From: Dehalococcoidia bacterium
GTDB lineage: Bacteria > Chloroflexota > Dehalococcoidia > Plut-88900
Length of the DNA stretch: 64,000 bases
Reading direction: 5' to 3'
Assembly (NCBI GenBank): GCA_965207225.1
Contig: CBDBLV010000005.1
Span: forward strand, 1,472,001-1,536,000
Shown here one piece after another: positions 1-64,000 of the stretch (positions are counted from its first letter, which is position 1; every line of letters begins with the position of its first letter). The position numbers and the translations under genes are program-made. Under the pieces are notes generated by a model. That model worked only from the letters and a program-made list of their open reading frames with translations. It had not been told where the DNA came from and did no database searches.

Positions 1-23
1 AACATGACCGGACGATCGCCGTC

Positions 24-887
24 ATGGATGCAGTCATCAAGCTGAACACCGAAGACGACTACGCCTACTTCGCCAGAGCCCGGTCGCATTTCGCCAAGGG
101 TGACGAAGACCGCGCCATCGAGGATTTGGACGCCGTTCTACGGTTGAACCCCGACCATGAGGATGCCCATCTGATACGGGGCACTATTTTGGGAAACCGG
201 GGACAGTGGAAACGTGTGATCACCGACATGACGGAACTTATCCGGCTCAGACCTCATGACCCTGAGGCTTACTATCGTCGGGGCATGGCCTATGGCGAAC
301 TGAACCTGTCGGATGAGTCGCTAGTCGATTTATGCGAGGCCATCCATCTTAACCCCGATCACGCCGACGCCTACCGTTCCCGAGGTGACTGCCTTCGATA
401 CAAGGGAGAATACGATAAGGCGATCGTCGACTTCAATGTCGCGCTAGTACTCGACCCGAAGAATGCGGCAGCGCACATAGGCCGGGGAGGAGCATATCGC
501 ATGAAGGGTGATATCGACCTGGCCATTGCCGACTACGACGCCACGATGCGACTCAGACCCCGAGACCCGCTCGCCTATAGGTTTCGTGGAGACGCCCACA
601 TTGCCAACAAGAACTACGACCAGGCTATTTCGGACTGCGACATGGCGTTGAATCTCAATCCTTGCGATCCGATAGCCTACTTCACTCGGGGCAATGCTCA
701 CCTGTTCAGTGGAAAACTCGAACCGGCGCTAGCGGACTTCAATGCAGCAATTGAACTCAAGCCCGTCGACGGGTGGTACTTCCACGGCCGCGGGCTGGTT
801 CGCGAGTTGTTGGGGGACGCAGTAGGCGCTAGTGAAGACTATCAACGGGCCAGAGATCTGGGGTATAACGTTGAAGCTACTGAATGA
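24..887 (+). CDS. Tetratricopeptide repeat protein (probably continues upstream of the window)
   Basis: About 8 tandem 34-aa repeats of the form AY..RG..Y...G.YD.AI.DF..AL.L.P. Confidence 0.9.
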   Translation: MDAVIKLNTEDDYAYFARARSHFAKGDEDRAIEDLDAVLRLNPDHEDAHLIRGTILGNRGQWKRVITDMTELIRLRPHDPEAYYRRGMAYGELNLSDESLVDLCEAIHLNPDHADAYRSRGDCLRYKGEYDKAIVDFNVALVLDPKNAAAHIGRGGAYRMKGDIDLAIADYDATMRLRPRDPLAYRFRGDAHIANKNYDQAISDCDMALNLNPCDPIAYFTRGNAHLFSGKLEPALADFNAAIELKPVDGWYFHGRGLVRELLGDAVGASEDYQRARDLGYNVEATE

Positions 888-1798
888 GAGAAGCGGACGC
901 ATTAGCTGCCGGAAGCTGCCACTGGCCTAGCGTGGCCTAACCTCTGACAAATTGAAGCGATAAGGCATCCTCGTAGGGATCTGGAGCTAATTTGGGAAGC
1001 CGCACCTCCACGGCCTCACCAATGCTCCATTGCAGAGGCCAACGCAGCTTTTGCAGGGTAGCTTCCCGCCTGTCCCGGCTACTTTCTCCGGGAATTGGCT
1101 GAACCCGCAATCTGGCATGAAATGATACCTGTCGAACCTATTGCTGGTGCCTTCCCCAAGAACAGAACGAGGGTTATACAGTAGCCCGCCAGCGAAAGTC
1201 AAACCGACTCAGTAAGCCTGTGATCATTCCCTGTGTTGCTATGGCGACCATACATGCCAGCGGAAGGACTCCGCTCGCTATAGCGAAATGCCTTGCCGCC
1301 CCCAGGGTTGGCCGCAGGAATCGCCGCACCCATAAGTATGAACCGACCAGTACAACCAGCCACACGATATCGTCAGGTAGGTTGAGCCATAGAAGAAGGT
1401 CTACCCCGAGAGTGTGCACTTGTGATGGGATGACCCTATGAAACAGTCCTTGGGCCGACCGGATAATATCGAAGAATTAGGTAAAGTTCCTTTGGCATGA
1501 GCCTTTTTTTGACTTGGGACGGACTAGCCCCGCCCTATTGGACCAGAGCGACTCTCAATCCAAATGGTCCTGCCTCCATTGAGTCTGGTGAGAGGCCCCG
1601 TACCGTACCGTGAACTCTTCGGTGGGGAATCCAGAAATAGGACCAGTGCACTTAGTTGGGCTAGGCCATCAAGATTTGTGAGCGGTCCGGGCGGGCTGGT
1701 TAATGCTCCCAGGTCAATGATCGTAATTCCACAAAGAAGACATGAAGGCCCGTGCGGGCCCCATCCAAGAGTTAGATTCGAACCTCTTTACCACGGAT

Positions 1799-3136
1799 TC
1801 ATATGAGCCATTCACTTAGTGTTTCTCTCGGAAGTATCCCTTTGTTTACGAGAGTTGCCCTGACCGTCAAAGGCGAGACTTTAAAGAAGTCGGCGGCATC
1901 ATCTATGTCTTCGTCACTGGGAGAGTCCCTAAAATACAGATACTCCCTCAAGTCATCTATGGGGCACAGGAATTCCTGGGCGAAAGCTCTCTGGAATTTC
2001 TGTCGGCTGGTCTTGGCCTGTGTGCTTGGCAGGAGAGCCTCATCCGGCGCAGCCATGAGGCTATCGCCGACCAGTCGGCTTAACGTGAACCGACGACCTG
2101 TTTCGCGCCTCTGGCCAAGGGATACCCGAAACGTTGACGCGTCCTCATTCTCTCGAAGTCCTGCCGATAGACTCCGTAGTTCGATTGAAGCTGGCGAATC
2201 ATTGACAAGAGATTGTGATAGCGGCACTCCGAATAGATCACTCATGGTGGACGTAGAAACGGGCCCGGAAGGCAGACCCCAAACGCTCCTTGCTATCCGA
2301 GCGGCTTGGGCTGCTCGGCGCCAGGGAACATCTGTCTGGTTTATTTCCTTATTGCAGATTCGTAGGAGTTTTTCGTAATTGCCTAGGCTAACTACGCTCT
2401 GTGAGTTCAGTATGCGATCTTTCAACTTTTTCAATCCATCGACAGCCTGGTCCTGGGTCGCAGCTGCTAACTCATGAACTGCATCCGGCCCATAGTAAAT
2501 GCAAGCCCTTTGCAGTGCCTCAATCAGCCCCTCTGGTGCTTCGGCTGGATCATAGCCCAGACACGCTTCTAGTTTGCGAAGCGCATATCGCTCGGCGTCT
2601 CTGCGCTCACCATTGACTTCAGCCCAGAGCTCTTGCAAAGTGGCTTCACCCTTACAGTAGCGCGAAGTCCTTTCAACAGTTGCGCCGATGAATTGATCTA
2701 TTCCATGTTCGAAGACGGCTGAATCGATTATCCAGCTGTGCTCTTTCAGGTACCGGATTGGTTCTCTGTACCCCAAAGGTGTTGCGGTTGATTCCACCGC
2801 GACAGTATCGCCATCACTCCTGAACCTCAGTACAGGCCAAAGATATCCTCCTCCAGCTGCGGCCAGATTGTGACTCATCTCCCAGTCGAAACTTGGCGAG
2901 CGGTCCGGTTCCCAACGCAGCCTCCACCAGTTAACCGCGAACCAAGTTGCCAGCCAATCTGCAGACAATCCAGGTGAGTGGTCGATATCCCCCGAAGACC
3001 GATCTTCGAAGGTGGTGACGCATTCATCATTAACCCAAATGGTAAGTTGGGCCTGCATATCAAAACCCGCATCATCTCCCGGGTCCGGCCTCAGCCAGTC
3101 ACACTGAACTACGAAAGTGTTGCTCATTGAATGCAC
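1799..3136 (-). CDS. Hypothetical protein with a C-terminal ImmA/IrrE (DUF955)-like region lacking HEXXH
   Basis: 445-aa ORF; RRFTLSRLVGD where IrrE-like proteins have RFTLAHELGH, then RAFAQEFLCP and an HTH-like tail (ADFFKVSPLTV). Confidence 0.6.
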   Translation of the reverse strand: MHSMSNTFVVQCDWLRPDPGDDAGFDMQAQLTIWVNDECVTTFEDRSSGDIDHSPGLSADWLATWFAVNWWRLRWEPDRSPSFDWEMSHNLAAAGGGYLWPVLRFRSDGDTVAVESTATPLGYREPIRYLKEHSWIIDSAVFEHGIDQFIGATVERTSRYCKGEATLQELWAEVNGERRDAERYALRKLEACLGYDPAEAPEGLIEALQRACIYYGPDAVHELAAATQDQAVDGLKKLKDRILNSQSVVSLGNYEKLLRICNKEINQTDVPWRRAAQAARIARSVWGLPSGPVSTSTMSDLFGVPLSQSLVNDSPASIELRSLSAGLRENEDASTFRVSLGQRRETGRRFTLSRLVGDSLMAAPDEALLPSTQAKTSRQKFQRAFAQEFLCPIDDLREYLYFRDSPSDEDIDDAADFFKVSPLTVRATLVNKGILPRETLSEWLI

Positions 3137-3555
3137 CAGCGAGTCAAGATTTCGGATCGGAACGGGTCTCCCTTGGGAACGGGATAACCATGATATTCGC
3201 CTTTCTCTTGGTTTTCCAGTTGGGCTTCAAGGGGGTCGCCGCTATCGGTAACGGCCCAAATATTCTGTGGGAATTCCCCGCGTCTCTGTTCGCTTATTAA
3301 TCCCTTTACCGCCCCCAGCCTAAGCATTCGCAAGGCCTCTTTCCTAGTGAAGATTCCGGCGTCGTCGCAAAGGGTCTTTCTAGGCATCGGTCGTGAAGGC
3401 GGATCGAGGCCAAAATCACCAGGATTGCGCTTGTGAGCTGGATTTCCGCCGTATTTGAGGCGCTTGGCCAGCAAAGCCAACTCTGCAGCGTCTGAATTCT
3501 GTCTGATGCGCCGTTTGCGGTTGAACGACCGTCGATGAGAAAAGGAAGGATTCAT
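3124..3555 (-). CDS. Hypothetical basic protein, overlapping partner of 1799-3136
   Basis: 143-aa ORF overlapping the start of the downstream gene; globular-looking motifs YGGNPAHKRNPGDFGL and YHGYP. Confidence 0.6.
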   Translation of the reverse strand: MNPSFSHRRSFNRKRRIRQNSDAAELALLAKRLKYGGNPAHKRNPGDFGLDPPSRPMPRKTLCDDAGIFTRKEALRMLRLGAVKGLISEQRRGEFPQNIWAVTDSGDPLEAQLENQEKGEYHGYPVPKGDPFRSEILTRWCIQ

Positions 3556-3686
3556 GGGATTTTCGCCTTTTCGTGGTCGTCAAATTCTAGTCCTTGTGTC
3601 AACAGCAGCTTAGCTTTGCAGGTAGATGCAAGGTGCGCTCCAATGCCAGGGTCTTCCGCTGGACGAGTTCGAGGAACTGACAGGCC

Positions 3687-5135
3687 CTATATATCCAGCA
3701 CTCGCCCGACGAATAGAATAGCCTCGGTTCCCCGGTCCCGGATCAAGAAGATGAATGGCCGCTCCACCCTTAGGGTCACCGGACTCGGGGGAGCAGACTC
3801 GAGTTGCACCACTACGGCGGTGGCCGCAGCTGCCTCCGTCCCTGCTTCGTCCACCGACACGAATGCCTTGTGTACCACCTCCCGGATGTACAGGCACCTG
3901 GAGTCTCCCGCGAGACATGAGCGGCCGTCCATGCCGGAGAAGTCGGAAGCGCCTCTGTCGAAGGCGTCGGACATACCCATGGCCTTGAGGGTTTCGCTCA
4001 GCTGGAATTTTGACTCGAACTCGAACTTCGGTAGGTCAAGCGTAACGTAGCGGTATTCGAGCCCAGCAATGATCCGGTCCACCAGTAGGCTGTCCAGGGC
4101 ATCCTCGAACTCTCGGAACTGCCCCCTGTCCGGGACGATGACGGTCATGGACAGCTCATGCCCGACGTAGGGTAGGTCTACGGCCTGGTACCCATCTCTC
4201 GACGCATAGAGGAACTCTTCCTGCATACTCATCATTGGAACTCCGACATTGCTCCCGTCCAGAAGGTGGAAGGGGCGTTCTCGGGTGTCCGATTCGTTGA
4301 AAGGGAAGAGCCATGAAGCGTTGAAGTAGATGGCGTTGGTCAGCACCATCCGGGTCAGCGGATTGATGATACCGGAGGGTATCAGGTCCTTGACTCTGTC
4401 TTCCGTGTTGTCTGCGACCCAGTCGTTGATCAAAAGCCTCGACTCCTCGGGCTCGCCCTTGAAGTCCGTGGGCCTCACACCTGCTCCATAGTTCTCCGCG
4501 AGGACATTAAGAAACGACTCCCGGAAATCGTGGCCTTGCTGGCCCCAGACGGCGTTGACGATATTCAGCCTGAAGGCCTCTCCACCCCTGTCCCGAATTA
4601 CCTCGCCGCGAGATACAAGCTCTTGGGCGAGGGCTTTGAACGTAGGGTGAAGCCTGTGCTGTGGCAGAAGAAAATGGAAAGTGTCAGCCATCTGGCTTGC
4701 CGTCTGGCCATTGGCCCCTGCGTAGGCCATGGCGATGGCTTGCGAGATGCTGTGGGGCGAATAGAACAGGTTTCCGTCCTGCGCCTTAATAACCTGATAA
4801 AGGTCGAAGGCGAAGATGCTGTTACCACCCACGAGTTCAGTAACCTCCGTATCCAGGGCTGATGGAACTGCACGCTCCTTGTCCGAGCGGACCTCGGAGT
4901 ATGTTGCTCGGGTGACCGTAGGCCCCGACTTAACGGATTGGGGGGCATCAGTCGAATTCGAGTTGTTCGAACTGGGCGCGATTGTCGAATTTGCGGATCC
5001 CGTTGGGGAGTCTGACTCCTGCTCGCCGCCGCAAGCAGCAACGAGAACGGCGGCCGTCAAGCACACGACCATGGCGGTGATGGCAGAGTATCTCCACCAG
5101 CTCGATCTGATTAAGGGGAGAGTAGTCTTTCCCAT
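3687..5135 (-). CDS. Serpin (serine protease inhibitor), lipoprotein
   Basis: Lipobox LVAAC; NLFYSPHSI, LTNAIYF, hinge VDEAGTEAAAATAV, and RPFIFLIRD. Confidence 0.95.
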   Translation of the reverse strand: MGKTTLPLIRSSWWRYSAITAMVVCLTAAVLVAACGGEQESDSPTGSANSTIAPSSNNSNSTDAPQSVKSGPTVTRATYSEVRSDKERAVPSALDTEVTELVGGNSIFAFDLYQVIKAQDGNLFYSPHSISQAIAMAYAGANGQTASQMADTFHFLLPQHRLHPTFKALAQELVSRGEVIRDRGGEAFRLNIVNAVWGQQGHDFRESFLNVLAENYGAGVRPTDFKGEPEESRLLINDWVADNTEDRVKDLIPSGIINPLTRMVLTNAIYFNASWLFPFNESDTRERPFHLLDGSNVGVPMMSMQEEFLYASRDGYQAVDLPYVGHELSMTVIVPDRGQFREFEDALDSLLVDRIIAGLEYRYVTLDLPKFEFESKFQLSETLKAMGMSDAFDRGASDFSGMDGRSCLAGDSRCLYIREVVHKAFVSVDEAGTEAAAATAVVVQLESAPPSPVTLRVERPFIFLIRDRGTEAILFVGRVLDI

Positions 5136-5740
5136 GCTTTCCCTCCAGCCTTAGCGTTTCCTGAGCCGTTTTGTACTTGCTACATTCCAGTTGATGCGTC
5201 CCCTTATGACGTATCAACCGATGAAATAGTTCCCACCGTGCCCAACGCTAAGCCCTAAGGCGAACATACCTGGTCACAAATTGATTTCGCAGTTGCAGGA
5301 ATTCCGGCATCGACCAAGTCTCGCGAACCGGGTCCGCCCTCAGACCAGCTGGTTGAGCACTCTACATGGAAACCCCAAGGGCCTTGACTGCAAGGTGTTG
5401 CGGAGACGGTGGGCTGCTGCTTGGCTGAGGCCCTCATCCGCTATTCATCAATCGGATGTAGATGGTTCCCGATTGTCCGGCCGCACAGGCTTTCGATCTC
5501 CAAGAAACCATTCTTTACATCACACAGAAAGTTAATACGAGTCACAATATACAACAGACGCCGACGATAGCTCCGTCATTGATATCCTATGATATTATCT
5601 ACCCGCGATAGGTACCGTCCGGCCCGCTAGGCCGGAGAAACCAAGGCAAAAAGACTGCAGGGGTTGGAGGAATCCCTAGGCAGTGGGATACAGGGGATAG
5701 GTACCGAGAGAAGACAGTTGTGCAAATCAGGCCCAGCCAC

Positions 5741-5830
5741 ATGAGCGACAAGGCTCAGTTCCTATTGCTGATGCTCTTGTTCATTGTGATGGCGGTAATT
5801 GTCGCCTCCGTCATCTTACTGGTCTTCTAG
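5741..5830 (+). CDS. Small single-TM peptide (29 aa)
   Basis: MSDKAQFLLLMLLFIVMAVIVASVILLVF read directly, just upstream of the HNH gene. Confidence 0.4.
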   Translation: MSDKAQFLLLMLLFIVMAVIVASVILLVF

Positions 5831-5839
5831 GGGGACCGT

Positions 5840-6253
5840 GTGCTCGGATGGTGGGGCCAACCCCGACGCCGCATAAAGATCCCGAAATGGTTCAAGGAAG
5901 ATCTCTATGAGCAGCAAAATGGTGCTTGCATGTATTGTGGCATCAAGATGGATATCGCCTACTTCGAGGCAGACCACAAGACCCCGTTCTCACGGGGTAG
6001 CCGCGATACCCCGGGCAACTTCCGGCTCCTTTGTGGCCCGTGCAACAAGTGCAAGTCGAACCTGACCAACTCAGAGTTCCGCAATTTATACGAGCTGACT
6101 CCCGCGCGAATGGCCAAAGGACCTCCTACACGCATCATCCCACGCAAGCACTTTGGCCGGATAACAAATGAGCTCAAGAAGGAGGCGGCCAGGGAACGGC
6201 GGGCAATGAGGAGAGAAGAAGAGGAAGCCTTTTTCGATCTATTGGGGCCTTAG
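5840..6253 (+). CDS. HNH endonuclease
   Basis: CMYC...DHKTPFSRG......NFRLLCGPCNKCK. Confidence 0.85.
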   Translation: MLGWWGQPRRRIKIPKWFKEDLYEQQNGACMYCGIKMDIAYFEADHKTPFSRGSRDTPGNFRLLCGPCNKCKSNLTNSEFRNLYELTPARMAKGPPTRIIPRKHFGRITNELKKEAARERRAMRREEEEAFFDLLGP

Positions 6254-6538
6254 CGAATGAGCAAGCCGGGCGGCAGGAACCTCCGATCAAAGAACCGTGA
6301 TTCAGTCGTGTGCCAGTGTCGTGGATTTTAAAAAACAGCTCGAGCACGATTTTGATTTCACCAAGAAGAAGACGCACCCATGCAGGGTGACCCTCCCGGC
6401 ATTGGGAACATTAACGCTGGTTTTTGCCGTGGCAGGCATCGGGTGAGGGTCCTGGCACAGGTGACCACCGCTCTGGGATAGAGAGGTTTCTGAAGCACCT
6501 ATTATGAGAATGTTTAGTGCTAGGTAGGGTGGCAAGTT

Positions 6539-6754
6539 ATGGCCCTGTACGCGGTAGACGCTGATGTTCCCACCGGCCAAGTGACCTTGCATAGATCGCA
6601 TTGTATGCAAGGGCAGCCCGTGGACAAGATGGAGCGTGATGGGGGCTGGCGGGAATTCGAAACCCGGAGTGCGGCCCTCAACTGGATGAACTCATGGCAC
6701 ACCACTAGCCAATTGAGAATTCACTTTTGTCACCATTGCGCTCCCATGGATTGA
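6539..6754 (+). CDS. Small hypothetical protein with His/Cys (CxxC) motifs
   Basis: LHRSHC...GGW...FCHHC; a paralog lies at 10221-10409. Confidence 0.55.
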   Translation: MALYAVDADVPTGQVTLHRSHCMQGQPVDKMERDGGWREFETRSAALNWMNSWHTTSQLRIHFCHHCAPMD

Positions 6755-7225
6755 GAAAACAGGAAGTACAGACCATGCCGTTAAGTCAGGACCAGTTACG
6801 CCGGTTAAAGGAGGAGTACAACTCGCTAAGCGGGTATGTCTGGCGAGCTTCACAGGGTGAGCTACTGGCAATGATCCCGGAAGTGCACAAGAGACCGGAT
6901 AGATTTGTACACCTCTTGTCTAAGCAACAATCCCTAGTGTGCCAAGGCGGGACGTTGACGAGCTTTGCCCATTCAACGTTGTCGCAGTCAGTTAAATTGG
7001 CTGTTCCAAGCCCATTCCCGGAAAGCGAGATGGTGCTAGTAACTTCAACGGCCCGACGGGCAACCTGTGCCCTGTGCGTTTACACCCTCAACGCAGACAT
7101 GAAGGCTATGACGGCGTCTTGTAAGCCGCTTTTTGCGATGTTGGCGGTAATAGCCTTAATCATCACAGCTATTGTATTGGCGGTCGTGTTAGTCGTTTAG
7201 TTGGAGGCCGCAAAGGCGAAGAGCA

Positions 7226-7567
7226 TTGAAAACGCACGAATGGACTGGCAGCAGCGGCCGCAGGTACGAATGTCAAGTTTGGAATCAAGGACAGGGCGGG
7301 TACACCGATGAGCACGGACATCCGCTAGCCATTCCGGGTATATTCATCTACGCCAGCGGTGACGACTTATTGGGCTATCGAGCTCTGTACGTGGGGGAAT
7401 CCGATAACATTATTGTTGAGCGGGAAAGAGTGCCAACAGCAGTGTTGGAATGCGCCGTTAAGCATGATTTGTCCACACTCCACGTCTTCTTCCAGAGCGG
7501 CAAGACACAACGGGGAGATGGACAATGCGACCTAGTTGAGGGCTGCCGGCCGTCTTGCCAGCCGTAG
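7226..7567 (+). CDS. Small GIY-YIG-like protein
   Basis: PGIFIY...ALYVGESDNI resembles the GIY-YIG motif; N-terminal WTGSSGRRY. Confidence 0.45.
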   Translation: MKTHEWTGSSGRRYECQVWNQGQGGYTDEHGHPLAIPGIFIYASGDDLLGYRALYVGESDNIIVERERVPTAVLECAVKHDLSTLHVFFQSGKTQRGDGQCDLVEGCRPSCQP

Positions 7568-8169
7568 TCCTTCCGGCGTGTATCTAAGCGGGACTGCCTC
7601 GGTGGGTCCGCCGGGTGTTGGGGAGCTAGTAGAGTTATTGGGAATGAGTGGTCACTCTACTTCTGGTAGACCCCCTAAAACACTAGGATTCCTCGTCCGC
7701 GGAACATTTATCGTGTTGCAAGAGTTGGGTCAGTCAACCAATTTCAACAATTACCGCGTTGTTCGGCGCTTCGTGTTGCACATTACGCTGATGGCATCAA
7801 TTACCTTTTTGAGTATCGCAAATGAATGTGAAGCCAAGGAAAGACCTCCGTGTAACACAACGGCAGTGAGTGCTATCTTGGGGTCATTAAATTCGAACTC
7901 TTGAACAAAAGGCGCAGTGAAACCCAGGAGCTTAAGCGAGTACAGGAATATCGAAAGAACTGTTAACCACCACGCATATCCACACGCAAACCGTACGAAG
8001 TAAGCAAAGACAAACATTGCGCATGCGTCGTCTCTCGGATTACTTGAAGGAGTTGGGCGTCTTTTGGACAAGAGGCGTTTAATCGTTTGCTTCACAATGG
8101 TCTCACCTTTTTGGTCTATTACGAAATTCTTGTGTAAACAGATCTTATAACTTACGGAACACTGTATAG

Positions 8170-8212
8170 CGGAGACGAGGGTGGGGTTTGAACCCACATC
8201 TCCCGCCTCCAA
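8170..8212 (-). other. tRNA-like 3' half (T-arm plus acceptor-like strand); no 5' half found
   Basis: Minus strand GCGGG-AGAT-GTGGG-TTCAAAC-CCCAC-CCTCGTC forms a perfect 5-bp T stem with a TTCRA loop. Confidence 0.35.
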
Positions 8213-8607
8213 TCCCCAATCCTCCTGGGCAAAGACAGCGCGAAGGGTAGCCCTGTCCCCCAGGAGCCGCGGCTACCTTCGCTCAATGTCGATAGATCGT
8301 TGAGTGACATGGAGGTAGGTCGGAATGCAGCGGATAACGCATGTGGTAGCCTCTTGACTCATTACCTTTACCCCAAGCGGGCTGAATGGGACGGAGGATA
8401 TTTAGATATCATCAGTCTCGGAGACCCCGCATTAATCCGACATATACCGAAGAGAGGATTCCTGATGTCCTAAGGACCACGAAACCCTTTCACTAAACCC
8501 GGCCTCCCACACTACCCGGGAGAGTCTTACCAAGGGAATAGTTTGGCGAGTCGGGACAATAATCCGCTGTCGGCGCGGGCCTTTATGGATTTGATGGCGT
8601 CGTTGAA

Positions 8608-8958
8608 CTAGCGCCCGTGCGCCTCGACCTTTCCCATTCCTGGAGTGTTGCTGACGGCGATGTGGGCGAGCTCGTGAAGGACAACTTCCTTTACTTTTCG
8701 CCAGGGCAGCGTCTCGAAGCCTTCCGTCTGCAGCCAGATTGTGCTGTGCCCCGCCTCGCCGCATGCCCCGGCGTTCTGAAGGTACTCGCTGAATATCAGC
8801 AACGGAACCTTCATATCGAGGGTGCGGCAGATTCCTTCCATGTAGGTCTGCGTCTCTTGCTGCCGCGTCTGCCCTATGGTGATGGGGTCGGGGCGTGACA
8901 CCCTGGCCAACCGGCGCCGGTTGCATTGAATACAGGTGTGGTAGACGGGGTGATTCAT
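8608..8958 (-). CDS. Small zincin/SprT-like metallopeptidase-domain protein (possibly truncated)
   Basis: EVVLHELAH motif followed by ...AHGR. Confidence 0.55.
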   Translation of the reverse strand: MNHPVYHTCIQCNRRRLARVSRPDPITIGQTRQQETQTYMEGICRTLDMKVPLLIFSEYLQNAGACGEAGHSTIWLQTEGFETLPWRKVKEVVLHELAHIAVSNTPGMGKVEAHGR

Positions 8959-9121
8959 GGCTTATATCCCAGGGTCGTCGATGCTGGCCTGACTGGCCAA
9001 GCGGTCTCCAGAGGGGTCTGCGCGGCGTGTGGGGTCGGCTGTCCTTGCAAGCAGGTTTTGAGCGCCTTCTTGAATATCTCTGTCCCCGCCGAGACACATC
9101 TACGTGTTCCCTCGAAACAAC

Positions 9122-9532
9122 CTACCGCTCGAAGAGCAATACCTCCCCGTCCGCGCCATAAAGCGTGAGTCGGCTCCCTGAGACCTCGAAGCGCTCTATC
9201 GTCGCCAACACCCTCTGTATCCGTTGCTCCTGGTGGAACTGCGTCATGGTGCGGCAACCCGCTTCCGTACAACCCAGGTCGCCAATGCTCAGGTTGGCCC
9301 TCTGCAAGCTGTACTCTCCAGCACAGCTGTTGCAGCCCGTCCAAAGGCCGATCTCGGTCGCAGAGAATTCCACATCTGGCTCCCCCACAACGGCGTCGGG
9401 GCTTTCAGCATCCCCCAACCCGACCAGCCGCCATTCCGTATCTCCTAACGGGTTCCCTTCGCTCTCACATGCTGCTGATAGAAACAGGGCACTAAGGAGA
9501 AGCAGGACGCTTAGCATTATGCGGTTCGACAT
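9122..9532 (-). CDS. META-domain (HslJ-like) lipoprotein
   Basis: Lipobox LSAAC; L.DTEWRL, TGCN, T.AGC, and RLTL...G..LLF. Confidence 0.85.
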   Translation of the reverse strand: MSNRIMLSVLLLLSALFLSAACESEGNPLGDTEWRLVGLGDAESPDAVVGEPDVEFSATEIGLWTGCNSCAGEYSLQRANLSIGDLGCTEAGCRTMTQFHQEQRIQRVLATIERFEVSGSRLTLYGADGEVLLFER

Positions 9533-9568
9533 GACGACCCCTTCACCAAAGTCCCAGCGTCTATGGAC

Positions 9569-9826
9569 TCAAGTCAATCTGTTCTTTTTGACCTTGTGGC
9601 CTACGTGGTATCTATTGCAGCGCCTGCACAGGTACGACGTTGGAACCTTTGAATCCGGCAAATAGACAGTCGTATTTTGCATTAGATCAGCAATCGCCTC
9701 TGCCTCTTCTCTGGTGCTGTATGTCACCTTAGAGGTGCAGTAACGCTGAACGCGTGTCTGCAAGTTATGGGGTCTGGCACGGAACCTGCGGCCCTTCCTT
9801 CTCTCCCTCTTCCTTCTAAGTTTCAA
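9569..9826 (-). CDS. Small phage-like Zn-binding protein
   Basis: CTSKVTYSTREEA...SYLCRRCNRYHVG. Confidence 0.5.
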   Translation of the reverse strand: MKLRRKRERRKGRRFRARPHNLQTRVQRYCTSKVTYSTREEAEAIADLMQNTTVYLPDSKVPTSYLCRRCNRYHVGHKVKKNRLT

Positions 9827-10220
9827 ATCTCTACCTGTCGCTCTCCCCCTCTAAAGACTCTTCTGAGCAGCGGGTCACTCGGTCAGCGCCTCTGCTTCCG
9901 TTCCCTATCCTTCGATCGGAAAGCGTCTATGGGCCGCTCACCGTTGGCAGTGGGCCAACATCTCCCGCCTATAGCCCTAGCCGTGAAAGCCCGAGTCAAT
10001 TCCGCAAACTGAGATCCCTAAAGGTGGATGTCTACCTTTAGACGATCCCGCCTTAATCCGCTGGTGATGAGGTCGTTAAGAAACCGTCCCCTCCCCTCCA
10101 GTCTTTGTAAACACTTGGACGTCAGCTGCTCGTAAACCGAGGCCTGTGTAGTCACCTGTATGAGCCTCCGGTCCACCAAGGTCAGGTCCGAGTTGTTTCC
10201 TACGCCGCGAATCTTCCGGA

Positions 10221-10409
10221 TCATGTACTAGTACCTATCAAGGGCCTCATAGGTCTGCAGTTGTAACAGAAGTTGAGCTTCAGCTGGTTTGTGGAGCGCC
10301 AAGAGACCATCCAGTTCAGGGCAGCGCTGTGCCTCTCAGACTGATTCAGGCCCCCATCGCTCCTCAGCTTGTCTCGAGGTTGGCTGTCCTTACAGGAAAC
10401 GCTTTTCAT
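10221..10409 (-). pseudogene. Diverged, N-terminally shortened paralog of 6539-6754
   Basis: QPRDKLRSDGG...SAALNWMVSW...LNFCYNCRPM versus QPVDKMERDGG...SAALNWMNSW...IHFCHHCAPM. Confidence 0.55.
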
Positions 10410-11217
10410 AGTGATTAGCCGTGAGGGGATGCCAGCGTTAGCGGAGAAGGGTTCCAGGGCAATAATTCCTCCCTCATTGGGGAACGGGTCGTCAAACTTG
10501 GTGCTTCATGAATGCTTCCAGCAGGGACTTAGGCATATCCCGAGCTCCCTGAATTGAACGGACAAGAATCGCTATCGGCCCTGGCTCTCATTCATGTAAA
10601 TGGGGAACCAGGTATTTCCCAGCCACTGAGGCAGTTGTCACCGCGATCATTGACTAGGGCGACGGGGAACTCGCCACCGATTTCGCCAAGCCGAACGCTC
10701 GTTGTTTTCGGCTTTTCCTATACTCAGGACTAAATTGCTCGTAGGGCAGACATTGCCTGGATTGTTTTATCAAGAGCCCTCCCGGGCCTTCAGCCGGATG
10801 GAGGTAGTGAGCGTTCCAACATCTACGAACCGTGTCTACTCAATTCAGCAGCGATCCTCTGTACTTTGCGCACGGGTGCACCATCAAGAGGCGCTCACGC
10901 TTTTCGCTTCTGTCTTCGCCTGAGAACAGATTATACATATATCTATACCGTCAATGAACAGCTTTATACTCTGACAATAGCCGCAATGTTGTACAATTCG
11001 CTTTGACTTTGAAACGACTCCTATAGAAGGGCAGTGCCAAGGCCATAAAGGCACCCGCGGAAAGAAAACTCAAAGTCCAGCCTACTGCTGCCTAGGGTAG
11101 ACCTCTTTGTCACCTGTCCCCGACAACTAGCGTTGAACGGCCGATCGTGAGGGTGGAGGAGCTTGGCTGTCCGTCGGTTGCCCCGGTGTTACATGGCTCG
11201 CACAGGAGGAAAGGGTA

Positions 11218-11433
11218 TTGAAAACTCGCATCGACAGACTTGGCGGGGACAAGACCTACATTGAACTAGAAACAAGATACGGTAGCCGAGGCTTCCTTGT
11301 GATAAACGCGACCATAGGTCCACCACGGCGCGACGGCAAGGATATCACCATGACGTTGAGCCGTAGGCAGGCGTATGAGATCGCCGACACCCTTCGGGCT
11401 ATGGCCTTCTCGGTTGACGAACGGTTGGGCTGA
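11218..11433 (+). CDS. Small hypothetical protein
   Basis: AGGAGGA RBS upstream of a TTG start; first of three co-oriented small ORFs. Confidence 0.5.
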   Translation: MKTRIDRLGGDKTYIELETRYGSRGFLVINATIGPPRRDGKDITMTLSRRQAYEIADTLRAMAFSVDERLG

Positions 11434-11439
11434 GCGCTT

Positions 11440-11736
11440 TTGGAGACGGTGATCACAGAAGCGCTGCTGGAGGCAGAGGCTCAGGGTTATGGTCACGATG
11501 CCCTTGTGACTATCCGGCTATATCGCGATGGTTGCCTACTGGTTGAAGGCATCGTCGAGACAACGGGCATCGGTCGGCTACTGGCCGGGGCGCAGGGCCC
11601 CTGCACCTTGTATGCCCGACCTGACACTTCTCGTCACCACCTGCTGCCTCGCCTGGAGCGTGGACGAGGCAGCGTAGATATAGAGCTTAAGCAATTCAAG
11701 CTCTACTGGCTCCTGCAAGACTTCCTCAAGAGCTAA
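11440..11736 (+). CDS. Small hypothetical protein
   Basis: Starts 6 nt after the previous ORF. Confidence 0.45.
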   Translation: METVITEALLEAEAQGYGHDALVTIRLYRDGCLLVEGIVETTGIGRLLAGAQGPCTLYARPDTSRHHLLPRLERGRGSVDIELKQFKLYWLLQDFLKS

Positions 11737-11755
11737 CAAAGGGAGCGATGAACTT

Positions 11756-11932
11756 ATGGAACAACTGCAACGAGTTGGCAAATGGGCCGCCTTGGGGATG
11801 GCAGCTGTGGTCGTTCTCCCAGCACTGGTGCTGGTTCTGATCTTCGCCGCCTACATCGCCCTTACCGTCTACGTACTCCGGGAAACGAAGTTAGGAGATG
11901 TAGTTGATCGGCTGACCTCGGGGGAGATGTAG
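11756..11932 (+). CDS. Small membrane protein (58 aa)
   Basis: MEQLQRVGKWAALGMAAVVVLPALVLVLIFAAYIALTVYVL..., preceded by GGGAG. Confidence 0.45.
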   Translation: MEQLQRVGKWAALGMAAVVVLPALVLVLIFAAYIALTVYVLRETKLGDVVDRLTSGEM

Positions 11933-13085
11933 GGGCTAGGCAGCAATGGGTCCACGCTAAGCAGGTAAGTGAAAGCAGCATTGCCGCCGACTTGTTACAG
12001 CCCTAATCGCTACAGCAGACTAGTTTACCGCCAAAGCAGAAATCACTGTCCGTTGCACAGATACAAGCGGGGGCGGAGAAATGGTGCACCAAGCGAAATA
12101 TAAACGAGGGCAGCGGTAGATGCCCCACAATACAGGGTATGAAAGTCGAAGAGCCAACGAGTGCTGATATAACCTATCTCTTCCACTACCGTTTGGATCG
12201 TCAGCAGATCCTAGGTATGTTCTGGCGGAGGAAGGGACCTGAAAAGGACACAGCTCATGGCGCTACGTCTGACACCGTGAGATTTGGCACAATGAAACAA
12301 TCAAGATTCCATTGCAAGATTCCAATGATTGTAGGCACAATCCGAAGAGCATCAGGCCCCAAATGACTCTTGATCGCAGGAATAGCCTTAACCGCCGGTA
12401 CCGGTTGCTGGCAAAGCTCTCGATTCCTGGGGAGAGAGCCGCTCTGCAATGCGCCAAGGCGCTTTAGGTGGCTCCCCATGTTGTTGCCTTTGGCTTTCAA
12501 TTTGTCTCGGCGTACCGATAGACCAGGGTGTCCGAGGGCGAAAATACAGGGTAGGGCAATGCTGTACTTAGTGTCACGGGCCTCACTCCCTTAAAGCCAA
12601 GCTTCTTCCCGCTGGTTGGAGTTGTCGGCATGTATGTAATTCTTCGGCATCCCATCGGAGTCCCCCCTGCAATCCCCTACTGGCTTCAAGGGCCAGCAGA
12701 CGGTATAACTATCCCTCTAGCCCTCCGTTGGCCAAAGGGTCCCAGAAGGAGACAGCAAGGTACCTAGGGAAAGGACAATTTGTCTATCGTGTACTCGGCT
12801 CTAGAGCAATTCTTCAAATGATTTGTTGTATGTTCCTCTGGCGGGGCATGGCCTTACGAGCAAAGAACCAAAGATCTCAACTAGAAAAAATGATGAACTG
12901 AACAGAGCAGCCTGCTGGGGCAAGTCCGGAGGCGTAGGGGCGTGGCTAGCATCCGACTGAGCCCAGCCTCCAGACCAACTAGATGCCGGAGTTCAGCACG
13001 GTGCGAGGAGGGGGAGCGGGACGAGGCCGAAGTTCCGCTACCTTGTAGGGAGGCTGCGATGGACTCTGCCTGCCGGTGGGGTCGG

Positions 13086-15462
13086 TTAGTTTGCTGTACC
13101 CTTAGCCATCCGATAGCCCACGCGGGGCTCGGTGAAGATGAAGGCAGGATTGTCTGCGTCGTCCCCTATCTTGCGGCGGAGCCTCTTCACCACATCTCTA
13201 ACCAGCCAGGGCTCGCCCACCCTTTCTGGACCCCATATCCGCTGGAGGAGGACGCTGTGAGTCAACACCCGGGGTGCATGGACCGCCAGTTCGTAGAGTA
13301 CGGCATACTCCGTGGCGGTCAACTCGACCGGCTCCCCGGCCACCGTCACGAGGCGTTCGGCGTAGTTGATATCCAGGCCAGCGGCGACATATGGTCCCGT
13401 CGGCTCGCCTTGGAAGGGCTCTAGTCGCTTGCGCAGGGCTGCCCGCATCCTAGCAGCCAGCTCCGTTGGCGAAAATGGCTTGACTACATAGTCGGTCGCT
13501 CCCATATCAAAGGCCCTGGCGATGGTCTCATCCTGGCCATATGCCGACAGGAAGATGACCGGCACATCTGCCGCCCTACGGATATCGTTCATCAACTCGA
13601 TACCATCGCTGCCTGGCAGCACAAGGTCCAGAAGCACTAGGTGCGGCTTCTCCTCGGCCATTAGGCGGGGAACCTCAGTGGGGTCGCTGGTCGCAATGGG
13701 TGCGTATCCCGCCCTGGAAAGCACATCTCGAACGTACCTCAGCGCCTGGGGGTCGTCGTCCACAGCCAGGACGCGGACCTTGCCGCGGGTCATTGGCCTG
13801 ACACGAGGGGTTGCAGGAGCGGAGGCAGCGGCGTCCACCGCCGGCAAGGTGAAAGTGAACCGCGCACCCAGATCCTGCCCTTCGCTTTCGGCCCAGATTC
13901 GGCCTCCATGGGCTTCTACGATGCCCTTGCAGATGGCGAGACCTAGGCCCGATCCGTCGACACCCATCCCGGGACCTGCATCATGCGCCCGCGAGAACTT
14001 GCGGAACAGCCCCGGCAGCAGCTCTGCCGGAATGCCCCGACCTTCATCGGCAACCGAGACCTCAACATGAAGTCCTTCCCGCACCGCGGTCACCACTATC
14101 GGCGACGCTTCGGGTGAATACCCGGCGGCATTGGAGAGCAGGTTGCTTAGCACCTGTACGATGCGCCGCCTGTCGGCCATAACGAGAGGCAGATTCTCTG
14201 GCAGGTCGATCTTCAGTGCGCTGCCGGCACCTCCGGACAGGAATCTGTTCGTGGCCTCCTCGACCAATACTTGAACATCGGATGGCTCCGGAACAACGGG
14301 AAGCGTGCCTGTCTCGATGCGGGCCACGTCCAAGAGGTCGCCGATGAGGTAGCGCATCTGGTCCGATTGGTCGCGAATGATGTGGAAGAACTGGGTCATT
14401 TCGGCCGGGTCCAGATCGTCGGCCGATTCCAGCAGCGTGGTGATGGAGCCCTTGACCGCAGCCAGGGGGGCCCTGAGTTCGTGACTCACCATGGCCAGAA
14501 ACTCGGCCCTCAAACGTTCCTGCTCCTCAAGCGGTGTCATGTCCTGCAGCGTGACGATGAAGGAAGCAAGCTAGCTGGCCCTCCTCGGAGTGGATCGGTG
14601 TGGCGTTGAGCAGGGCACTGACGCTCCGCCCGTCGGGGACGCGCAGCACTATCTCCTCGGCTCTCACCGTTTCTCCGCCCTCCAGGGCCTCGGCCAAGGG
14701 CAGGTCGCCAAGGGAGACCTCTCGGCCATCCGAACGGACGCATGTCACCAGCTCAAGGAGTTCCTCGGGAGGCTGTTCTTCATCTCGCAAGCGGCCTACG
14801 ATGCGCATTGCCTCCCGGTTGAATGAAACCGGCGCCCCAGTCCGGGTGTCGAGGACGACCACGCCCACCGGCGAGGTGTTTATCAGGGTTTCCAGGTCCG
14901 CCCTCAGCCGGCGTTCCTCCCGGTGCGTACGAGCATTGGCGATGACGAGGGCCGCCTGGGATGCAAACATCACGAGGGTCTCCTCGTCGGCCCGGGTGAA
15001 CTCCCCTCCACCGTCCTTGTCTCCCACGAAGACGTGGCCCACCCGGGTGCCCCTGTGGAACATGGACGAGGCCATGAAGCGGAAGACTCCCACAGGAAGG
15101 GGTATGCTGAACTCGGTAAAGCCCTGAGCGCGTACGTACTCCAACAAATCGGGCACTCGAATGGGCTCCGAAATCGCGGTAAGGGCCTCTAAGATGCGTT
15201 CCCCTTCAGGCATACGCCACAGATTCTCGTTCTCCACGGCGGTCAGCCCAGACGATAGGAAGTCCTGTACCCCACCCTGGTCGTCGAGCAGGGTCATCAC
15301 TCCATAGCGAGCCGCCGTCAGGAAACGGGCGGAGTCCAGGACCCCCTGGAGCACGGCGTCGAAGTCCAGGCTTTCGTTGATGCGAAGGCTGGCTTCGCTG
15401 AGGCGGGACAGGCGCTCCTGAAGCGCCTCCAAATCCCGGTTCCGCTGGTCTGGGCGAACCAT
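13086..15462 (-). pseudogene. Hybrid GAF-PAS-HisKA-HATPase-REC-OmpR wHTH regulator, copy 1, frameshifted
   Basis: Split into ORFs 14527-15462 and 13086-14540 by an AGCT duplication at 14569-14576; H-box VSHELR, DDD/LLD receiver, TEPRVGYR wHTH. Confidence 0.85.
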
Positions 15463-15903
15463 TCAGACCCTCCTTGAGGCCCAGTATCGCTGCATTATAC
15501 AAAATGCCATACAAATATACACAGTCAATCATCCACTATTTCACATAATTGACACGCTCATGATAGAGGCCAACCTGTAGCATGCCAACAGCTGCTTACG
15601 CTTGATGGGTAGCGCAGGCTCGCAACGAGTTGGCGTGATGATTAAACCAGGGCACTTCCCGTCACTTACTGCTCCAGTTCTTCTTTCGAACCAGACATCT
15701 ATGGTGAAACCCACAAAAGATGGGAAGCTTGGCTCGATTCCATTGACCCGGGGGGCAAATCAACCGTTCGGCGATCATTGTGGCTTAGGGATATTGCCAA
15801 ACGAAGTCATCATCGATTGAGGGACGTCCACATTCAGATTGGAGACTTAGGAGATAACTAAGTCGTACGGGGTTACTATCCGCTATATGTCGTTCAGTTA
15901 GGG

Positions 15904-16791
15904 TTGCTAATCGTGGCTATCTGCAAGAATTGCGGTGTTGAAGCAAAGATCAAGTTCTTGTTCTGTCCGATCTGTGGGATCCGAGGTGCTTTTGAGTTTC
16001 CTCAAGATGCAAGGGACGAGGGTTGGGTTCAGAGGGTTAGGAAGCGCCTGTTCAAGTCAGACGTCGAGAAAGCCATAGATGAATTTTTCCAGTATATGAC
16101 GCCGTTTGGCTATCCGGAGGGGGAAAGAAATTTAGAGTGTCTTCTTCACCAGCCTGGCACTCATTCTCTGAATTCAATGCAGAAGGAGAGAGTAAGGGCA
16201 GCTCTAGCCCTTGGGTACGGTATTCGAGCTCAATTTGCGGAGTGGGAAAAGGGTGACCCTGAAGAAGCCATAGAAGTCTACGGAGATGCAATTAGGGCCG
16301 CTCCGAAGGAAGCGCAATGGTACGAAGCGAAAGCAGATGCTACTTACAGGTTGGCGCGGTATCTGGACAATTATCAGAAGCACCATTTTGCAACATTTAT
16401 GGGGCCCAACATCGGAAAGCTGCAAAAGATGCTTGCTTCGAAGAAAACACCCGAGGAGCTATATGAGTACGCTCTAGAAGCATATAGCAATGCCATCCAA
16501 TGCGATCCGTACCACGCCCCGGCGTTGATTGGAAGAGCTAAAACCCTCGATGAATTGGGCAACAAGCAGGAATCACGTGAAGACTACAAGGCTGCCATTG
16601 CAATCTTGACTCGGGCTTTATCTGTCAACCCTGGGGACCTTGCCAGCCTCAAGGAACGTGCAGAGGCCTTTGAGGCGCTTGGTCAAATTGACAGGGCAAT
16701 AATGGACCTCAAAAGCAGCATCGCCCTGAAAAAGGATGAATGGTTGGAGAGACGGATAAAAGAACTGGAAGACATCACCGGCTCGACTTGA
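15904..16791 (+). CDS. TPR protein with an N-terminal zinc ribbon
   Basis: CKNC...CPIC followed by TPR-like helical repeats. Confidence 0.75.
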   Translation: MLIVAICKNCGVEAKIKFLFCPICGIRGAFEFPQDARDEGWVQRVRKRLFKSDVEKAIDEFFQYMTPFGYPEGERNLECLLHQPGTHSLNSMQKERVRAALALGYGIRAQFAEWEKGDPEEAIEVYGDAIRAAPKEAQWYEAKADATYRLARYLDNYQKHHFATFMGPNIGKLQKMLASKKTPEELYEYALEAYSNAIQCDPYHAPALIGRAKTLDELGNKQESREDYKAAIAILTRALSVNPGDLASLKERAEAFEALGQIDRAIMDLKSSIALKKDEWLERRIKELEDITGST

Positions 16792-16799
16792 CAAAGGAA

Positions 16800-17165
16800 T
16801 CAGCCAACGACTGTCCCGTATTCGGAGTCACGATTGACGACACGCCCCATGTGTCCCGGGTCCTGGCTCAAGTAAGCCCTCATTGCAATCTTATTCTCCT
16901 TAGAGGACATCGGGGTGGGGGTCAGGGCCCGGGACGAGGACGACGGTCTGCTTATCTACACCTTGAACGGCGCGGATGCTGCATTCTTCCGGATAGGGCG
17001 TAACGACGGCCAACTGAAGACTGAGGCTTCCCTGAACTACGAGGCCAGAGGTGCCTACGCGGTGGTGGCCGCTGCCGGTCCTTCTTGGCGCCACTGACAA
17101 GATACTGGTGACCATCAACGTCACCGATGTCGACGACCCCGCGATGATAGCAGTGGTCAAAGGGT
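16800..17165 (+). pseudogene. Cadherin-domain remnant
   Basis: DEDD.L.YTLNGADAAFFRI...GQLKT..SLNYE, and out-of-frame VTINVTDVDDP; no intact ORF. Confidence 0.65.
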
Positions 17166-17426
17166 AAGCCCGGCGGCAGGAGTTTCCGTAGAGACCTATC
17201 AACTGTGTAGGTTGTTGAATTCTGTTCCGTAGCCTAATCAGGCTGACCTAGTCCGAACACAAACCGAATTTTCCCGCCTACACCTTCAGGCTGAACAACA
17301 CCGCGAAAGTCTCGATTTCGCCAGGACTGCCGAGGGATCTAGTGCTCAGGCCACCCCTATTCTGAGGAACGACGGGGCATACCGCCTAGAGAACAGCGTA
17401 GACGATCCCTGTATGAATGTGGGAGT

Positions 17427-18149
17427 TCAGCAGAATGGTAGCCCGACTTTGGAGAAGTCGTTGCGAGGGACATTCTGGAGGGATGCAGGAATGCAGTCCG
17501 TCAACAAGTTGCCGCGGAGCCACAGCTTTCTCAATTTCCTCAGGTTCCCTAGTTCCCCGGGAATATCTCCACTCAATCGGTTCTCTCTCAGCGTTAAGGT
17601 AAGTAGATTTGAGAGGTTACCCAGTTCCGGAGGGATCTCCCCACTTAAACTATTGTATTCAAGCATCAACGATTCCAGATGCGTCAGGCTGCCCAACTCA
17701 GGCGGGATTTCCCCACTGAGCTCGTTGTGTTCCAGATTGACCCAGCCCAAATCCTTGAGTTTGGCAAGCTCAGGCGGAATCTCGCCGGTAAGCCGGTTGT
17801 CTTCCAGGTTTAACCAAGCCAGGTTCTTCAGATCACCCACCTGAGGTGGAATCTCCCCGACCAGCGCAGCGTGGATCCAAATGACCCGTAGTTGGTCCAG
17901 CCTCGCCAGCTCTGCAATGGGTATCTTTACCTCCGAGTGACCACCGTACAAGATAAGTCCGGTGACGCGGCCTCTTCCGTCCACGAATACACCCTCCCAT
18001 TCGCCAAGTGGCTTATCGTTTAGCCGGTCAGTGTTTTCCTCCCAATGCGGGCCATTGGTTGCTATGCAAAAGTCCGTCAACGCCGCCCTATCCCGATCGT
18101 TGTCAGGCATCTCGATCGAATTACCGGATAAACCGATGGCCGGCCTCAC
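17427..18149 (-). CDS. Leucine-rich repeat protein (plant-type LRR; possibly N-terminally truncated)
   Basis: DRAAL..F..ATNGPHW cap and repeated L.L..N.LSGEIPPELG.L. Confidence 0.9.
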   Translation of the reverse strand: MRPAIGLSGNSIEMPDNDRDRAALTDFCIATNGPHWEENTDRLNDKPLGEWEGVFVDGRGRVTGLILYGGHSEVKIPIAELARLDQLRVIWIHAALVGEIPPQVGDLKNLAWLNLEDNRLTGEIPPELAKLKDLGWVNLEHNELSGEIPPELGSLTHLESLMLEYNSLSGEIPPELGNLSNLLTLTLRENRLSGDIPGELGNLRKLRKLWLRGNLLTDCIPASLQNVPRNDFSKVGLPFC

Positions 18150-18214
18150 CGCCTAAGTCGGCACTCACCTAATCATTGTGGGACTACCTCTATATGAGGC
18201 GATTCCCCCTAATG

Positions 18215-20602
18215 CTAGCGGTCTCCGCCACCCTCCCCCTTGGGCATCCGGTAGCCGACGCGGGGCTCGGTGAAGACGTAGGTGGGGTTCGAGGCATCGT
18301 CGCCCAGTTTGCGCCGCAGCTTGCGCACGATGGTGCGCATAGGCCTCAGGTCGCCAACGCCCCTCTCCCCCCACACTCGGTCCAGGAGATGTTCGTAGGT
18401 CAGCACCCGTCCGGCGCTGGCCGAGAGCTCGGTCAACATCCGGTACTCCAGGGGGAGCAAATGCACCGACCGACCGGCCACTGTCACCCTGCGGTCGGCA
18501 TAGTCGATGATCAGGTCTCCCAGCGCGTACGGCACCTGAGGTTCAGGGATCTCCCGTCGGCGAAGGGCCGCTGCGATCCTTGCCGAAAGTTCCGTCGGTG
18601 AGAAGGGCTTGACCACGTAATCGGCTGCGCCCATGTTGAGGGCCGTAGCGACGGTCTCGTCCCGTCCGTAGGCGGATAGGAAGATCACCGGCACGTCCAC
18701 CATCTCCAGCACATCCTTCATGAGCTCGATGCCGTCGGTCCCGGGAAGCATGATGTCCAACAGGACGAGATGAGGCCGCTCCTCCTCCACGAGGCGGAGC
18801 GCCTCTCCCGGGTCCCCGGTGACCGTAGGAGCGTAACCCGCCTGGATGAGGGTGTCCTGGACGTAGCGAAGGTCCTGGGGGTCGTCGTCCACCGCAAGGA
18901 CCCGTAACCGTTCTCCCTTCGCTTCCCGCTCATGCCGCGAAGAGCGCGCCGGCGCCGGCGCGCGTCCACTCCCAGCGCCACTCCCGGCGTCAGCAACCGT
19001 GGGCAAAGTGAAGGTGAAGCGGGCTCCGAGGCCAGGCCCGCGACTCTCCGCCCAGATGCGGCCGCCGTGGGCCTCCACGATGCCCTTGCAGATGGCCAGA
19101 CCCAGGCCTGTGTCCCCCGCCTGAACATCGGGCTGTATGCTGGAGAACTTGCGGAACAGGTGGGGCAGGCTTTCTAGCGGGATGCCACGTCCCTCGTCGG
19201 TCACCGAGACCGCCACGTGAACACCGTTCTCCACAGCGCTCACCCGGATCACCGACGACTCGGGGGAGTGGCGGGCCGCGTTGGAGAGCAGGTTGCCCAG
19301 CACCTGGATGACGTGCCGCCGGTCGGCCATCACCAGGGGAAGGTCCGGGGCGATGTCGATATCGAGCCGGTTTCGCCCCCCTGCGCTGGTGAAGACGCTT
19401 CTCGCCTGGCCTACCAGCACAGCCATCTGCGCGGGTTCGGGACTGACCGCCAGCGTGCCCGTCTCGATGCGGGCCACATCCAGGAGGTCGGAGACCAGGC
19501 GGTTCATGTGATCGGCCTGGTCCCCGATGATGCGGAAGAACTGGCGCACCACCGCCGGGTCCAGGTCCGTGGGCGACTCCAGCACCGTGGCGGTGGAGCC
19601 CTTGACGGCCGCCAGCGGCGTCCTGAGTTCATGGCTCACCATGGCTAGGAACTCGGCCCGCATGCGGTCCAGCTCCTCGACATTTGCCATGTCCTGCATG
19701 GTGACCACCACCGACTCCACTTTCCCCTGGCCGGAGCGTATGGGCGTGGCGTTGACGAGCACGGTCACGCTGCGCCCATCGGGCACGGCCATGACGATCT
19801 CCTCGGCGCGGACGGCCTCGCTCGAGCTCAGGACGCTGGCCAGGGGAAACTCCTGCAGGGAGACCTCGCTCCCGTCGGCCCTGCGCACGGTGAGCAGTCC
19901 CAGGAGGTCCTCCGGTGCTTGGTCGGGATCCCGCAACCCGTCGACGATCCTGCGGGCCTCCGGGTTGAAGGACGCTGGGGTCCCCGTTTTCATGTCGAAG
20001 ACGACGACGCCCACAGGGGAGGTATCGATGAGGGTCTCCAGTCCCGCCCTGGCCCGCTGCTCCTCTCGATAAGTGCGGGCGTTGGCGATGACCAGGGCTG
20101 CCTGGGATGCGAACATCTCCAGGATCTCCTCGTCGGCCTGGGTGAACTCCTCGCCGCCGTCCTTGTCGCCCACGAATATGTGGCCCGCCGGGACGCCCCG
20201 GTGGAACATCGGCGCCGCCATGAAGCGGAAGACCCCCACCGGCATGGGTATGGTGAACCCGGTGAAGCCCAGGTCCTGCAGGTGACTCGTCAAATCAGGG
20301 AGCCTCGTGGGTTCGGAGATGACGGTCAGGGCCTCGAAGATGCGCAGGCCATCCGGCAAAAGCCAGAGGGTCTGGGACTCCTCAGTGGTTAGCCCGGACG
20401 ACAGGAAGTCCTGCACCTCGCCATGGTCGTCGAGCAGTGTCATAACGCCGTATCGGGCGGCGGTCAGTGACCGGGCGGAGTCCAGCGCCCCCTGGAGCAC
20501 CGCGTCGAAGTCCAGGTTCTCGTTGATGCGCAGGCTGGCCTCACTCAGCCTGGAGAGGCGGTCGCGCAGGGCGGCTTCGTTCTCCGATATCGGTCGGTCC
20601 AA
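18215..20602 (-). CDS. Hybrid GAF-PAS-HisKA-HATPase-REC-OmpR wHTH regulator, copy 2, intact and cytoplasmic
   Basis: All domains are in frame; the probable start is TTG 20602 after a GAGGTG RBS (the ORF-track start at 20698 lies within the predicted promoter); no TM helices. Confidence 0.9.
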   Translation of the reverse strand: MDRPISENEAALRDRLSRLSEASLRINENLDFDAVLQGALDSARSLTAARYGVMTLLDDHGEVQDFLSSGLTTEESQTLWLLPDGLRIFEALTVISEPTRLPDLTSHLQDLGFTGFTIPMPVGVFRFMAAPMFHRGVPAGHIFVGDKDGGEEFTQADEEILEMFASQAALVIANARTYREEQRARAGLETLIDTSPVGVVVFDMKTGTPASFNPEARRIVDGLRDPDQAPEDLLGLLTVRRADGSEVSLQEFPLASVLSSSEAVRAEEIVMAVPDGRSVTVLVNATPIRSGQGKVESVVVTMQDMANVEELDRMRAEFLAMVSHELRTPLAAVKGSTATVLESPTDLDPAVVRQFFRIIGDQADHMNRLVSDLLDVARIETGTLAVSPEPAQMAVLVGQARSVFTSAGGRNRLDIDIAPDLPLVMADRRHVIQVLGNLLSNAARHSPESSVIRVSAVENGVHVAVSVTDEGRGIPLESLPHLFRKFSSIQPDVQAGDTGLGLAICKGIVEAHGGRIWAESRGPGLGARFTFTLPTVADAGSGAGSGRAPAPARSSRHEREAKGERLRVLAVDDDPQDLRYVQDTLIQAGYAPTVTGDPGEALRLVEEERPHLVLLDIMLPGTDGIELMKDVLEMVDVPVIFLSAYGRDETVATALNMGAADYVVKPFSPTELSARIAAALRRREIPEPQVPYALGDLIIDYADRRVTVAGRSVHLLPLEYRMLTELSASAGRVLTYEHLLDRVWGERGVGDLRPMRTIVRKLRRKLGDDASNPTYVFTEPRVGYRMPKGEGGGDR

Positions 20603-20671
20603 CTGATCACCTCTATGCGACCGGGGAAGCACCCCTCTCCGGGGCCGCAGGGTATGGCGTCTATCGGGATG

Positions 20672-20741
20672 ATTATGCCAGTACTGGCGGTACATCACAA
20701 TAGGTCATACAAAACACATCGATAAGTCATGGCTATGTCAT
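20672..20741 (-). promoter_or_regulatory. Sigma70-like promoter with 11-bp-phased ATGAC repeats
   Basis: TTGTGA (20700-20695), 17-nt spacer, CATAAT (20677-20672) with an extended -10 TG; ATGAC repeats spaced 11 and 22 bp; paralogous to 31556-31625. Confidence 0.65.
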
Positions 20742-21151
20742 AAATGCGTAGTACGCTACCAAGTGACTTTGCCCAAAAGAGGGGAGGTGCCCGTATGTCT
20801 CTCGACCGAAACGAGCCTAACCGGCGGGAGACGCCTGTCACCATCCCCCCGGTTCTCCCATCCTGAACAGGGGCGGCTCCGGCATGACACGGGCCCTATC
20901 CACCACCACGTCCTTCCCGCCCCCCGGCCGCCGCACCGGCGGTCTTGCCCGTTCATGGTGCTTCAGCCCGGGTAGGGCGGCTGCTCAGCGCTCTGCGGAA
21001 CATACAGCTCACCTCCGACGATCAACGGCTGCCGCTGACCTTGGGCGAACGTGGCAGGGACAGTCGAAAGGCGGGAGTTCACCGCTAGGGAGTCAGCGCC
21101 GGAACGTGTGACGTGACGGGGTCTGTCTGACGAAGGAAGGGGTTATACGCA

Positions 21152-22045
21152 GTGTTCTTCAACAGGCTATTTCGTGAAAAGGCCCTGGCAAGGCGACGGA
21201 GGCAGGAGCCGCTCGACGACCGGTTGCAGGTAACGGCCCCCCACGAGTGGCTGTTGGTGGCCGGGCTGGGCGTGATGTTCCTGGCGCTGCTCGTGTACGG
21301 CGCTGTTGGCAGCGTCGAGCGCAGCCTCTCCTACGATGCGGTGGTGGTCTTTCCCGGCGAGCGCCACACGGTGTCCGCACCTGTCTCCGGCACGGTGATG
21401 GAAGTCCTGGCGGAAGTGGGAGACACCATTGAGCCGGGACAGGTCATCGCCCGGGTTCGCACGGCCGTGGAGCAACAGAGGGAATCCCAGGCGCGTCGGC
21501 TCTCCGAGTTGCTGACGGAGCAGGCGGGCCAAGACGACGAAACGGAGCTGTTCATGCTCCTGCTGGCGCTGGCGGGCGAAGGGGGCGCAGTAGGATCCGA
21601 CGCTGCGGTGAATGTCGTCAGTGTGGCCGGGGGCGAGATCATGACCCTGAGCCTCGCGCCGGGGACGCCCGTCGGCGCCGGTGAGCCGGTGGCGCTGGTA
21701 CGGGCTGCTGCCTCCGGCACCCCCGAAGCCCTTGCGCTGGTGCCGTCCGATGATGCCTGGCGCATCGAGGTTGGGATGGGGGCGCGGGTCAGCGTAACGT
21801 GGGTCAACCGGGAGGCCGGAACCTACCCGGCAGAGGTGGCCGCCGTCTCCGAGCGTGCTGTCACGCCTCCTGCGTGGCTCGACGCGTTGGGCCTGTCTGC
21901 GCAGGCCGGTTCCCATCTGGTGCGCGTGCCGCTAACGGATGACGGCGTGACAGACCTCGTGGCGGACGGCTCCACGGGGTCGCTTCGCGTGGTGGTGGGA
22001 CGGAGTTCTTTCCTGTCCCTCCTTGCGCCGGGAGGCGGCTACTGA
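21152..22045 (+). CDS. NHLP bacteriocin-system HlyD-family secretion protein
   Basis: LFREKAL...EPLDDRLQVT.P.EW, a TM helix and lipoyl-like half-motifs; first gene of the exporter operon. Confidence 0.85.
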   Translation: MFFNRLFREKALARRRRQEPLDDRLQVTAPHEWLLVAGLGVMFLALLVYGAVGSVERSLSYDAVVVFPGERHTVSAPVSGTVMEVLAEVGDTIEPGQVIARVRTAVEQQRESQARRLSELLTEQAGQDDETELFMLLLALAGEGGAVGSDAAVNVVSVAGGEIMTLSLAPGTPVGAGEPVALVRAAASGTPEALALVPSDDAWRIEVGMGARVSVTWVNREAGTYPAEVAAVSERAVTPPAWLDALGLSAQAGSHLVRVPLTDDGVTDLVADGSTGSLRVVVGRSSFLSLLAPGGGY

Positions 22046-24246
22046 TGCGGATGCCGTACCTGATTGGCGGGCGCCGCGGGCCCCGCAGGGCGCGGACGCC
22101 CCTGATGCTACAGATGGAGGACACCGAGTGCGGCGCCGTCTGCCTGGGCATCGTCCTAGCCTACTTCGGGCGTTGGGTCTCCGTGGAGGAGCTGCGCGAG
22201 TCGTGCGCCGTCAACAGGGACGGCTGTGACGCCGCCGACATCACGCGCGCCGCCCGCGGCTACGGGCTGGAGTCACGGGGCTGGCGCCGGGAGCCGGAAC
22301 AACTCGGCGACATGACCATGCCGCTGATCATCTTCTGGGAGTTCAACCACTTCCTGGTGCTGGAGGGGATCCGGGCAGGCAACTACCTGGTGAACGACCC
22401 GGCCAACGGACACCGGACGCTGACCGCCGAGGAGTTCGACCAGGGGTTCACCGGAATCGCGCTGAGCTTCGAGGCCGGACCGGACTTTCGTCCCGGAGGC
22501 TCCCGCCCCGGCGTCGTCCGCAGGCTGTGGCCCTGGCTCTCGGACGTGACCGGGCCGCTGGCATTCGCGCTGTTCTGCGGGCTTCTGCTGTCGCTCCCGG
22601 TCGCCGCCCTGCCGTTCCTGCTGAGCGTCTTCGTCGACCACGTGCTGAGCGGGCGGGAGCCCCAGTGGGGAGCTGCGCTGGCGGGAGGAGTGGCTCTGGC
22701 CGGCGGCCTGGTGTACCTGCTGACCTGGCTGCGGCAGCGCTGCCTCAGACTCCTGGCCGTGCGGCTCTCGGTGGACCACGCAGACCGCTTCATCAGACGG
22801 CTGTTCCGTCTGAAGATGCGGTTCTTCACCAACCGATACGGCGGTGATCTGACCTCCCGGATCCAGCTGATCGACCAGGTCTCCAAGGTGGCGACCGAGC
22901 AGTTCGTCGGGGTGGCCATCGAGCTGGTCACCAGCGCCGTATTCCTGCTGTTCCTGTTCCTGTACGACCCGTTGCTGGCCGGGGCGGTGGCGGCGCTGGG
23001 CGCGGTCAACCTGTATGTCATGCGCCTGCTCACCCGGGGACGGGTGGGCGAGAACCGACGCCTCCAGCGCGAGCAGGGCAAGCTGCAGGGCGTGGGGATG
23101 TACGGCCTGAGCAATATCGACACCCTGCAGTCGACCTCCGGCGAGGTCGGGTTCTTCTCCCACTGGAGCGGCTACCAGGCCAGGGAGCTGCTGGCCCGCC
23201 AGCGCTTCGCGGAGATAGGGCACCTCATGGGAGCACTGCCGGGCGTGTTCGTGATCCTGGGCAACGCCGTCGTGCTGGGGGTGGCGGGCTGGCGCGTGAT
23301 GGAGGGCGACATGTCCCTGGGCATGATGATGGGGTGCTACGTCCTGGCGACGTACTTCCTGATGCCCATCGGACGTCTGGCGCTGTTCGCCGACCTGTTC
23401 CAGGTCCTGGAGGCCAACCTCCAACGGATCGAGGACGTGATGGATGCCCCGGAGGACGCCTACTTCCAGGAGGACGGAGAGCGGCCCTCCGAGAGCAGCG
23501 CCGCTCTCAGCCGGACGGTGCGCCTGAGCGGGCAGCTTGAGTTGCGCAACGTGGAGTTTGGTCACAAGGCGAACCGGGAGCCGATGTTCCAGGACTTCAA
23601 TCTGACCATAGAGCCGGGCCAGAGGGTTGCCCTCGTCGGCCCGTCCGGGTCCGGCAAGTCGACGCTGGCGCTGCTGGCGGCGGGCGTCCACCAGCCCTGG
23701 TCGGGAGCGGTCCTCCTGGACGGCCACCCTCGCTCTGAAGTCCCCCGCAACCTGCTCGGCAGCTCGGTGGCCATGGTAGACCAGCGCATATTCCTATTCG
23801 CCGGCACCGTGCGGGAGAACCTGAGCCTGTGGAACCTTGAGATCCCCGAGCATGACCTGGTTGCCGCGGCCGCCGACGCGGCCATCCACGACGAGATCAT
23901 GGCGCGGGCGCAGGGCTATGATGCGCCCGTGGACGAGGGTGGGCGGAACTTCAGCGGCGGCCAGCGCCAACGCCTAGAGATTGCCCGCGCCCTGGTGGGC
24001 AACCCGTCTTTGCTGATACTGGACGAGGCCACCAGCGCGCTGGACCCGATAACCGAAGTGCGCATCGACGAAGCCCTTCGCCGGCGCGGATGCGCCTGCC
24101 TGATAGTGGCGCACCGCCTCAGCACCATCCGCGACTGCGACCTGATAGTGGTCTTGGACGGCGGGCGGGAAGTTCAGCGGGGCACGCACACCGAGCTGAT
24201 GACGGACCGGGACGGCCTCTACCGCCACCTGATGGAGACGGAATGA
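22045..24246 (+). CDS. NHLP-family ABC exporter with C39 peptidase, permease and ATPase domains
   Basis: LQMEDTECGAVCL (catalytic Cys), WEFNHF (His), GPSGSGKS, FSGGQRQR, LDEATSALD. Confidence 0.95.
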   Translation: MRMPYLIGGRRGPRRARTPLMLQMEDTECGAVCLGIVLAYFGRWVSVEELRESCAVNRDGCDAADITRAARGYGLESRGWRREPEQLGDMTMPLIIFWEFNHFLVLEGIRAGNYLVNDPANGHRTLTAEEFDQGFTGIALSFEAGPDFRPGGSRPGVVRRLWPWLSDVTGPLAFALFCGLLLSLPVAALPFLLSVFVDHVLSGREPQWGAALAGGVALAGGLVYLLTWLRQRCLRLLAVRLSVDHADRFIRRLFRLKMRFFTNRYGGDLTSRIQLIDQVSKVATEQFVGVAIELVTSAVFLLFLFLYDPLLAGAVAALGAVNLYVMRLLTRGRVGENRRLQREQGKLQGVGMYGLSNIDTLQSTSGEVGFFSHWSGYQARELLARQRFAEIGHLMGALPGVFVILGNAVVLGVAGWRVMEGDMSLGMMMGCYVLATYFLMPIGRLALFADLFQVLEANLQRIEDVMDAPEDAYFQEDGERPSESSAALSRTVRLSGQLELRNVEFGHKANREPMFQDFNLTIEPGQRVALVGPSGSGKSTLALLAAGVHQPWSGAVLLDGHPRSEVPRNLLGSSVAMVDQRIFLFAGTVRENLSLWNLEIPEHDLVAAAADAAIHDEIMARAQGYDAPVDEGGRNFSGGQRQRLEIARALVGNPSLLILDEATSALDPITEVRIDEALRRRGCACLIVAHRLSTIRDCDLIVVLDGGREVQRGTHTELMTDRDGLYRHLMETE

Positions 24247-27182
24247 GCAGCGACTTCGAAAAGGCCATCGACGCGACGGCTACGCACCGCATGGCCCAGC
24301 TGGCGCTCGCCCGCGGGGAACCAGCCCCCGGTGGCGGCAACCGCCCCATCCACCTCTCCGACCCCGGTGTCATGTGCTTCGTGGAGGAGGGACCGGTGGA
24401 CGTGTTCGCGGCCCGACGCCGGGCCGACGGGGTGCCGGCCAACTTCAAGCATCTGCTGCGTGCCGGAACCGGGCGGCTGCTGTTTCCCGCCGCGGAGAGC
24501 CTGACCGGGACGGTGCTGGTGATCAAGGGCCTTCCCGGCTCCGCGCTGCGCCTGTTGCCTCTGGACGCGCTCGACGGCGCCGGGTGCGATGGACTGGTCG
24601 TCGAGCAGGCGTGGGACTGGGTCTCCGAGGTCTCCGAGGCGGTGACGCGAGAGTTCACCTATCGCCCGCGCATAGACCGGCTCCTGTCTACGGAGCGGGT
24701 GGAGCAGCCGGTGGAGGCCGGGCAGGCGCTGTCGGCGCGCCGGGGCGTAGTGTGGGTGTCCAGCGGTGACGGGAGCCTTGTCTACCTCGGCACCGAAGAG
24801 GGTGACCCGGACGGCCCCGGCGTGGTCCCGGTCACGTCCGCGAGCTGGGTGACGGCGTCGAAGGATGCCGCGGTGCGCTGCCTCTCCACGACGGAGCTCC
24901 ACGGGGAGGGGCGGCTTATGTCCGCCCTGACGGCCTTCAACGATCTGGCCCTGAGCGCCGACGACCTCAACCGGCGCCTGCTCCTGGCCGACGTCGCCAA
25001 CTTGCAGACGAGCACCGCCGAGTACCGCCAGAGGGGTGAAGAGAACGCACGCCGCCGCCTCTTCGGGGTGCTGGGACCCGGGGTTGGGCGAGAGGGAGAC
25101 GACCTGGCCCTCCCCGGGGCGCTGCAACTGGTCGGCCGCTACGAGGGCATCGCCTTCCGCATGCCCCATGGCCCGGCGCAGCGCCCGGGGTCCGCCGCAG
25201 AAGGGCCGTCGCTGGCCGACGTCCTGCTGGCCTCCGGGGTGCGCATGAGACGGATCGCCCTGCGCATGGAGCAACGCTGGTGGCAGGGGGACAGCGGCGC
25301 GATGCTCGCCATCCGCGCGGGAGACGGCGCGCCCGTGGCCCTCTTGCCGGGGCCCCTGGGATACTACCGGATGGTCGAGCCGGAGTCCGGCCGCCTCCGG
25401 CGGGTCACCGCCCGGCGGGCAGAGTCGCTGGAGCGGGAGGCCTATTTCTTCTACTGTCCGCTGCCCGACGACGAACCGGTCGGGGCCCGGCAGCTGTCCG
25501 GGTTGGCATTCCACCGGGTGGGGGCCGACTTTGTCCGGATGGTCGGGGCCGGGATGCTTGCCGGCCTCGCAATGCTGGTGCCTGCCGTCCTCCTCGGGGC
25601 CTTCGTGGGGCGGGCGCTGCCCTCCGGCTCCCTGCAGATGCTGGGGGCGCTGACCCTGGGAGCCGTTCTCATCGCCCTGCTCCTGGGTGTGCTGCAGATG
25701 TTCCAGGGCACGGCGCTGATGAGGCTGGAGGGCCGGGTGACGGCGCGCGCCGGAGCGGCAATGTGGCACCGGATGCTGGACCTGCCGTCGGGGTTCTTCC
25801 GACGCTTCACCGCCGGCGACCTGGCCACGCGGGCGATGGCGTTCTACGAGCTGCGGGACCAGGTGTCGGGAGTCGTCGTGGGCGCGCTGCTATCGGTCCT
25901 CTTCCTGCTCCCCACCTTCGCCCTGCTCTTCCTGTATAACGCCGCCCTGGGCTGGCTGTGCCTTGGTCTGGGACTGGTCTGCCTGGGCGTCACCCTCGCG
26001 CTGGGCCTGATGCAGACGCCATACCATCGCCGTCGGCTGGCCGTCACCCGGCGGCTGGCGGGGACGCTGCTCCAGCTGATAGGCGGGGTGGGCAAGCTGC
26101 GGACCGCGGGCGCCGAGGGAATGGCCTTCATCATGTGGGCCCGGGGATACCGGGAGCAGAAGCAGACGGAGATGAGGCTGGGGGCGTACCAGGAGCACCT
26201 GATGGCCTTCACCGCGGCCGTGCCGCTGCTCGCCTCCGCAGCGCTGTTCGCCCTGGCATTGACGATTGGCGGGGACGACCTGGCAGTGGGCGGCTTTCTG
26301 GTGGTGTACGCCGCCTTCATGGTGTTCAATGGCGCGGTCGTCCAGCTCGGCGGGGCCTTCTCCGCCCTCGCCGCCATACTCCCTGCCGTGCAGCAGGTGC
26401 AGCCCATCCTGGCCCAGCGCCCCCGCAACGTCTCCTCGGACCTTCCAGCCCCCGAGCTGAAGGGCGAGGTGCTGCTGGACCGCGTGAGCTTCCGCTACTC
26501 TGACGACGGGCCGCTGATCCTCAACGACGTGACCATCCACGCCCTGCCGGGAGAGTTCATCGCCCTGGTCGGGGAGTCGGGCGCGGGAAAGAGCACGATA
26601 TTCCGTCTGGCCCTGGGACTTGAGAGGCCGCAGCTCGGCGCCGTCTACTACGACGGCCACGACTTGAACAGGCTCAACTGGAGCTCGGTGCGCAGCAGGA
26701 TCGGCACTGTCCCTCAGGACGCCCACCTGCGCCCACAGACGATTCTGGACAACATCATCGGCATCGACGGGGAGCTGAACGAGGACGACGCATGGCGGGC
26801 CGCCAGGCTGGCACGGGTGGAAGCCGACATCGCGGCAATGCCCATGCGCATGTACACCGTCAGCAGCGAGAGCGCCGCGGCCTTCTCCGGCGGCCAGGTG
26901 CAGCGCTTCATGCTGGCCGCCGCCCTGGCTCGGGATCCCAAGGTGCTGCTGCTGGACGAGGCGACCAACTGGCTCGACAACCGGACCCAGGCCGACATCA
27001 TGGAGCAGATCGAGCAGCTCTCCGTGACCCGCATCATCAGCGCCCATCGCCTGTCCACCATTCGGCGGGCCGACCGCATCTACGTGCTCCAGGGCGGGCG
27101 GGTTGTCCAGGAGGGGACCTTCGAAGGGCTGATGGAACAGGAAGGCGTCTTCCGGGACCTGGTCAGGCGGCAACTGACGTGA
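24243..27182 (+). CDS. NHLP-family ABC exporter permease/ATPase (second subunit, no active C39)
   Basis: ATGA overlap with the previous gene; WWQGDSGAMLA, GESGAGKS, FSGGQ, LLDEAT. Confidence 0.9.
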   Translation: MSSDFEKAIDATATHRMAQLALARGEPAPGGGNRPIHLSDPGVMCFVEEGPVDVFAARRRADGVPANFKHLLRAGTGRLLFPAAESLTGTVLVIKGLPGSALRLLPLDALDGAGCDGLVVEQAWDWVSEVSEAVTREFTYRPRIDRLLSTERVEQPVEAGQALSARRGVVWVSSGDGSLVYLGTEEGDPDGPGVVPVTSASWVTASKDAAVRCLSTTELHGEGRLMSALTAFNDLALSADDLNRRLLLADVANLQTSTAEYRQRGEENARRRLFGVLGPGVGREGDDLALPGALQLVGRYEGIAFRMPHGPAQRPGSAAEGPSLADVLLASGVRMRRIALRMEQRWWQGDSGAMLAIRAGDGAPVALLPGPLGYYRMVEPESGRLRRVTARRAESLEREAYFFYCPLPDDEPVGARQLSGLAFHRVGADFVRMVGAGMLAGLAMLVPAVLLGAFVGRALPSGSLQMLGALTLGAVLIALLLGVLQMFQGTALMRLEGRVTARAGAAMWHRMLDLPSGFFRRFTAGDLATRAMAFYELRDQVSGVVVGALLSVLFLLPTFALLFLYNAALGWLCLGLGLVCLGVTLALGLMQTPYHRRRLAVTRRLAGTLLQLIGGVGKLRTAGAEGMAFIMWARGYREQKQTEMRLGAYQEHLMAFTAAVPLLASAALFALALTIGGDDLAVGGFLVVYAAFMVFNGAVVQLGGAFSALAAILPAVQQVQPILAQRPRNVSSDLPAPELKGEVLLDRVSFRYSDDGPLILNDVTIHALPGEFIALVGESGAGKSTIFRLALGLERPQLGAVYYDGHDLNRLNWSSVRSRIGTVPQDAHLRPQTILDNIIGIDGELNEDDAWRAARLARVEADIAAMPMRMYTVSSESAAAFSGGQVQRFMLAAALARDPKVLLLDEATNWLDNRTQADIMEQIEQLSVTRIISAHRLSTIRRADRIYVLQGGRVVQEGTFEGLMEQEGVFRDLVRRQLT

Positions 27183-27247
27183 GTCGCCCGTCCCGCCAGA
27201 TAAACGATGGAGGCATGGAGGAGGCAGACGAGAGTGAGGAGGACTGC

Positions 27248-28339
27248 ATGAAGGCAAGCGAGACAGGGCCGGGAAGCGGGCTCTCCAGCGAGGCGCCCCA
27301 CGGCTCCTTTGGCGAGTTCCTGGCGGAGCTGCACAGCCTGTTTCCTTCCGCGCTGCTCAGCGGACCCGGCTGGGAGCGTCTGCTGGTGCTGGCGCATCGC
27401 CTGCCCATCCACGTGTTCGACCAACGTTTCGGTTTCGAGTTCGATCTGTGCGTCCCCGACCCGGCGGCGGACTTCTGCGTGGTGCCGCCTCCCGGCTCCC
27501 GTCTTGCCGAGTTCTACGCCCAGCAGGGCCAGCTTGCCCCACGGGGGTCCGCAGAGGCCGCGCTGGGGGCGTTTCTCGCCGAACAGTCAAGCGACCCGCA
27601 GGCTTTTCTGGCAGGGCGAAACGGCGGCGTGATACTCGAGTACGATCTGGCCGGGATTCCGTCGGAGCAACCGGCCTCGCCCGGGATCTTCATAGTGCCT
27701 CGGGATGCGCAGGAAGAGTCCTGCATTGAGGGGTTATTCGGCGACCTGGAGCCTGTCATAGCCGCCCTGTGGGCGGTCGCCGGGTGGACGCCCGACGCCG
27801 CGATCCTGCGGCAGGTACGCCGGGTCTACCAGACCATGCCCCCGATGGGCTTGGTCACCCAGGCAGGCGTCCTGCCCAGCCGCGCGCAACGGGCGGTCCG
27901 TCTCATCATAGGCACGGGTTCCGGCACAGATGCCGTTGAGCTCTTGTCACGGCTCGGGTGGTCCGGTCCCCCTGCGGACGTGCTCGCCGTGTACGAGAGC
28001 CTGGAGGAGATGACGAGCCCGGGCGTCAGCCTGAGCGTTGACGTTACCGCGGAGGGGGTATCTCCCCGCCTTGGATTGGAGTTCCACCGGCCCGCCCAGT
28101 GGTACGAGCTGGACCGCTCCGGGTGGAATCGGCTGGTCGATCGGTTGGAAGAGAGGGGATGGTGCCTTCCGGGGAAGGCCCGCGGTCTGAAGGCATGGCC
28201 GCGAGTGGAGCAGGTCTTCGATCAAGCCGGAGTGTTCATGGTCCGGCAGAGCATCAATCATGTAAAGGTGGTTGTGAACCGCGGAAGAACTGAGGCCAAA
28301 GCCTACGCCGGCACGGCTATCTCGAAGGCGATCCCGTAG
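27248..28339 (+). CDS. Uncharacterised 363-aa protein, candidate RiPP maturase (possibly ABBA/aromatic prenyltransferase-like)
   Basis: GAGGAGG RBS; last gene of the exporter operon; motifs FGFEFDL..AADF, ILEYDL, PRLGLEF, INHVKV...EAKAY; the fold guess is inference. Confidence 0.6.
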   Translation: MKASETGPGSGLSSEAPHGSFGEFLAELHSLFPSALLSGPGWERLLVLAHRLPIHVFDQRFGFEFDLCVPDPAADFCVVPPPGSRLAEFYAQQGQLAPRGSAEAALGAFLAEQSSDPQAFLAGRNGGVILEYDLAGIPSEQPASPGIFIVPRDAQEESCIEGLFGDLEPVIAALWAVAGWTPDAAILRQVRRVYQTMPPMGLVTQAGVLPSRAQRAVRLIIGTGSGTDAVELLSRLGWSGPPADVLAVYESLEEMTSPGVSLSVDVTAEGVSPRLGLEFHRPAQWYELDRSGWNRLVDRLEERGWCLPGKARGLKAWPRVEQVFDQAGVFMVRQSINHVKVVVNRGRTEAKAYAGTAISKAIP

Positions 28340-28407
28340 GCCTGCGCCGCGCCGTTAACGGCCAGCCGCCGATCGACCCTGTCGTCGCCGATATGCCTGC
28401 CGCGTTA

Positions 28408-28677
28408 CTAGCTTGGGTTCCCCCATTCCTTAACGTAGGGGAACCCGCCGGCTATCTTCTCCAGCTCCGTCTCCGTGAGCTCCGACGATGGCGGCAGCAC
28501 CAGGTGGGCGGTGGTGGCGCTGTCCTCGTGCACAACCACGTCGAAACCGTCCGGTATGACCGTGCCTATCTCGGAGGCGATGGCGCCCTTCGGGTCGGCG
28601 ATAAGGCGGGTGCGGAACTCGCTGTCCACCTCCGCTTTGTCGAGTATCCGGTCCTTCATTTCGGTTGCTGTCGTCAT
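28408..28677 (-). CDS. NHLP-leader RiPP precursor 1, core FPYVKEWGNPS
   Basis: NHLP leader (D.EFR.RLIADPK.AI...VHED...HLVLP...ELTE.ELE.IAGG). Confidence 0.9.
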   Translation of the reverse strand: MTTATEMKDRILDKAEVDSEFRTRLIADPKGAIASEIGTVIPDGFDVVVHEDSATTAHLVLPPSSELTETELEKIAGGFPYVKEWGNPS

Positions 28678-28724
28678 TGCTCTATTCCTTTCTCTCTTCT
28701 TCGTTTCAGATAGTGGCTCCCCAT

Positions 28725-28784
28725 TCAGGGAAAGGGGGGCAGAACCAGGTGAGCGGTGGTGGCGCAGTCCTCGTGCACCACGAC
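28725..28784 (-). pseudogene. Relic of an NHLP leader
   Basis: Reads VVVHEDCATTAHLVLPPFP* within the spacer. Confidence 0.75.
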
Positions 28785-28799
28785 ATGTCATGTCGTTCT

Positions 28800-29063
28800 T
28801 TACCATGGGCTCTGGCCTCTGTAGGCGCGCCCTCCTGCGACCGTCTCCAGTTCGGTCTCCGTGAGTTCCGGCGATGGCGGCAGCACTAGGTGGGCGGTGG
28901 CAGCGCTGTCCTCGTGCACCACCACGTCGAACCCGTCCGGTATGGCCGTGCCTATCTCGGAGGCAATGGCCCCATTCGGGTCGGCGATTAGGCGGGCGCG
29001 GAACTCGTCGTCCTCCGACGCTTTGCCCAGAATCTGCTTCTTCAGTTCGGCTGCCGTCGTCAT
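28800..29063 (-). CDS. NHLP precursor 2, core RAYRGQSPW
   Basis: Same leader, ending VAGG. Confidence 0.9.
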   Translation of the reverse strand: MTTAAELKKQILGKASEDDEFRARLIADPNGAIASEIGTAIPDGFDVVVHEDSAATAHLVLPPSPELTETELETVAGGRAYRGQSPW

Positions 29064-29159
29064 TGCGCTACTCCTTTCTCTCCTGCTCGTTTCGGGTAGC
29101 GGCTCCCTGCATTCGAAGGTGGGGATGCCACGCCAAGTGATCCTCTTGGCTTCCCCAAC

Positions 29160-29210
29160 CTAGGCGCCACCTTTGCCCCATGGCGTCACTCCCCAAGCAG
29201 CTCCGGCGAC
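29160..29210 (-). pseudogene. Orphan core cassette VAGA-AWGVTPWGKGGA*
   Basis: Out of frame, 4 nt after the stop of precursor 3; closely matches the core and downstream DNA of precursor 5. Confidence 0.8.
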
Positions 29211-29214
29211 AGGT

Positions 29215-29493
29215 TCACCCGGTCGGTGGAGTCCACTCCGGTGTCTTCGCTCCCCAAGTAGCTCCGGCGACCATCTCCAACTCCGCATCCGTGAGCTCCG
29301 GCGAGGGGGGCAGCACCAGGTGGGCGGTGGTGGCACCTTCCTCGTGCACCACCACTTCGAACCCGTCCGGTAGGGCCGCGCCTATCTCGGAGGCGATGGC
29401 GCCCTTCGGGTCGGCGATGAGACGGGTCCGGAACTCGCCGTCCTCCGACGCCTTGCCCAGAATCTGCTTCTTCAGTTCGGCTGCTGTCGTCAT
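29215..29493 (-). CDS. NHLP precursor 3, core TWGAKTPEWTPPTG
   Basis: Same leader, ending VAGA. Confidence 0.9.
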   Translation of the reverse strand: MTTAAELKKQILGKASEDGEFRTRLIADPKGAIASEIGAALPDGFEVVVHEEGATTAHLVLPPSPELTDAELEMVAGATWGAKTPEWTPPTG

Positions 29494-29563
29494 TGCTCTA
29501 CTCCAATCTCTCTTGTTCGTTTCGGTTGGCGGTTCCCTGCATTCGATAGTGGGTATGGATACC

Positions 29564-29682
29564 TCACCACACGATTGTCAACATGCCGCCCGTTGCCTTT
29601 CCAACTCGGCCTAGGTCAGCGCCGGCATTAGCGCCGGGACGCCGGCTTCAGGGCTTCCCAATCGGCTTCCGCCCGCGACCAA
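29564..29682 (-). pseudogene. Two degraded leader-end/core relics
   Basis: LVAGG...(29682-29628) and PALT*AELE-(frameshift)-ATGG-MLTIVW* (29625-29564). Confidence 0.55.
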
Positions 29683-29698
29683 CCTGCGCCCTCCTTGG

Positions 29699-29965
29699 TC
29701 AAAAGTCATCGGACGCGTCCCAACCAGCGTTTCCGCCGGCGACCATCTCCATCTCGGCCTCGGTGAGCTCCGGCGAGGCCGGAAGCACCAGGTGGGCGGT
29801 GGTGGCGTCATCCTCGTGCACCACCACGTCGAACCCGTCCGGTATGGCCGTTCCGATCTCGGAGGAGATGGCGGCCTTCGGGTCAGCGATGAGGCGGGCG
29901 CGGAACTCGCTGTCCACCTCCGCTCTGCCCAGAATCTGCGTCTTCAGTTCGGCTACCGTCGTCAT
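29699..29965 (-). CDS. NHLP precursor 4, core NAGWDASDDF
   Basis: Same leader, ending VAGG; AAGGAG RBS. Confidence 0.9.
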   Translation of the reverse strand: MTTVAELKTQILGRAEVDSEFRARLIADPKAAISSEIGTAIPDGFDVVVHEDDATTAHLVLPASPELTEAEMEMVAGGNAGWDASDDF

Positions 29966-30061
29966 TGCGCTGCTCCTTGCTCTCCTGTTCGTTTCGGATA
30001 GCGGCTCCCCGCATTCATAGGTGGGCATGTCACGGCAAGTGATCCTCTTGGCATCCCCAAC

Positions 30062-30334
30062 CTAGGCGCCGCCTTGGCCCCATGGTGTCGCTCCCCAACC
30101 AGCTCCGGCGACAGCTTCCAGTTCCGCATCCGTGAGCTCCTGCGAGGGAGGCAGCACCAGATGGGCGGTAGTGGCGCCGTCCTCGTGCACCTCTACGTCG
30201 AACCTATCGGGTATGGCCGTGCCGATCTCGGAGGCTATGGCACCCTTCGGGTCCCTGATAAGGCGGGCGCTGAACTCGGCGTCCTCAGCCGCCCTGCTCA
30301 GGACCTGTGTCTTCAGTTCGGTTGCTGTGGTCAT
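30062..30334 (-). CDS. NHLP precursor 5, core GWGATPWGQGGA
   Basis: Same leader, ending VAGA. Confidence 0.9.
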   Translation of the reverse strand: MTTATELKTQVLSRAAEDAEFSARLIRDPKGAIASEIGTAIPDRFDVEVHEDGATTAHLVLPPSQELTDAELEAVAGAGWGATPWGQGGA

Positions 30335-30430
30335 AGCCTTACTTCTATTCTCATCTTCGTTCCCCATGGTGGCTCCCCGTGTTGGAAGGGGACCTGCTGC
30401 CGGACCACCTCCGGACTCAGCCTTGCTGTC

Positions 30431-30688
30431 CTAACCCCACAGGCCGGTATGGTGGCCTCCGGCGACGGTCTCCAGTTCGGCCTCCGTGAGCTCCGGAGAG
30501 GGGGACAGCACCAGGTGGGCCGTGGTGGCAGTGTCCTCGTGCACCACGACGTCGAACCCGTCCGGTATGGTAGCTCCGATTTCGGAGGCAATGGCGGCCT
30601 TCGGGTCGGCAATGAGAAGCGCGCGGAATACGCCGTCCTCCGACGCCCTGCCGAGTATCCGGTCCTTCATTTCGGTTGCCGTGGTCAC
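30431..30688 (-). CDS. NHLP precursor 6, core HHTGLWG
   Basis: GTG start after AAGGAG; leader ends VAGG. Confidence 0.9.
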   Translation of the reverse strand: MTTATEMKDRILGRASEDGVFRALLIADPKAAIASEIGATIPDGFDVVVHEDTATTAHLVLSPSPELTEAELETVAGGHHTGLWG

Positions 30689-30757
30689 GGCTCTCCTTCT
30701 TTCACTATGTGCTCCAAGAGACTTCACCCTGGGTTGCTGTATCCGAAAAGGTATCCG

Positions 30758-31018
30758 TTACCAGGCCATATAGCCCCCGATGCCGCCGGCAACTGACTCC
30801 AGCTCGGCCTCCGTCAGCTCCGGCGAGAGGGGCAGCACCAGGTGGGCGGTGGTAGCGCTGTCCTCGTGCACCACCACGTCGAACCCGTCCGGTATGGCTG
30901 ATCCGATCTCGGAGGCGATTGCAGCCTTCGGTTCGGCGATGAGGCGGGCGCGGAACTCGCTGTCCTCGGCCGCCTTGCTCAGGACCTGTCTCTTCAACTC
31001 GGTTGCAGTGGTCATCAT
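30758..31018 (-). CDS. NHLP precursor 7, core IGGYMAW
   Basis: Same leader, ending VAGG. Confidence 0.9.
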   Translation of the reverse strand: MMTTATELKRQVLSKAAEDSEFRARLIAEPKAAIASEIGSAIPDGFDVVVHEDSATTAHLVLPLSPELTEAELESVAGGIGGYMAW

Positions 31019-31152
31019 TCACCTCGTTTTTGACTATTTGGGGGTCTCAACTGGCCCCGCCCGGCGGCCAACCCGAGGTCAGCCGGCGCCAAATCCGGTC
31101 AGAAAGACAGCGCCAAGGGGGACGTCCGGTGGCGCCGTCCTTTTGCGGTACG

Positions 31153-31422
31153 CTAGCCGTTCGGGTTTACCTTCTGATCCCAAAGATTCCCGCCCGCGAC
31201 CATCTCCAGCTCCGCCTCGGTGAGCTCCGGCGTGGGTGGCAGCACCAGGTGGGCGGTGGTGGCGCCGTCCTCGTGGACGACCACATCGAACCCGTCCGGT
31301 ATGGCCGTTCCGATCTCGGAGGCTATGGCCCCCTTCGGGTCTGCGATGAGGCGGGCGCGGAACTCGCCGTCCTCGGCTGCCTTGCTCAGAATCTGGGTCT
31401 TCATTTCGGTTGCCGTGGTCAT
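31153..31422 (-). CDS. NHLP precursor 8, core NLWDQKVNPNG
   Basis: Same leader, ending VAGG; AAGGAG RBS; first gene of the array. Confidence 0.9.
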   Translation of the reverse strand: MTTATEMKTQILSKAAEDGEFRARLIADPKGAIASEIGTAIPDGFDVVVHEDGATTAHLVLPPTPELTEAELEMVAGGNLWDQKVNPNG

Positions 31423-31555
31423 GGTATTGCTCCTTTTCTCTCATTCGCTCCAGATCGTGGTTCTCTCAATCGAGGAGGGACACCCTTTCAACGTGGGATC
31501 GGCTTCCCTTACCTCATCCCATAGCTGTAAACCCCTGTAATCCTACAATATATGT

Positions 31556-31625
31556 ATGATATTAAGGTGACTTGTGGGCTAAATGTTCGTGACCTATTGT
31601 GATATTTGGCCAATGTTGGCATAAT
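31556..31625 (+). promoter_or_regulatory. Sigma70-like promoter with phased RTGAY repeats (inverted paralog of 20672-20741)
   Basis: TTGTGA 31597-31602, 17-nt spacer, CATAAT 31620-31625; repeats at 31556, 31567 and 31589. Confidence 0.65.
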
Positions 31626-31693
31626 CGTCGCGACTAATGCGGGTTCTTGAGGTCTTGTAGGACGAGCCTCCGCGGCCGGATCGAGGTGAAGAG

Positions 31694-32401
31694 TTGGACC
31701 AACCGATATCGAAGAACGAGGTCACCGCACCTGAAGAGCTTTACGGCAAGCGCTACGTTCGGCCGTACGCGGCCCTCTATATCAATCACCCGTTGTGGGA
31801 GCCTAAACTGCAATGCAACGTAGCACTGCTAAGCAGGCTGTTGAAGTCGTTGGGCAACTGGCTGGACACTTGCTGCGGGCAAGGGTGGCACCTGGCGCAG
31901 TTTCCCAACCACCGGCGGATGGGCATTGACCTCAGCGCGGCCCAACTCGAAAAGGCGAGGCTGCAGAACCCCGGAGTCCCCTTCATCCAGGCAGACATCA
32001 CCGATTACGAGCTTCCCGAGGGGCAGCACTTCGACCTGGTGAGCAACTTCTGGAGCGCCTATTCCTACCTGAACGACGAGGATGCCATCCGCGCACTGGT
32101 GGAGAAGCTGGTCCGCTGGACGGCGCCGGGCGGAGCCCTCTACCTGGAACTGACCGTCCCGGAGCTGCTGGAGGATTTCAACCACAGCGAGTTCGCGGCG
32201 GAGACGGGGGCCAGGGTCTCCCTGCGGTCACCCGACGGGGTGTGCTGGGACTACCACGACGCTGGCGGGGTCCACCGGATGATGAGCCCACCCCTGGAGT
32301 TTTTCACCGGCATCATCGCGCCGCACTTCGCGGGGACCAGCCACCCGGTCATAGTCCGATCTATACGCCAGTTCGTTGCCTGGGGCAAGCGGCCCGACTG
32401 A
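31694..32401 (+). CDS. Class I SAM-dependent methyltransferase
   Basis: WLDTCCGQG motif I, GIDLS, ADI, FDLV and APGGAL. Confidence 0.9.
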   Translation: MDQPISKNEVTAPEELYGKRYVRPYAALYINHPLWEPKLQCNVALLSRLLKSLGNWLDTCCGQGWHLAQFPNHRRMGIDLSAAQLEKARLQNPGVPFIQADITDYELPEGQHFDLVSNFWSAYSYLNDEDAIRALVEKLVRWTAPGGALYLELTVPELLEDFNHSEFAAETGARVSLRSPDGVCWDYHDAGGVHRMMSPPLEFFTGIIAPHFAGTSHPVIVRSIRQFVAWGKRPD

Positions 32402-33069
32402 TGAGGCGCCCGCCTCTGCTTCCACCACCAACCGTCACCGCCACCTTACCTTGTATTCGGACCTTCGTTTTTGCCGCCGTGGTCAGGGGCGACTCCTCCC
32501 CTCAGAACCTCGCAGGATACTCGTTGGTCTGGTGACCGGCTGTGCGAGCATCTGCTGACTCGTTGCCGTCCCTCCCGCCCGACACTCCGGCAGGCTGGCG
32601 TGCGTACCTATGACTAGGCCCTCATCGCGGACTTGCGCTACGAGAAACTCCTAGATCACACGCAGTTCCCCAACGGTCCGGTCGAGTGAGACTCCCTTCG
32701 GGGCCTGCCAACTTCGGGGATTGAAATACTCGCTCGGAAGATCCATGAACGGTCCCCGGAATCCCGAGGCGCCGCTTTCGGGTCTCGCGGGGAAGAAGCT
32801 GAACACCCCATTGATGGGGCGTCGGGTGTAGCTCCCCGATACAGCCGACCGCTGCCGGTCAGGGTCGCTCTCATAGCAACTGCGAAGGCGTCAGGCGTCC
32901 ACAGGTTCAGCGCTGAGAGTCCGCTAGCAGCATCGTGTGGAACCGGGTCTTTGACCACGAGAAGGGTATCGAGCATCCATCTCCGCCGACCTTCGACGCC
33001 GACTCGTCATGCTAGAGGCTAACCTACCTCACGAGAGCCAACCGAGAGGAGAGAGCGAAGACTCCAACC

Positions 33070-35683
33070 TCACTCCTCGTCCGGCTTGCCCCCCTCCCCC
33101 GACGCCATCCGGTAGCCGACGCGGGGCTCTGTGAAGATGAACCTGGCACTGGCGGCGGTCTCGCCCAGCTTGCGGCGGATTCGCTTTGCCACCTCCCGCA
33201 CCAGTCTGGACTCGCCCACCCACTCCGGCCCCCACACCCGCTGGAGCAGCACGCCGTGGGTCAGCACCCTGGGGGCGTGGACCGAGAGTTCGTAGAGCAC
33301 CGCGTACTCCGTGGCCGTCGCCTCCACCGGCTCCCCGTCCACCGTCACCCTGCGCTGGGCGTAGTAGGAGCTCAGCCCCGCAGCGAAGTAGGGTCCAGGC
33401 GGCTCGCCCTGGAAGGGCTCCAGCCGCCGCCTGAGCGCTACCCTGATCCTGGCCGCCAGTTCCGTGGGCGAGAAGGGCTTGACCACGTAGTCGGCCGCCC
33501 CCATGTCGAAGGCCCTGGCGATGGTCTCGTTCTCGCCGTACACCGACAGGAAGACGACGATCGCGTCCGTCCTCCTGCGGATGTCGTTCATCAGCTCGAT
33601 GCCGTCGCTGTCCGGCAGCATGAGGTCTAGGCGGGGCTTCTCCTCCTCCACTTGCGGCCTACGCCGATCCCCTCGGGCGCGGCCCATGATCTGTCCCCCA
33701 GGCGGCCAGGGAGCCAAGGGAGACCGTGGCGGCTATTCCCTATATTCTTCCTCTTGGGGTCTAGTTGTCATGATCCACCCTAAAGTCGCATTCTAGGGGA
33801 GTCTTTTCGTGTGGTCCTCGCGTTTTCGGGTCCTATTCCTGGTCCTGCCTCGCGTTACGTAGCGCCTTGCGCTTACGCCATGCGATCGTCCTGTGACTCG
33901 GGGTGCAATAGTTGGCCTTGCGTACGCGAAGGACCTCGAAAGTGACCCCGCATAAAGCGCACTGGACCAGGACCGGAGCGGGGTGGACCCTCCCGAACAT
34001 ATGCACGCCCTTGGCCGCCGGGCGGTACCTCGGTGATGCCGGGACGGGGGCGATGGCCGGGGCCTCCGCTGCCGGCAGGGTGAAGGTGAACCGCGCCTCC
34101 AGGCCCGGCCCGTCGCTCTCGGCCGCGATGCGGCCCCCGTGGGCCTCCACGATTCCCTTGCAGATGGCGAGCCCCAGGCCCGACCCGTCCACGCCCGCGC
34201 CGCCCTCGGCAACGCCGGCACACGAGAACTTCCTGAAGAGCTCGGGTAGCATCTCCGCCGGGATGTTCCGGCCTCGGTCGGTCACCGAGACCGCCACTTG
34301 CACGCCCTCCCTCGCGGCGGTCACCGCTATGGGCGACCCCTGGGGAGAGTAGGCGTCGGCGTTGGACAGCAGGTTGCCCAGCACCTGCACGATGCGCCGC
34401 CGGTCGGCCATAACCAGGGGCAGGTCGTCGGCTAGCCGCACCTCCAGGGCAGTCGCGGCGTCTCCCGTGAGGAACCGGATTGCGGCCTCCTCCACCAGCG
34501 TCCGCACCTCGGCGGGCTCCGGGTCCACCGCCAGCGCCCCCGTCTCGATGCGGGCCACGTCCAGCAGGTCGCCGATGAGGCGGCGCATGTGGTCCGACTG
34601 GTCGCGGATGATGCGGTGGAACTGCGCCGTCTCGGTGGGGTCGAGGTCACCCGCCGCCTCCAGCAGCGTGGTGACCGACCCCTTGATGGAGGTCAGGGGA
34701 GAGTGGAGCTCGTGGCTCACCATGGCCAGGAACTCGGCCCGAAGCCGCTCTTGCTCCTCCACCCCCGCCATGTCCTGCATGGTGACCACCACCGACTCCA
34801 CCTCGCCGTCGTCCGAGCGGATGGGGGTGGCGTTGAGCAGCACGGTCACGCCCCGCCCGTCGGGGACCGCCATGACGATCTCCTCGGCCCGCATCGTCTC
34901 GGAGTCGCCCAGGAAGCGTGCCAGGGGGAACTCCCGCAGGGATACCTCGCTCCCGTCGGCCCGCCACACGGTCAGCAGAGCCAGCAGGTCCTCAGGTGAT
35001 TGGTCCGGATTCCGCAGCCTGTCGACGATCCTGCGGGCCTCCGGGTTGAAGGACGGTACGGTCCCCGTCTTCATGTCGAAGACGACGACGCCCACCGGCG
35101 AGGTGTCGATGAGCGTCTGAAGGGCCGACCTTGCCCGCTGCTCCTCCCGGTGCCTGCGGGCGTTGGCGATGACCAGGGCCGCCTGGGAGGCGAACGTCAC
35201 CAGCCTCTCCTCATCCTCCTTCGTGAACTCCCGGCCCGGCTCGCCGTGCCCAACGTAGAGATGGCCCGAGCGAACGCCCTGGTGGAGTAGCGGGGCCGCC
35301 ATGAACGCTGTCAGCGTCACCGGCGAGCTGAACTCCCCGAAGCCGATGGAGCTTGTGAACTCTTCAAGATGGCCTATCCGCAGGGGGCTGGTGAGGGCGT
35401 TCAGGTACTCGAAGAACATCTCCCCCTCGGGGGCCTGCCAGAGTTGCTCCACGTCGGCGGGGTCGAAGCCCAGGACCAGGTGGTCGTCCACCGCGCCCGA
35501 ATCGTCCAGCGTGATGATGGCGGCGTAGGGCGCGTCGGTCAGAGAGCGAGCAGACTCCATCAAGGCTTGGAGCGCCGCGTCCACGTCCAGGCTCTCGTTG
35601 ATGCGCAGGCTGGCCGCGCTCAGGCGGGAGAGGCGCTCCCGCAGGGCCTCGAAGTCGCGGTCCCGCTGATCCGAATCGGTCAA
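33070..35683 (-). pseudogene. Hybrid GAF-PAS-HK-REC-wHTH regulator, copy 3, interrupted
   Basis: Kinase part 33833-35683 and a REC/wHTH remnant 33070-~33652; the receiver N-terminus (VLAVDDD) is replaced by about 350 bp of unrelated DNA. Confidence 0.8.
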
Positions 35684-36044
35684 TGGCTTTCTCCCAGCCG
35701 GCCCGCAGTACCGAGGGATCTCACGGGCCGGGGCATGACGGTCTCTCTCTGGATAATACACCAAATCATACAAAGACACCACTAAAAACCCCATTAGTGA
35801 TATGCTTGGTCTGATAGTGTTTTGCTGGGCTTATATGCCGCGGAGCCGGTCGGCCTCTGTCGCCCCGGCCCGGCCGGACCCCTGAACGATGGAACGACCG
35901 ATGGAGCGGTAGATTCTTTAGAGGAGGCACGACAGCCATGTTCGGTACAGGAAGCGACAGGAGCACGATGCGCCGCCTGCTGAGGGCGGCCATGGCCGTT
36001 ATCCCCTCGGAAACGGACGTTCTGGCCCCTTCGGACGGACTGGC

Positions 36045-38642
36045 ATGATGCGCGTCTCATCCCTCCGACGCTTCTCCCCATCGCTACTCATCCTTGCCGC
36101 CGCCCTGGCCGCGCTGGCCGCCTTCGGGATGCCCACCAATACGGCCCGCGCCCAGGAGGTAGGCACCGTCTGGGAGGCCACCCTGACAGTGGGCGACGGC
36201 GGCACCTGGCTGGGTTATAGATCGACCGATGTAGCCTCCCCACAGATAGGCAACCTCTCGGGCACTCCGCCCCAGTCAGCCACTTACCGAAGCAAAAGAT
36301 TTGAGTGGAGGGGCACGGTTTACACGGTCGATTCGGTTGCGCTTTTCACTTCGGGGGGCACACTTCAGCTCCGGCTCCACCGGGCCGCAGGGAGCCTTAG
36401 AAAAACGGATTTGGTGCTGCACGTCGGCGGCCGGGAATTTCCCCTGTCCGACGCCGGCACGGCACTCAGCGGCAAGGCTTTGCAATGGAGCAACAGCGGC
36501 CTGAGCTGGTCTGACGGCGACACGATACAGCTGCGTTTGGCGGCCCCGGTCGGCGGCTGCGCAAGCTTCGAGCAATACGATGATTTGCTGTGGCAAATGA
36601 CCAATCAGGGCGAATCGGAGGAGTCGGCGCGCCAACGGCTGGAAACCTATTGCACGGCCCTGGCCGACATGTACGAAAACTTCCCGACCGGACTCAGTAA
36701 GCGCGAGCGTATCCTCTGGCGGGGCACGGTATGGATTTGGCCACTGCCCAATGGCGGACTGGGCTGCAGCAGCCCCGCAGAAGGATTTCGTCCCGAATGC
36801 CCGGGCGATGCGTCATTCCACTTGGACCCCGCCAATGAAGGCACAGGTCACCCGCCGATCCGAATAACAGAGATACGGGCAGACCCAGCCGTCGGGGTTT
36901 ACGTGCATTTCAACCGGCCCTTTCCCGAGGCTTTCAGGGACCGACTCAGACTCTGGGCCCATGCGCCGTTCGACGGTCTTGATGAGGCCCATCTTTCGGA
37001 AGGCCGGGCCGCGCTGCCGGTCCAGCTCGGCGGCTATTCCCGATTTAAGAATGACCGGGGCCTCACCAAAGAAAATTGGCTCTTCAGAAAGCTTGGAACA
37101 AGCGACGCGCAGGGCCTCATTTTCGAATTTGTCGCCTCAGGCGTTGACTGGCCCGACGGCCATCACGTAACGGTGGCCCTGACGCTGGTACCCGGAACGG
37201 CGGCGCAGCAGCAGCAGGCACCGCACGGAATCACGGTGACCGCCGCCAACCCCCTCGGCGTGTCCGAGGACGGGAGCGGAACCTACACCGTCGTGCTGGA
37301 CAGAGAGCCCACGGCGGACGTGACCCTCACGGCCACGAGCAGCGACACCGGCGCGGCGAGCGTCAGCCCGGCATCCCACACCTTCACCGCGTCCAACTGG
37401 TACGAGCCCGCCACCTTCACCGTGAGCGGCGTGGCCGACGACGACACCAATGACGAGAGTGTGGGCGTCAGCCACTCGGTGACCAGCCAGGACAGCGGGT
37501 ACGAGAACGTGCTGGCGCCCTCTGTGCGAGTAACCGTGTCGGACACCACGCAGGAGCAGGAACAGCAGCAGGAGCCGGAGGAACCGGAGGAGAAGGACTA
37601 CTCCGCCCTCATCGCCAAGGTGAGGGAGTGGCGCAACGACCCGGCTTGGGTGGACGACAAGGCCCACACCGACCGCTGGGACCGGGTGCTGCTGGCCCTG
37701 GGCGAGGAGGTGTCGGACGAGACGCTGACGCCCATGACGGCCGCTGAGGCCCAGCAGCTGGCCGACAAAGGCTGGCAACGCTGGGTGAGGGTGGTCGAGG
37801 CACTGACGGAGATCGAGGGCGGCGGCCAGCAACAGCAGACGCCCACCAACAGCGCGCCCACGGTGTCGGCATCAATCGCCGACGTCACCATCGTCAACGA
37901 GAGCGGGACGAAGGAGGTCTCCCTGGCCGGCGTGTTCAGCGACGCCGACAACCATGCCCTGACCATCACCGCCCAATCCTCGGACACCACCATCGCCACG
38001 GTGTCGGTATCCGCCGACCACTCCACGCTGACGGTGACAGCGAAGGCCAGTGGCACGGCGACCGTCACGGTCACAGCCGACGACGGCAACAGCGGCACGG
38101 TGAATGACACGTTCACGATGACGGTGAAGGCCGCGCCGGTGGTGGCCTCGGCCATCGCCGACGTGAGCGGCCTGACGGCGGGCAACTCGCAAGACGTGTC
38201 CCTGTCCGGGGTGTTCAGCGACGCCGACGGCGATAGCCTGACCATCACGGCCCAATCTTCCGACACGGCCAAGGCCACCGTATCCGTTGCCTCCGACGGC
38301 TCCAAGCTGACGCTGACGGGTGTGGCCGAGGGCACGGCGACCATCACGGTGACAGCGCAGGACTCCGACGGCATCACGGTCAGCGACGCCTTCGACGTGG
38401 CGGTGAAGGACTACTCCGCCCTCATCGCCAAGGTGAAGGATTGGCGCAACGACCCGAACTGGGTGGACAACAAGACCCACACCGACCGCTGGGACCGCGT
38501 ATTGCTGGCCCTGGGCGAAGAGGTGTCGGACAAGACGCTGACGCCCATGACAGCGGCGGAGGCCCAGACTTACGCCGACAAGGGCTGGCAGCGCTGGGTC
38601 GAGGTGGCCGAAGCTCTGAACGCTCTCCAAGGAGATGAATGA
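36045..38642 (+). CDS. Large secreted protein with Ig/cadherin-like repeats and a duplicated helical domain
   Basis: Signal peptide ending TARA-Q; two AP.V...IADV...VFSDAD repeats; two DYSALIAKV...RWV repeats. Confidence 0.8.
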   Translation: MMRVSSLRRFSPSLLILAAALAALAAFGMPTNTARAQEVGTVWEATLTVGDGGTWLGYRSTDVASPQIGNLSGTPPQSATYRSKRFEWRGTVYTVDSVALFTSGGTLQLRLHRAAGSLRKTDLVLHVGGREFPLSDAGTALSGKALQWSNSGLSWSDGDTIQLRLAAPVGGCASFEQYDDLLWQMTNQGESEESARQRLETYCTALADMYENFPTGLSKRERILWRGTVWIWPLPNGGLGCSSPAEGFRPECPGDASFHLDPANEGTGHPPIRITEIRADPAVGVYVHFNRPFPEAFRDRLRLWAHAPFDGLDEAHLSEGRAALPVQLGGYSRFKNDRGLTKENWLFRKLGTSDAQGLIFEFVASGVDWPDGHHVTVALTLVPGTAAQQQQAPHGITVTAANPLGVSEDGSGTYTVVLDREPTADVTLTATSSDTGAASVSPASHTFTASNWYEPATFTVSGVADDDTNDESVGVSHSVTSQDSGYENVLAPSVRVTVSDTTQEQEQQQEPEEPEEKDYSALIAKVREWRNDPAWVDDKAHTDRWDRVLLALGEEVSDETLTPMTAAEAQQLADKGWQRWVRVVEALTEIEGGGQQQQTPTNSAPTVSASIADVTIVNESGTKEVSLAGVFSDADNHALTITAQSSDTTIATVSVSADHSTLTVTAKASGTATVTVTADDGNSGTVNDTFTMTVKAAPVVASAIADVSGLTAGNSQDVSLSGVFSDADGDSLTITAQSSDTAKATVSVASDGSKLTLTGVAEGTATITVTAQDSDGITVSDAFDVAVKDYSALIAKVKDWRNDPNWVDNKTHTDRWDRVLLALGEEVSDKTLTPMTAAEAQTYADKGWQRWVEVAEALNALQGDE

Positions 38643-39367
38643 GGGCTACGTGGCCTTTGTTGCTCCCGTGGACAAGTTGCTATCGCCGGACACGACTTAT
38701 CGATTCGTTTGGAGGGGCTAAAGGCGGCCGTCGCCTACAATAACGAGGCTGAAACGGTGGACTGCAGGTGGTTCGCCCTTAAGAGAAATCCGGGCAGGAC
38801 GGTAGACGGCCACTCCAATCCGACGATGATTGGAGGCGATGTCCAGTACTTGCTTCGAATGCCTCCACATTACCACAACTCTGGAGGCGATGAAGTGCCA
38901 GTTGATTGAGATGGCAAATGGCTGGTAACGGATACACTGCGCAATTTGGCGGCGGGCGATGACGGCCACGTCTTTGGTTCGGGCTTGCGCCGAGACAAGT
39001 ATGTCCGGCAGAGGGGAATACCGGGTTTCTCACCTCGCCGATAGGAAGCACTCAATGATCAAAGACAAGTTGGAGAGTTAGCCGATGTCTTGGCAGTGGT
39101 TGTCTTCATTACTACCTCCTGCGTGCGTGAGGTCGTCACATTGTCGCCCACTGCGACATTTGCCCCGAAATCGAGCCCCGTTCCGACCGCTGCGAACTGC
39201 CAGGCCAAACTCATCTGTCTTTTCCTCTAATGCATGTGCGACGAGGGCGTAGACAGATATGCTAAGGGAATATGAACCGGCTTGGCGCTTCGACGGATGC
39301 GAGGCGCAAGGGAATCAAACTCCAAGACCATCGTAGATGCCGGAATTCTCATATTAGGAGGCTGCAA

Positions 39368-40981
39368 TTGGACAAGGTGTTCCTGGGTGGAAACGTCATG
39401 ACAATGACGCCATCAGATAGACGGGCGGAGGCGGTGGCTGTGAGAGATGGCAAGATTTTCGCTGTCGGCAGCAGCGAGGAGATAGGGAGCATGGTCTCTG
39501 TTACGACGGAGGTCGTACATCTTGCCGGTCGAACGCTCATCCCGGGGTTCATCGACCCTCACAACCATTTCTCTGCCACGGTGTTCGAACCGGTTTCGGT
39601 CGACTGTTGGACTCCGCCCCATGAGAGTATTGAAGGGATCAAGGAGGCCATCGCCCGGGCGACCAGCGCAGCTCTTCCGCATCAGTGGATATGGGGGTGG
39701 GGGTTCAATGGGAGCCTCGTTCGCGAGACCCGCAACCTCACCCGTCGGGACCTCGATGATGCCGCTCCCGAGAACCCCGTATGCATCGTGGACAAGTCCT
39801 ACCACAACTGCTATGCAAATTCCGAAGCACTTCGACTGGCGGGAATAGATGCCGACACCCCTGATCCACCCTGTGGCAGGATCCTAAGGGACGACAGTGG
39901 CTATTCCACGGGTGAACTGTGGGAGAGGGCTATGGACCTTGTCCACTCCCTGTGCTTCAAGGCCCACCTCGACCACTATGGGGAGTCGGCCGGCGAGTAT
40001 GTCTATCGCAACTCGATGAAGCACCTAGCGGTGGGAATCACGTCCTTGGGAGAGGCCCTGGTTACACCTGATGCCGCGGGTCTGTACCGTATGGCCGATG
40101 AGCAGGGAAATCTGCCCATAGCCCTGCGGCAACAGCTAGGAGGACGCAGGTTCTTTGACGTGCCGGAGGAGGCCTCCCGGGGAGAGATGGGGGTCGAGGA
40201 TTCATCGGACAGGCTTAGGGGCGGAACCCTGAAGATTTTCATGGACCCCCAATTCCCGGATTCAGGCCATTTCAAGTGCCATGACGACGGGCGGATTGAG
40301 CGGATCGGGTCTAGATTCTACACGCAGGAAGAGGCCGACCATCTAGTGCTTTCCGCGCACCGGTTGGGGATGCAGGTGATAATCCATTGCCTCGGGCCCT
40401 GGGCCATCGAGCAGGCACTCAACTCCTTTGAACGGGCGTTGAGGGACCAACCGACCTCCGACCCACGTTTCAGGATTGAGCACTTCACGCTTCCAACCCG
40501 GGAGCAGATCGACAAAGCCCGCTCCCTCGACGTCATAGCCTCCGTTCAACCGCCCTTCATATACACCTGGGCTGACCAACAGGAGGCGCAGGCGCAGGAG
40601 TTAGGCCGCACATTCGGTGTAGAGGCCTACCGAAGCATGATAGACGGAGGCATAGTGGTCGCCGCCGGATCGGACAACCCTTGCACACCTCTCGATCCTC
40701 TCATAGGAATCCAGGCGGCAGTAAACAGGGTAGCGCGCAGGACAGGTCAACCCGTAGTAGCCGAAGAGGCCGTCACTCCCCTGGAAGCTCTGAGGATGTA
40801 TACCATCAACTCAGCGATAGCGTTGCGCAGGGAATCGGAGGTGGGTTCCCTCGAAGTCGGGAAACGGGCTGACCTCGCGGTCCTTAGCCATGACCCCACC
40901 AAAGCACATGTCGATTTCATCGCAGACATAGCCGTCGAGCACACCTATATCGATGGAAAGTGCCTTTACAGCAGATACTAG
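39368..40981 (+). CDS. Amidohydrolase_3 (YtcJ-like) metal-dependent hydrolase
   Basis: PGFIDPHNH, LKIFMD, HCLG, RIEH, GSD and GSLEVGKRADL; TTG start after AGGAGG. Confidence 0.9.
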   Translation: MDKVFLGGNVMTMTPSDRRAEAVAVRDGKIFAVGSSEEIGSMVSVTTEVVHLAGRTLIPGFIDPHNHFSATVFEPVSVDCWTPPHESIEGIKEAIARATSAALPHQWIWGWGFNGSLVRETRNLTRRDLDDAAPENPVCIVDKSYHNCYANSEALRLAGIDADTPDPPCGRILRDDSGYSTGELWERAMDLVHSLCFKAHLDHYGESAGEYVYRNSMKHLAVGITSLGEALVTPDAAGLYRMADEQGNLPIALRQQLGGRRFFDVPEEASRGEMGVEDSSDRLRGGTLKIFMDPQFPDSGHFKCHDDGRIERIGSRFYTQEEADHLVLSAHRLGMQVIIHCLGPWAIEQALNSFERALRDQPTSDPRFRIEHFTLPTREQIDKARSLDVIASVQPPFIYTWADQQEAQAQELGRTFGVEAYRSMIDGGIVVAAGSDNPCTPLDPLIGIQAAVNRVARRTGQPVVAEEAVTPLEALRMYTINSAIALRRESEVGSLEVGKRADLAVLSHDPTKAHVDFIADIAVEHTYIDGKCLYSRY

Positions 40982-41421
40982 GTACACGGAAAGGGACATT
41001 TGCTTGTTAAGCAGTTACGCATGCATGATGATAGACGAAGCGACCGTATCGACGGCCTCGGTGGTTTCCTCATAGCCAAGTGAATCAATTGGAAATGATG
41101 GGTGAAAATCCTCCAGATGCTATCTTGACTGAGGTTCGGGGTGCCTTTCGACTGAACCTAGTCTCACCGAACTGCCGTGGTTGGACTGGTAGTTGACGTT
41201 CCCTTTCATAGCAGCTCTGGAGCGTGGGTGCCGAGTCTTTGGGTGATATGTCTTCCAATAACGCCGATCTTATGGGCATTGCCAAGTGGAGTTGGGGTAT
41301 CGTTGAACTACCTCGTGAGGACGCGGGAGATCGACCCTGATTTTATGCCGGTAGAACAGGCCCACAAGCGCGAAGGGCAGAAGTTGCCTGCTGACCACGA
41401 GGACGACGGGTTCGTTGGCCT

Positions 41422-41946
41422 CTATTCAAACCCGGGCAATACAGAAAAGCTGTAACCTCTATTCGTGCGCCACCAGCCGATAGTGGTGCAGTTGTTGATG
41501 CTATAGATCCTCAACAAACGCTCTGCCTGTTCTATACAGCTTGTCGGTACTGCCAGCCACCACTTATCGTAAGCCCGGGAGTAGTTGACCCACTGGGCCT
41601 TTGCTTCTCGTGCTGTAACAAGGACTTCGGTTTCGACCTCGATGAGGATGGATGGTTCAGCCATGAGGTCATCGTGCACCTGCACGTCAATTAAGCAGTC
41701 TCTAAACCGTCTCCCGGTGGAAACGTGCTTGCCAGCCTGTTCGTAACGACTTCTTATCGACAGAACGACTCCCTTGTGGTCATCCCCTTCTGATTCCAGT
41801 GCCCGGAAGATATTGTGGCCGCTTTTACCGCTTATAGTGCAATCCTTCCAAATGTTCCTCTTGGCGAGGTCGTCTCCAATCACTTGGCAGAAAAGCCTGG
41901 GAACAAACCCAGGTGGCTTTGGCGCTACCGATCTGCTGGCCTGCAC
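41422..41946 (-). CDS. Hypothetical PD-(D/E)xK-like protein (start uncertain)
   Basis: IDV...ILIEVETE...QW..YS...WWLAVP. Confidence 0.4.
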   Translation of the reverse strand: MQASRSVAPKPPGFVPRLFCQVIGDDLAKRNIWKDCTISGKSGHNIFRALESEGDDHKGVVLSIRSRYEQAGKHVSTGRRFRDCLIDVQVHDDLMAEPSILIEVETEVLVTAREAKAQWVNYSRAYDKWWLAVPTSCIEQAERLLRIYSINNCTTIGWWRTNRGYSFSVLPGFE

Positions 41947-43295
41947 TCAGGTCGTTGCGCAGGTTGAAGTTGGTCCCCATTACTACACCGCATTTCCCAG
42001 AATCCGTGTTTTCATTGAAAGGGACAGGCCAACGCTCCCCCTTTGAGCTAAATGTTTCCCACAATGAAGTTGTCCCGGAGGCAGGATCGGATGACCTTGC
42101 CTTCGATTCCGGTGATAGAGGCACTGACGGCCCGCACCTCCTTGCCTGCGTCCATCTATTTTAAGACTGCCTCCGACTTGCTGGCCTTGATTGACACGGG
42201 CCTTGGGTTGGGGCCTGAAGGAGGGGCCTGGCTTTAGTGTCATGGGCCAGCGTTGGATGCACGATCGAATGGACGGGCACATGGAGGCTGGACGTGCCTG
42301 CTGACACTCCGTGCAACACCCCTTTCTATGGCCTAGCTTCCAACCTTTTAACGGTTTCAAGCGTCGGACTTATCGCCTGACTCACCACGTACAACTCCCG
42401 CCTCTTCTCGCCGAAGTTGACAATCATTTGGACTGCATCGTCTTTCGCTGAGTCACTGCTACCGCTCGTGATCTTGCCCGGCATTGTCATTGAGTGGATG
42501 AACCGGAACTTAGGGACGGCCTCAAGCCGGGGGTCGTCGTTCTTGAGCTGTCCTTCCGTAAAGATTCATACCCTCGGACCAAAGGAAAAAATAGTTCGTC
42601 GGTCAGTCCCGAGGACGGTAAGTTCTGCACTCGGACCCGATTACCGAGAAGCCTCGGCAATGCACTACCTCCACCCGTGGCCGTACGCAGACGATACCGA
42701 GTCGTCAGGCCCGACCTGAAACATTGTACAACATATCATATATAGCACAAGGAATTACTACTGCAGTCATTGATAAGACGTGATACCATACATTCTTGGT
42801 TAGTGCCCCCCGCCGAGAGAGGACGGTGTATAAGGGCGGAGTGTGGGCAGGGCCCGAAGCGGCCATTCCATCTCCGGGTCCCTCATCCCGGTTGAAAGAT
42901 CGGGTCGTTACTAAGTAGAGGGATGACTGTCATATTTGACACCGGGAGCGAAAGCAGGAGGCTACGCAGCCCGTTGATGGGGCCATTTCCCTACTACACA
43001 TGTCAGGAATATCACCTACCGATTTCAAGGAGAAGACGGGCATGATGCGGGCCTGTCCTTTACACGGATGCCGGCTCCATCGTTTGGCCACCCTGACCCT
43101 CATGCTGGCGGCCTGTGTGGGAAGTGCGCTGACCACCCCAGATCCCGCCCTCGGTTAGGCGTCTTAGGGGTGTGGCAGTACTGGGACCAACACTGCAGGA
43201 GGAGTTGGAACGGGGGAAGCGGCTGGCACCAGGGGCGTCGTATGATACATCCGCTCCTGCAGCATGGCTTGCCTACTAGGTAACGGCAGAAGTAT

Positions 43296-44000
43296 ATGAC
43301 CGAGATCAACTCTCGAGACGAACTGCGGAACGAGTACACCCGCCACCCTATTAACCCGCGCTTTATCATACTGTCGGTAGCTACTGGCTTTAGTATTGTC
43401 GCAACTCTACTTAGTCTGTGGGTGACCCAGATTGAAATCGACCTACTGCGTCGGATGGGTAACCCCAAAGACCTAGTGGAACAATGGGAAATCCAGCAAA
43501 GCGACGATCAAGTGCTCGGTGCGGCAGTCTTCGCCTGCATATCTTACATCGCGTCAGCAGTTTGCTTTTGTTTTTGGATACACCGAACAACAGCCGGTTT
43601 ACGGGCACAGGGGGCTCCGATACAGTACTCTCCGGCATGGTCGGTGGGGTGGTGGTTTATTCCGATAGCCAACCTTTGGATGCCCCTAATGGTCATGCGT
43701 GACCTGTTTAGGTGCGCATACCCCCACGGACCAAGTCCTAACTGGCTGATCTTGTGGTGGATATTCACTTTGGCAACGAGCGTTCTGGACAGGGTGGTAA
43801 TGGCTGTGTTTCTAGACCTCAACACAGAGTCTTCCATTGAAGATTGGATACGTGCCGACCGCATCTACCAGTGGGTCGACATTGTTTCTGTGTTGTGGTT
43901 CATAGTGAGCTGGGGGCTGGTCTGGAAATTGACCAGTGGTGTTGAGAACCGATGGCGGGAGGTCTTGTCTCAGCCAAGCAGATCCATCCCCGATGTGTAA
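43296..44000 (+). CDS. DUF4328-family membrane protein
   Basis: WIHR...YSPAWSVGWWFIPIANLWMP...WW with multiple TM helices. Confidence 0.8.
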   Translation: MTEINSRDELRNEYTRHPINPRFIILSVATGFSIVATLLSLWVTQIEIDLLRRMGNPKDLVEQWEIQQSDDQVLGAAVFACISYIASAVCFCFWIHRTTAGLRAQGAPIQYSPAWSVGWWFIPIANLWMPLMVMRDLFRCAYPHGPSPNWLILWWIFTLATSVLDRVVMAVFLDLNTESSIEDWIRADRIYQWVDIVSVLWFIVSWGLVWKLTSGVENRWREVLSQPSRSIPDV

Positions 44001-44720
44001 TTGTGAAACAAACCCTGTTCACTAAAAGCACCCTCGCCGCCCTTATCACCTCAGTATGGGCGCCATCCCTATGGAAAGGGGTGCTGTTCTACGGGTCCCG
44101 GTACGACGACTATGCCCGTGCTGCCATCACCGGTAACCCCACCGACGCCCTGGTGTTCCCGGGCCCGACTCTGTGAGACGGGGGGATGATGGTGGCGCTT
44201 ACCCACAGGGTGGTCAGCAGAACCATTTTCTTGTGCGACATCTTGACGTAATCGCAATTATGTGCCTGCCTCTTCTCCAATACCATCTGGCCAATGGATG
44301 GTTCGGAGTCACCAAAAGGCCCGCAGTATGGTTGATCGAAGGCACAGCAGAATATGCTTCTTACCTCTATCAGACGCCGACCCGACCCGACTGTGTTCCA
44401 TAGCTGGTCAACAACAAGCCTTACCACTATGTGGAGTGTGAAAGGGTTCGAAGGCAAGAGACTCCGGGCGCAGAGGATGACAACATGGCGTATGTCCTTT
44501 AAGCGTTGAAGTCACTAGATGAATTCGATGCGCGAACCTACAGCTATCAGTTAAGTTTCGTCGCGACCGTTTTCCTGGTGGAGGAATTGCACACACCGGA
44601 CAGGGCGTGGCTGCAAATCTGGACTCTCCTAGATGGCGAACCCCGCTGACAGGATGCGTTTGAGGAGGCCTTTGGGATTGCCCTAAGCGACTCTTACTCA
44701 ACTTCGGTGGTGTCTCTCCA
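44000..44720 (+). pseudogene. Fragmented gluzincin-like peptidase remnant
   Basis: Isolated WLIEGTAEY motif among stops and frameshifts. Confidence 0.35.
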
Positions 44721-45106
44721 ACTAAAAAGGAGGATGGCTCCACGACCTCCTGGGCCTCACTAAACGAAGGAGTCTTCTCTAGTGTCTACCAGTGACAAAT
44801 ACATTTCCCATTGGGTGTCGAAGTCCGTCTACGATAAAATCCTAAATCACTCGAAAGAACGTAAGATTCCATTCAAGACGGCTTGTTACCATTTTCTTCA
44901 AAAGGGCCTTGTAGCTGACAAGGATTCAAACTGAGACAGTACCCATTCTTCACCCTCCAAATAAAGAGATGGCACACCAGAGAGTGTTGGCATGGCGGGA
45001 CAAACCCTACTCTCTAAAGTAACCAGAAAAAGAAAGAGCGCCATCTAGGTAAGGGACCGAATCGTGATAACGAACTGACCGGTACGATCCCTTGAAACTG
45101 GACAAA

Positions 45107-45448
45107 CTAGCCCCCCGGGGTATACTGCTGGATCTCACTGGCGAGCTTCTCAGCAAGTTGGCGATAATCCTGCGCCTCTCCCAAGAAACCCTCGGCCTCC
45201 AGGTCGACGGCCATGGCTTGGGCAAACGGTACAGCCAGTCCCTTGCACAGCTCGCATACGGTCCCGACCCGGGCTTCGTTCAGCCGGTCCTCAAGATAAC
45301 CGGTCACGCTTCTCCGATAGTCGGCTGAGGTCTCGGCCCCGCACAGAGCTCTCTCCTCAGTCGCTTCTTCGTCAAACAGGTGCATGTCCATAACTCCGTA
45401 ACTCCTTCTGTTTTCAACTACCCATGTCAATGATCCACGAGCTCTCAT
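45107..45448 (-). CDS. Hypothetical protein
   Basis: ATG after AAGGAG; HLF...ALCG and CELC motifs. Confidence 0.55.
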   Translation of the reverse strand: MRARGSLTWVVENRRSYGVMDMHLFDEEATEERALCGAETSADYRRSVTGYLEDRLNEARVGTVCELCKGLAVPFAQAMAVDLEAEGFLGEAQDYRQLAEKLASEIQQYTPGG

Positions 45449-45609
45449 ATCCTGCTCCTTCCGTGTTTCCGTACCGTCCCGGAAACGAGAAAATACCCCA
45501 TACAAAAGGACGCAATCGGTCCGAAACGCGAAAAAGGCCACACATATGGCCGTGCGGGGGAGGTCGTCGTAATATTGCGACTTCCTCCCCCGTGCTTCGC
45601 GCTGCGGCC

Positions 45610-46143
45610 CTAGAATAGCTTCAGCGTCTCCTGTTGCTCCGTCTTTGCTGTGGCATCTGCGTCCTTGGCCGTACCCTGGCCTCGCCGTTTCCGGCTCTTG
45701 GCCGGCGGTGCGGGCCGCTCGTAGACCGGATGCTTCGGGTTCTCCTCCCACCGTGCCCGCGCCCTCTGTATCACCGTCGGGACCTCCTCTGTCAACCCAG
45801 ACTCGTCTAGGCCGTCGAAGGTCTCGATGTGCGGGTCCGACGATGGTTGTTGGACCCCGATGGTGCCCCTGCTTCCTTTGATAGACACGACGACCTTCAG
45901 GTCAGTCGTCTGGGAGGTCTCATTCCCGGCATCCTTGGCGGGCTGTTCGCTCGGGGATGCCTCTTCCTCGGGGGTCTGCGCCGCCGCGTTAGCCGAATCT
46001 TGCGGACTCTCTGTGGTCTGCGCTTGGGATCCCTGTTCAACGGCAACCGGATCGGTTGTCCCCGCTGACGCATTGCCGAAAAGACTGTCCCCTGCACTTG
46101 GAGTGTCCGAAGGGGTGGTCTGCGTTCCGACTTCCTCAGGCAT
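45610..46143 (-). CDS. Hypothetical protein of the PRTRC-associated module
   Basis: GGAGA RBS; low-complexity N-terminus; co-oriented with the module. Confidence 0.6.
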   Translation of the reverse strand: MPEEVGTQTTPSDTPSAGDSLFGNASAGTTDPVAVEQGSQAQTTESPQDSANAAAQTPEEEASPSEQPAKDAGNETSQTTDLKVVVSIKGSRGTIGVQQPSSDPHIETFDGLDESGLTEEVPTVIQRARARWEENPKHPVYERPAPPAKSRKRRGQGTAKDADATAKTEQQETLKLF

Positions 46144-46181
46144 GATCTTCTCCTCTCCTAATGTGTGGCCGATCCTCGGGC

Positions 46182-46565
46182 TCAGGCCGGTCCCCTTCTA
46201 ATCTCCCCAAGGGCCTTGGGCTCCCAGTACAGGTCACGCTCGACAGCGGGTACACTGCCGAACACGGTAGCCTCCCCCAGCTCGTCCAAGCTGAAGTATC
46301 CCAACTCCTCCTCAAACCCCTGGACGAGGCCGAAGCAAAGCCCGGTCTCCGCGTCCCACTCGGTCACGAACCAGGTCCAGCCGCTGTAGGGACTGAAGAG
46401 CTTCATGTGGGCGATGACTGTGTCGTAGTCCTCGACGTTCTCGTTGGCGTAGAGGGCGGGGATGGTGTCCCCTATCTCTTTAGTAATCAGCTTGTGCCTC
46501 CGAAGGCCGCTGTGCTTGTCCTGCCACATGGTTGCGGTCGTTGCAGCAACTGTCTCGTTCAACAT
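46182..46565 (-). CDS. DUF2958-family protein
   Basis: KLFSPYSGWTWFVTE...FGLV.GFEEELGYFSLDEL...VERDLYW. Confidence 0.85.
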   Translation of the reverse strand: MLNETVAATTATMWQDKHSGLRRHKLITKEIGDTIPALYANENVEDYDTVIAHMKLFSPYSGWTWFVTEWDAETGLCFGLVQGFEEELGYFSLDELGEATVFGSVPAVERDLYWEPKALGEIRRGPA

Positions 46566-46619
46566 CGTTTAGCCTTCCTTTCCAATGAGAGTGCGATTCA
46601 AGCGTGCCGGAATCTACTC

Positions 46620-47426
46620 TCAGTCCTCAAAGTCCGTCGGTCCTACCAGCCGCTCCACCGCCTCCGGTGTGGCGTAGGCAGGCGTTACCGTGCCCTGGTC
46701 CATGTCCAGGTAGAGGCCCATGAAGGGGCACGTGCCAGCCACCATGCGGCGTATCACCTGCAGGACCAGCGACGCCATCATCTGGTTGATGGTGGGGTCC
46801 TGGTCGGTGAGGTCGAGGGCAGCAGCGCAGTCGACGTCCGGCGGCCTGGTCGAGACCGCGGTCAGCAGGTCGGGGCGCTGGAGTGTGGGCGCAGGCAGCA
46901 GGTGACAGGTCTCGCCCGCGAAGGTGGGCCCATCCCAGATGCACTCGCCGGAGACATTTCCGATGAGCACCTGTCCCCAGTTGGTGTCGTTGCCCGCGTC
47001 GATTAGCCACCGGCGCGGGTCTCCCGGCAGGGACTCGGCCATTGCTCGCCGTGCGGCGGCGTTGTCGGCGCAGCCGATGATAAGGCTGTCCCCGTAGCCG
47101 GGTAGGCCTGGATAGCGGTACCCGTACTCGCAGGATTCAGCCTCCCGGAAAGGGTAGACCGAGTATCCCACGGGCCGGTTGTAGACCCTGGCCAGCCGGT
47201 CGGCCAGGACCTGGCTCTTGAAGGCCCCCACGTCGCCGGCATAGAAATTCTGCCTGAGCAGGTTGTGGGGCTCCACCCGGTCGTGGTCGACCAGGACTAT
47301 GGTGGACTGGCGTCCTTGGAAGAGCCGGCACAGGCCCTCGGCGACGAAGCCGCCGGTGCCGCCGCAGCCGACCACAGTTATCCAGGGGTTGTCCAGCAGG
47401 AACGAGTTGTCCAGGTAGTAGGGCAT
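46620..47426 (-). CDS. ThiF/E1-like protein (PRTRC ThiF)
   Basis: VVGCGGTGG, DHDRVEPHNLLRQNF, IIGCADN and DAGN. Confidence 0.9.
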   Translation of the reverse strand: MPYYLDNSFLLDNPWITVVGCGGTGGFVAEGLCRLFQGRQSTIVLVDHDRVEPHNLLRQNFYAGDVGAFKSQVLADRLARVYNRPVGYSVYPFREAESCEYGYRYPGLPGYGDSLIIGCADNAAARRAMAESLPGDPRRWLIDAGNDTNWGQVLIGNVSGECIWDGPTFAGETCHLLPAPTLQRPDLLTAVSTRPPDVDCAAALDLTDQDPTINQMMASLVLQVIRRMVAGTCPFMGLYLDMDQGTVTPAYATPEAVERLVGPTDFED

Positions 47427-48079
47427 TCGTCGCTTACCTCCTCGTCTTTGAGATTCGTGCCTTCGCCCACCAGCCGGAGTCCAAAGTTCGGGCCGTCGAA
47501 CACCTGCCGCCACGCCACCGGAGCGAAGTATCCGTAGATCCCGATCCGGAGACTCAGCTGGGGCCGGCCGGAGTCGAGGCGTCCGGCGACGCCGTATATC
47601 CGAAAGCCCTGCTCGTCCTTATTGTCCGTCTTAGAGAAGAAGGCCCGGGAGACTCCGTGGGAGTGGAACTCGGCTACCACCCCTGCGGGCGGCGTGTAGG
47701 CCAGGGAGGTTGCGTCCCCAGCCTGCGGGGGCACCACCAGCCGGTAGGAGCGCCCGTCCCATCCAACGGCGAAAAACCGCTCGGTGTCGGGGTCGTCTCG
47801 GAACCAGCGCAGGCCAAACTCGAAGAGCCGGGTGGGGATGGGCCCGTGGGCAAGCTCCACCTTCTCGGCCACGGGTGCGAGCCCTCGCACCTCGCAGGGA
47901 GCGACGAGCACCCGCGCTGTCAGGTGGGCGCTCCCGGACTGGACATAGAGACCGCCCGCTCCCAAAACGTAGTCGAGGCCGATTCCGTGCGCCCCGCTCA
48001 GCCCATCCGGGTGATTGACAACGTAGCCGACCGGGTTCGGACGGGGGTTCGCCGCGGGACCGCCGCTAGCGGTAGCCAT
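47378..48079 (-). CDS. Prokaryotic JAB/MPN peptidase (PRTRC protein A-like)
   Basis: E...EFHSHG..AFFS.TDNKDE JAMM motif. Confidence 0.85.
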   Translation of the reverse strand: MATASGGPAANPRPNPVGYVVNHPDGLSGAHGIGLDYVLGAGGLYVQSGSAHLTARVLVAPCEVRGLAPVAEKVELAHGPIPTRLFEFGLRWFRDDPDTERFFAVGWDGRSYRLVVPPQAGDATSLAYTPPAGVVAEFHSHGVSRAFFSKTDNKDEQGFRIYGVAGRLDSGRPQLSLRIGIYGYFAPVAWRQVFDGPNFGLRLVGEGTNLKDEEVSDECPTTWTTRSCWTTPG

Positions 48080-48782
48080 AGCCCCGTTTCCCCTGAGAGG
48101 CCGCAATGACCTGGGCCACCGTGCACTGGGGAACAAGGTCCTCAACCGGGTACTCAGGCTTTCCATCTATCTCCTCCCATAGCGCGTGCAGGTTGTCGGG
48201 GTGCTTCTTCGAGCGCTCCCGTGTGTCCCCGGTGCCCGAGAAATAGGACTGGAAGAAGGACTCCGGTATCAGTCCCACCTCCTCGGGGAAGCGGTGGCTT
48301 CCGGGGCAGACCCGCCCATCCCGGAAGACGTTGAAGGCGGGCATCCGAAAGAGTTGCTGCTCGGAATCGGCCGGACGCTCCAGGGCCGCGTAGACCCAGG
48401 GCGCCCGGCCCGGCGAGCAAACGAAGACCAGCCCCGGCATGGGGAGCCGGAGCCGTGCGGGGGGCTTGAACGCCTCCCGCTGCAGGGCCACCGGCCAGAC
48501 CTGTGGGGGTCTCCAGAGGGCCACCAACTGCCCGGTCTCGCCCTGGTTCCACCAGAGCGCATCCCGGGGCAGCAGCCCCGAAGAGAAGCCTAGGTGCTGG
48601 GTGAAGACGTTGGCTATCTCGTCGGCCGATACTGTCCTGACCCAGCTGGTCTCGCCCTCGAAGCCCCGCAGCAGGAGGGTCTCGGCGTACACCTCAAGCT
48701 GAAGCTGGAGCTTGTCCCTGGGCATATCCTCCGGTCCCGGCAGGGACCATGCGGTCTTTTCCGTGGGGGTCGTCATGGTCAT
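48066..48782 (-). CDS. Prokaryotic E2 family D (PRTRC protein B-like)
   Basis: PMPGLVF...YAAL.RP....LFRMPAFNVFRDGRVCPG. Confidence 0.8.
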   Translation of the reverse strand: MTMTTPTEKTAWSLPGPEDMPRDKLQLQLEVYAETLLLRGFEGETSWVRTVSADEIANVFTQHLGFSSGLLPRDALWWNQGETGQLVALWRPPQVWPVALQREAFKPPARLRLPMPGLVFVCSPGRAPWVYAALERPADSEQQLFRMPAFNVFRDGRVCPGSHRFPEEVGLIPESFFQSYFSGTGDTRERSKKHPDNLHALWEEIDGKPEYPVEDLVPQCTVAQVIAASQGKRGYGYR

Positions 48783-49605
48783 CCTCCTTTCCTTGTTCTT
48801 GTTCGGTGAGCCGGGACAGGGCGAAGTCCAGCATCTCGGCGAAGCGGGCCGGAAGGTCCTCCTCCAGCCAGTCGGCCAGCTTGCATACCGAGTCCATGAG
48901 GGTGCTGGCCCTTCGCCACTCCTCGGTGCCCTGGGCGATGATCTCGTCATCCCAGGGGTCGCAGAAGCCGTTGTAAGCTCCTTCGTCGTAGCAGTCGTCG
49001 AGGAAGAAGTTGCCTGTCTCGGCCAGGATCCATGAAGCGGCCTGTGCGGCCCCTTCGAACTTCGTCCCGGTCAGCACCCCCGTGAGGGTTTCGAGAGCTA
49101 TTCCGCCTTCGGGAATCCTCTCCAGGGTCTCCCTCGGAATCCTCTCTGCGGCCGACTCCAGCCATGCCGTCCTAAGCCCGTCGGGGCCCTCGTAGTAGAG
49201 GTCGGGGGGCTTGACCAGCAGGGCCATGGCCGAGATGCCGTCCCGGTAGCCGTCCCACATCTCGTGCAGGCCCTCGTAACCGAATCCAGCCAGGTCGAAG
49301 GGAATTCCCCTCCGGAGCCATGTCCAGGACGGTTCATCGTCTTCCGCGAAGAACTCGATGTAGGGAGCATAGAGGGGGAAGTGCCGCTCCCCGAAGAGCC
49401 GGGCGAAGCGTTCCACCCTCTGGCGCACGTCGGGGACCGAGAGCACGGTCTTCGCCTCCTGGGGGAAGATACGTCGCACCAGGCCCGTGAACCATGCGTA
49501 GTCGTCGGCGTAGCCGACCAGCGTCACCAGCTCCCGCAGCGACGGCGGACGCCGCAGGAGCAGTTCCGTAACGCCGCTCAGGCGTAGCGGGACTGCAGCT
49601 TCCAC
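48694..49605 (-). CDS. Hypothetical protein in the PRTRC module (protein F position)
   Basis: 303-aa ORF packed within the operon. Confidence 0.6.
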   Translation of the reverse strand: MEAAVPLRLSGVTELLLRRPPSLRELVTLVGYADDYAWFTGLVRRIFPQEAKTVLSVPDVRQRVERFARLFGERHFPLYAPYIEFFAEDDEPSWTWLRRGIPFDLAGFGYEGLHEMWDGYRDGISAMALLVKPPDLYYEGPDGLRTAWLESAAERIPRETLERIPEGGIALETLTGVLTGTKFEGAAQAASWILAETGNFFLDDCYDEGAYNGFCDPWDDEIIAQGTEEWRRASTLMDSVCKLADWLEEDLPARFAEMLDFALSRLTEQEQGKEDDHDDPHGKDRMVPAGTGGYAQGQAPASA

Positions 49606-49808
49606 CGCAGCGCCTCGGCCAGCCTTCCGGTGCCCGAGGCGTAGGCCTGCGCCTGGTCGCAGGCCAGTTCCACCTCCGGCTGTCGTGCGGCCGCGGCGTC
49701 CAGGTCCAGGGAGCCGTCGGGCCGTGTGAGCTCCGCCGTGAGCTCGATGATGCGCAGGTTCACCCGCGGCGTTGCCGCAAGGAGCCCCGCCAGGGTGGGG
49801 GTGTCCAT
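49578..49808 (-). CDS. Small hypothetical protein
   Basis: ATG after AAAGGA; located within the operon. Confidence 0.55.
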   Translation of the reverse strand: MDTPTLAGLLAATPRVNLRIIELTAELTRPDGSLDLDAAAARQPEVELACDQAQAYASGTGRLAEALRWKLQSRYA

Positions 49809-49812
49809 CGGG

Positions 49813-50028
49813 CTATCCTTTCCGGCTCGGTGAGCGGTCGAAGACGCCCTTGGTTCCCACCCGCCGCTGGAACTCGTAGACGGCGTCCTCGCCCCGCTTG
49901 GTCTCCTTGACCGAGGCGTTGGCAATTTCGCCGTAGAAATCGGCCAGGGTGCTCTTCACCTGGTCGACGCTCATCTCCGGGTCGGGGTCGGGGAACTCTC
50001 TTCCGTCATAGACGAATACGCGTGCCAT
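49813..50028 (-). CDS. Prokaryotic ubiquitin-like protein (PRTRC protein C)
   Basis: RVFVYDG...DPDP.MSVDQVK....FYGEIANA...YEF.RRVGTKG. Confidence 0.85.
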   Translation of the reverse strand: MARVFVYDGREFPDPDPEMSVDQVKSTLADFYGEIANASVKETKRGEDAVYEFQRRVGTKGVFDRSPSRKG

Positions 50029-50122
50029 CGTTGGTCTCCTTCCTTGTCGATGCCTATATCCGTTTCCACGTGCGGGAGCGGCGGCCATCTGCCCTGCGAC
50101 CGGCGCTCCCGTGAACAGAGGT

Positions 50123-50770
50123 CTAGCGTCCGGCGCCGACCAACTCCCTCTCCTGCTCCAGCGCCCACTCGAACATGGAGAGGCTGGCGGGCTGGGGCTT
50201 GCCGTTGCGGCGCCTGGGTTTGACAGGCTCCTCGACCATGAACTGGGCCCAGGAGAAGAGGGTCTGCCGGGGCTCGTCGGCCTCTCCGTGGTAGCCGTTG
50301 CCATTCCCGTTGACCGGGACCGGCGCCAGCTCCATCGCAGGCCCGACTCCGAACAGGTCGTCGTGACCGTTGGCGTGGTGATCGTTGCCGTCCACCAGTT
50401 CCGTTACCGCCTCCGGTTCGACGACCTTCCAGCCGTCGTCCACCAGGTACTCTTCTGCGGCAGCCTCGGCGCTGCGGGCATGGGCGAATGCCTCTTCCAC
50501 GGTCCCGTCCTCGCCTTCCTCTCCGCTGACGATCCTCCGGGCCAGGGCCATCATCAGGTCGTCGCCCTCGTCGCCATAGGCGGCGAGGCCATCCTCGGGC
50601 AGCTCGCCCTCGACTGCAAGGGAGCTCTGGAGCTTCTGGGCCACCAGCTTGAGGGCGTCGGCCTGCAGGGTGTTCCGGTAGGACATGAAGACGACCTTTA
50701 CCGGGCGGGTCTGCCCGATGCGCCAGGAGCGGCGGGAGGCCTGTCTCATGACGTAGACCGAGTAGTCGTT
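50123..50770 (-). pseudogene. C-terminal remnant of an SF2/SNF2-type helicase
   Basis: DYSVYVMRQASRRSWRIGQ motif VI; the upstream part of the gene is absent. Confidence 0.7.
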
Positions 50771-51167
50771 CTTTGTCCTCCAATAGACACAAGAAAATAC
50801 GGTTCTCGTGGACAGCCGATTTGGAGGCGACCGGAGTCAAATGGTAGGCAGCAGGCTGAGGGAGACTACAGAGCTTCCGCCTTAGGTGGATCGAAGATTG
50901 GGACTGTCTGACCGACTACGGGTTCGAGCTTCCCCAGGCTTCAATTCGTCGGACACAAGCGCAACGGAAAACTCAGGTGCTCGTGGGCGGTCGATTTGGG
51001 TCCATTCAAGCTAAGTTGGATTCCTAGACAATAGGGTGTCCACAAGGCGCTGACGGAGAGGGCTAGCCAGCTGGCACGGGAACTGACCGTACCCAGGATT
51101 ACACAGCTGGGCTAGGTACTACAAAGGTTGAATCAGTGAACCGTGGCTGTGAGTGCCTGTCCTGCAC

Positions 51168-52946
51168 TCACGGTCGTCTTCCATTGTCCCGGCCAAAACC
51201 GTTTTGTTCATGCGCTGTTGACACAGATTCGGATAGGAACTCGGCCAGGACCTGGCCGTGCAGGTACGTGAAGTAGGTAGGAAACGCCTCTCCGATCAAG
51301 TTGCGGATTAGGTAGAGCGTTCGATTCTCCTTTGCGAGTGTCCAGTCGTAGAACCGAGGGATAGTCTGAAGGTCGCCACATTCCAGGATGCTTAGCACTC
51401 TGTTCTCCCACGGGTGAACCTTGAAGTCACTCCCTATGTGGCTTGAATTGGTGGTGATCGTGTACGCGGGCCTCTCGGGTCTCATACGTCGGTAGCTGGA
51501 ATGGAATCCATTGATCAAGGCAGGTTGCCCGTTTCGCTCAACGTAGGGCCGATTGCGCATGACCTCCCCGCAAGAGGGGCAGAGTATGAATTCAGGTGGG
51601 ACCTCATGCCTCCCGCACGACGGGCACTCGTCGTTCTCGAAGGCGCTGCGCCCCGAATTCGGGGGTATCTGGCTGACCTGCATGTATCGGTCGGCCCCAT
51701 ATGACGGTACGAAGTGGAGCCAATGCTCCCCGCGCGCCGCTTCTTCGGACTTGGCATCCAACTGATTGTATTCCATCAAATGCAGCCATTGCCGAATGCT
51801 TACCCATGGCAAAGCACCGTTGGCTGGACGCTCAGAATGGGTTGGGCACGGCAGAGGTGCCCCCTCGCCGGACAATGTACTCGCCAGAGATGGTTCGTCC
51901 TTGTGTACGGCGACCACCAGCGCACGCTTTCTGACTTGGGGAATGCCATAGTCGGCGACGTTCACCACCTCCGGGAACACTTCATAGTCAGTAAGGTGGT
52001 TGCGGATATGATCAATCACCGTGCCATCAGCACCCGCGTACGTCACGTTGAGTGTCAACACGGGACGAACATTCTCAGCGACTATGACTTTAGGCTTCAG
52101 CCTCCGGGCAACGGGAATCACTTCCAGCATCAGCCGGTTCTTTGCTTCTAGCTCTTGCGCTCTAGGACTCCGACGCTTGCCTCTGCTGGGGTTAGAGCTG
52201 CTCATGCCCTGACAAGGTGGTGTGGCTACCAGCAAGTCGAGCTGCTGAGATGTGGCCCGATGGTAGGCAGTTACTATTTCATCCTCACTGCCACGGACGT
52301 CCCGTGTAAGCCAGGTGGAACTGGGGAAGTTGGCGGCGCCGATGGCGGCGCGTTTTTCGTCGACCTCGACCTGCACTACAAACCGGAATCCGGCCATCTC
52401 GTAACCTAGGTCGCTCAGCCCGGCCCCGGAGAACAGAGAAACGGCGGTCAGGGGCCGTTCAGGTTCTGGCCTATCGCCCAACACGAAGTCGCGAATCGCA
52501 CTTCCGGTGGGTGCTGCCTGAATCAGTAAGACCAGTCGGTTGACAGTTTCCGATAGTGCCGGCTTCGTGTCGATGTCGTGCTCTGGGATGCGAAGCACCG
52601 TCCAGCCTTCGCCTTCGAGTGCGGCCGTGACTCGGCGGTCCCGCTCCACGTTGCCTGCGATCTTGTTCACCCAGAATTCGTCAGTCAATCCCTCGTGCTT
52701 GCCACATTGCGGGCAGCCGTGCCAGAAGCAACCGTCAACAAAGATGACTATCCGCTTGCCCGGAAGCACCATGTCAGGATTACCGCGAAGCCTTGTACCC
52801 TTGACGGCCTTGTACCCTTCATGCGTAAAGTACCGGACTCCTTGACGCCATAGTGCCGAAGCTAAGGTCCGCTCAGGGCCAGTTCGGCCCCGATTGTGTG
52901 CCATAGCCCTGTAGCGTTGGGAGGGCTTCATCACGTCCGTAGACAA
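51168..52946 (-). CDS. Vsr endonuclease fused to a C5 cytosine DNA methyltransferase
   Basis: N-terminal PD....FVDGCFWHGC...W.VLRI; then SLFSGAG, PPCQG, ENV and PQ.RKR. Confidence 0.9.
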   Translation of the reverse strand: MSTDVMKPSQRYRAMAHNRGRTGPERTLASALWRQGVRYFTHEGYKAVKGTRLRGNPDMVLPGKRIVIFVDGCFWHGCPQCGKHEGLTDEFWVNKIAGNVERDRRVTAALEGEGWTVLRIPEHDIDTKPALSETVNRLVLLIQAAPTGSAIRDFVLGDRPEPERPLTAVSLFSGAGLSDLGYEMAGFRFVVQVEVDEKRAAIGAANFPSSTWLTRDVRGSEDEIVTAYHRATSQQLDLLVATPPCQGMSSSNPSRGKRRSPRAQELEAKNRLMLEVIPVARRLKPKVIVAENVRPVLTLNVTYAGADGTVIDHIRNHLTDYEVFPEVVNVADYGIPQVRKRALVVAVHKDEPSLASTLSGEGAPLPCPTHSERPANGALPWVSIRQWLHLMEYNQLDAKSEEAARGEHWLHFVPSYGADRYMQVSQIPPNSGRSAFENDECPSCGRHEVPPEFILCPSCGEVMRNRPYVERNGQPALINGFHSSYRRMRPERPAYTITTNSSHIGSDFKVHPWENRVLSILECGDLQTIPRFYDWTLAKENRTLYLIRNLIGEAFPTYFTYLHGQVLAEFLSESVSTAHEQNGFGRDNGRRP

Positions 52947-52949
52947 AGG

Positions 52950-54965
52950 TTATTCCCCCTCCGTCGATAGCTCCGGTAGCTGCCCCTGCATTTCTCCGAC
53001 CACCTTGAGAAAGTCTTCATGGCGTCGGCTAGTGGATTCCAATAGGTCGTGCCATGTCTTATGAGAAATGTCTGGGTCAGTGCGAATACTGTTGGCTCTG
53101 AGTGCGTCTACATTCAATGAGTCACAGACTATCGTCAGCTGAGCTGTCGGAAATGACGCCCTCACCGCAGCTGTCTCGCTGATGAACTGTCTCACCGCTG
53201 TCAGATATCCAAATGCCCTATCAAATTCCTCGTCCGTCAGCGAGTGCTGGGGCCGTTTGATTTCTACGACTTCCAGTCTGCCCTCATGGTTGAGCATCAC
53301 AAAATCAGGTTGCTTGCTTGGATTGTCGATGGTTGAGGTGACTATCTCTTTACCATACTCGGCCAGATACCAAGACTGGAAGTTAGTTCGGGTTGATACC
53401 AGAGACTGATTGAAGCTCAACGGCGTCCAGTCGGGATGGAGTATCCAGGGTGCGGTCTCTATGAGCTTCTGCAACTGTTTCTCAACGGTGGAAGGACTGG
53501 ATACTAGCCGCCGCAGTTGCTCAACTGCTCCGACCCTCTCTTGGGCGACTTGGCCAAGAGAATACATCTCGACCAATCTGGCTCTCTCGAACAGGTCGAG
53601 AATCACATCAGTAGCTCCGTCCGCTTGGGAGGCTACTTCATCCAAAGTGGTTAGCAGCGTTGTGTGAGGGCCTATGGCATAGGCTAACCGCACCATGCGA
53701 TCTCTGTAGTTGGAATTCTTGATGGCGTCCCTATCCGCCCGCGCTACTAGTGACCTTGCGGCCCTAAGTACCGACTCTCGTATAGCCCTATCCGTCGGAT
53801 GTGCTGCCCTGAGGCGCTCGTCCAACCTAGACTCTTCAAGAAATAGGTCCCAGGCACGCTGACCTGTACTTGCTTCCGCCTTAGCAGCAAGCTCCTTGAG
53901 GAGGTCTCTCCCCCACTCACGCAACGGAGTTCCGAGGTCAGAGTTCCAGATGATGTCCTGCCTGTCAGTTCGGATGAAATCTTCATCTTCGTCTAGCCAC
54001 TCAGCGTGGATGGCTCCCGTCAGATAGCTTCTCATCTTGAACTCGCCGGTGAAGCCGGTCTTGATGTCGAAGTCTCTAGTCTGAGCGACTATCTTTCCTC
54101 TAGCGTAGAGGCGGACCCCAGCCATCACCTCGTCCTTGTAAGGGTCTTTCGCGTAGCCAACCCATCCAGATACAGGCAGGAATTGGCCGTCGACTTTGAC
54201 CGGCCTGTCGTCTACTTCGATGCGGGTGCCAGGCATGGTGTCCACGTTTAGAGTGCCAAGGTCGATTGGATCCTCTTCTCCGGTAGTGTCCTCCAACCGG
54301 ACACTCCAGTTAGTTTGGCTCAGTCCAAACCTAGCGGCCAGCTGGCGATCTAGCTCTTCTCTCGTAGGAACACGTCGACGGTCGAAGCGTCTCAGAATCA
54401 GCTTTGTGCCGGTAGAGTCGTCGTGGGTCCCGTCTCGCGCACCCGGGGTCGGGTGATAGGGCAGTACATTCCCAAGTTGGTCAGTCTTCTCGTTCAGAAT
54501 CTCGTCCAGATCAAGAATCAGGTCGGAGACTGCGTAGCCATGTCCAGTCTTGGCTCCTCCCGCAGTTATGACTTCAACCTCGTGGCAGATGCCGAAGGGC
54601 GCTAGCTTGCCAATGCCCTTTCTGCCCATGACCCGGCGTTTGTGCTTGGGCGTTCGATCACTCCGAGTATTCCTCCGGTTGTACCCAACGTTCAGGTAAA
54701 ACTCGTTTACTTCGTGTGCAGTCATCCCGCTGCCGTTGTCTTCGATTACAATTTCGAAGCCTTGATCTTCGATACGTCCTTGGACCTTCCGGGCTAGGTA
54801 CTGACCAAAGGGCAACGTAATTCTGACTTGCTCGGCATCCGCGTCGTAGGCGTTCGCTATCAATTCTGCTAGGACGGCAGACACTCTGTCGTACATCTGA
54901 ATGCCCAGCTTGTCGATGGTAAGCCGGGAAATCTTCATGGTGTATTTATTGGACGTTTGCAGCAT
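52950..54965 (-). CDS. GHKL (MORC-like) ATPase with a C-terminal PD-(D/E)xK nuclease
   Basis: ELIANAYDADA, DNGSGM, GRKGIGK; PDF...VVEIKRP. Confidence 0.85.
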   Translation of the reverse strand: MLQTSNKYTMKISRLTIDKLGIQMYDRVSAVLAELIANAYDADAEQVRITLPFGQYLARKVQGRIEDQGFEIVIEDNGSGMTAHEVNEFYLNVGYNRRNTRSDRTPKHKRRVMGRKGIGKLAPFGICHEVEVITAGGAKTGHGYAVSDLILDLDEILNEKTDQLGNVLPYHPTPGARDGTHDDSTGTKLILRRFDRRRVPTREELDRQLAARFGLSQTNWSVRLEDTTGEEDPIDLGTLNVDTMPGTRIEVDDRPVKVDGQFLPVSGWVGYAKDPYKDEVMAGVRLYARGKIVAQTRDFDIKTGFTGEFKMRSYLTGAIHAEWLDEDEDFIRTDRQDIIWNSDLGTPLREWGRDLLKELAAKAEASTGQRAWDLFLEESRLDERLRAAHPTDRAIRESVLRAARSLVARADRDAIKNSNYRDRMVRLAYAIGPHTTLLTTLDEVASQADGATDVILDLFERARLVEMYSLGQVAQERVGAVEQLRRLVSSPSTVEKQLQKLIETAPWILHPDWTPLSFNQSLVSTRTNFQSWYLAEYGKEIVTSTIDNPSKQPDFVMLNHEGRLEVVEIKRPQHSLTDEEFDRAFGYLTAVRQFISETAAVRASFPTAQLTIVCDSLNVDALRANSIRTDPDISHKTWHDLLESTSRRHEDFLKVVGEMQGQLPELSTEGE

Positions 54966-55578
54966 GACGACTCTCCCAATCTGTGGTGTTCACAAGGCTG
55001 AGTCCAATCTCTGCCCCATGCAATTGAACTGTCCTCGCTCCCATCTCCGCCAGATTCTCGTTCGCTGCACTGTCCAGCGTGAGCAGAGGCTTACCCGAGT
55101 CAGCGAGCTTGCGGGCAAAGACTTCAGTCTTACTGCCGGGTGCTGCGTGAGCGATGAAAACTCGCTGCGCGAGGTCGGCCACCAAGTCATTACGTTGGGC
55201 GGCGAGCTCAGCGGTCGGACGGCGTACCGTGGTCGGGAAGGGCGACAGGACCAGAAGGCGGCCACCGTCCAGGGCGGGGCGCCAGTCGCGAGGGATGCGC
55301 ATGTTGTGGATGCCGCGGGCTGGGCAGACGACCACCGGCTGACTTCCTCGGACCAGCAGACGCAGACACTCGCGCTCCATTGGCGTCTGGAAGCCACCGA
55401 TTACGGGAACGCGGGCATCGCGCATGGCCCTGGCAAGGTCGTAGGTCTTCAGGATGAGGTCGCCGGGACAGCGATTGGAGCAGAACAGAGCCGTAAGCGG
55501 CTCGTCGAGCAGACTTAGATTGCCCTTCGACTTGACTTCCGGTAGTAGTTCCACGTTCACCATGCCACGCCCGTCCAC
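54946..55578 (-). CDS. DprA/SMF-like (SLOG) protein, short form
   Basis: GNLSLL...ALFCS..CPG, GGFQTPME, QRN, HAAPGSKT. Confidence 0.75.
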   Translation of the reverse strand: MDGRGMVNVELLPEVKSKGNLSLLDEPLTALFCSNRCPGDLILKTYDLARAMRDARVPVIGGFQTPMERECLRLLVRGSQPVVVCPARGIHNMRIPRDWRPALDGGRLLVLSPFPTTVRRPTAELAAQRNDLVADLAQRVFIAHAAPGSKTEVFARKLADSGKPLLTLDSAANENLAEMGARTVQLHGAEIGLSLVNTTDWESRHAANVQ

Positions 55579-55579
55579 T

Positions 55580-56419
55580 TTAGTCCCCTATGCAGAACAG
55601 GGCGTTGAACGCTGCCCTGGTCTTGCAAGAATTGACCTTGCCTCGCATCTGTCCAAAATACGTTGAGGCCCGCTTGCGAGGTCCAGAGTCTGCCGGGCCA
55701 AGAGATTCGTCCACGTATCTCGACTGCCCCGTGGAATCTTTGATCGGACTCTTCACCGCATCCATCGAGTGCCCCAATAGGTGAATGAGCATGTTCTTAG
55801 GGTCGAGGGGTCCTTGATAGCTATTGAACGCGTCAATTGCCAAGGACTCCATGTGGTAGCCACTGATCTTTCTGCTGGGACGGCTGATGAAGCAGTCCGC
55901 CATCGCCTTGGTAAGTTTGATTACCGGAACTACTCTGCCGCTTCTCGCCGTGTTGACTTCGGCGAGCTTCCTGGCAAAGTCATCAGGCCGCGCCACGTTA
56001 CTCCACTGATTGCTCCCCGGGTTGGCTATCCGAACGCCGCCACTATTGGTCCTTATGGCAGGCAGTATCTGTATCTCGGTCCCGTCAGAGTAGCTGACCG
56101 TGACCGCTAGATTGCCTCCGCTTACGGTATTCTGCCGGAGCCGATCCTGGATGGTCTCCCGCACGTGCTCAATGGCCCTTGCAGGGGACTGGTTTACAAG
56201 CGAAGACTGGTTCACTATGAGCAGAGCGTCGACATCGCTGAGGCCAGTCACGTAAGTGCCCTTCCGCACCGAACCGCCGAACATGGTCTGCACGACATCG
56301 CCCTTCTGCCTGAGGAACCCACACAAGCTTTCCAGACGCTGAGTGACGGTCTGTGTGTTCCTGCGGGCGTACTGTGCGAGTAACGCCTCAGAGTACTCGT
56401 TGAATCTATCGTCTGGCAC
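55580..56419 (-). CDS. cGAS/DncV-like (SMODS) nucleotidyltransferase
   Basis: FGGSVRKGT...LSDVD pol-beta motif, EIQILPA, VPVIKLTK and SGYHMES. Confidence 0.8.
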   Translation of the reverse strand: MPDDRFNEYSEALLAQYARRNTQTVTQRLESLCGFLRQKGDVVQTMFGGSVRKGTYVTGLSDVDALLIVNQSSLVNQSPARAIEHVRETIQDRLRQNTVSGGNLAVTVSYSDGTEIQILPAIRTNSGGVRIANPGSNQWSNVARPDDFARKLAEVNTARSGRVVPVIKLTKAMADCFISRPSRKISGYHMESLAIDAFNSYQGPLDPKNMLIHLLGHSMDAVKSPIKDSTGQSRYVDESLGPADSGPRKRASTYFGQMRGKVNSCKTRAAFNALFCIGD

Positions 56420-56422
56420 AGG

Positions 56423-56872
56423 TCACGCCTCCGTCTCGACCAGATCGTCCAAGACAACGACGGGCAAGTCGTCGACACGGCGAAAGTCGGTGTCGTTGGT
56501 GATGAAGGCGGTGCAGCCGGAGCGCAGAGCTGTCGCCGCATGAAGCGCGTCAGGGGTCTTCAACCCCGTATCGGCGCGGATGCGTGCCGCGTCCTCCCAC
56601 AGTTCGCGCGTGGCTGGGATTAGGCTAACCTCGTGCGCATCGAACATCGATCGGAGCAGCATCTCGACAACTTCGTCGCCCTCTCGTAACGGCTTGACGA
56701 GCGTTTCCAATACCGTGATGTCACTGCTCGCAACATCGAACTCACCGGCCCGGGCCTGCTGCCACATGGGTTCGAGCAACGTGCGGTACGGCTCAACACG
56801 CTCCACGCTGTATATGAAGCCATTGGCGTCGAGGTAGACGGGGCCGTGCGTAGGTAGGGTCAGCGGTCCCAC
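56423..56872 (-). CDS. vapC: PIN-domain (VapC-like) toxin
   Basis: VYLDAN, E, LKTPDALHAATA and FITNDTDF. Confidence 0.85.
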   Translation of the reverse strand: MGPLTLPTHGPVYLDANGFIYSVERVEPYRTLLEPMWQQARAGEFDVASSDITVLETLVKPLREGDEVVEMLLRSMFDAHEVSLIPATRELWEDAARIRADTGLKTPDALHAATALRSGCTAFITNDTDFRRVDDLPVVVLDDLVETEA

Positions 56873-57093
56873 GATGCTCTCTCTTCCTTGATGTAGTCGT
56901 CCACTTCCTTCGCAGTCTTGAAGAGGCGATGCCCCGGCGCCTCAGCCAGAATGTCAACGACGGATCGCCGCTCGGTAGACGAGGAGCGCGTCACCACCAC
57001 GTCGACCGACTGCCCAGCCTCCAGTTCCGGGCTGGCAACCTCCACCCTGCCCCCTGGTTGTACCGTCGTCCTGATGTGTAGTGCCTTTTGCAT
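56860..57093 (-). CDS. Putative antitoxin
   Basis: 77 aa, overlapping the PIN gene; ends IKEERASWDR. Confidence 0.7.
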   Translation of the reverse strand: MQKALHIRTTVQPGGRVEVASPELEAGQSVDVVVTRSSSTERRSVVDILAEAPGHRLFKTAKEVDDYIKEERASWDR

Positions 57094-57095
57094 GG

Positions 57096-58628
57096 CTAAA
57101 CCTCCTTTATGCCATTTGTGCGGCCACCTTTTCGTCCGTGCTGTCGCATCACAGCTTGTGTGGCTTCTTCAAGACCCGGAAATAGAGTTTCTCTTGTCAT
57201 ATTGAGCAACTGCAATTCCTGTAGAATACTCTTTTTGCACTGGGCCGGTATCTTAAATCTGTAGTGTTCATACATTGGAATGTCAGGAGTCCATGCCAGA
57301 ACGTGGGACGGCTCAAAACGTTCATGGAAGGCCGAAACAAGAAAAGCTGCTGATTGGGCCCTTACACGCTCAAGAGACTGTTCCGGTTCCACAATAAACA
57401 CCCTATACAAGTCCCGTGGTTCTATTCTTTCCTTGAAATGCGGCTTCTCTCGGCCAATGTTGTGATAGAGGCGTGTCAACGCCCCGTAGAATTTGCTGTG
57501 GAGGTCTCCTGTGGGAGGCTCTCGCCCCACAATCTCCATCTCGGCCTTAATGGTTTGATCGCGTTTGCCTAAGAGTGTTTTTTGCTCGAACAAGGGAAGC
57601 TTGGCAAAGTTAGTGATGACGCTAACGGAGTCACTGTCAAAGGACTTCACTAATTCTCTGGGCACCACGAAAACGTGAAGCACTCCGTCCTCATCAGTAA
57701 AGCTGTCTTGACTCGGAGAGTCGTCACAAGCTGAGAATAGGCCAACGAGGGGATTGCGAGACACATCGAGCAATCGAGTTTTGAGTCCATAATGCTGGGC
57801 GAGTACCCATTCAGACAGAGCTGACCTCAGATGACTGAACTCTTCGGGTCTGCGCGACATGAGATCAAGCAACATCTCTCCTTCTCTACCACGGACATCG
57901 AGCTGATGGTCTGAAGGGGGCCTAGTCAATGCTGGTCTTAGATCCCATGTACCAAGCGCCTCTCCACGAAAGTAGAGTAGAGGCATGTCAATATCTGATT
58001 CAGTAACTGAAGCAGTGTAGTGCCTTACGACGGAGTCCACTATCTCTGTCAGTTCACCAACCTTTGTTACACTATCAGCCAATTGCGAGGTAACTGTGGC
58101 ATTGTGCTTGGAATGTTGATAAAAGGAAGCCTTCCAAAGCTCCGCACCTGTCACGTTGGCGTCGACAAGGGAAGCGTCTCTCAAGTCGGCATTGTTGAAG
58201 TTTGCATTGACAAGATTGGCGCCATGGAAATTGGCTTTACCCAAGAAGGCATCATCCAAACAAGCCGCACTAAGATTAGCGCGGTCGAAAGTGGCTCCGC
58301 CAGCCCTTGCTCCTTTGAGATTCGCTACCCCGAGAAAAGCGTCCATGAAATTGGCAAGTGAAAGTTGTGCCCCACGAAGATCGGTGTAGAAAAGGCTGGC
58401 TCCTTGTAGGTTGGCGTCCGCAAGGTCAGCGTTCGCAAGATTGAGGCTGTCCAGGTTGGAGTTCCGGAGATACGCCTGCCGCAGGTTAATGCCTTCCAGC
58501 GAGGTGCCACGACATATCTCTCTAAGGTCGACACCATCAAGCTGGGGACGGAAATCGCTTTCTGCGTGCCTTGCGTTCCAAGCCGTGACGCCTTCAAGTA
58601 GCCAAGTAATGTGCTGTGAGTTGGCCAT
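57096..58628 (-). CDS. Pentapeptide-repeat plus FRG-domain protein
   Basis: A(N/D)L.. repeats; YFRGE, AQHYGLKTRLLDVSRNPLVGLF and RVRAQSAAF. Confidence 0.85.
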   Translation of the reverse strand: MANSQHITWLLEGVTAWNARHAESDFRPQLDGVDLREICRGTSLEGINLRQAYLRNSNLDSLNLANADLADANLQGASLFYTDLRGAQLSLANFMDAFLGVANLKGARAGGATFDRANLSAACLDDAFLGKANFHGANLVNANFNNADLRDASLVDANVTGAELWKASFYQHSKHNATVTSQLADSVTKVGELTEIVDSVVRHYTASVTESDIDMPLLYFRGEALGTWDLRPALTRPPSDHQLDVRGREGEMLLDLMSRRPEEFSHLRSALSEWVLAQHYGLKTRLLDVSRNPLVGLFSACDDSPSQDSFTDEDGVLHVFVVPRELVKSFDSDSVSVITNFAKLPLFEQKTLLGKRDQTIKAEMEIVGREPPTGDLHSKFYGALTRLYHNIGREKPHFKERIEPRDLYRVFIVEPEQSLERVRAQSAAFLVSAFHERFEPSHVLAWTPDIPMYEHYRFKIPAQCKKSILQELQLLNMTRETLFPGLEEATQAVMRQHGRKGGRTNGIKEV

Positions 58629-58639
58629 CGGTTCCTATT

Positions 58640-61600
58640 TCACACCTTCCGCCCCATGCGGTACTTGATGTCGTAGTTGATGATAAAGTCCAGCTCCTCC
58701 TCCGTGAGGCCGTAGTGCCGCGCCAGCACGCGGTCGATTTCGTCGATTATCGCCTTGCTCAACCGTGGGTAAGTGGACTGAATTGTCAGACTTCCCCTGT
58801 TGCGGTAATTGATGGTTGCCATCTCCGAGTGGTTCTGTATGTCATCCATAAGTTCTTCGGCGATGTTTGCCAATCGTCGAACCCCATCACCGTCATCAAG
58901 ACTCAACCGCGTCATCTCGATTTCCCGCTTGTTCAGATTTCTGCAATCAGAAAACAAGGTGATCAGCCAATAGAAGAGAGTCGAATTAAGAAACGCCAGC
59001 ACAGCGCCTCTGCTGACCTGACTGTCAAATCTGAGCTCCTTTAGTTCAGAGGGCTTCCTCAGCTTGCCAGCCTCGTCATAGATTGTTGGAACGAAGTCTA
59101 GAATCTGCACGAAGTTGCTCAACTTCCTCGTATAGAAGATTGATTCTTGCCCGGACCTGCTCGCAGGTGCTAGAGGCTTACGATGGAACTTCCGAAGTAT
59201 CGACATCTCGATAGGATCCCCAAACTTAGGCAGAAGACCATTGGAATCAGTTCCAGTGGACTCGATGAAAGTCAGCCTTTGGAACAGTGTGTCTCTTTCC
59301 GTGGCTTGCCACTTGTTGTAGGCGGTTGAGAACACCCTTCTTGCGCTGGAGCCGACGTTTAGGAGATAAATTGAAAGTCGGCAGTGCTCAATCCCGTCAA
59401 AGAGTCTGCTGGGTCTGTCATTGAAGTGACTTACAACCATACCGCCAGCACTCGCGAGACAGCTTCTCAGAGGAGCGAATCCATCGGTGCATGCGCCAGA
59501 CACCGGGACAATCATGCCAAATCGGCCATTGCTCAGGATTGTGAGTGACCGTTCCATCATCATTGCGTACAAGTTGCCGCACTCTTCGGTCACCATGCCA
59601 CGAACCGAATACAAACCCTTGATCTTGGTGTACTCCACGTATGGTGGGTTACCAATCACCACGTCAAAGCCGCCCTTGCCCATGATCCCGTAGAATTCGA
59701 CGAACCAGTGGAAGGGCTGATGGCTGGCGCGCCAAGCGCCGTAGGTAGCGGGCTTGTTAGGGTCGATGCCGTACTCTCGAGCTAGGTGGCGATCCAGTTC
59801 GTCGTCGAGGCTGCGGAGGCGGTTGCGGAGGGCCTGCTTGTCGGCGGAAGTTACCTCTCCACCCAGCATGGTCTGCTGCCAACGGAACTGGTTGAAGGCG
59901 GCGCTCGCGGTCTCGGCTTCCTCATTGATTCGGTCGAGGGCCGCCTGGTCTTCGGGGAACACCTGCCGGTGCTGGCCGTTGGGCATGACCGTCATGGCCT
60001 GCCGCACAGCGTCCAGTGACGTGAAGCCGACCAGCGTGTTGCCGGCGCGGACATTGAAGTCGATGTCCGGCAGCGGCTCGATTTGGTCGTAACTCTCCAA
60101 CTGAGCGACCAACTTCAGGAAGAGACGCAGCTTGCATATCTCTACGGCCTCTTCCATGATGTCGACGCCGTAGAGGTTGTTCAGGACGATGGACTTGAGG
60201 ATGAAGTATCGCTCGCTTGGGTGCTTTTCTACCTGCTCCAGGATGCGGCGAAAATCCCCTAGGTGCTCAGGACTGCGCTTGCGCTCAGATCTTTCGGCGT
60301 CGTCCAAGAATCCCCGCATTCCCTCCAGGCAGGCGGTATAGAGGGGTTCAAGGACGTTCAGCGCGGCGAAGAGGAACGCGCCGGAGCCGCAGGCGGGGTC
60401 CAGGACAGAGATTCCGGTGTCACTGCGTTCGCGGTTGCCATAGAGAGCGTGCCAGAATGCCCGCAGCAATTCGGGTCCCTCGCTCTGCGCGATTACATCT
60501 CCGACGAACCTCTCGACGTCAAGGTTGAGTGTGATGAGGTCGTCTACATCCTGCACTTCCCCCGATGCGAGCTTGGCGCGGACCTCTTCAAATCGAGTGC
60601 GGCGGGTTACAACCTCCCGCCATGTCTCGGTGGCGAGAGCGTAGTCGTCCGGCGCAGGGGCGTTCCAGCCTCCGCGTTTGGGCACGTCGTCTATGCCCGC
60701 GGCGATATAGTCTGACAAGTCAAGTGGCGCTTCAAGGCGCTTGGGGTCTTCCGGCTGTCCGGCGTTCCATGCGATGCCGTGGCCGACGGCAGGATAGATG
60801 TATCGGTCCGGGTTGTCCCGAAGCAAGCGCCAGACACCGCCATCCGGCCCAAAGGCCACGGGACACTCCTTCTTGGCGGCATCGAACAAGAAGGGGATTA
60901 CCGTGTTTCGTGAGATGTAGCCGGTAATGTCCTCCCTGGTGTAGTAGGCTCCCATCTGCTTCTGGTTGACGTACTTCTCGAAGATGTAGCCGAGCACGTC
61001 GGGGTTAATCTCGTTGTCCTCCCGGTAGGGCCGCTCGTCAAGGTGCCAGCGGTAGCCGTCGAAGAAGTTGAAGACCCGCTCGAATGCGGTGTCAGGTATG
61101 GAAATGTCGGGGTTGTCACGTTCCAGATCGTGTACGTCGAAGAGGCCACCATTGAGGAAGGGCACCCTGCCAAGTAGGGCAGCCAGTTCGGGCGCACGCT
61201 GGGCTTCGGGCTGACCAAGACCCTCGTGGAACAGTCGCAGGAGGAAGAGGCGGTAGAACTGCTGGAAACGCCCGCCGCCGCTCTGTTCCTGCACCATCTT
61301 CAAGCGGTTGCGCAGGTAGTTTAGGTCTTCGTCGAGGAAGCCCTGCTTCTGGACGAAGTAGACGAACATCATGCGATTGAGCATGAGGGAGGCGTACCAG
61401 TCGCGGTCGCCCTGGGCCGTGATGCCCTCGATGAAGTTCCCGAATGACTTCAACTCCTTCTGGAACCGTTCGTAGAAACGCTTGGTAATCTTCTCGACGT
61501 CTAATGCTGCCCGAACCCGTGAGGCGATAAGGGCGATATTTAGCGTCGGCTCTTCATCCAGGGAGACGAACAAAGGCTGAAGGCGTTGGAGTAGGTGGTC

Positions 61601-61978
61601 TCCGCTTGCGCCCGTAGTAACGGCGTACTCGCGGCAGGCCGCAGGCTTACCGCTTTCTCGCCTGACCCACTGCCAGACCTGCGCCTTACGGCCCGGGTCG
61701 GTGAAGATGATGAGGTGCTCGAAGGTGCGCTTGGCAACTTCGCTCTCGATCTTGCGTCGGACCGGGTACTGGGGGACGTTGTTGTCGACGCTGGAATCGC
61801 ACTCGTAAACAGCGAACCCCGTCTTCTCCGCAATTGGATTGAGCGTGTAGTCCCGCTCGTTGACTCGGACGACGAACGGCTCAGTGGGGTAGTGATCCCA
61901 CCCCAGCCCTTCGATGAAGAGACGCGGAAAGTCGAAAGCCTGTAGGTGGGGTCGTAGTTCTTCAATCGAGACTGGCAT
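58640..61978 (-). CDS. Eco57I/type IIG-like N6-adenine DNA methyltransferase
   Basis: FLNGGLF, GAYYT, LDPACGSGAF, GVDI and IGNPPY. Confidence 0.9.
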   Translation of the reverse strand: MPVSIEELRPHLQAFDFPRLFIEGLGWDHYPTEPFVVRVNERDYTLNPIAEKTGFAVYECDSSVDNNVPQYPVRRKIESEVAKRTFEHLIIFTDPGRKAQVWQWVRRESGKPAACREYAVTTGASGDHLLQRLQPLFVSLDEEPTLNIALIASRVRAALDVEKITKRFYERFQKELKSFGNFIEGITAQGDRDWYASLMLNRMMFVYFVQKQGFLDEDLNYLRNRLKMVQEQSGGGRFQQFYRLFLLRLFHEGLGQPEAQRAPELAALLGRVPFLNGGLFDVHDLERDNPDISIPDTAFERVFNFFDGYRWHLDERPYREDNEINPDVLGYIFEKYVNQKQMGAYYTREDITGYISRNTVIPFLFDAAKKECPVAFGPDGGVWRLLRDNPDRYIYPAVGHGIAWNAGQPEDPKRLEAPLDLSDYIAAGIDDVPKRGGWNAPAPDDYALATETWREVVTRRTRFEEVRAKLASGEVQDVDDLITLNLDVERFVGDVIAQSEGPELLRAFWHALYGNRERSDTGISVLDPACGSGAFLFAALNVLEPLYTACLEGMRGFLDDAERSERKRSPEHLGDFRRILEQVEKHPSERYFILKSIVLNNLYGVDIMEEAVEICKLRLFLKLVAQLESYDQIEPLPDIDFNVRAGNTLVGFTSLDAVRQAMTVMPNGQHRQVFPEDQAALDRINEEAETASAAFNQFRWQQTMLGGEVTSADKQALRNRLRSLDDELDRHLAREYGIDPNKPATYGAWRASHQPFHWFVEFYGIMGKGGFDVVIGNPPYVEYTKIKGLYSVRGMVTEECGNLYAMMMERSLTILSNGRFGMIVPVSGACTDGFAPLRSCLASAGGMVVSHFNDRPSRLFDGIEHCRLSIYLLNVGSSARRVFSTAYNKWQATERDTLFQRLTFIESTGTDSNGLLPKFGDPIEMSILRKFHRKPLAPASRSGQESIFYTRKLSNFVQILDFVPTIYDEAGKLRKPSELKELRFDSQVSRGAVLAFLNSTLFYWLITLFSDCRNLNKREIEMTRLSLDDGDGVRRLANIAEELMDDIQNHSEMATINYRNRGSLTIQSTYPRLSKAIIDEIDRVLARHYGLTEEELDFIINYDIKYRMGRKV

Positions 61979-64000
61979 CAGGAGTCGCCCTCCGTATCGA
62001 AGAGGCCCAGGGAGCAGATGATCTGAGGCTCCTGGGCATCGGCGGCTGCGTCCCCCGTCAGGCAGAGCCTGTCCTCCTCGCGCAGAGACATGACGATTTC
62101 GGCCAACTGGTCGTCGGAGACGCCGCTTCGGAGCTGCCGGTTCAGGGTGTCCACTGCCGACGGGCGCAGAGGATAGCGGTAGATGTCGTCGATGGCCTTG
62201 TGAAGTGCGTCTACGTCGAACAACTGACCCTTGATGGCGTCGGCGTGGGCTTTGAGGCGAGTGTAGGTGCGAAAGCGAGCGCCGGAGGGCCGTCCAAGCT
62301 GGCCTCCTACTCGCTTCTCCTCCCTAACGACGTGCCTAACGCCCTCGGCGACAAGCTCGTGGTGGCTCTCGTGGTGAGGCTGAGCCGGGGCGTCAGGCTT
62401 GCACTCTGCGGCGGAGAGGATTTCAAGCTGCGACTCGGTGATGCTTTGGCCCTTGCGGTCCACGTATGCGAGGGCGTCGTTGCCATCGGCGGTACGCATG
62501 AACACGAGCACGCCTTCGGGCCGTTGAGCGATGGGCGTGTGCTCCCGCGAGGAGAAGACGACGTCCGGCAAGTCGGCCACTGCCTTCTCCAATCGCGGGT
62601 CTGAGCCGATGGCGTTCTTCCAAATCTGGTAGGCGTGGGACGCCAAGTCCACGTCGCCCTCCGGGTCGCCGTCCAAGATGCCAGCTCGCTCGTGGTATAG
62701 GTTGAGAATGGCCTGATCGTCTTCTTCGTCCTCGAAGAACGCCTCGTCTGCGCCGACCACTTCGGCGTTCTCCCTGAGCCGCTCCCGGACCCGTCCGCGC
62801 AGGTCGATGATGCGCTCGACACCCTCGGCCGGTAAGAAGGAGTGGCAAAGAATCTCCTCCGCCTTCTGTCCGATGCGGTCGACGCGGCCCGCACGCTGGA
62901 TGAGACGGATGATGGCCCAGGGCAGGTCGTAGTTCACCACTACGTGGGAGTCCTGGAGGTTCTGGCCCTCACTTAGCACGTCGGTGGCAATCAGGACGCG
63001 AAGCTCACGCTCAGGTCTGCCCCGCCCCGGCCGCTGGTTGCTGTTCGGGCTGAATCGCCATGCCGAATCCGTGGGGTCGACGGAGTTGCCGGTAACTCCT
63101 GCCATGCCAGCCATCCCTCTCTTCCTGAGTTCGGCTTCCAAATAGTCAACGGTGTCGGCGAATTGAGAGAACACCAGCACCTTCTGGTCTGGGAAGGTCT
63201 CAGTCAGCAGTGAGTTGAGCGCGTCGAGCTTGGCGTCTTTGGCGGGGTCCCAGTCCCCGTAGGTCTGGAGTATGTCCATGAGGGCGTTGGAGTCCGACTG
63301 AAGCTCGCTCTCAAGAGAACTCTTGAACAGGTCGGCGCGGAGCCACTTGAATCGGCGACTATAGCGGCCCTCGTACTCGCCGTAGATCAGGGCCGCCCGC
63401 GCCTCAAAGTTGGAGGCAGTCCAAGCGCCGCTGGTCTGCTCGACCGCTTCATCCTGATCATCGTCGTCAGGGTCGAAGAGAGCGCCCTTCGCCTGGTCCG
63501 CGTCCTCGTCGGTGAATCGGGAGTCCAGCATCTCGGCGTCCTGCGTGCCGAGGGGCAAGGGCAGGCCGTTTCTGATCGCGTGGAGGAAGACGTAGTTGCG
63601 GAGCACGTGCCGCTCTACGGATTGCAGGAAGGACGCGCCACTGCTCTCCAGTCGTTTGAACAGGTTGGTGCGGCAGAATCCGATGAGCCGCTTGCCAGCC
63701 CGGGACAGGTCTTCAATCTGCCGCTCCTCTCCCTTACTAGGCGGCGTCTCCGGGTTGTCCAGCACGTAGTTGCCGAGTCCGTATCTAGGTAGATTCAATC
63801 GCTTTATGATCTCGACGACCCTTGCCGAATACAGCTTGGCGTACTGGTCGTTGGGGTTGGAGTCGTCGATGGCGAACTTGACTGTCTTAGGTACGCGGGT
63901 GGGGAAGAACGACTTCGTCCCGTCCTCGTAGGTGAGAAACTTACGGCCAGTCTCCAGGTCTGTCTCGGCGTAGTTGTCCTGGATGAAGCTGCGGGTGCGG
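61978..64000 (-). CDS. SNF2-like helicase (partial; runs off the window end)
   Basis: The frame is open to the window edge; FSQFADT, ATDVLSEGQNLQ and QRAGRVDRIG. Confidence 0.9.
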   Translation of the reverse strand, partial: RTRSFIQDNYAETDLETGRKFLTYEDGTKSFFPTRVPKTVKFAIDDSNPNDQYAKLYSARVVEIIKRLNLPRYGLGNYVLDNPETPPSKGEERQIEDLSRAGKRLIGFCRTNLFKRLESSGASFLQSVERHVLRNYVFLHAIRNGLPLPLGTQDAEMLDSRFTDEDADQAKGALFDPDDDDQDEAVEQTSGAWTASNFEARAALIYGEYEGRYSRRFKWLRADLFKSSLESELQSDSNALMDILQTYGDWDPAKDAKLDALNSLLTETFPDQKVLVFSQFADTVDYLEAELRKRGMAGMAGVTGNSVDPTDSAWRFSPNSNQRPGRGRPERELRVLIATDVLSEGQNLQDSHVVVNYDLPWAIIRLIQRAGRVDRIGQKAEEILCHSFLPAEGVERIIDLRGRVRERLRENAEVVGADEAFFEDEEDDQAILNLYHERAGILDGDPEGDVDLASHAYQIWKNAIGSDPRLEKAVADLPDVVFSSREHTPIAQRPEGVLVFMRTADGNDALAYVDRKGQSITESQLEILSAAECKPDAPAQPHHESHHELVAEGVRHVVREEKRVGGQLGRPSGARFRTYTRLKAHADAIKGQLFDVDALHKAIDDIYRYPLRPSAVDTLNRQLRSGVSDDQLAEIVMSLREEDRLCLTGDAAADAQEPQIICSLGLFDTEGDS

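Follow-up and report, generated by a model that had tools for sequence, protein, structure and literature searches.

Few enzymes that prenylate tryptophan in peptides have been described: ComQ, PalQ, the KgpF-type cyanobactin enzymes and MppC. The modification alters peptide-membrane interaction and biological activity, and is wanted as a tool for the late-stage lipidation of peptide drugs. In Paenibacillus alvei, PalQ is described as prenylating PalX, an NHLP-type precursor, at its C-terminal Trp (PMC10853753), and ComQ and ComX of Bacillus form a comparable pair, also with an NHLP-type precursor and a short core whose conserved Trp is reported to be prenylated on the indole. MppC, an alpha-beta-beta-alpha prenyltransferase, is reported to geranylate Trp at C5 in a precursor with a Nif11 leader, the leader being required (PMC12715784); it favors a lanthionine-cyclised core. 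Cyanobactin prenyltransferases, on the other hand, work without a leader. The srp proteusin clusters (SrpE/SrpC/SrpI) have NHLP cores that end in an indole-modified Trp; as described, these cores read LCCCW, have a YcaO cyclodehydratase and a flavin-dependent brominase as their tailoring enzymes, and occur in many phyla of uncultivated bacteria (10.1101/2023.06.09.544420; PMC10858898).

The stretch of Dehalococcoidia DNA analysed here (64,000 nucleotides, hereafter the window) contains an NHLP (proteusin-type) RiPP system with an NHLM exporter (Table 1). Of the transporter proteins, ABC1 matches TIGR03796 with 891.6 bits, above the cut-off of 853.3, ABC2 matches TIGR03797 slightly under its cut-off (697.8 against 709.4 bits), and the HlyD protein matches TIGR03794 (NHLM_micro_HlyD) at E 8.3e-23, its 81 bits falling under the cut-off of 156. 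ABC2 is extended at its N-terminus by about 290 aa, and its start is uncertain, the ORF being open from 24090. The precursor model TIGR03793 scores 72 bits on precursor 2 and 71.4 on the other precursor tested (cut-off 50.9); Pfam NHase_alpha matches all eight window precursors, five of them above the 27.2-bit cut-off, and matches of the precursor model across the window are confined to the eight array genes. The frame of precursor 6 is open to GTG 30727, and its core is found unchanged in six other loci (L001, L004, L006, L007, L012, and L051). Trp is present in all eight cores, as the initial annotation had noted. The system thus resembles PalQ/PalX and ComQ/ComX in its NHLP-type precursors and short cores with a conserved Trp, and MppC in its long, protein-like leaders. 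It differs from PalX and ComX in having eight hypervariable cores, a Trp whose position varies, and a dedicated NHLM-type exporter, and from the MppC system in having no cyclase in the window. An srp-type cluster is rejected, since the window has neither a YcaO nor a halogenase gene and its cores are not LCCCW. The PalQ and ComQ clusters are described as small and accompanied by a histidine kinase (PMC10853753); in the window, genes for hybrid histidine kinase/response regulators flank the cluster on both sides.

Table 1. Exporter genes, putative prenyltransferase gene, precursor array and methyltransferase gene of the window.
Feature	Position	Strand	Basis or remark
HlyD-type membrane-fusion protein of NHLP export system, short form	21152..22045	+	Pfam HlyD_3
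NHLP-family export ABC transporter ABC1, N-terminal C39 peptidase	22045..24246	+	Pfam Peptidase_C39, ABC_membrane, ABC_tran
ABC2, second NHLP export ABC permease/ATPase	~24240..27182	+	Pfam
PT-barrel (ABBA-fold) protein, putative peptide tryptophan prenyltransferase, 363 aa	27248..28339	+	AF2 model, Foldseek, language-model neighbours
NHLP precursor 1, core after GG FPYVKEWGNPS	28408..28677	-	
NHLP precursor 2, core RAYRGQSPW (C-terminal Trp)	28800..29063	-	
NHLP precursor 3, core after GA TWGAKTPEWTPPTG	29215..29493	-	
NHLP precursor 4, core NAGWDASDDF	29699..29965	-	
NHLP precursor 5, core after GA GWGATPWGQGGA	30062..30334	-	
NHLP precursor 6, core HHTGLWG	30431..30688	-	probable GTG start 30688
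NHLP precursor 7, core IGGYMAW (C-terminal Trp)	30758..31018	-	
NHLP precursor 8, core NLWDQKVNPNG	31153..31422	-	
Class I SAM-dependent methyltransferase	31694..32401	+	Pfam Methyltransf_25/11/23

The ORF at 27248-28339 is genuine and conserved, and its stop-free translation gives 363 aa. It lies where it had been placed in the initial annotation, at the end of the exporter operon, behind HlyD, ABC1 and ABC2 on the plus strand and converging on the eight minus-strand precursor genes, with 68 nt between its stop and that of the first precursor gene. Its frame is open from 26792, overlapping the ABC2 gene upstream of 27182, and offers three in-frame starts: GTG 27179, ATG 27215 and ATG 27248. 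The first overlaps the ABC2 stop (GTGA) and would yield the 386 aa of an identical database entry (P0002), while the letters GAGGAGG stand about 6 nt upstream of the third. The choice has no effect on the fold, since the 363-aa form is predicted to be disordered over its first 11 residues. Promoter and terminator sites are no more frequent across 27000-32600 than in shuffled controls, and the scan placed no terminator between the convergent ORF and precursor 1.

By sequence the protein belongs to an unnamed family of 1195 representative clusters (E<=1e-3), of which we found no account in the open literature. Searches with the ORF protein return no Pfam family (best match DddA-like, E 0.29), no NCBIfam family, a single phmmer match in the PDB that is not a prenyltransferase (E 0.11), and four matches in a PDB profile search (E 0.2-2.1), none of them a prenyltransferase. 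A Pfam scan of 112 family members gives no match to a prenyltransferase family, the best being an AAA lid domain (E 0.0084, two members). The DMATS family (PF11991, Trp_DMAT) is rejected by sequence, being unmatched by the ORF at E<=10 and by any of the 112 relatives at E<=1, as is the NphB/CloQ family (PF11468, PTase_Orf2), unmatched in Pfam by the ORF and the same relatives. The cyanobactin F-family (LynF/TruF/PatF/PagF-type) is rejected in the same way, with nothing relevant in Pfam and no family in NCBIfam, which includes a LynF/TruF/PatF model; neither MppC nor the F-family enzymes (PagF, KgpF and others) resemble the ORF by any library model. Eight relatives that are longer (390-498 aa) have no Pfam domain, no fused forms were seen among proteins of 637-2000 aa, which is weak evidence, and a tblastn search of a plasmid collection left the ORF unmatched.

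Structure prediction relates the protein to known enzymes. The AlphaFold2 model built with 112 relatives (pLDDT 92.8, pTM 0.91) has five helix-pair/strand-pair repeats, with an extra strand in the last, and 11 DSSP strands. Foldseek finds 86 matches to it in the PDB at E<=1e-3 (best E 1.7e-6, probability 1.00), and those listed, within ranks 1-50, are all ABBA/PT-barrel aromatic prenyltransferases, mostly of indole or Trp. The top named match is DMATS1 (8daz; E 1.7e-6, TM 0.55); the others listed are FgaPT2, FunA, PriB, 5-DMATS, IptA, EpzP, CymD, AnaPT, CloQ, AtaPT, MpnD, a brevianamide F prenyltransferase (3o2k) and 6-DMATS (6zrx). The likeness is moderate (TM 0.43-0.58, rmsd 6-9 A, identity 10-16% in the Foldseek alignments). 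It is closest to the DMATS-type enzymes (DMATS1, FgaPT2, PriB, IptA, CymD, 5- and 6-DMATS; E 1.7e-6 to 1e-4, TM up to 0.58), CloQ and EpzP following at E ~2e-5; MppC and the cyanobactin F-family are absent among these DMATS- and CloQ/EpzP-type matches. An independent language-model search gives Trp_DMAT (0.90) and PTase_Orf2 (0.88) as the nearest named clusters. The protein is thus predicted with confidence to have the ABBA, or PT-barrel, fold, an antiparallel beta-barrel of repeated alpha-alpha-beta-beta units with helices around it, which the initial annotation had proposed as possible from the strand spacing and the terminal K-x-Y strand; the segments it had read as strands are all beta in the model (FGFEFDL 61-67, ILEYDL 129-134, VSLSVDV 260-266, LGLEF 275-279, HVKVV 338-342, AKAY 350-353). 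PalQ and ComQ, in contrast, belong to the all-helical isoprenoid-synthase superfamily with its Asp-rich motifs, a type that is rejected here, as the model is an alpha/beta barrel and Pfam gives no polyprenyl synthase match.

Enzyme motifs alone retrieved 56 loci from many phyla, and in each of them an NHLP precursor lies within 10 kb, in agreement with the expected linkage of homologs to precursor genes. Trp is the only residue common to the hypervariable cores. It occurs in 183 of the 192 cores (146 of 154 unique ones), where a background of 1.5% would lead one to expect about 38, and is the last residue in 65 of the 192. Of the 3121 core residues, 251 are Trp (8.0%), as against 14 of the 14407 leader residues (0.1%), an enrichment of about 80-fold. 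Trp is kept in each of the conserved core classes xWCSPV, VDVNWDTVNIS, MIIVW, xFWDD and DWxxxGW, each of which pairs with one enzyme clade. Among the nine cores without Trp, six have Tyr (of the VDVYPV type or acidic) and another, GGSL, looks truncated. The recurrent neighbour clusters of the 56 loci do not include a prenyl-diphosphate synthase gene; clusters 1 and 3 proved to consist of ORFs antisense to the enzyme gene and were discarded. The DMATS-type enzymes have free Trp or small molecules as substrates and are not known to be linked to RiPP precursors; the present protein is linked to them. The fold of tryptophan prenyltransferases, together with a constant adjacency to exported peptides with Trp cores, makes it probable that this is a new family of peptide-lipidating enzymes. 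We therefore favor, with a probability of roughly 0.68, the reading that the protein represents a new sequence family of leader-linked prenyltransferases acting on peptide tryptophan. The predicted fold and the linkage are shown by the analysis, and the chemistry is what we infer; the earlier guess of an ABBA Trp prenyltransferase is supported.

The pattern of conserved residues is consistent with such an enzyme. The terminal K-x-Y strand that had suggested the fold is real: among the 112 aligned relatives, Y353 is invariant (100%) and K351 is kept in 97%. Further conserved basic residues lie on barrel strands (R218 92%, R274 69%, H338 97%, K340 99%). Enzymes of the ABBA superfamily bind the prenyl diphosphate with basic residues and tyrosines that line the barrel, and those of the DMATS type do so through strand motifs of the K-x-Y kind. 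The basic and Tyr residues named have i/i+2 spacing, and conserved strand residues alternate with hydrophobic positions. This alternation, rather than coordinates, suggests that the basic and Tyr residues face the lumen, where R218, R274, H338, K340, K351 and Y353 would hold the diphosphate. Acids are conserved on the strands as well (E64 98%, D75 99%, E131 91%, D133 99%). By analogy with the Glu of DMATS-type enzymes, E64 might be the catalytic base, which is a guess, and D75, E131, D133, D265 and E278 point to a possible Mg2+ dependence.

The same acids raise the question of whether another chemistry is at work. The near-invariant strand residues are unusually rich in them (E64, D75, E131, D133, D265 and E278), and the chemistry could therefore differ from that of DMATS-type enzymes. 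A PT-barrel enzyme might act on these precursors at another acceptor, such as Tyr, the new N-terminus or another nucleophile, or might use a non-prenyl electrophile or perform a cyclisation. Cyanobactin ABBA enzymes are reported to prenylate Tyr, His, Arg, Ser and Thr (PMC12715784), and the few cores of our set that have Tyr and lack Trp sit beside Trp cores in four loci (L040, L041, L045, and L049). We nevertheless consider this unlikely, given the near-constant presence of Trp in otherwise hypervariable cores and the predominance of indole prenyltransferases among the best structural matches. To our knowledge, non-prenyl chemistry has not been described for any PT-barrel.

The protein could also be a PT-barrel without catalytic activity that binds the precursor or the product as a chaperone, export adaptor or immunity protein. 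Its gene ends the exporter operon, and the catalytic motif of known families is not detectable by sequence. However, about 12 polar strand residues are 90-100% conserved among relatives of only ~25-30% identity, which is typical of an active site, and in most other clades the gene directly adjoins a precursor gene, outside any exporter operon. It is, moreover, the sole candidate for tailoring in the window apart from the methyltransferase, orthologs of which adjoin the array in 12 of the 56 loci (L001-L010, L012, and L052). A non-catalytic role is thus very unlikely. A small-molecule aromatic prenyltransferase that adjoins the array by chance, a reading suggested by best structural matches whose substrates are free Trp or small aromatic compounds, is hardly credible and already contradicted by the co-occurrence data: the linkage is kept in every locus across many phyla, the precursor gene lies within ~200 bp of the enzyme gene in most clades, paralogous enzyme copies (up to five, in L042) each have their own precursor, and core motifs follow enzyme clades.

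If the protein is a peptide tryptophan prenyltransferase, the pathway may run as follows. The soluble ABBA enzyme would take a prenyl diphosphate, which could be DMAPP, GPP or FPP, into its barrel and alkylate the indole of the single conserved Trp in a short NHLP core (~7-15 residues), probably with the leader still attached. Activity, the prenyl nature of the group, Trp as acceptor and the order of steps are, like the donor and the position on the indole, what we infer. The neighboring methyltransferase, which has weak matches only in NCBIfam, is a possible second tailoring enzyme and may add a methyl group. ABC1 presumably cleaves the leader after the GG/GA motif through its C39 peptidase and, with ABC2 and HlyD, would export a small prenyl-tryptophan lipopeptide, so that eight precursors with hypervariable cores might yield a small library of such products. 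Co-folding of enzyme and precursor alignments gave a score of 0.16 against a mark of 0.32, which speaks neither for nor against binding.

Were this true, a family of more than 1000 clusters at 50% identity would represent a large untapped set of enzymes that tolerate hypervariable linear cores of 7-15 residues, probably guided by the NHLP leader. A widespread "hypothetical protein" would gain a function, and many NHLP clusters that seemingly have no maturase would be assigned a product class. A broader model, which is tentative and which we think unlikely, holds that a large unnamed family of ABBA peptide prenyltransferases was recruited independently of the cyanobactin F-family and turns NHLP arrays with hypervariable cores in uncultivated bacteria (at least 10 phyla) into libraries of short ComX/PalX-like prenyl-Trp lipopeptides. 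These would be diffusible signals read by the flanking hybrid histidine kinase/response regulators, and horizontal transfer of the cluster as a GC-rich island would account for its spread. Partner enzymes occur in other clades: 18 loci have an FAD oxidase with a cytokinin-dehydrogenase-like domain, and 15 have a JmjC protein.

The ORF at window 27248–28339 encodes a peptide Trp prenyltransferase with a probability that we put at roughly two in three. The initial annotation had proposed an ABBA-type (PT-barrel) Trp prenyltransferase, and fold, conserved residues and genomic linkage all support that proposal. AlphaFold2, run with A2, a 112-sequence alignment of enzyme relatives with identities down to ~25%, gave five concordant models (mean pLDDT 92.8, pTM 0.91). 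The modeled enzyme is a series of helix-helix-strand-strand units, with strand pairs at residues 61–66/74–78, 126–132/146–151, 202–208/217–222, 260–267/270–280 and 319–325/328–344, followed by an extra strand at 347–360. The segments on which the proposal had rested (FGFEFDL, ILEYDL, VSLSVDV, LGLEF, HVKVV, and AKAY) are all barrel strands in this model. A Foldseek search of the PDB returned 86 matches at E ≤ 1e-3, and all among the matches listed are ABBA aromatic prenyltransferases (probability 1.00, identity 10–16%, TM 0.43–0.58, rmsd 6–9 Å). The best is DMATS1 (8daz; E 1.7e-6, TM 0.55/0.56); the others include FgaPT2 (3i4x), FunA (9iia), PriB, 5-DMATS, 6-DMATS, IptA, EpzP, CymD, AnaPT, CloQ, AtaPT, MpnD and the brevianamide F prenyltransferase. 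An independent lead came from an ESM Atlas feature search, in which the nearest clusters are unnamed (0.96); Trp_DMAT (0.90) is the closest that has a name, ahead of PTase_Orf2 and DUF5838 (0.88–0.89).

Pfam gave only a sub-threshold DddA-like match to the enzyme (E 0.29), NCBIfam gave none, and a PDB sequence search gave one irrelevant match (E 0.11). The A2 profile found four PDB sequences (E 0.2–2.1), no prenyltransferase among them, and none of the 112 A2 members matched the relevant Pfam families. A word-indexed search, in which 8000 candidates were scored, recovered at least 361 relatives at E ≤ 1e-3; no Pfam domain is present in the 120 listed, and the sole name given is "hypothetical protein." When 1.84 billion representatives were searched exhaustively, the count came to 1195 clusters at E ≤ 1e-3, of which 347 reached E ≤ 1e-10 and 99 reached E ≤ 1e-30.

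In A2, Y353 is invariant, and L36, P53, G62, E64, L67, D75, L130, E131, D133, P145, G146, G207, P210, R212, R218, L233, W238, G240, G276, W293, K310, L314, H338, K340 and K351 are each more than 90% conserved. The model strands show an alternation of hydrophobic positions and strongly conserved polar ones. The polar residues comprise acids (E64 98%, E131 91%, D133 99%, D265 83%, E278 73%) and basic residues and Tyr (R218 92%, R274 69%, H338 97%, K340 99%, K351 97%, Y353 100%); among the strand glycines G62 is conserved and G276 reaches 95%. Such alternation is what one would expect of a barrel packed on its outside against helices, with the polar side chains pointing into the lumen, as they may do here. 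In ABBA enzymes the diphosphate is held by basic and Tyr side chains, and by analogy the conserved basic and Tyr strand residues may be of this kind. With this many conserved acids, the enzyme may depend on a metal or work by a modified mechanism.

The enzyme gene closes a run of four genes in the same direction, after HlyD and two ABC genes, and 68 nt separate its stop from that of the first gene of the array. The initial annotation had correctly placed it as the last gene of the exporter operon, converging on the precursors (see table). Its frame is open from 26792, the part upstream of 27182 overlapping the preceding ABC gene, and three in-frame starts are possible. Since residues 1–11 of the 363-aa form are predicted to be disordered in the AlphaFold2 model, the choice of start has no effect on the fold or on later results. 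A scan of window 27000–32600 found no promoter-like or terminator-like sites beyond chance. One possible role of the N-terminal extension of the second ABC protein is precursor recognition.

Features of the peptide cluster and its surroundings (window coordinates)
Feature	Position	Strand	Remarks
Enzyme ORF	27248–28339	+	stop-free, 363 aa
Enzyme start 1	GTG 27179	+	overlaps ABC stop as GTGA; implied by identical 386-aa entry P0002
Enzyme start 2	ATG 27215	+	
Enzyme start 3	ATG 27248	+	GAGGAGG ~6 nt upstream (read directly)
HlyD	21152–22045	+	
C39-peptidase ABC transporter (ABC1)	22045–24246	+	TIGR03796, 891.6 bits, above cut-off
Second ABC protein (ABC2)	~24240–27182	+	TIGR03797, 697.8 bits, just under 709.4 cut-off
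ABC2 N-terminal extension	24240–25100	+	~290 residues, outside TIGR03797 match; no Pfam family matched
Array of eight NHLP precursor genes	28408–31422	-	
Precursor 6	30431–30727	-	no ATG at conserved leader start; leader starts at GTG 30688; ORF open to another GTG at 30727
Class I SAM methyltransferase	31694–32401	+	beyond the array
Hybrid sensor, intact	18215–20698	-	827 aa
Hybrid sensor, split	13086–15462	-	two overlapping ORFs
Hybrid sensor, split	33070–35794	-	counterpart of intact copy's residues 596–636 missing
Eukaryote-like protein types	24–887, 3687–5135, 15904–16791, 17427–18149		
Putative defense island	47378–63798	-	

All eight array genes match the Pfam family NHase_alpha, five of them above its cut-off, and the NHLP leader model of NCBIfam (TIGR03793) is above cut-off for both precursors tested. 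The eight leaders, which terminate in GG or GA, share ~70–80% identity. The cores that follow are short (7–14 residues) and mutually unrelated save for a Trp, which is present in 8/8, as the annotation's invariant core Trp had it: FPYVKEWGNPS, RAYRGQSPW, TWGAKTPEWTPPTG, NAGWDASDDF, GWGATPWGQGGA, HHTGLWG, IGGYMAW and NLWDQKVNPNG. An HMM built from these precursors found no further match within the 64-kb window. The core of precursor 6, HHTGLWG, is identical in arrays of six other genomes, unlike most cores.

The linkage to NHLP precursor genes holds elsewhere. Two enzyme motifs, scanned against a single genome from each species, yielded 56 further loci, all in metagenome-assembled genomes, and the window-derived HMM matched at least one ORF in 56/56 (up to 15 per locus). 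By title the loci belong to Dehalococcoidia, Chloroflexota, SAR202, Nitrospirales, Vicinamibacterales and other Acidobacteria, Acidimicrobiia, Gemmatimonadetes, Spirochaetia, Gamma- and Alphaproteobacteria, Rhodobacter, Binatia and Latescibacterota; enzyme relatives occur in metagenome-assembled genomes of more than 10 phyla. Matches that reached leader-model position 76 or later and had a cleavage-site pattern gave 192 cores; outside this set are three matches without the pattern, all with Trp near their C-termini, and shorter or partial matches. Trp is found in 183 of the 192 cores (146/154 unique cores), where ~38 would be expected at a 1.5% background, and 65 cores end in it. Of 3121 core residues 251 are Trp, vs. 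14 of 14407 leader residues. The nine cores lacking Trp are six with Tyr (four VDVYPV-type, two acidic), one ending in YRF, an apparently truncated GGSL, and a Trp-less variant of a core that otherwise carries Trp.

In 55 loci and the window 80 ORFs belong to the family, 71 of them full length, with only a fragment in the remaining locus (L051). In a midpoint-rooted FastTree phylogeny of the 71, enzymes group by adjoining core class, although shared ancestry alone can yield such grouping. Classes with enzyme groups of their own are xWCSPV (Vicinamibacterales and relatives), VDVNWDTVNIS, MIIVW, xFWDD, [IVWF]xWxxVGW and C-terminal-Trp cores. The window's clade (L001–L006, L012, L014) has hypervariable multi-precursor arrays, downstream and convergent. 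For most of the remaining clades, the same strand carries the precursor immediately upstream of the enzyme, as a rule no more than 200 bp away. Several gammaproteobacterial loci carry 3–5 paralogs, each adjoining its own precursor; 3–5 paralogous genes within 20 kb, with own precursor(s) of different core class, are seen in L042, L029, L048, L053, L039, L031 and L027. Partial or split copies, which cover the profile incompletely or are divided between two ORFs, still adjoin precursor arrays (L007 9977–10951, L011 10146–11003, L044 13004–14319, L051 10001–10288, L054 9929–10804); gene decay or misassembly may account for them.

The analysis establishes the predicted fold, the linkage and the Trp enrichment. 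In the mechanism that we infer, which takes in catalysis, donor, regiochemistry, leader dependence and order of steps, the enzyme would bind a prenyl diphosphate in its barrel and act on a precursor with its leader still in place, alkylating the core Trp at the indole. The SAM methyltransferase may act after prenylation; the C39 domain of ABC1 would then cut after GG/GA, and ABC1, ABC2 and HlyD would export a short prenyl-Trp lipopeptide. Two known systems are close. In one, the conserved C-terminal Trp of PalX, an NHLP-type precursor, is prenylated by PalQ, turnover being enhanced by the NHLP domain (PMC10853753). In the other, the alpha-beta-beta-alpha prenyltransferase MppC requires an attached leader to geranylate Trp C5 of a Nif11-led lanthipeptide precursor (PMC12715784). 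The product here would, as with PalQ/ComQ, be a short prenyl-Trp peptide derived from an NHLP precursor, but the enzyme lacks the PalQ fold; as in MppC, an ABBA barrel would act on a precursor with a long leader. By Pfam and NCBIfam it differs from DMATS, NphB/CloQ and the cyanobactin F-family, being a sequence member of none. An srp cluster was considered and rejected: there the cores are LCCCW, and a YcaO enzyme and a brominase are present (10.1101/2023.06.09.544420; PMC10858898). The chemistry and the fold are already known; new are the large sequence family and the fact that it is paired with arrays of NHLP precursors whose linear cores are hypervariable. In the open full-text literature searched we found no ABBA-type prenyltransferase linked to NHLP precursors; one may be described elsewhere. 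Among peptide prenylation systems, the sections seen of two 2026 papers name only cyanobactin prenyltransferases and NctPC, with DMATS-type enzymes as tools (PMC13290415), and only cyanobactins, ComX and steromaze (PMC13647313).

ORF clustering of the 56 loci and the window (57 sources) gave recurrent neighbors: ABC transporters (38/57), HlyD (27/57), an FAD_binding_4 oxidase with a cytokinin-dehydrogenase-like C-terminal domain (18/57), a JmjC-domain protein (15/57), SAM methyltransferase (13/57, the window and 12 loci: L001–L010, L012, L052) and hybrid histidine kinases (10/57). A prenyl-diphosphate synthase gene is not among these recurrent neighbors. Two large clusters were dropped as antisense ORFs over the enzyme gene itself. 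The FAD-linked oxidase (18 loci, including L018, L021, L023, L026 and L005) often lies directly downstream of the enzyme; with the JmjC protein (L024–L043 group) it is a further tailoring candidate beside the enzyme in other clades. Cytokinin dehydrogenases act on a prenylated amine, and the oxidase may therefore process the prenyl group.

Window 18000–38000, which holds the RiPP cluster and flanking kinase genes, has 61–71% G+C vs. ~53–59% in 1–18000 and 40000–46000, and looks like a compositional island, consistent with horizontal acquisition. Three paralogous hybrid sensor genes (GAF-PAS-HisKA-HATPase-REC-OmpR) flank the peptide cluster on both sides, the split copies being 56–69% identical to the intact one; these kinases could be sensors for the peptides. 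The eukaryote-like proteins beside the cluster are two TPR proteins, a serpin (E 2.3e-109) and a leucine-rich-repeat protein. What looks like a defense island encodes a Prok-E2 family D protein, a SMODS nucleotidyltransferase (CBASS-like), a Dcm-type C5 DNA methylase fused to Vsr, a HATPase_c_3 protein, a pentapeptide-FRG protein, an Eco57I/MmeI-type methylase (1112 aa) and a helicase.
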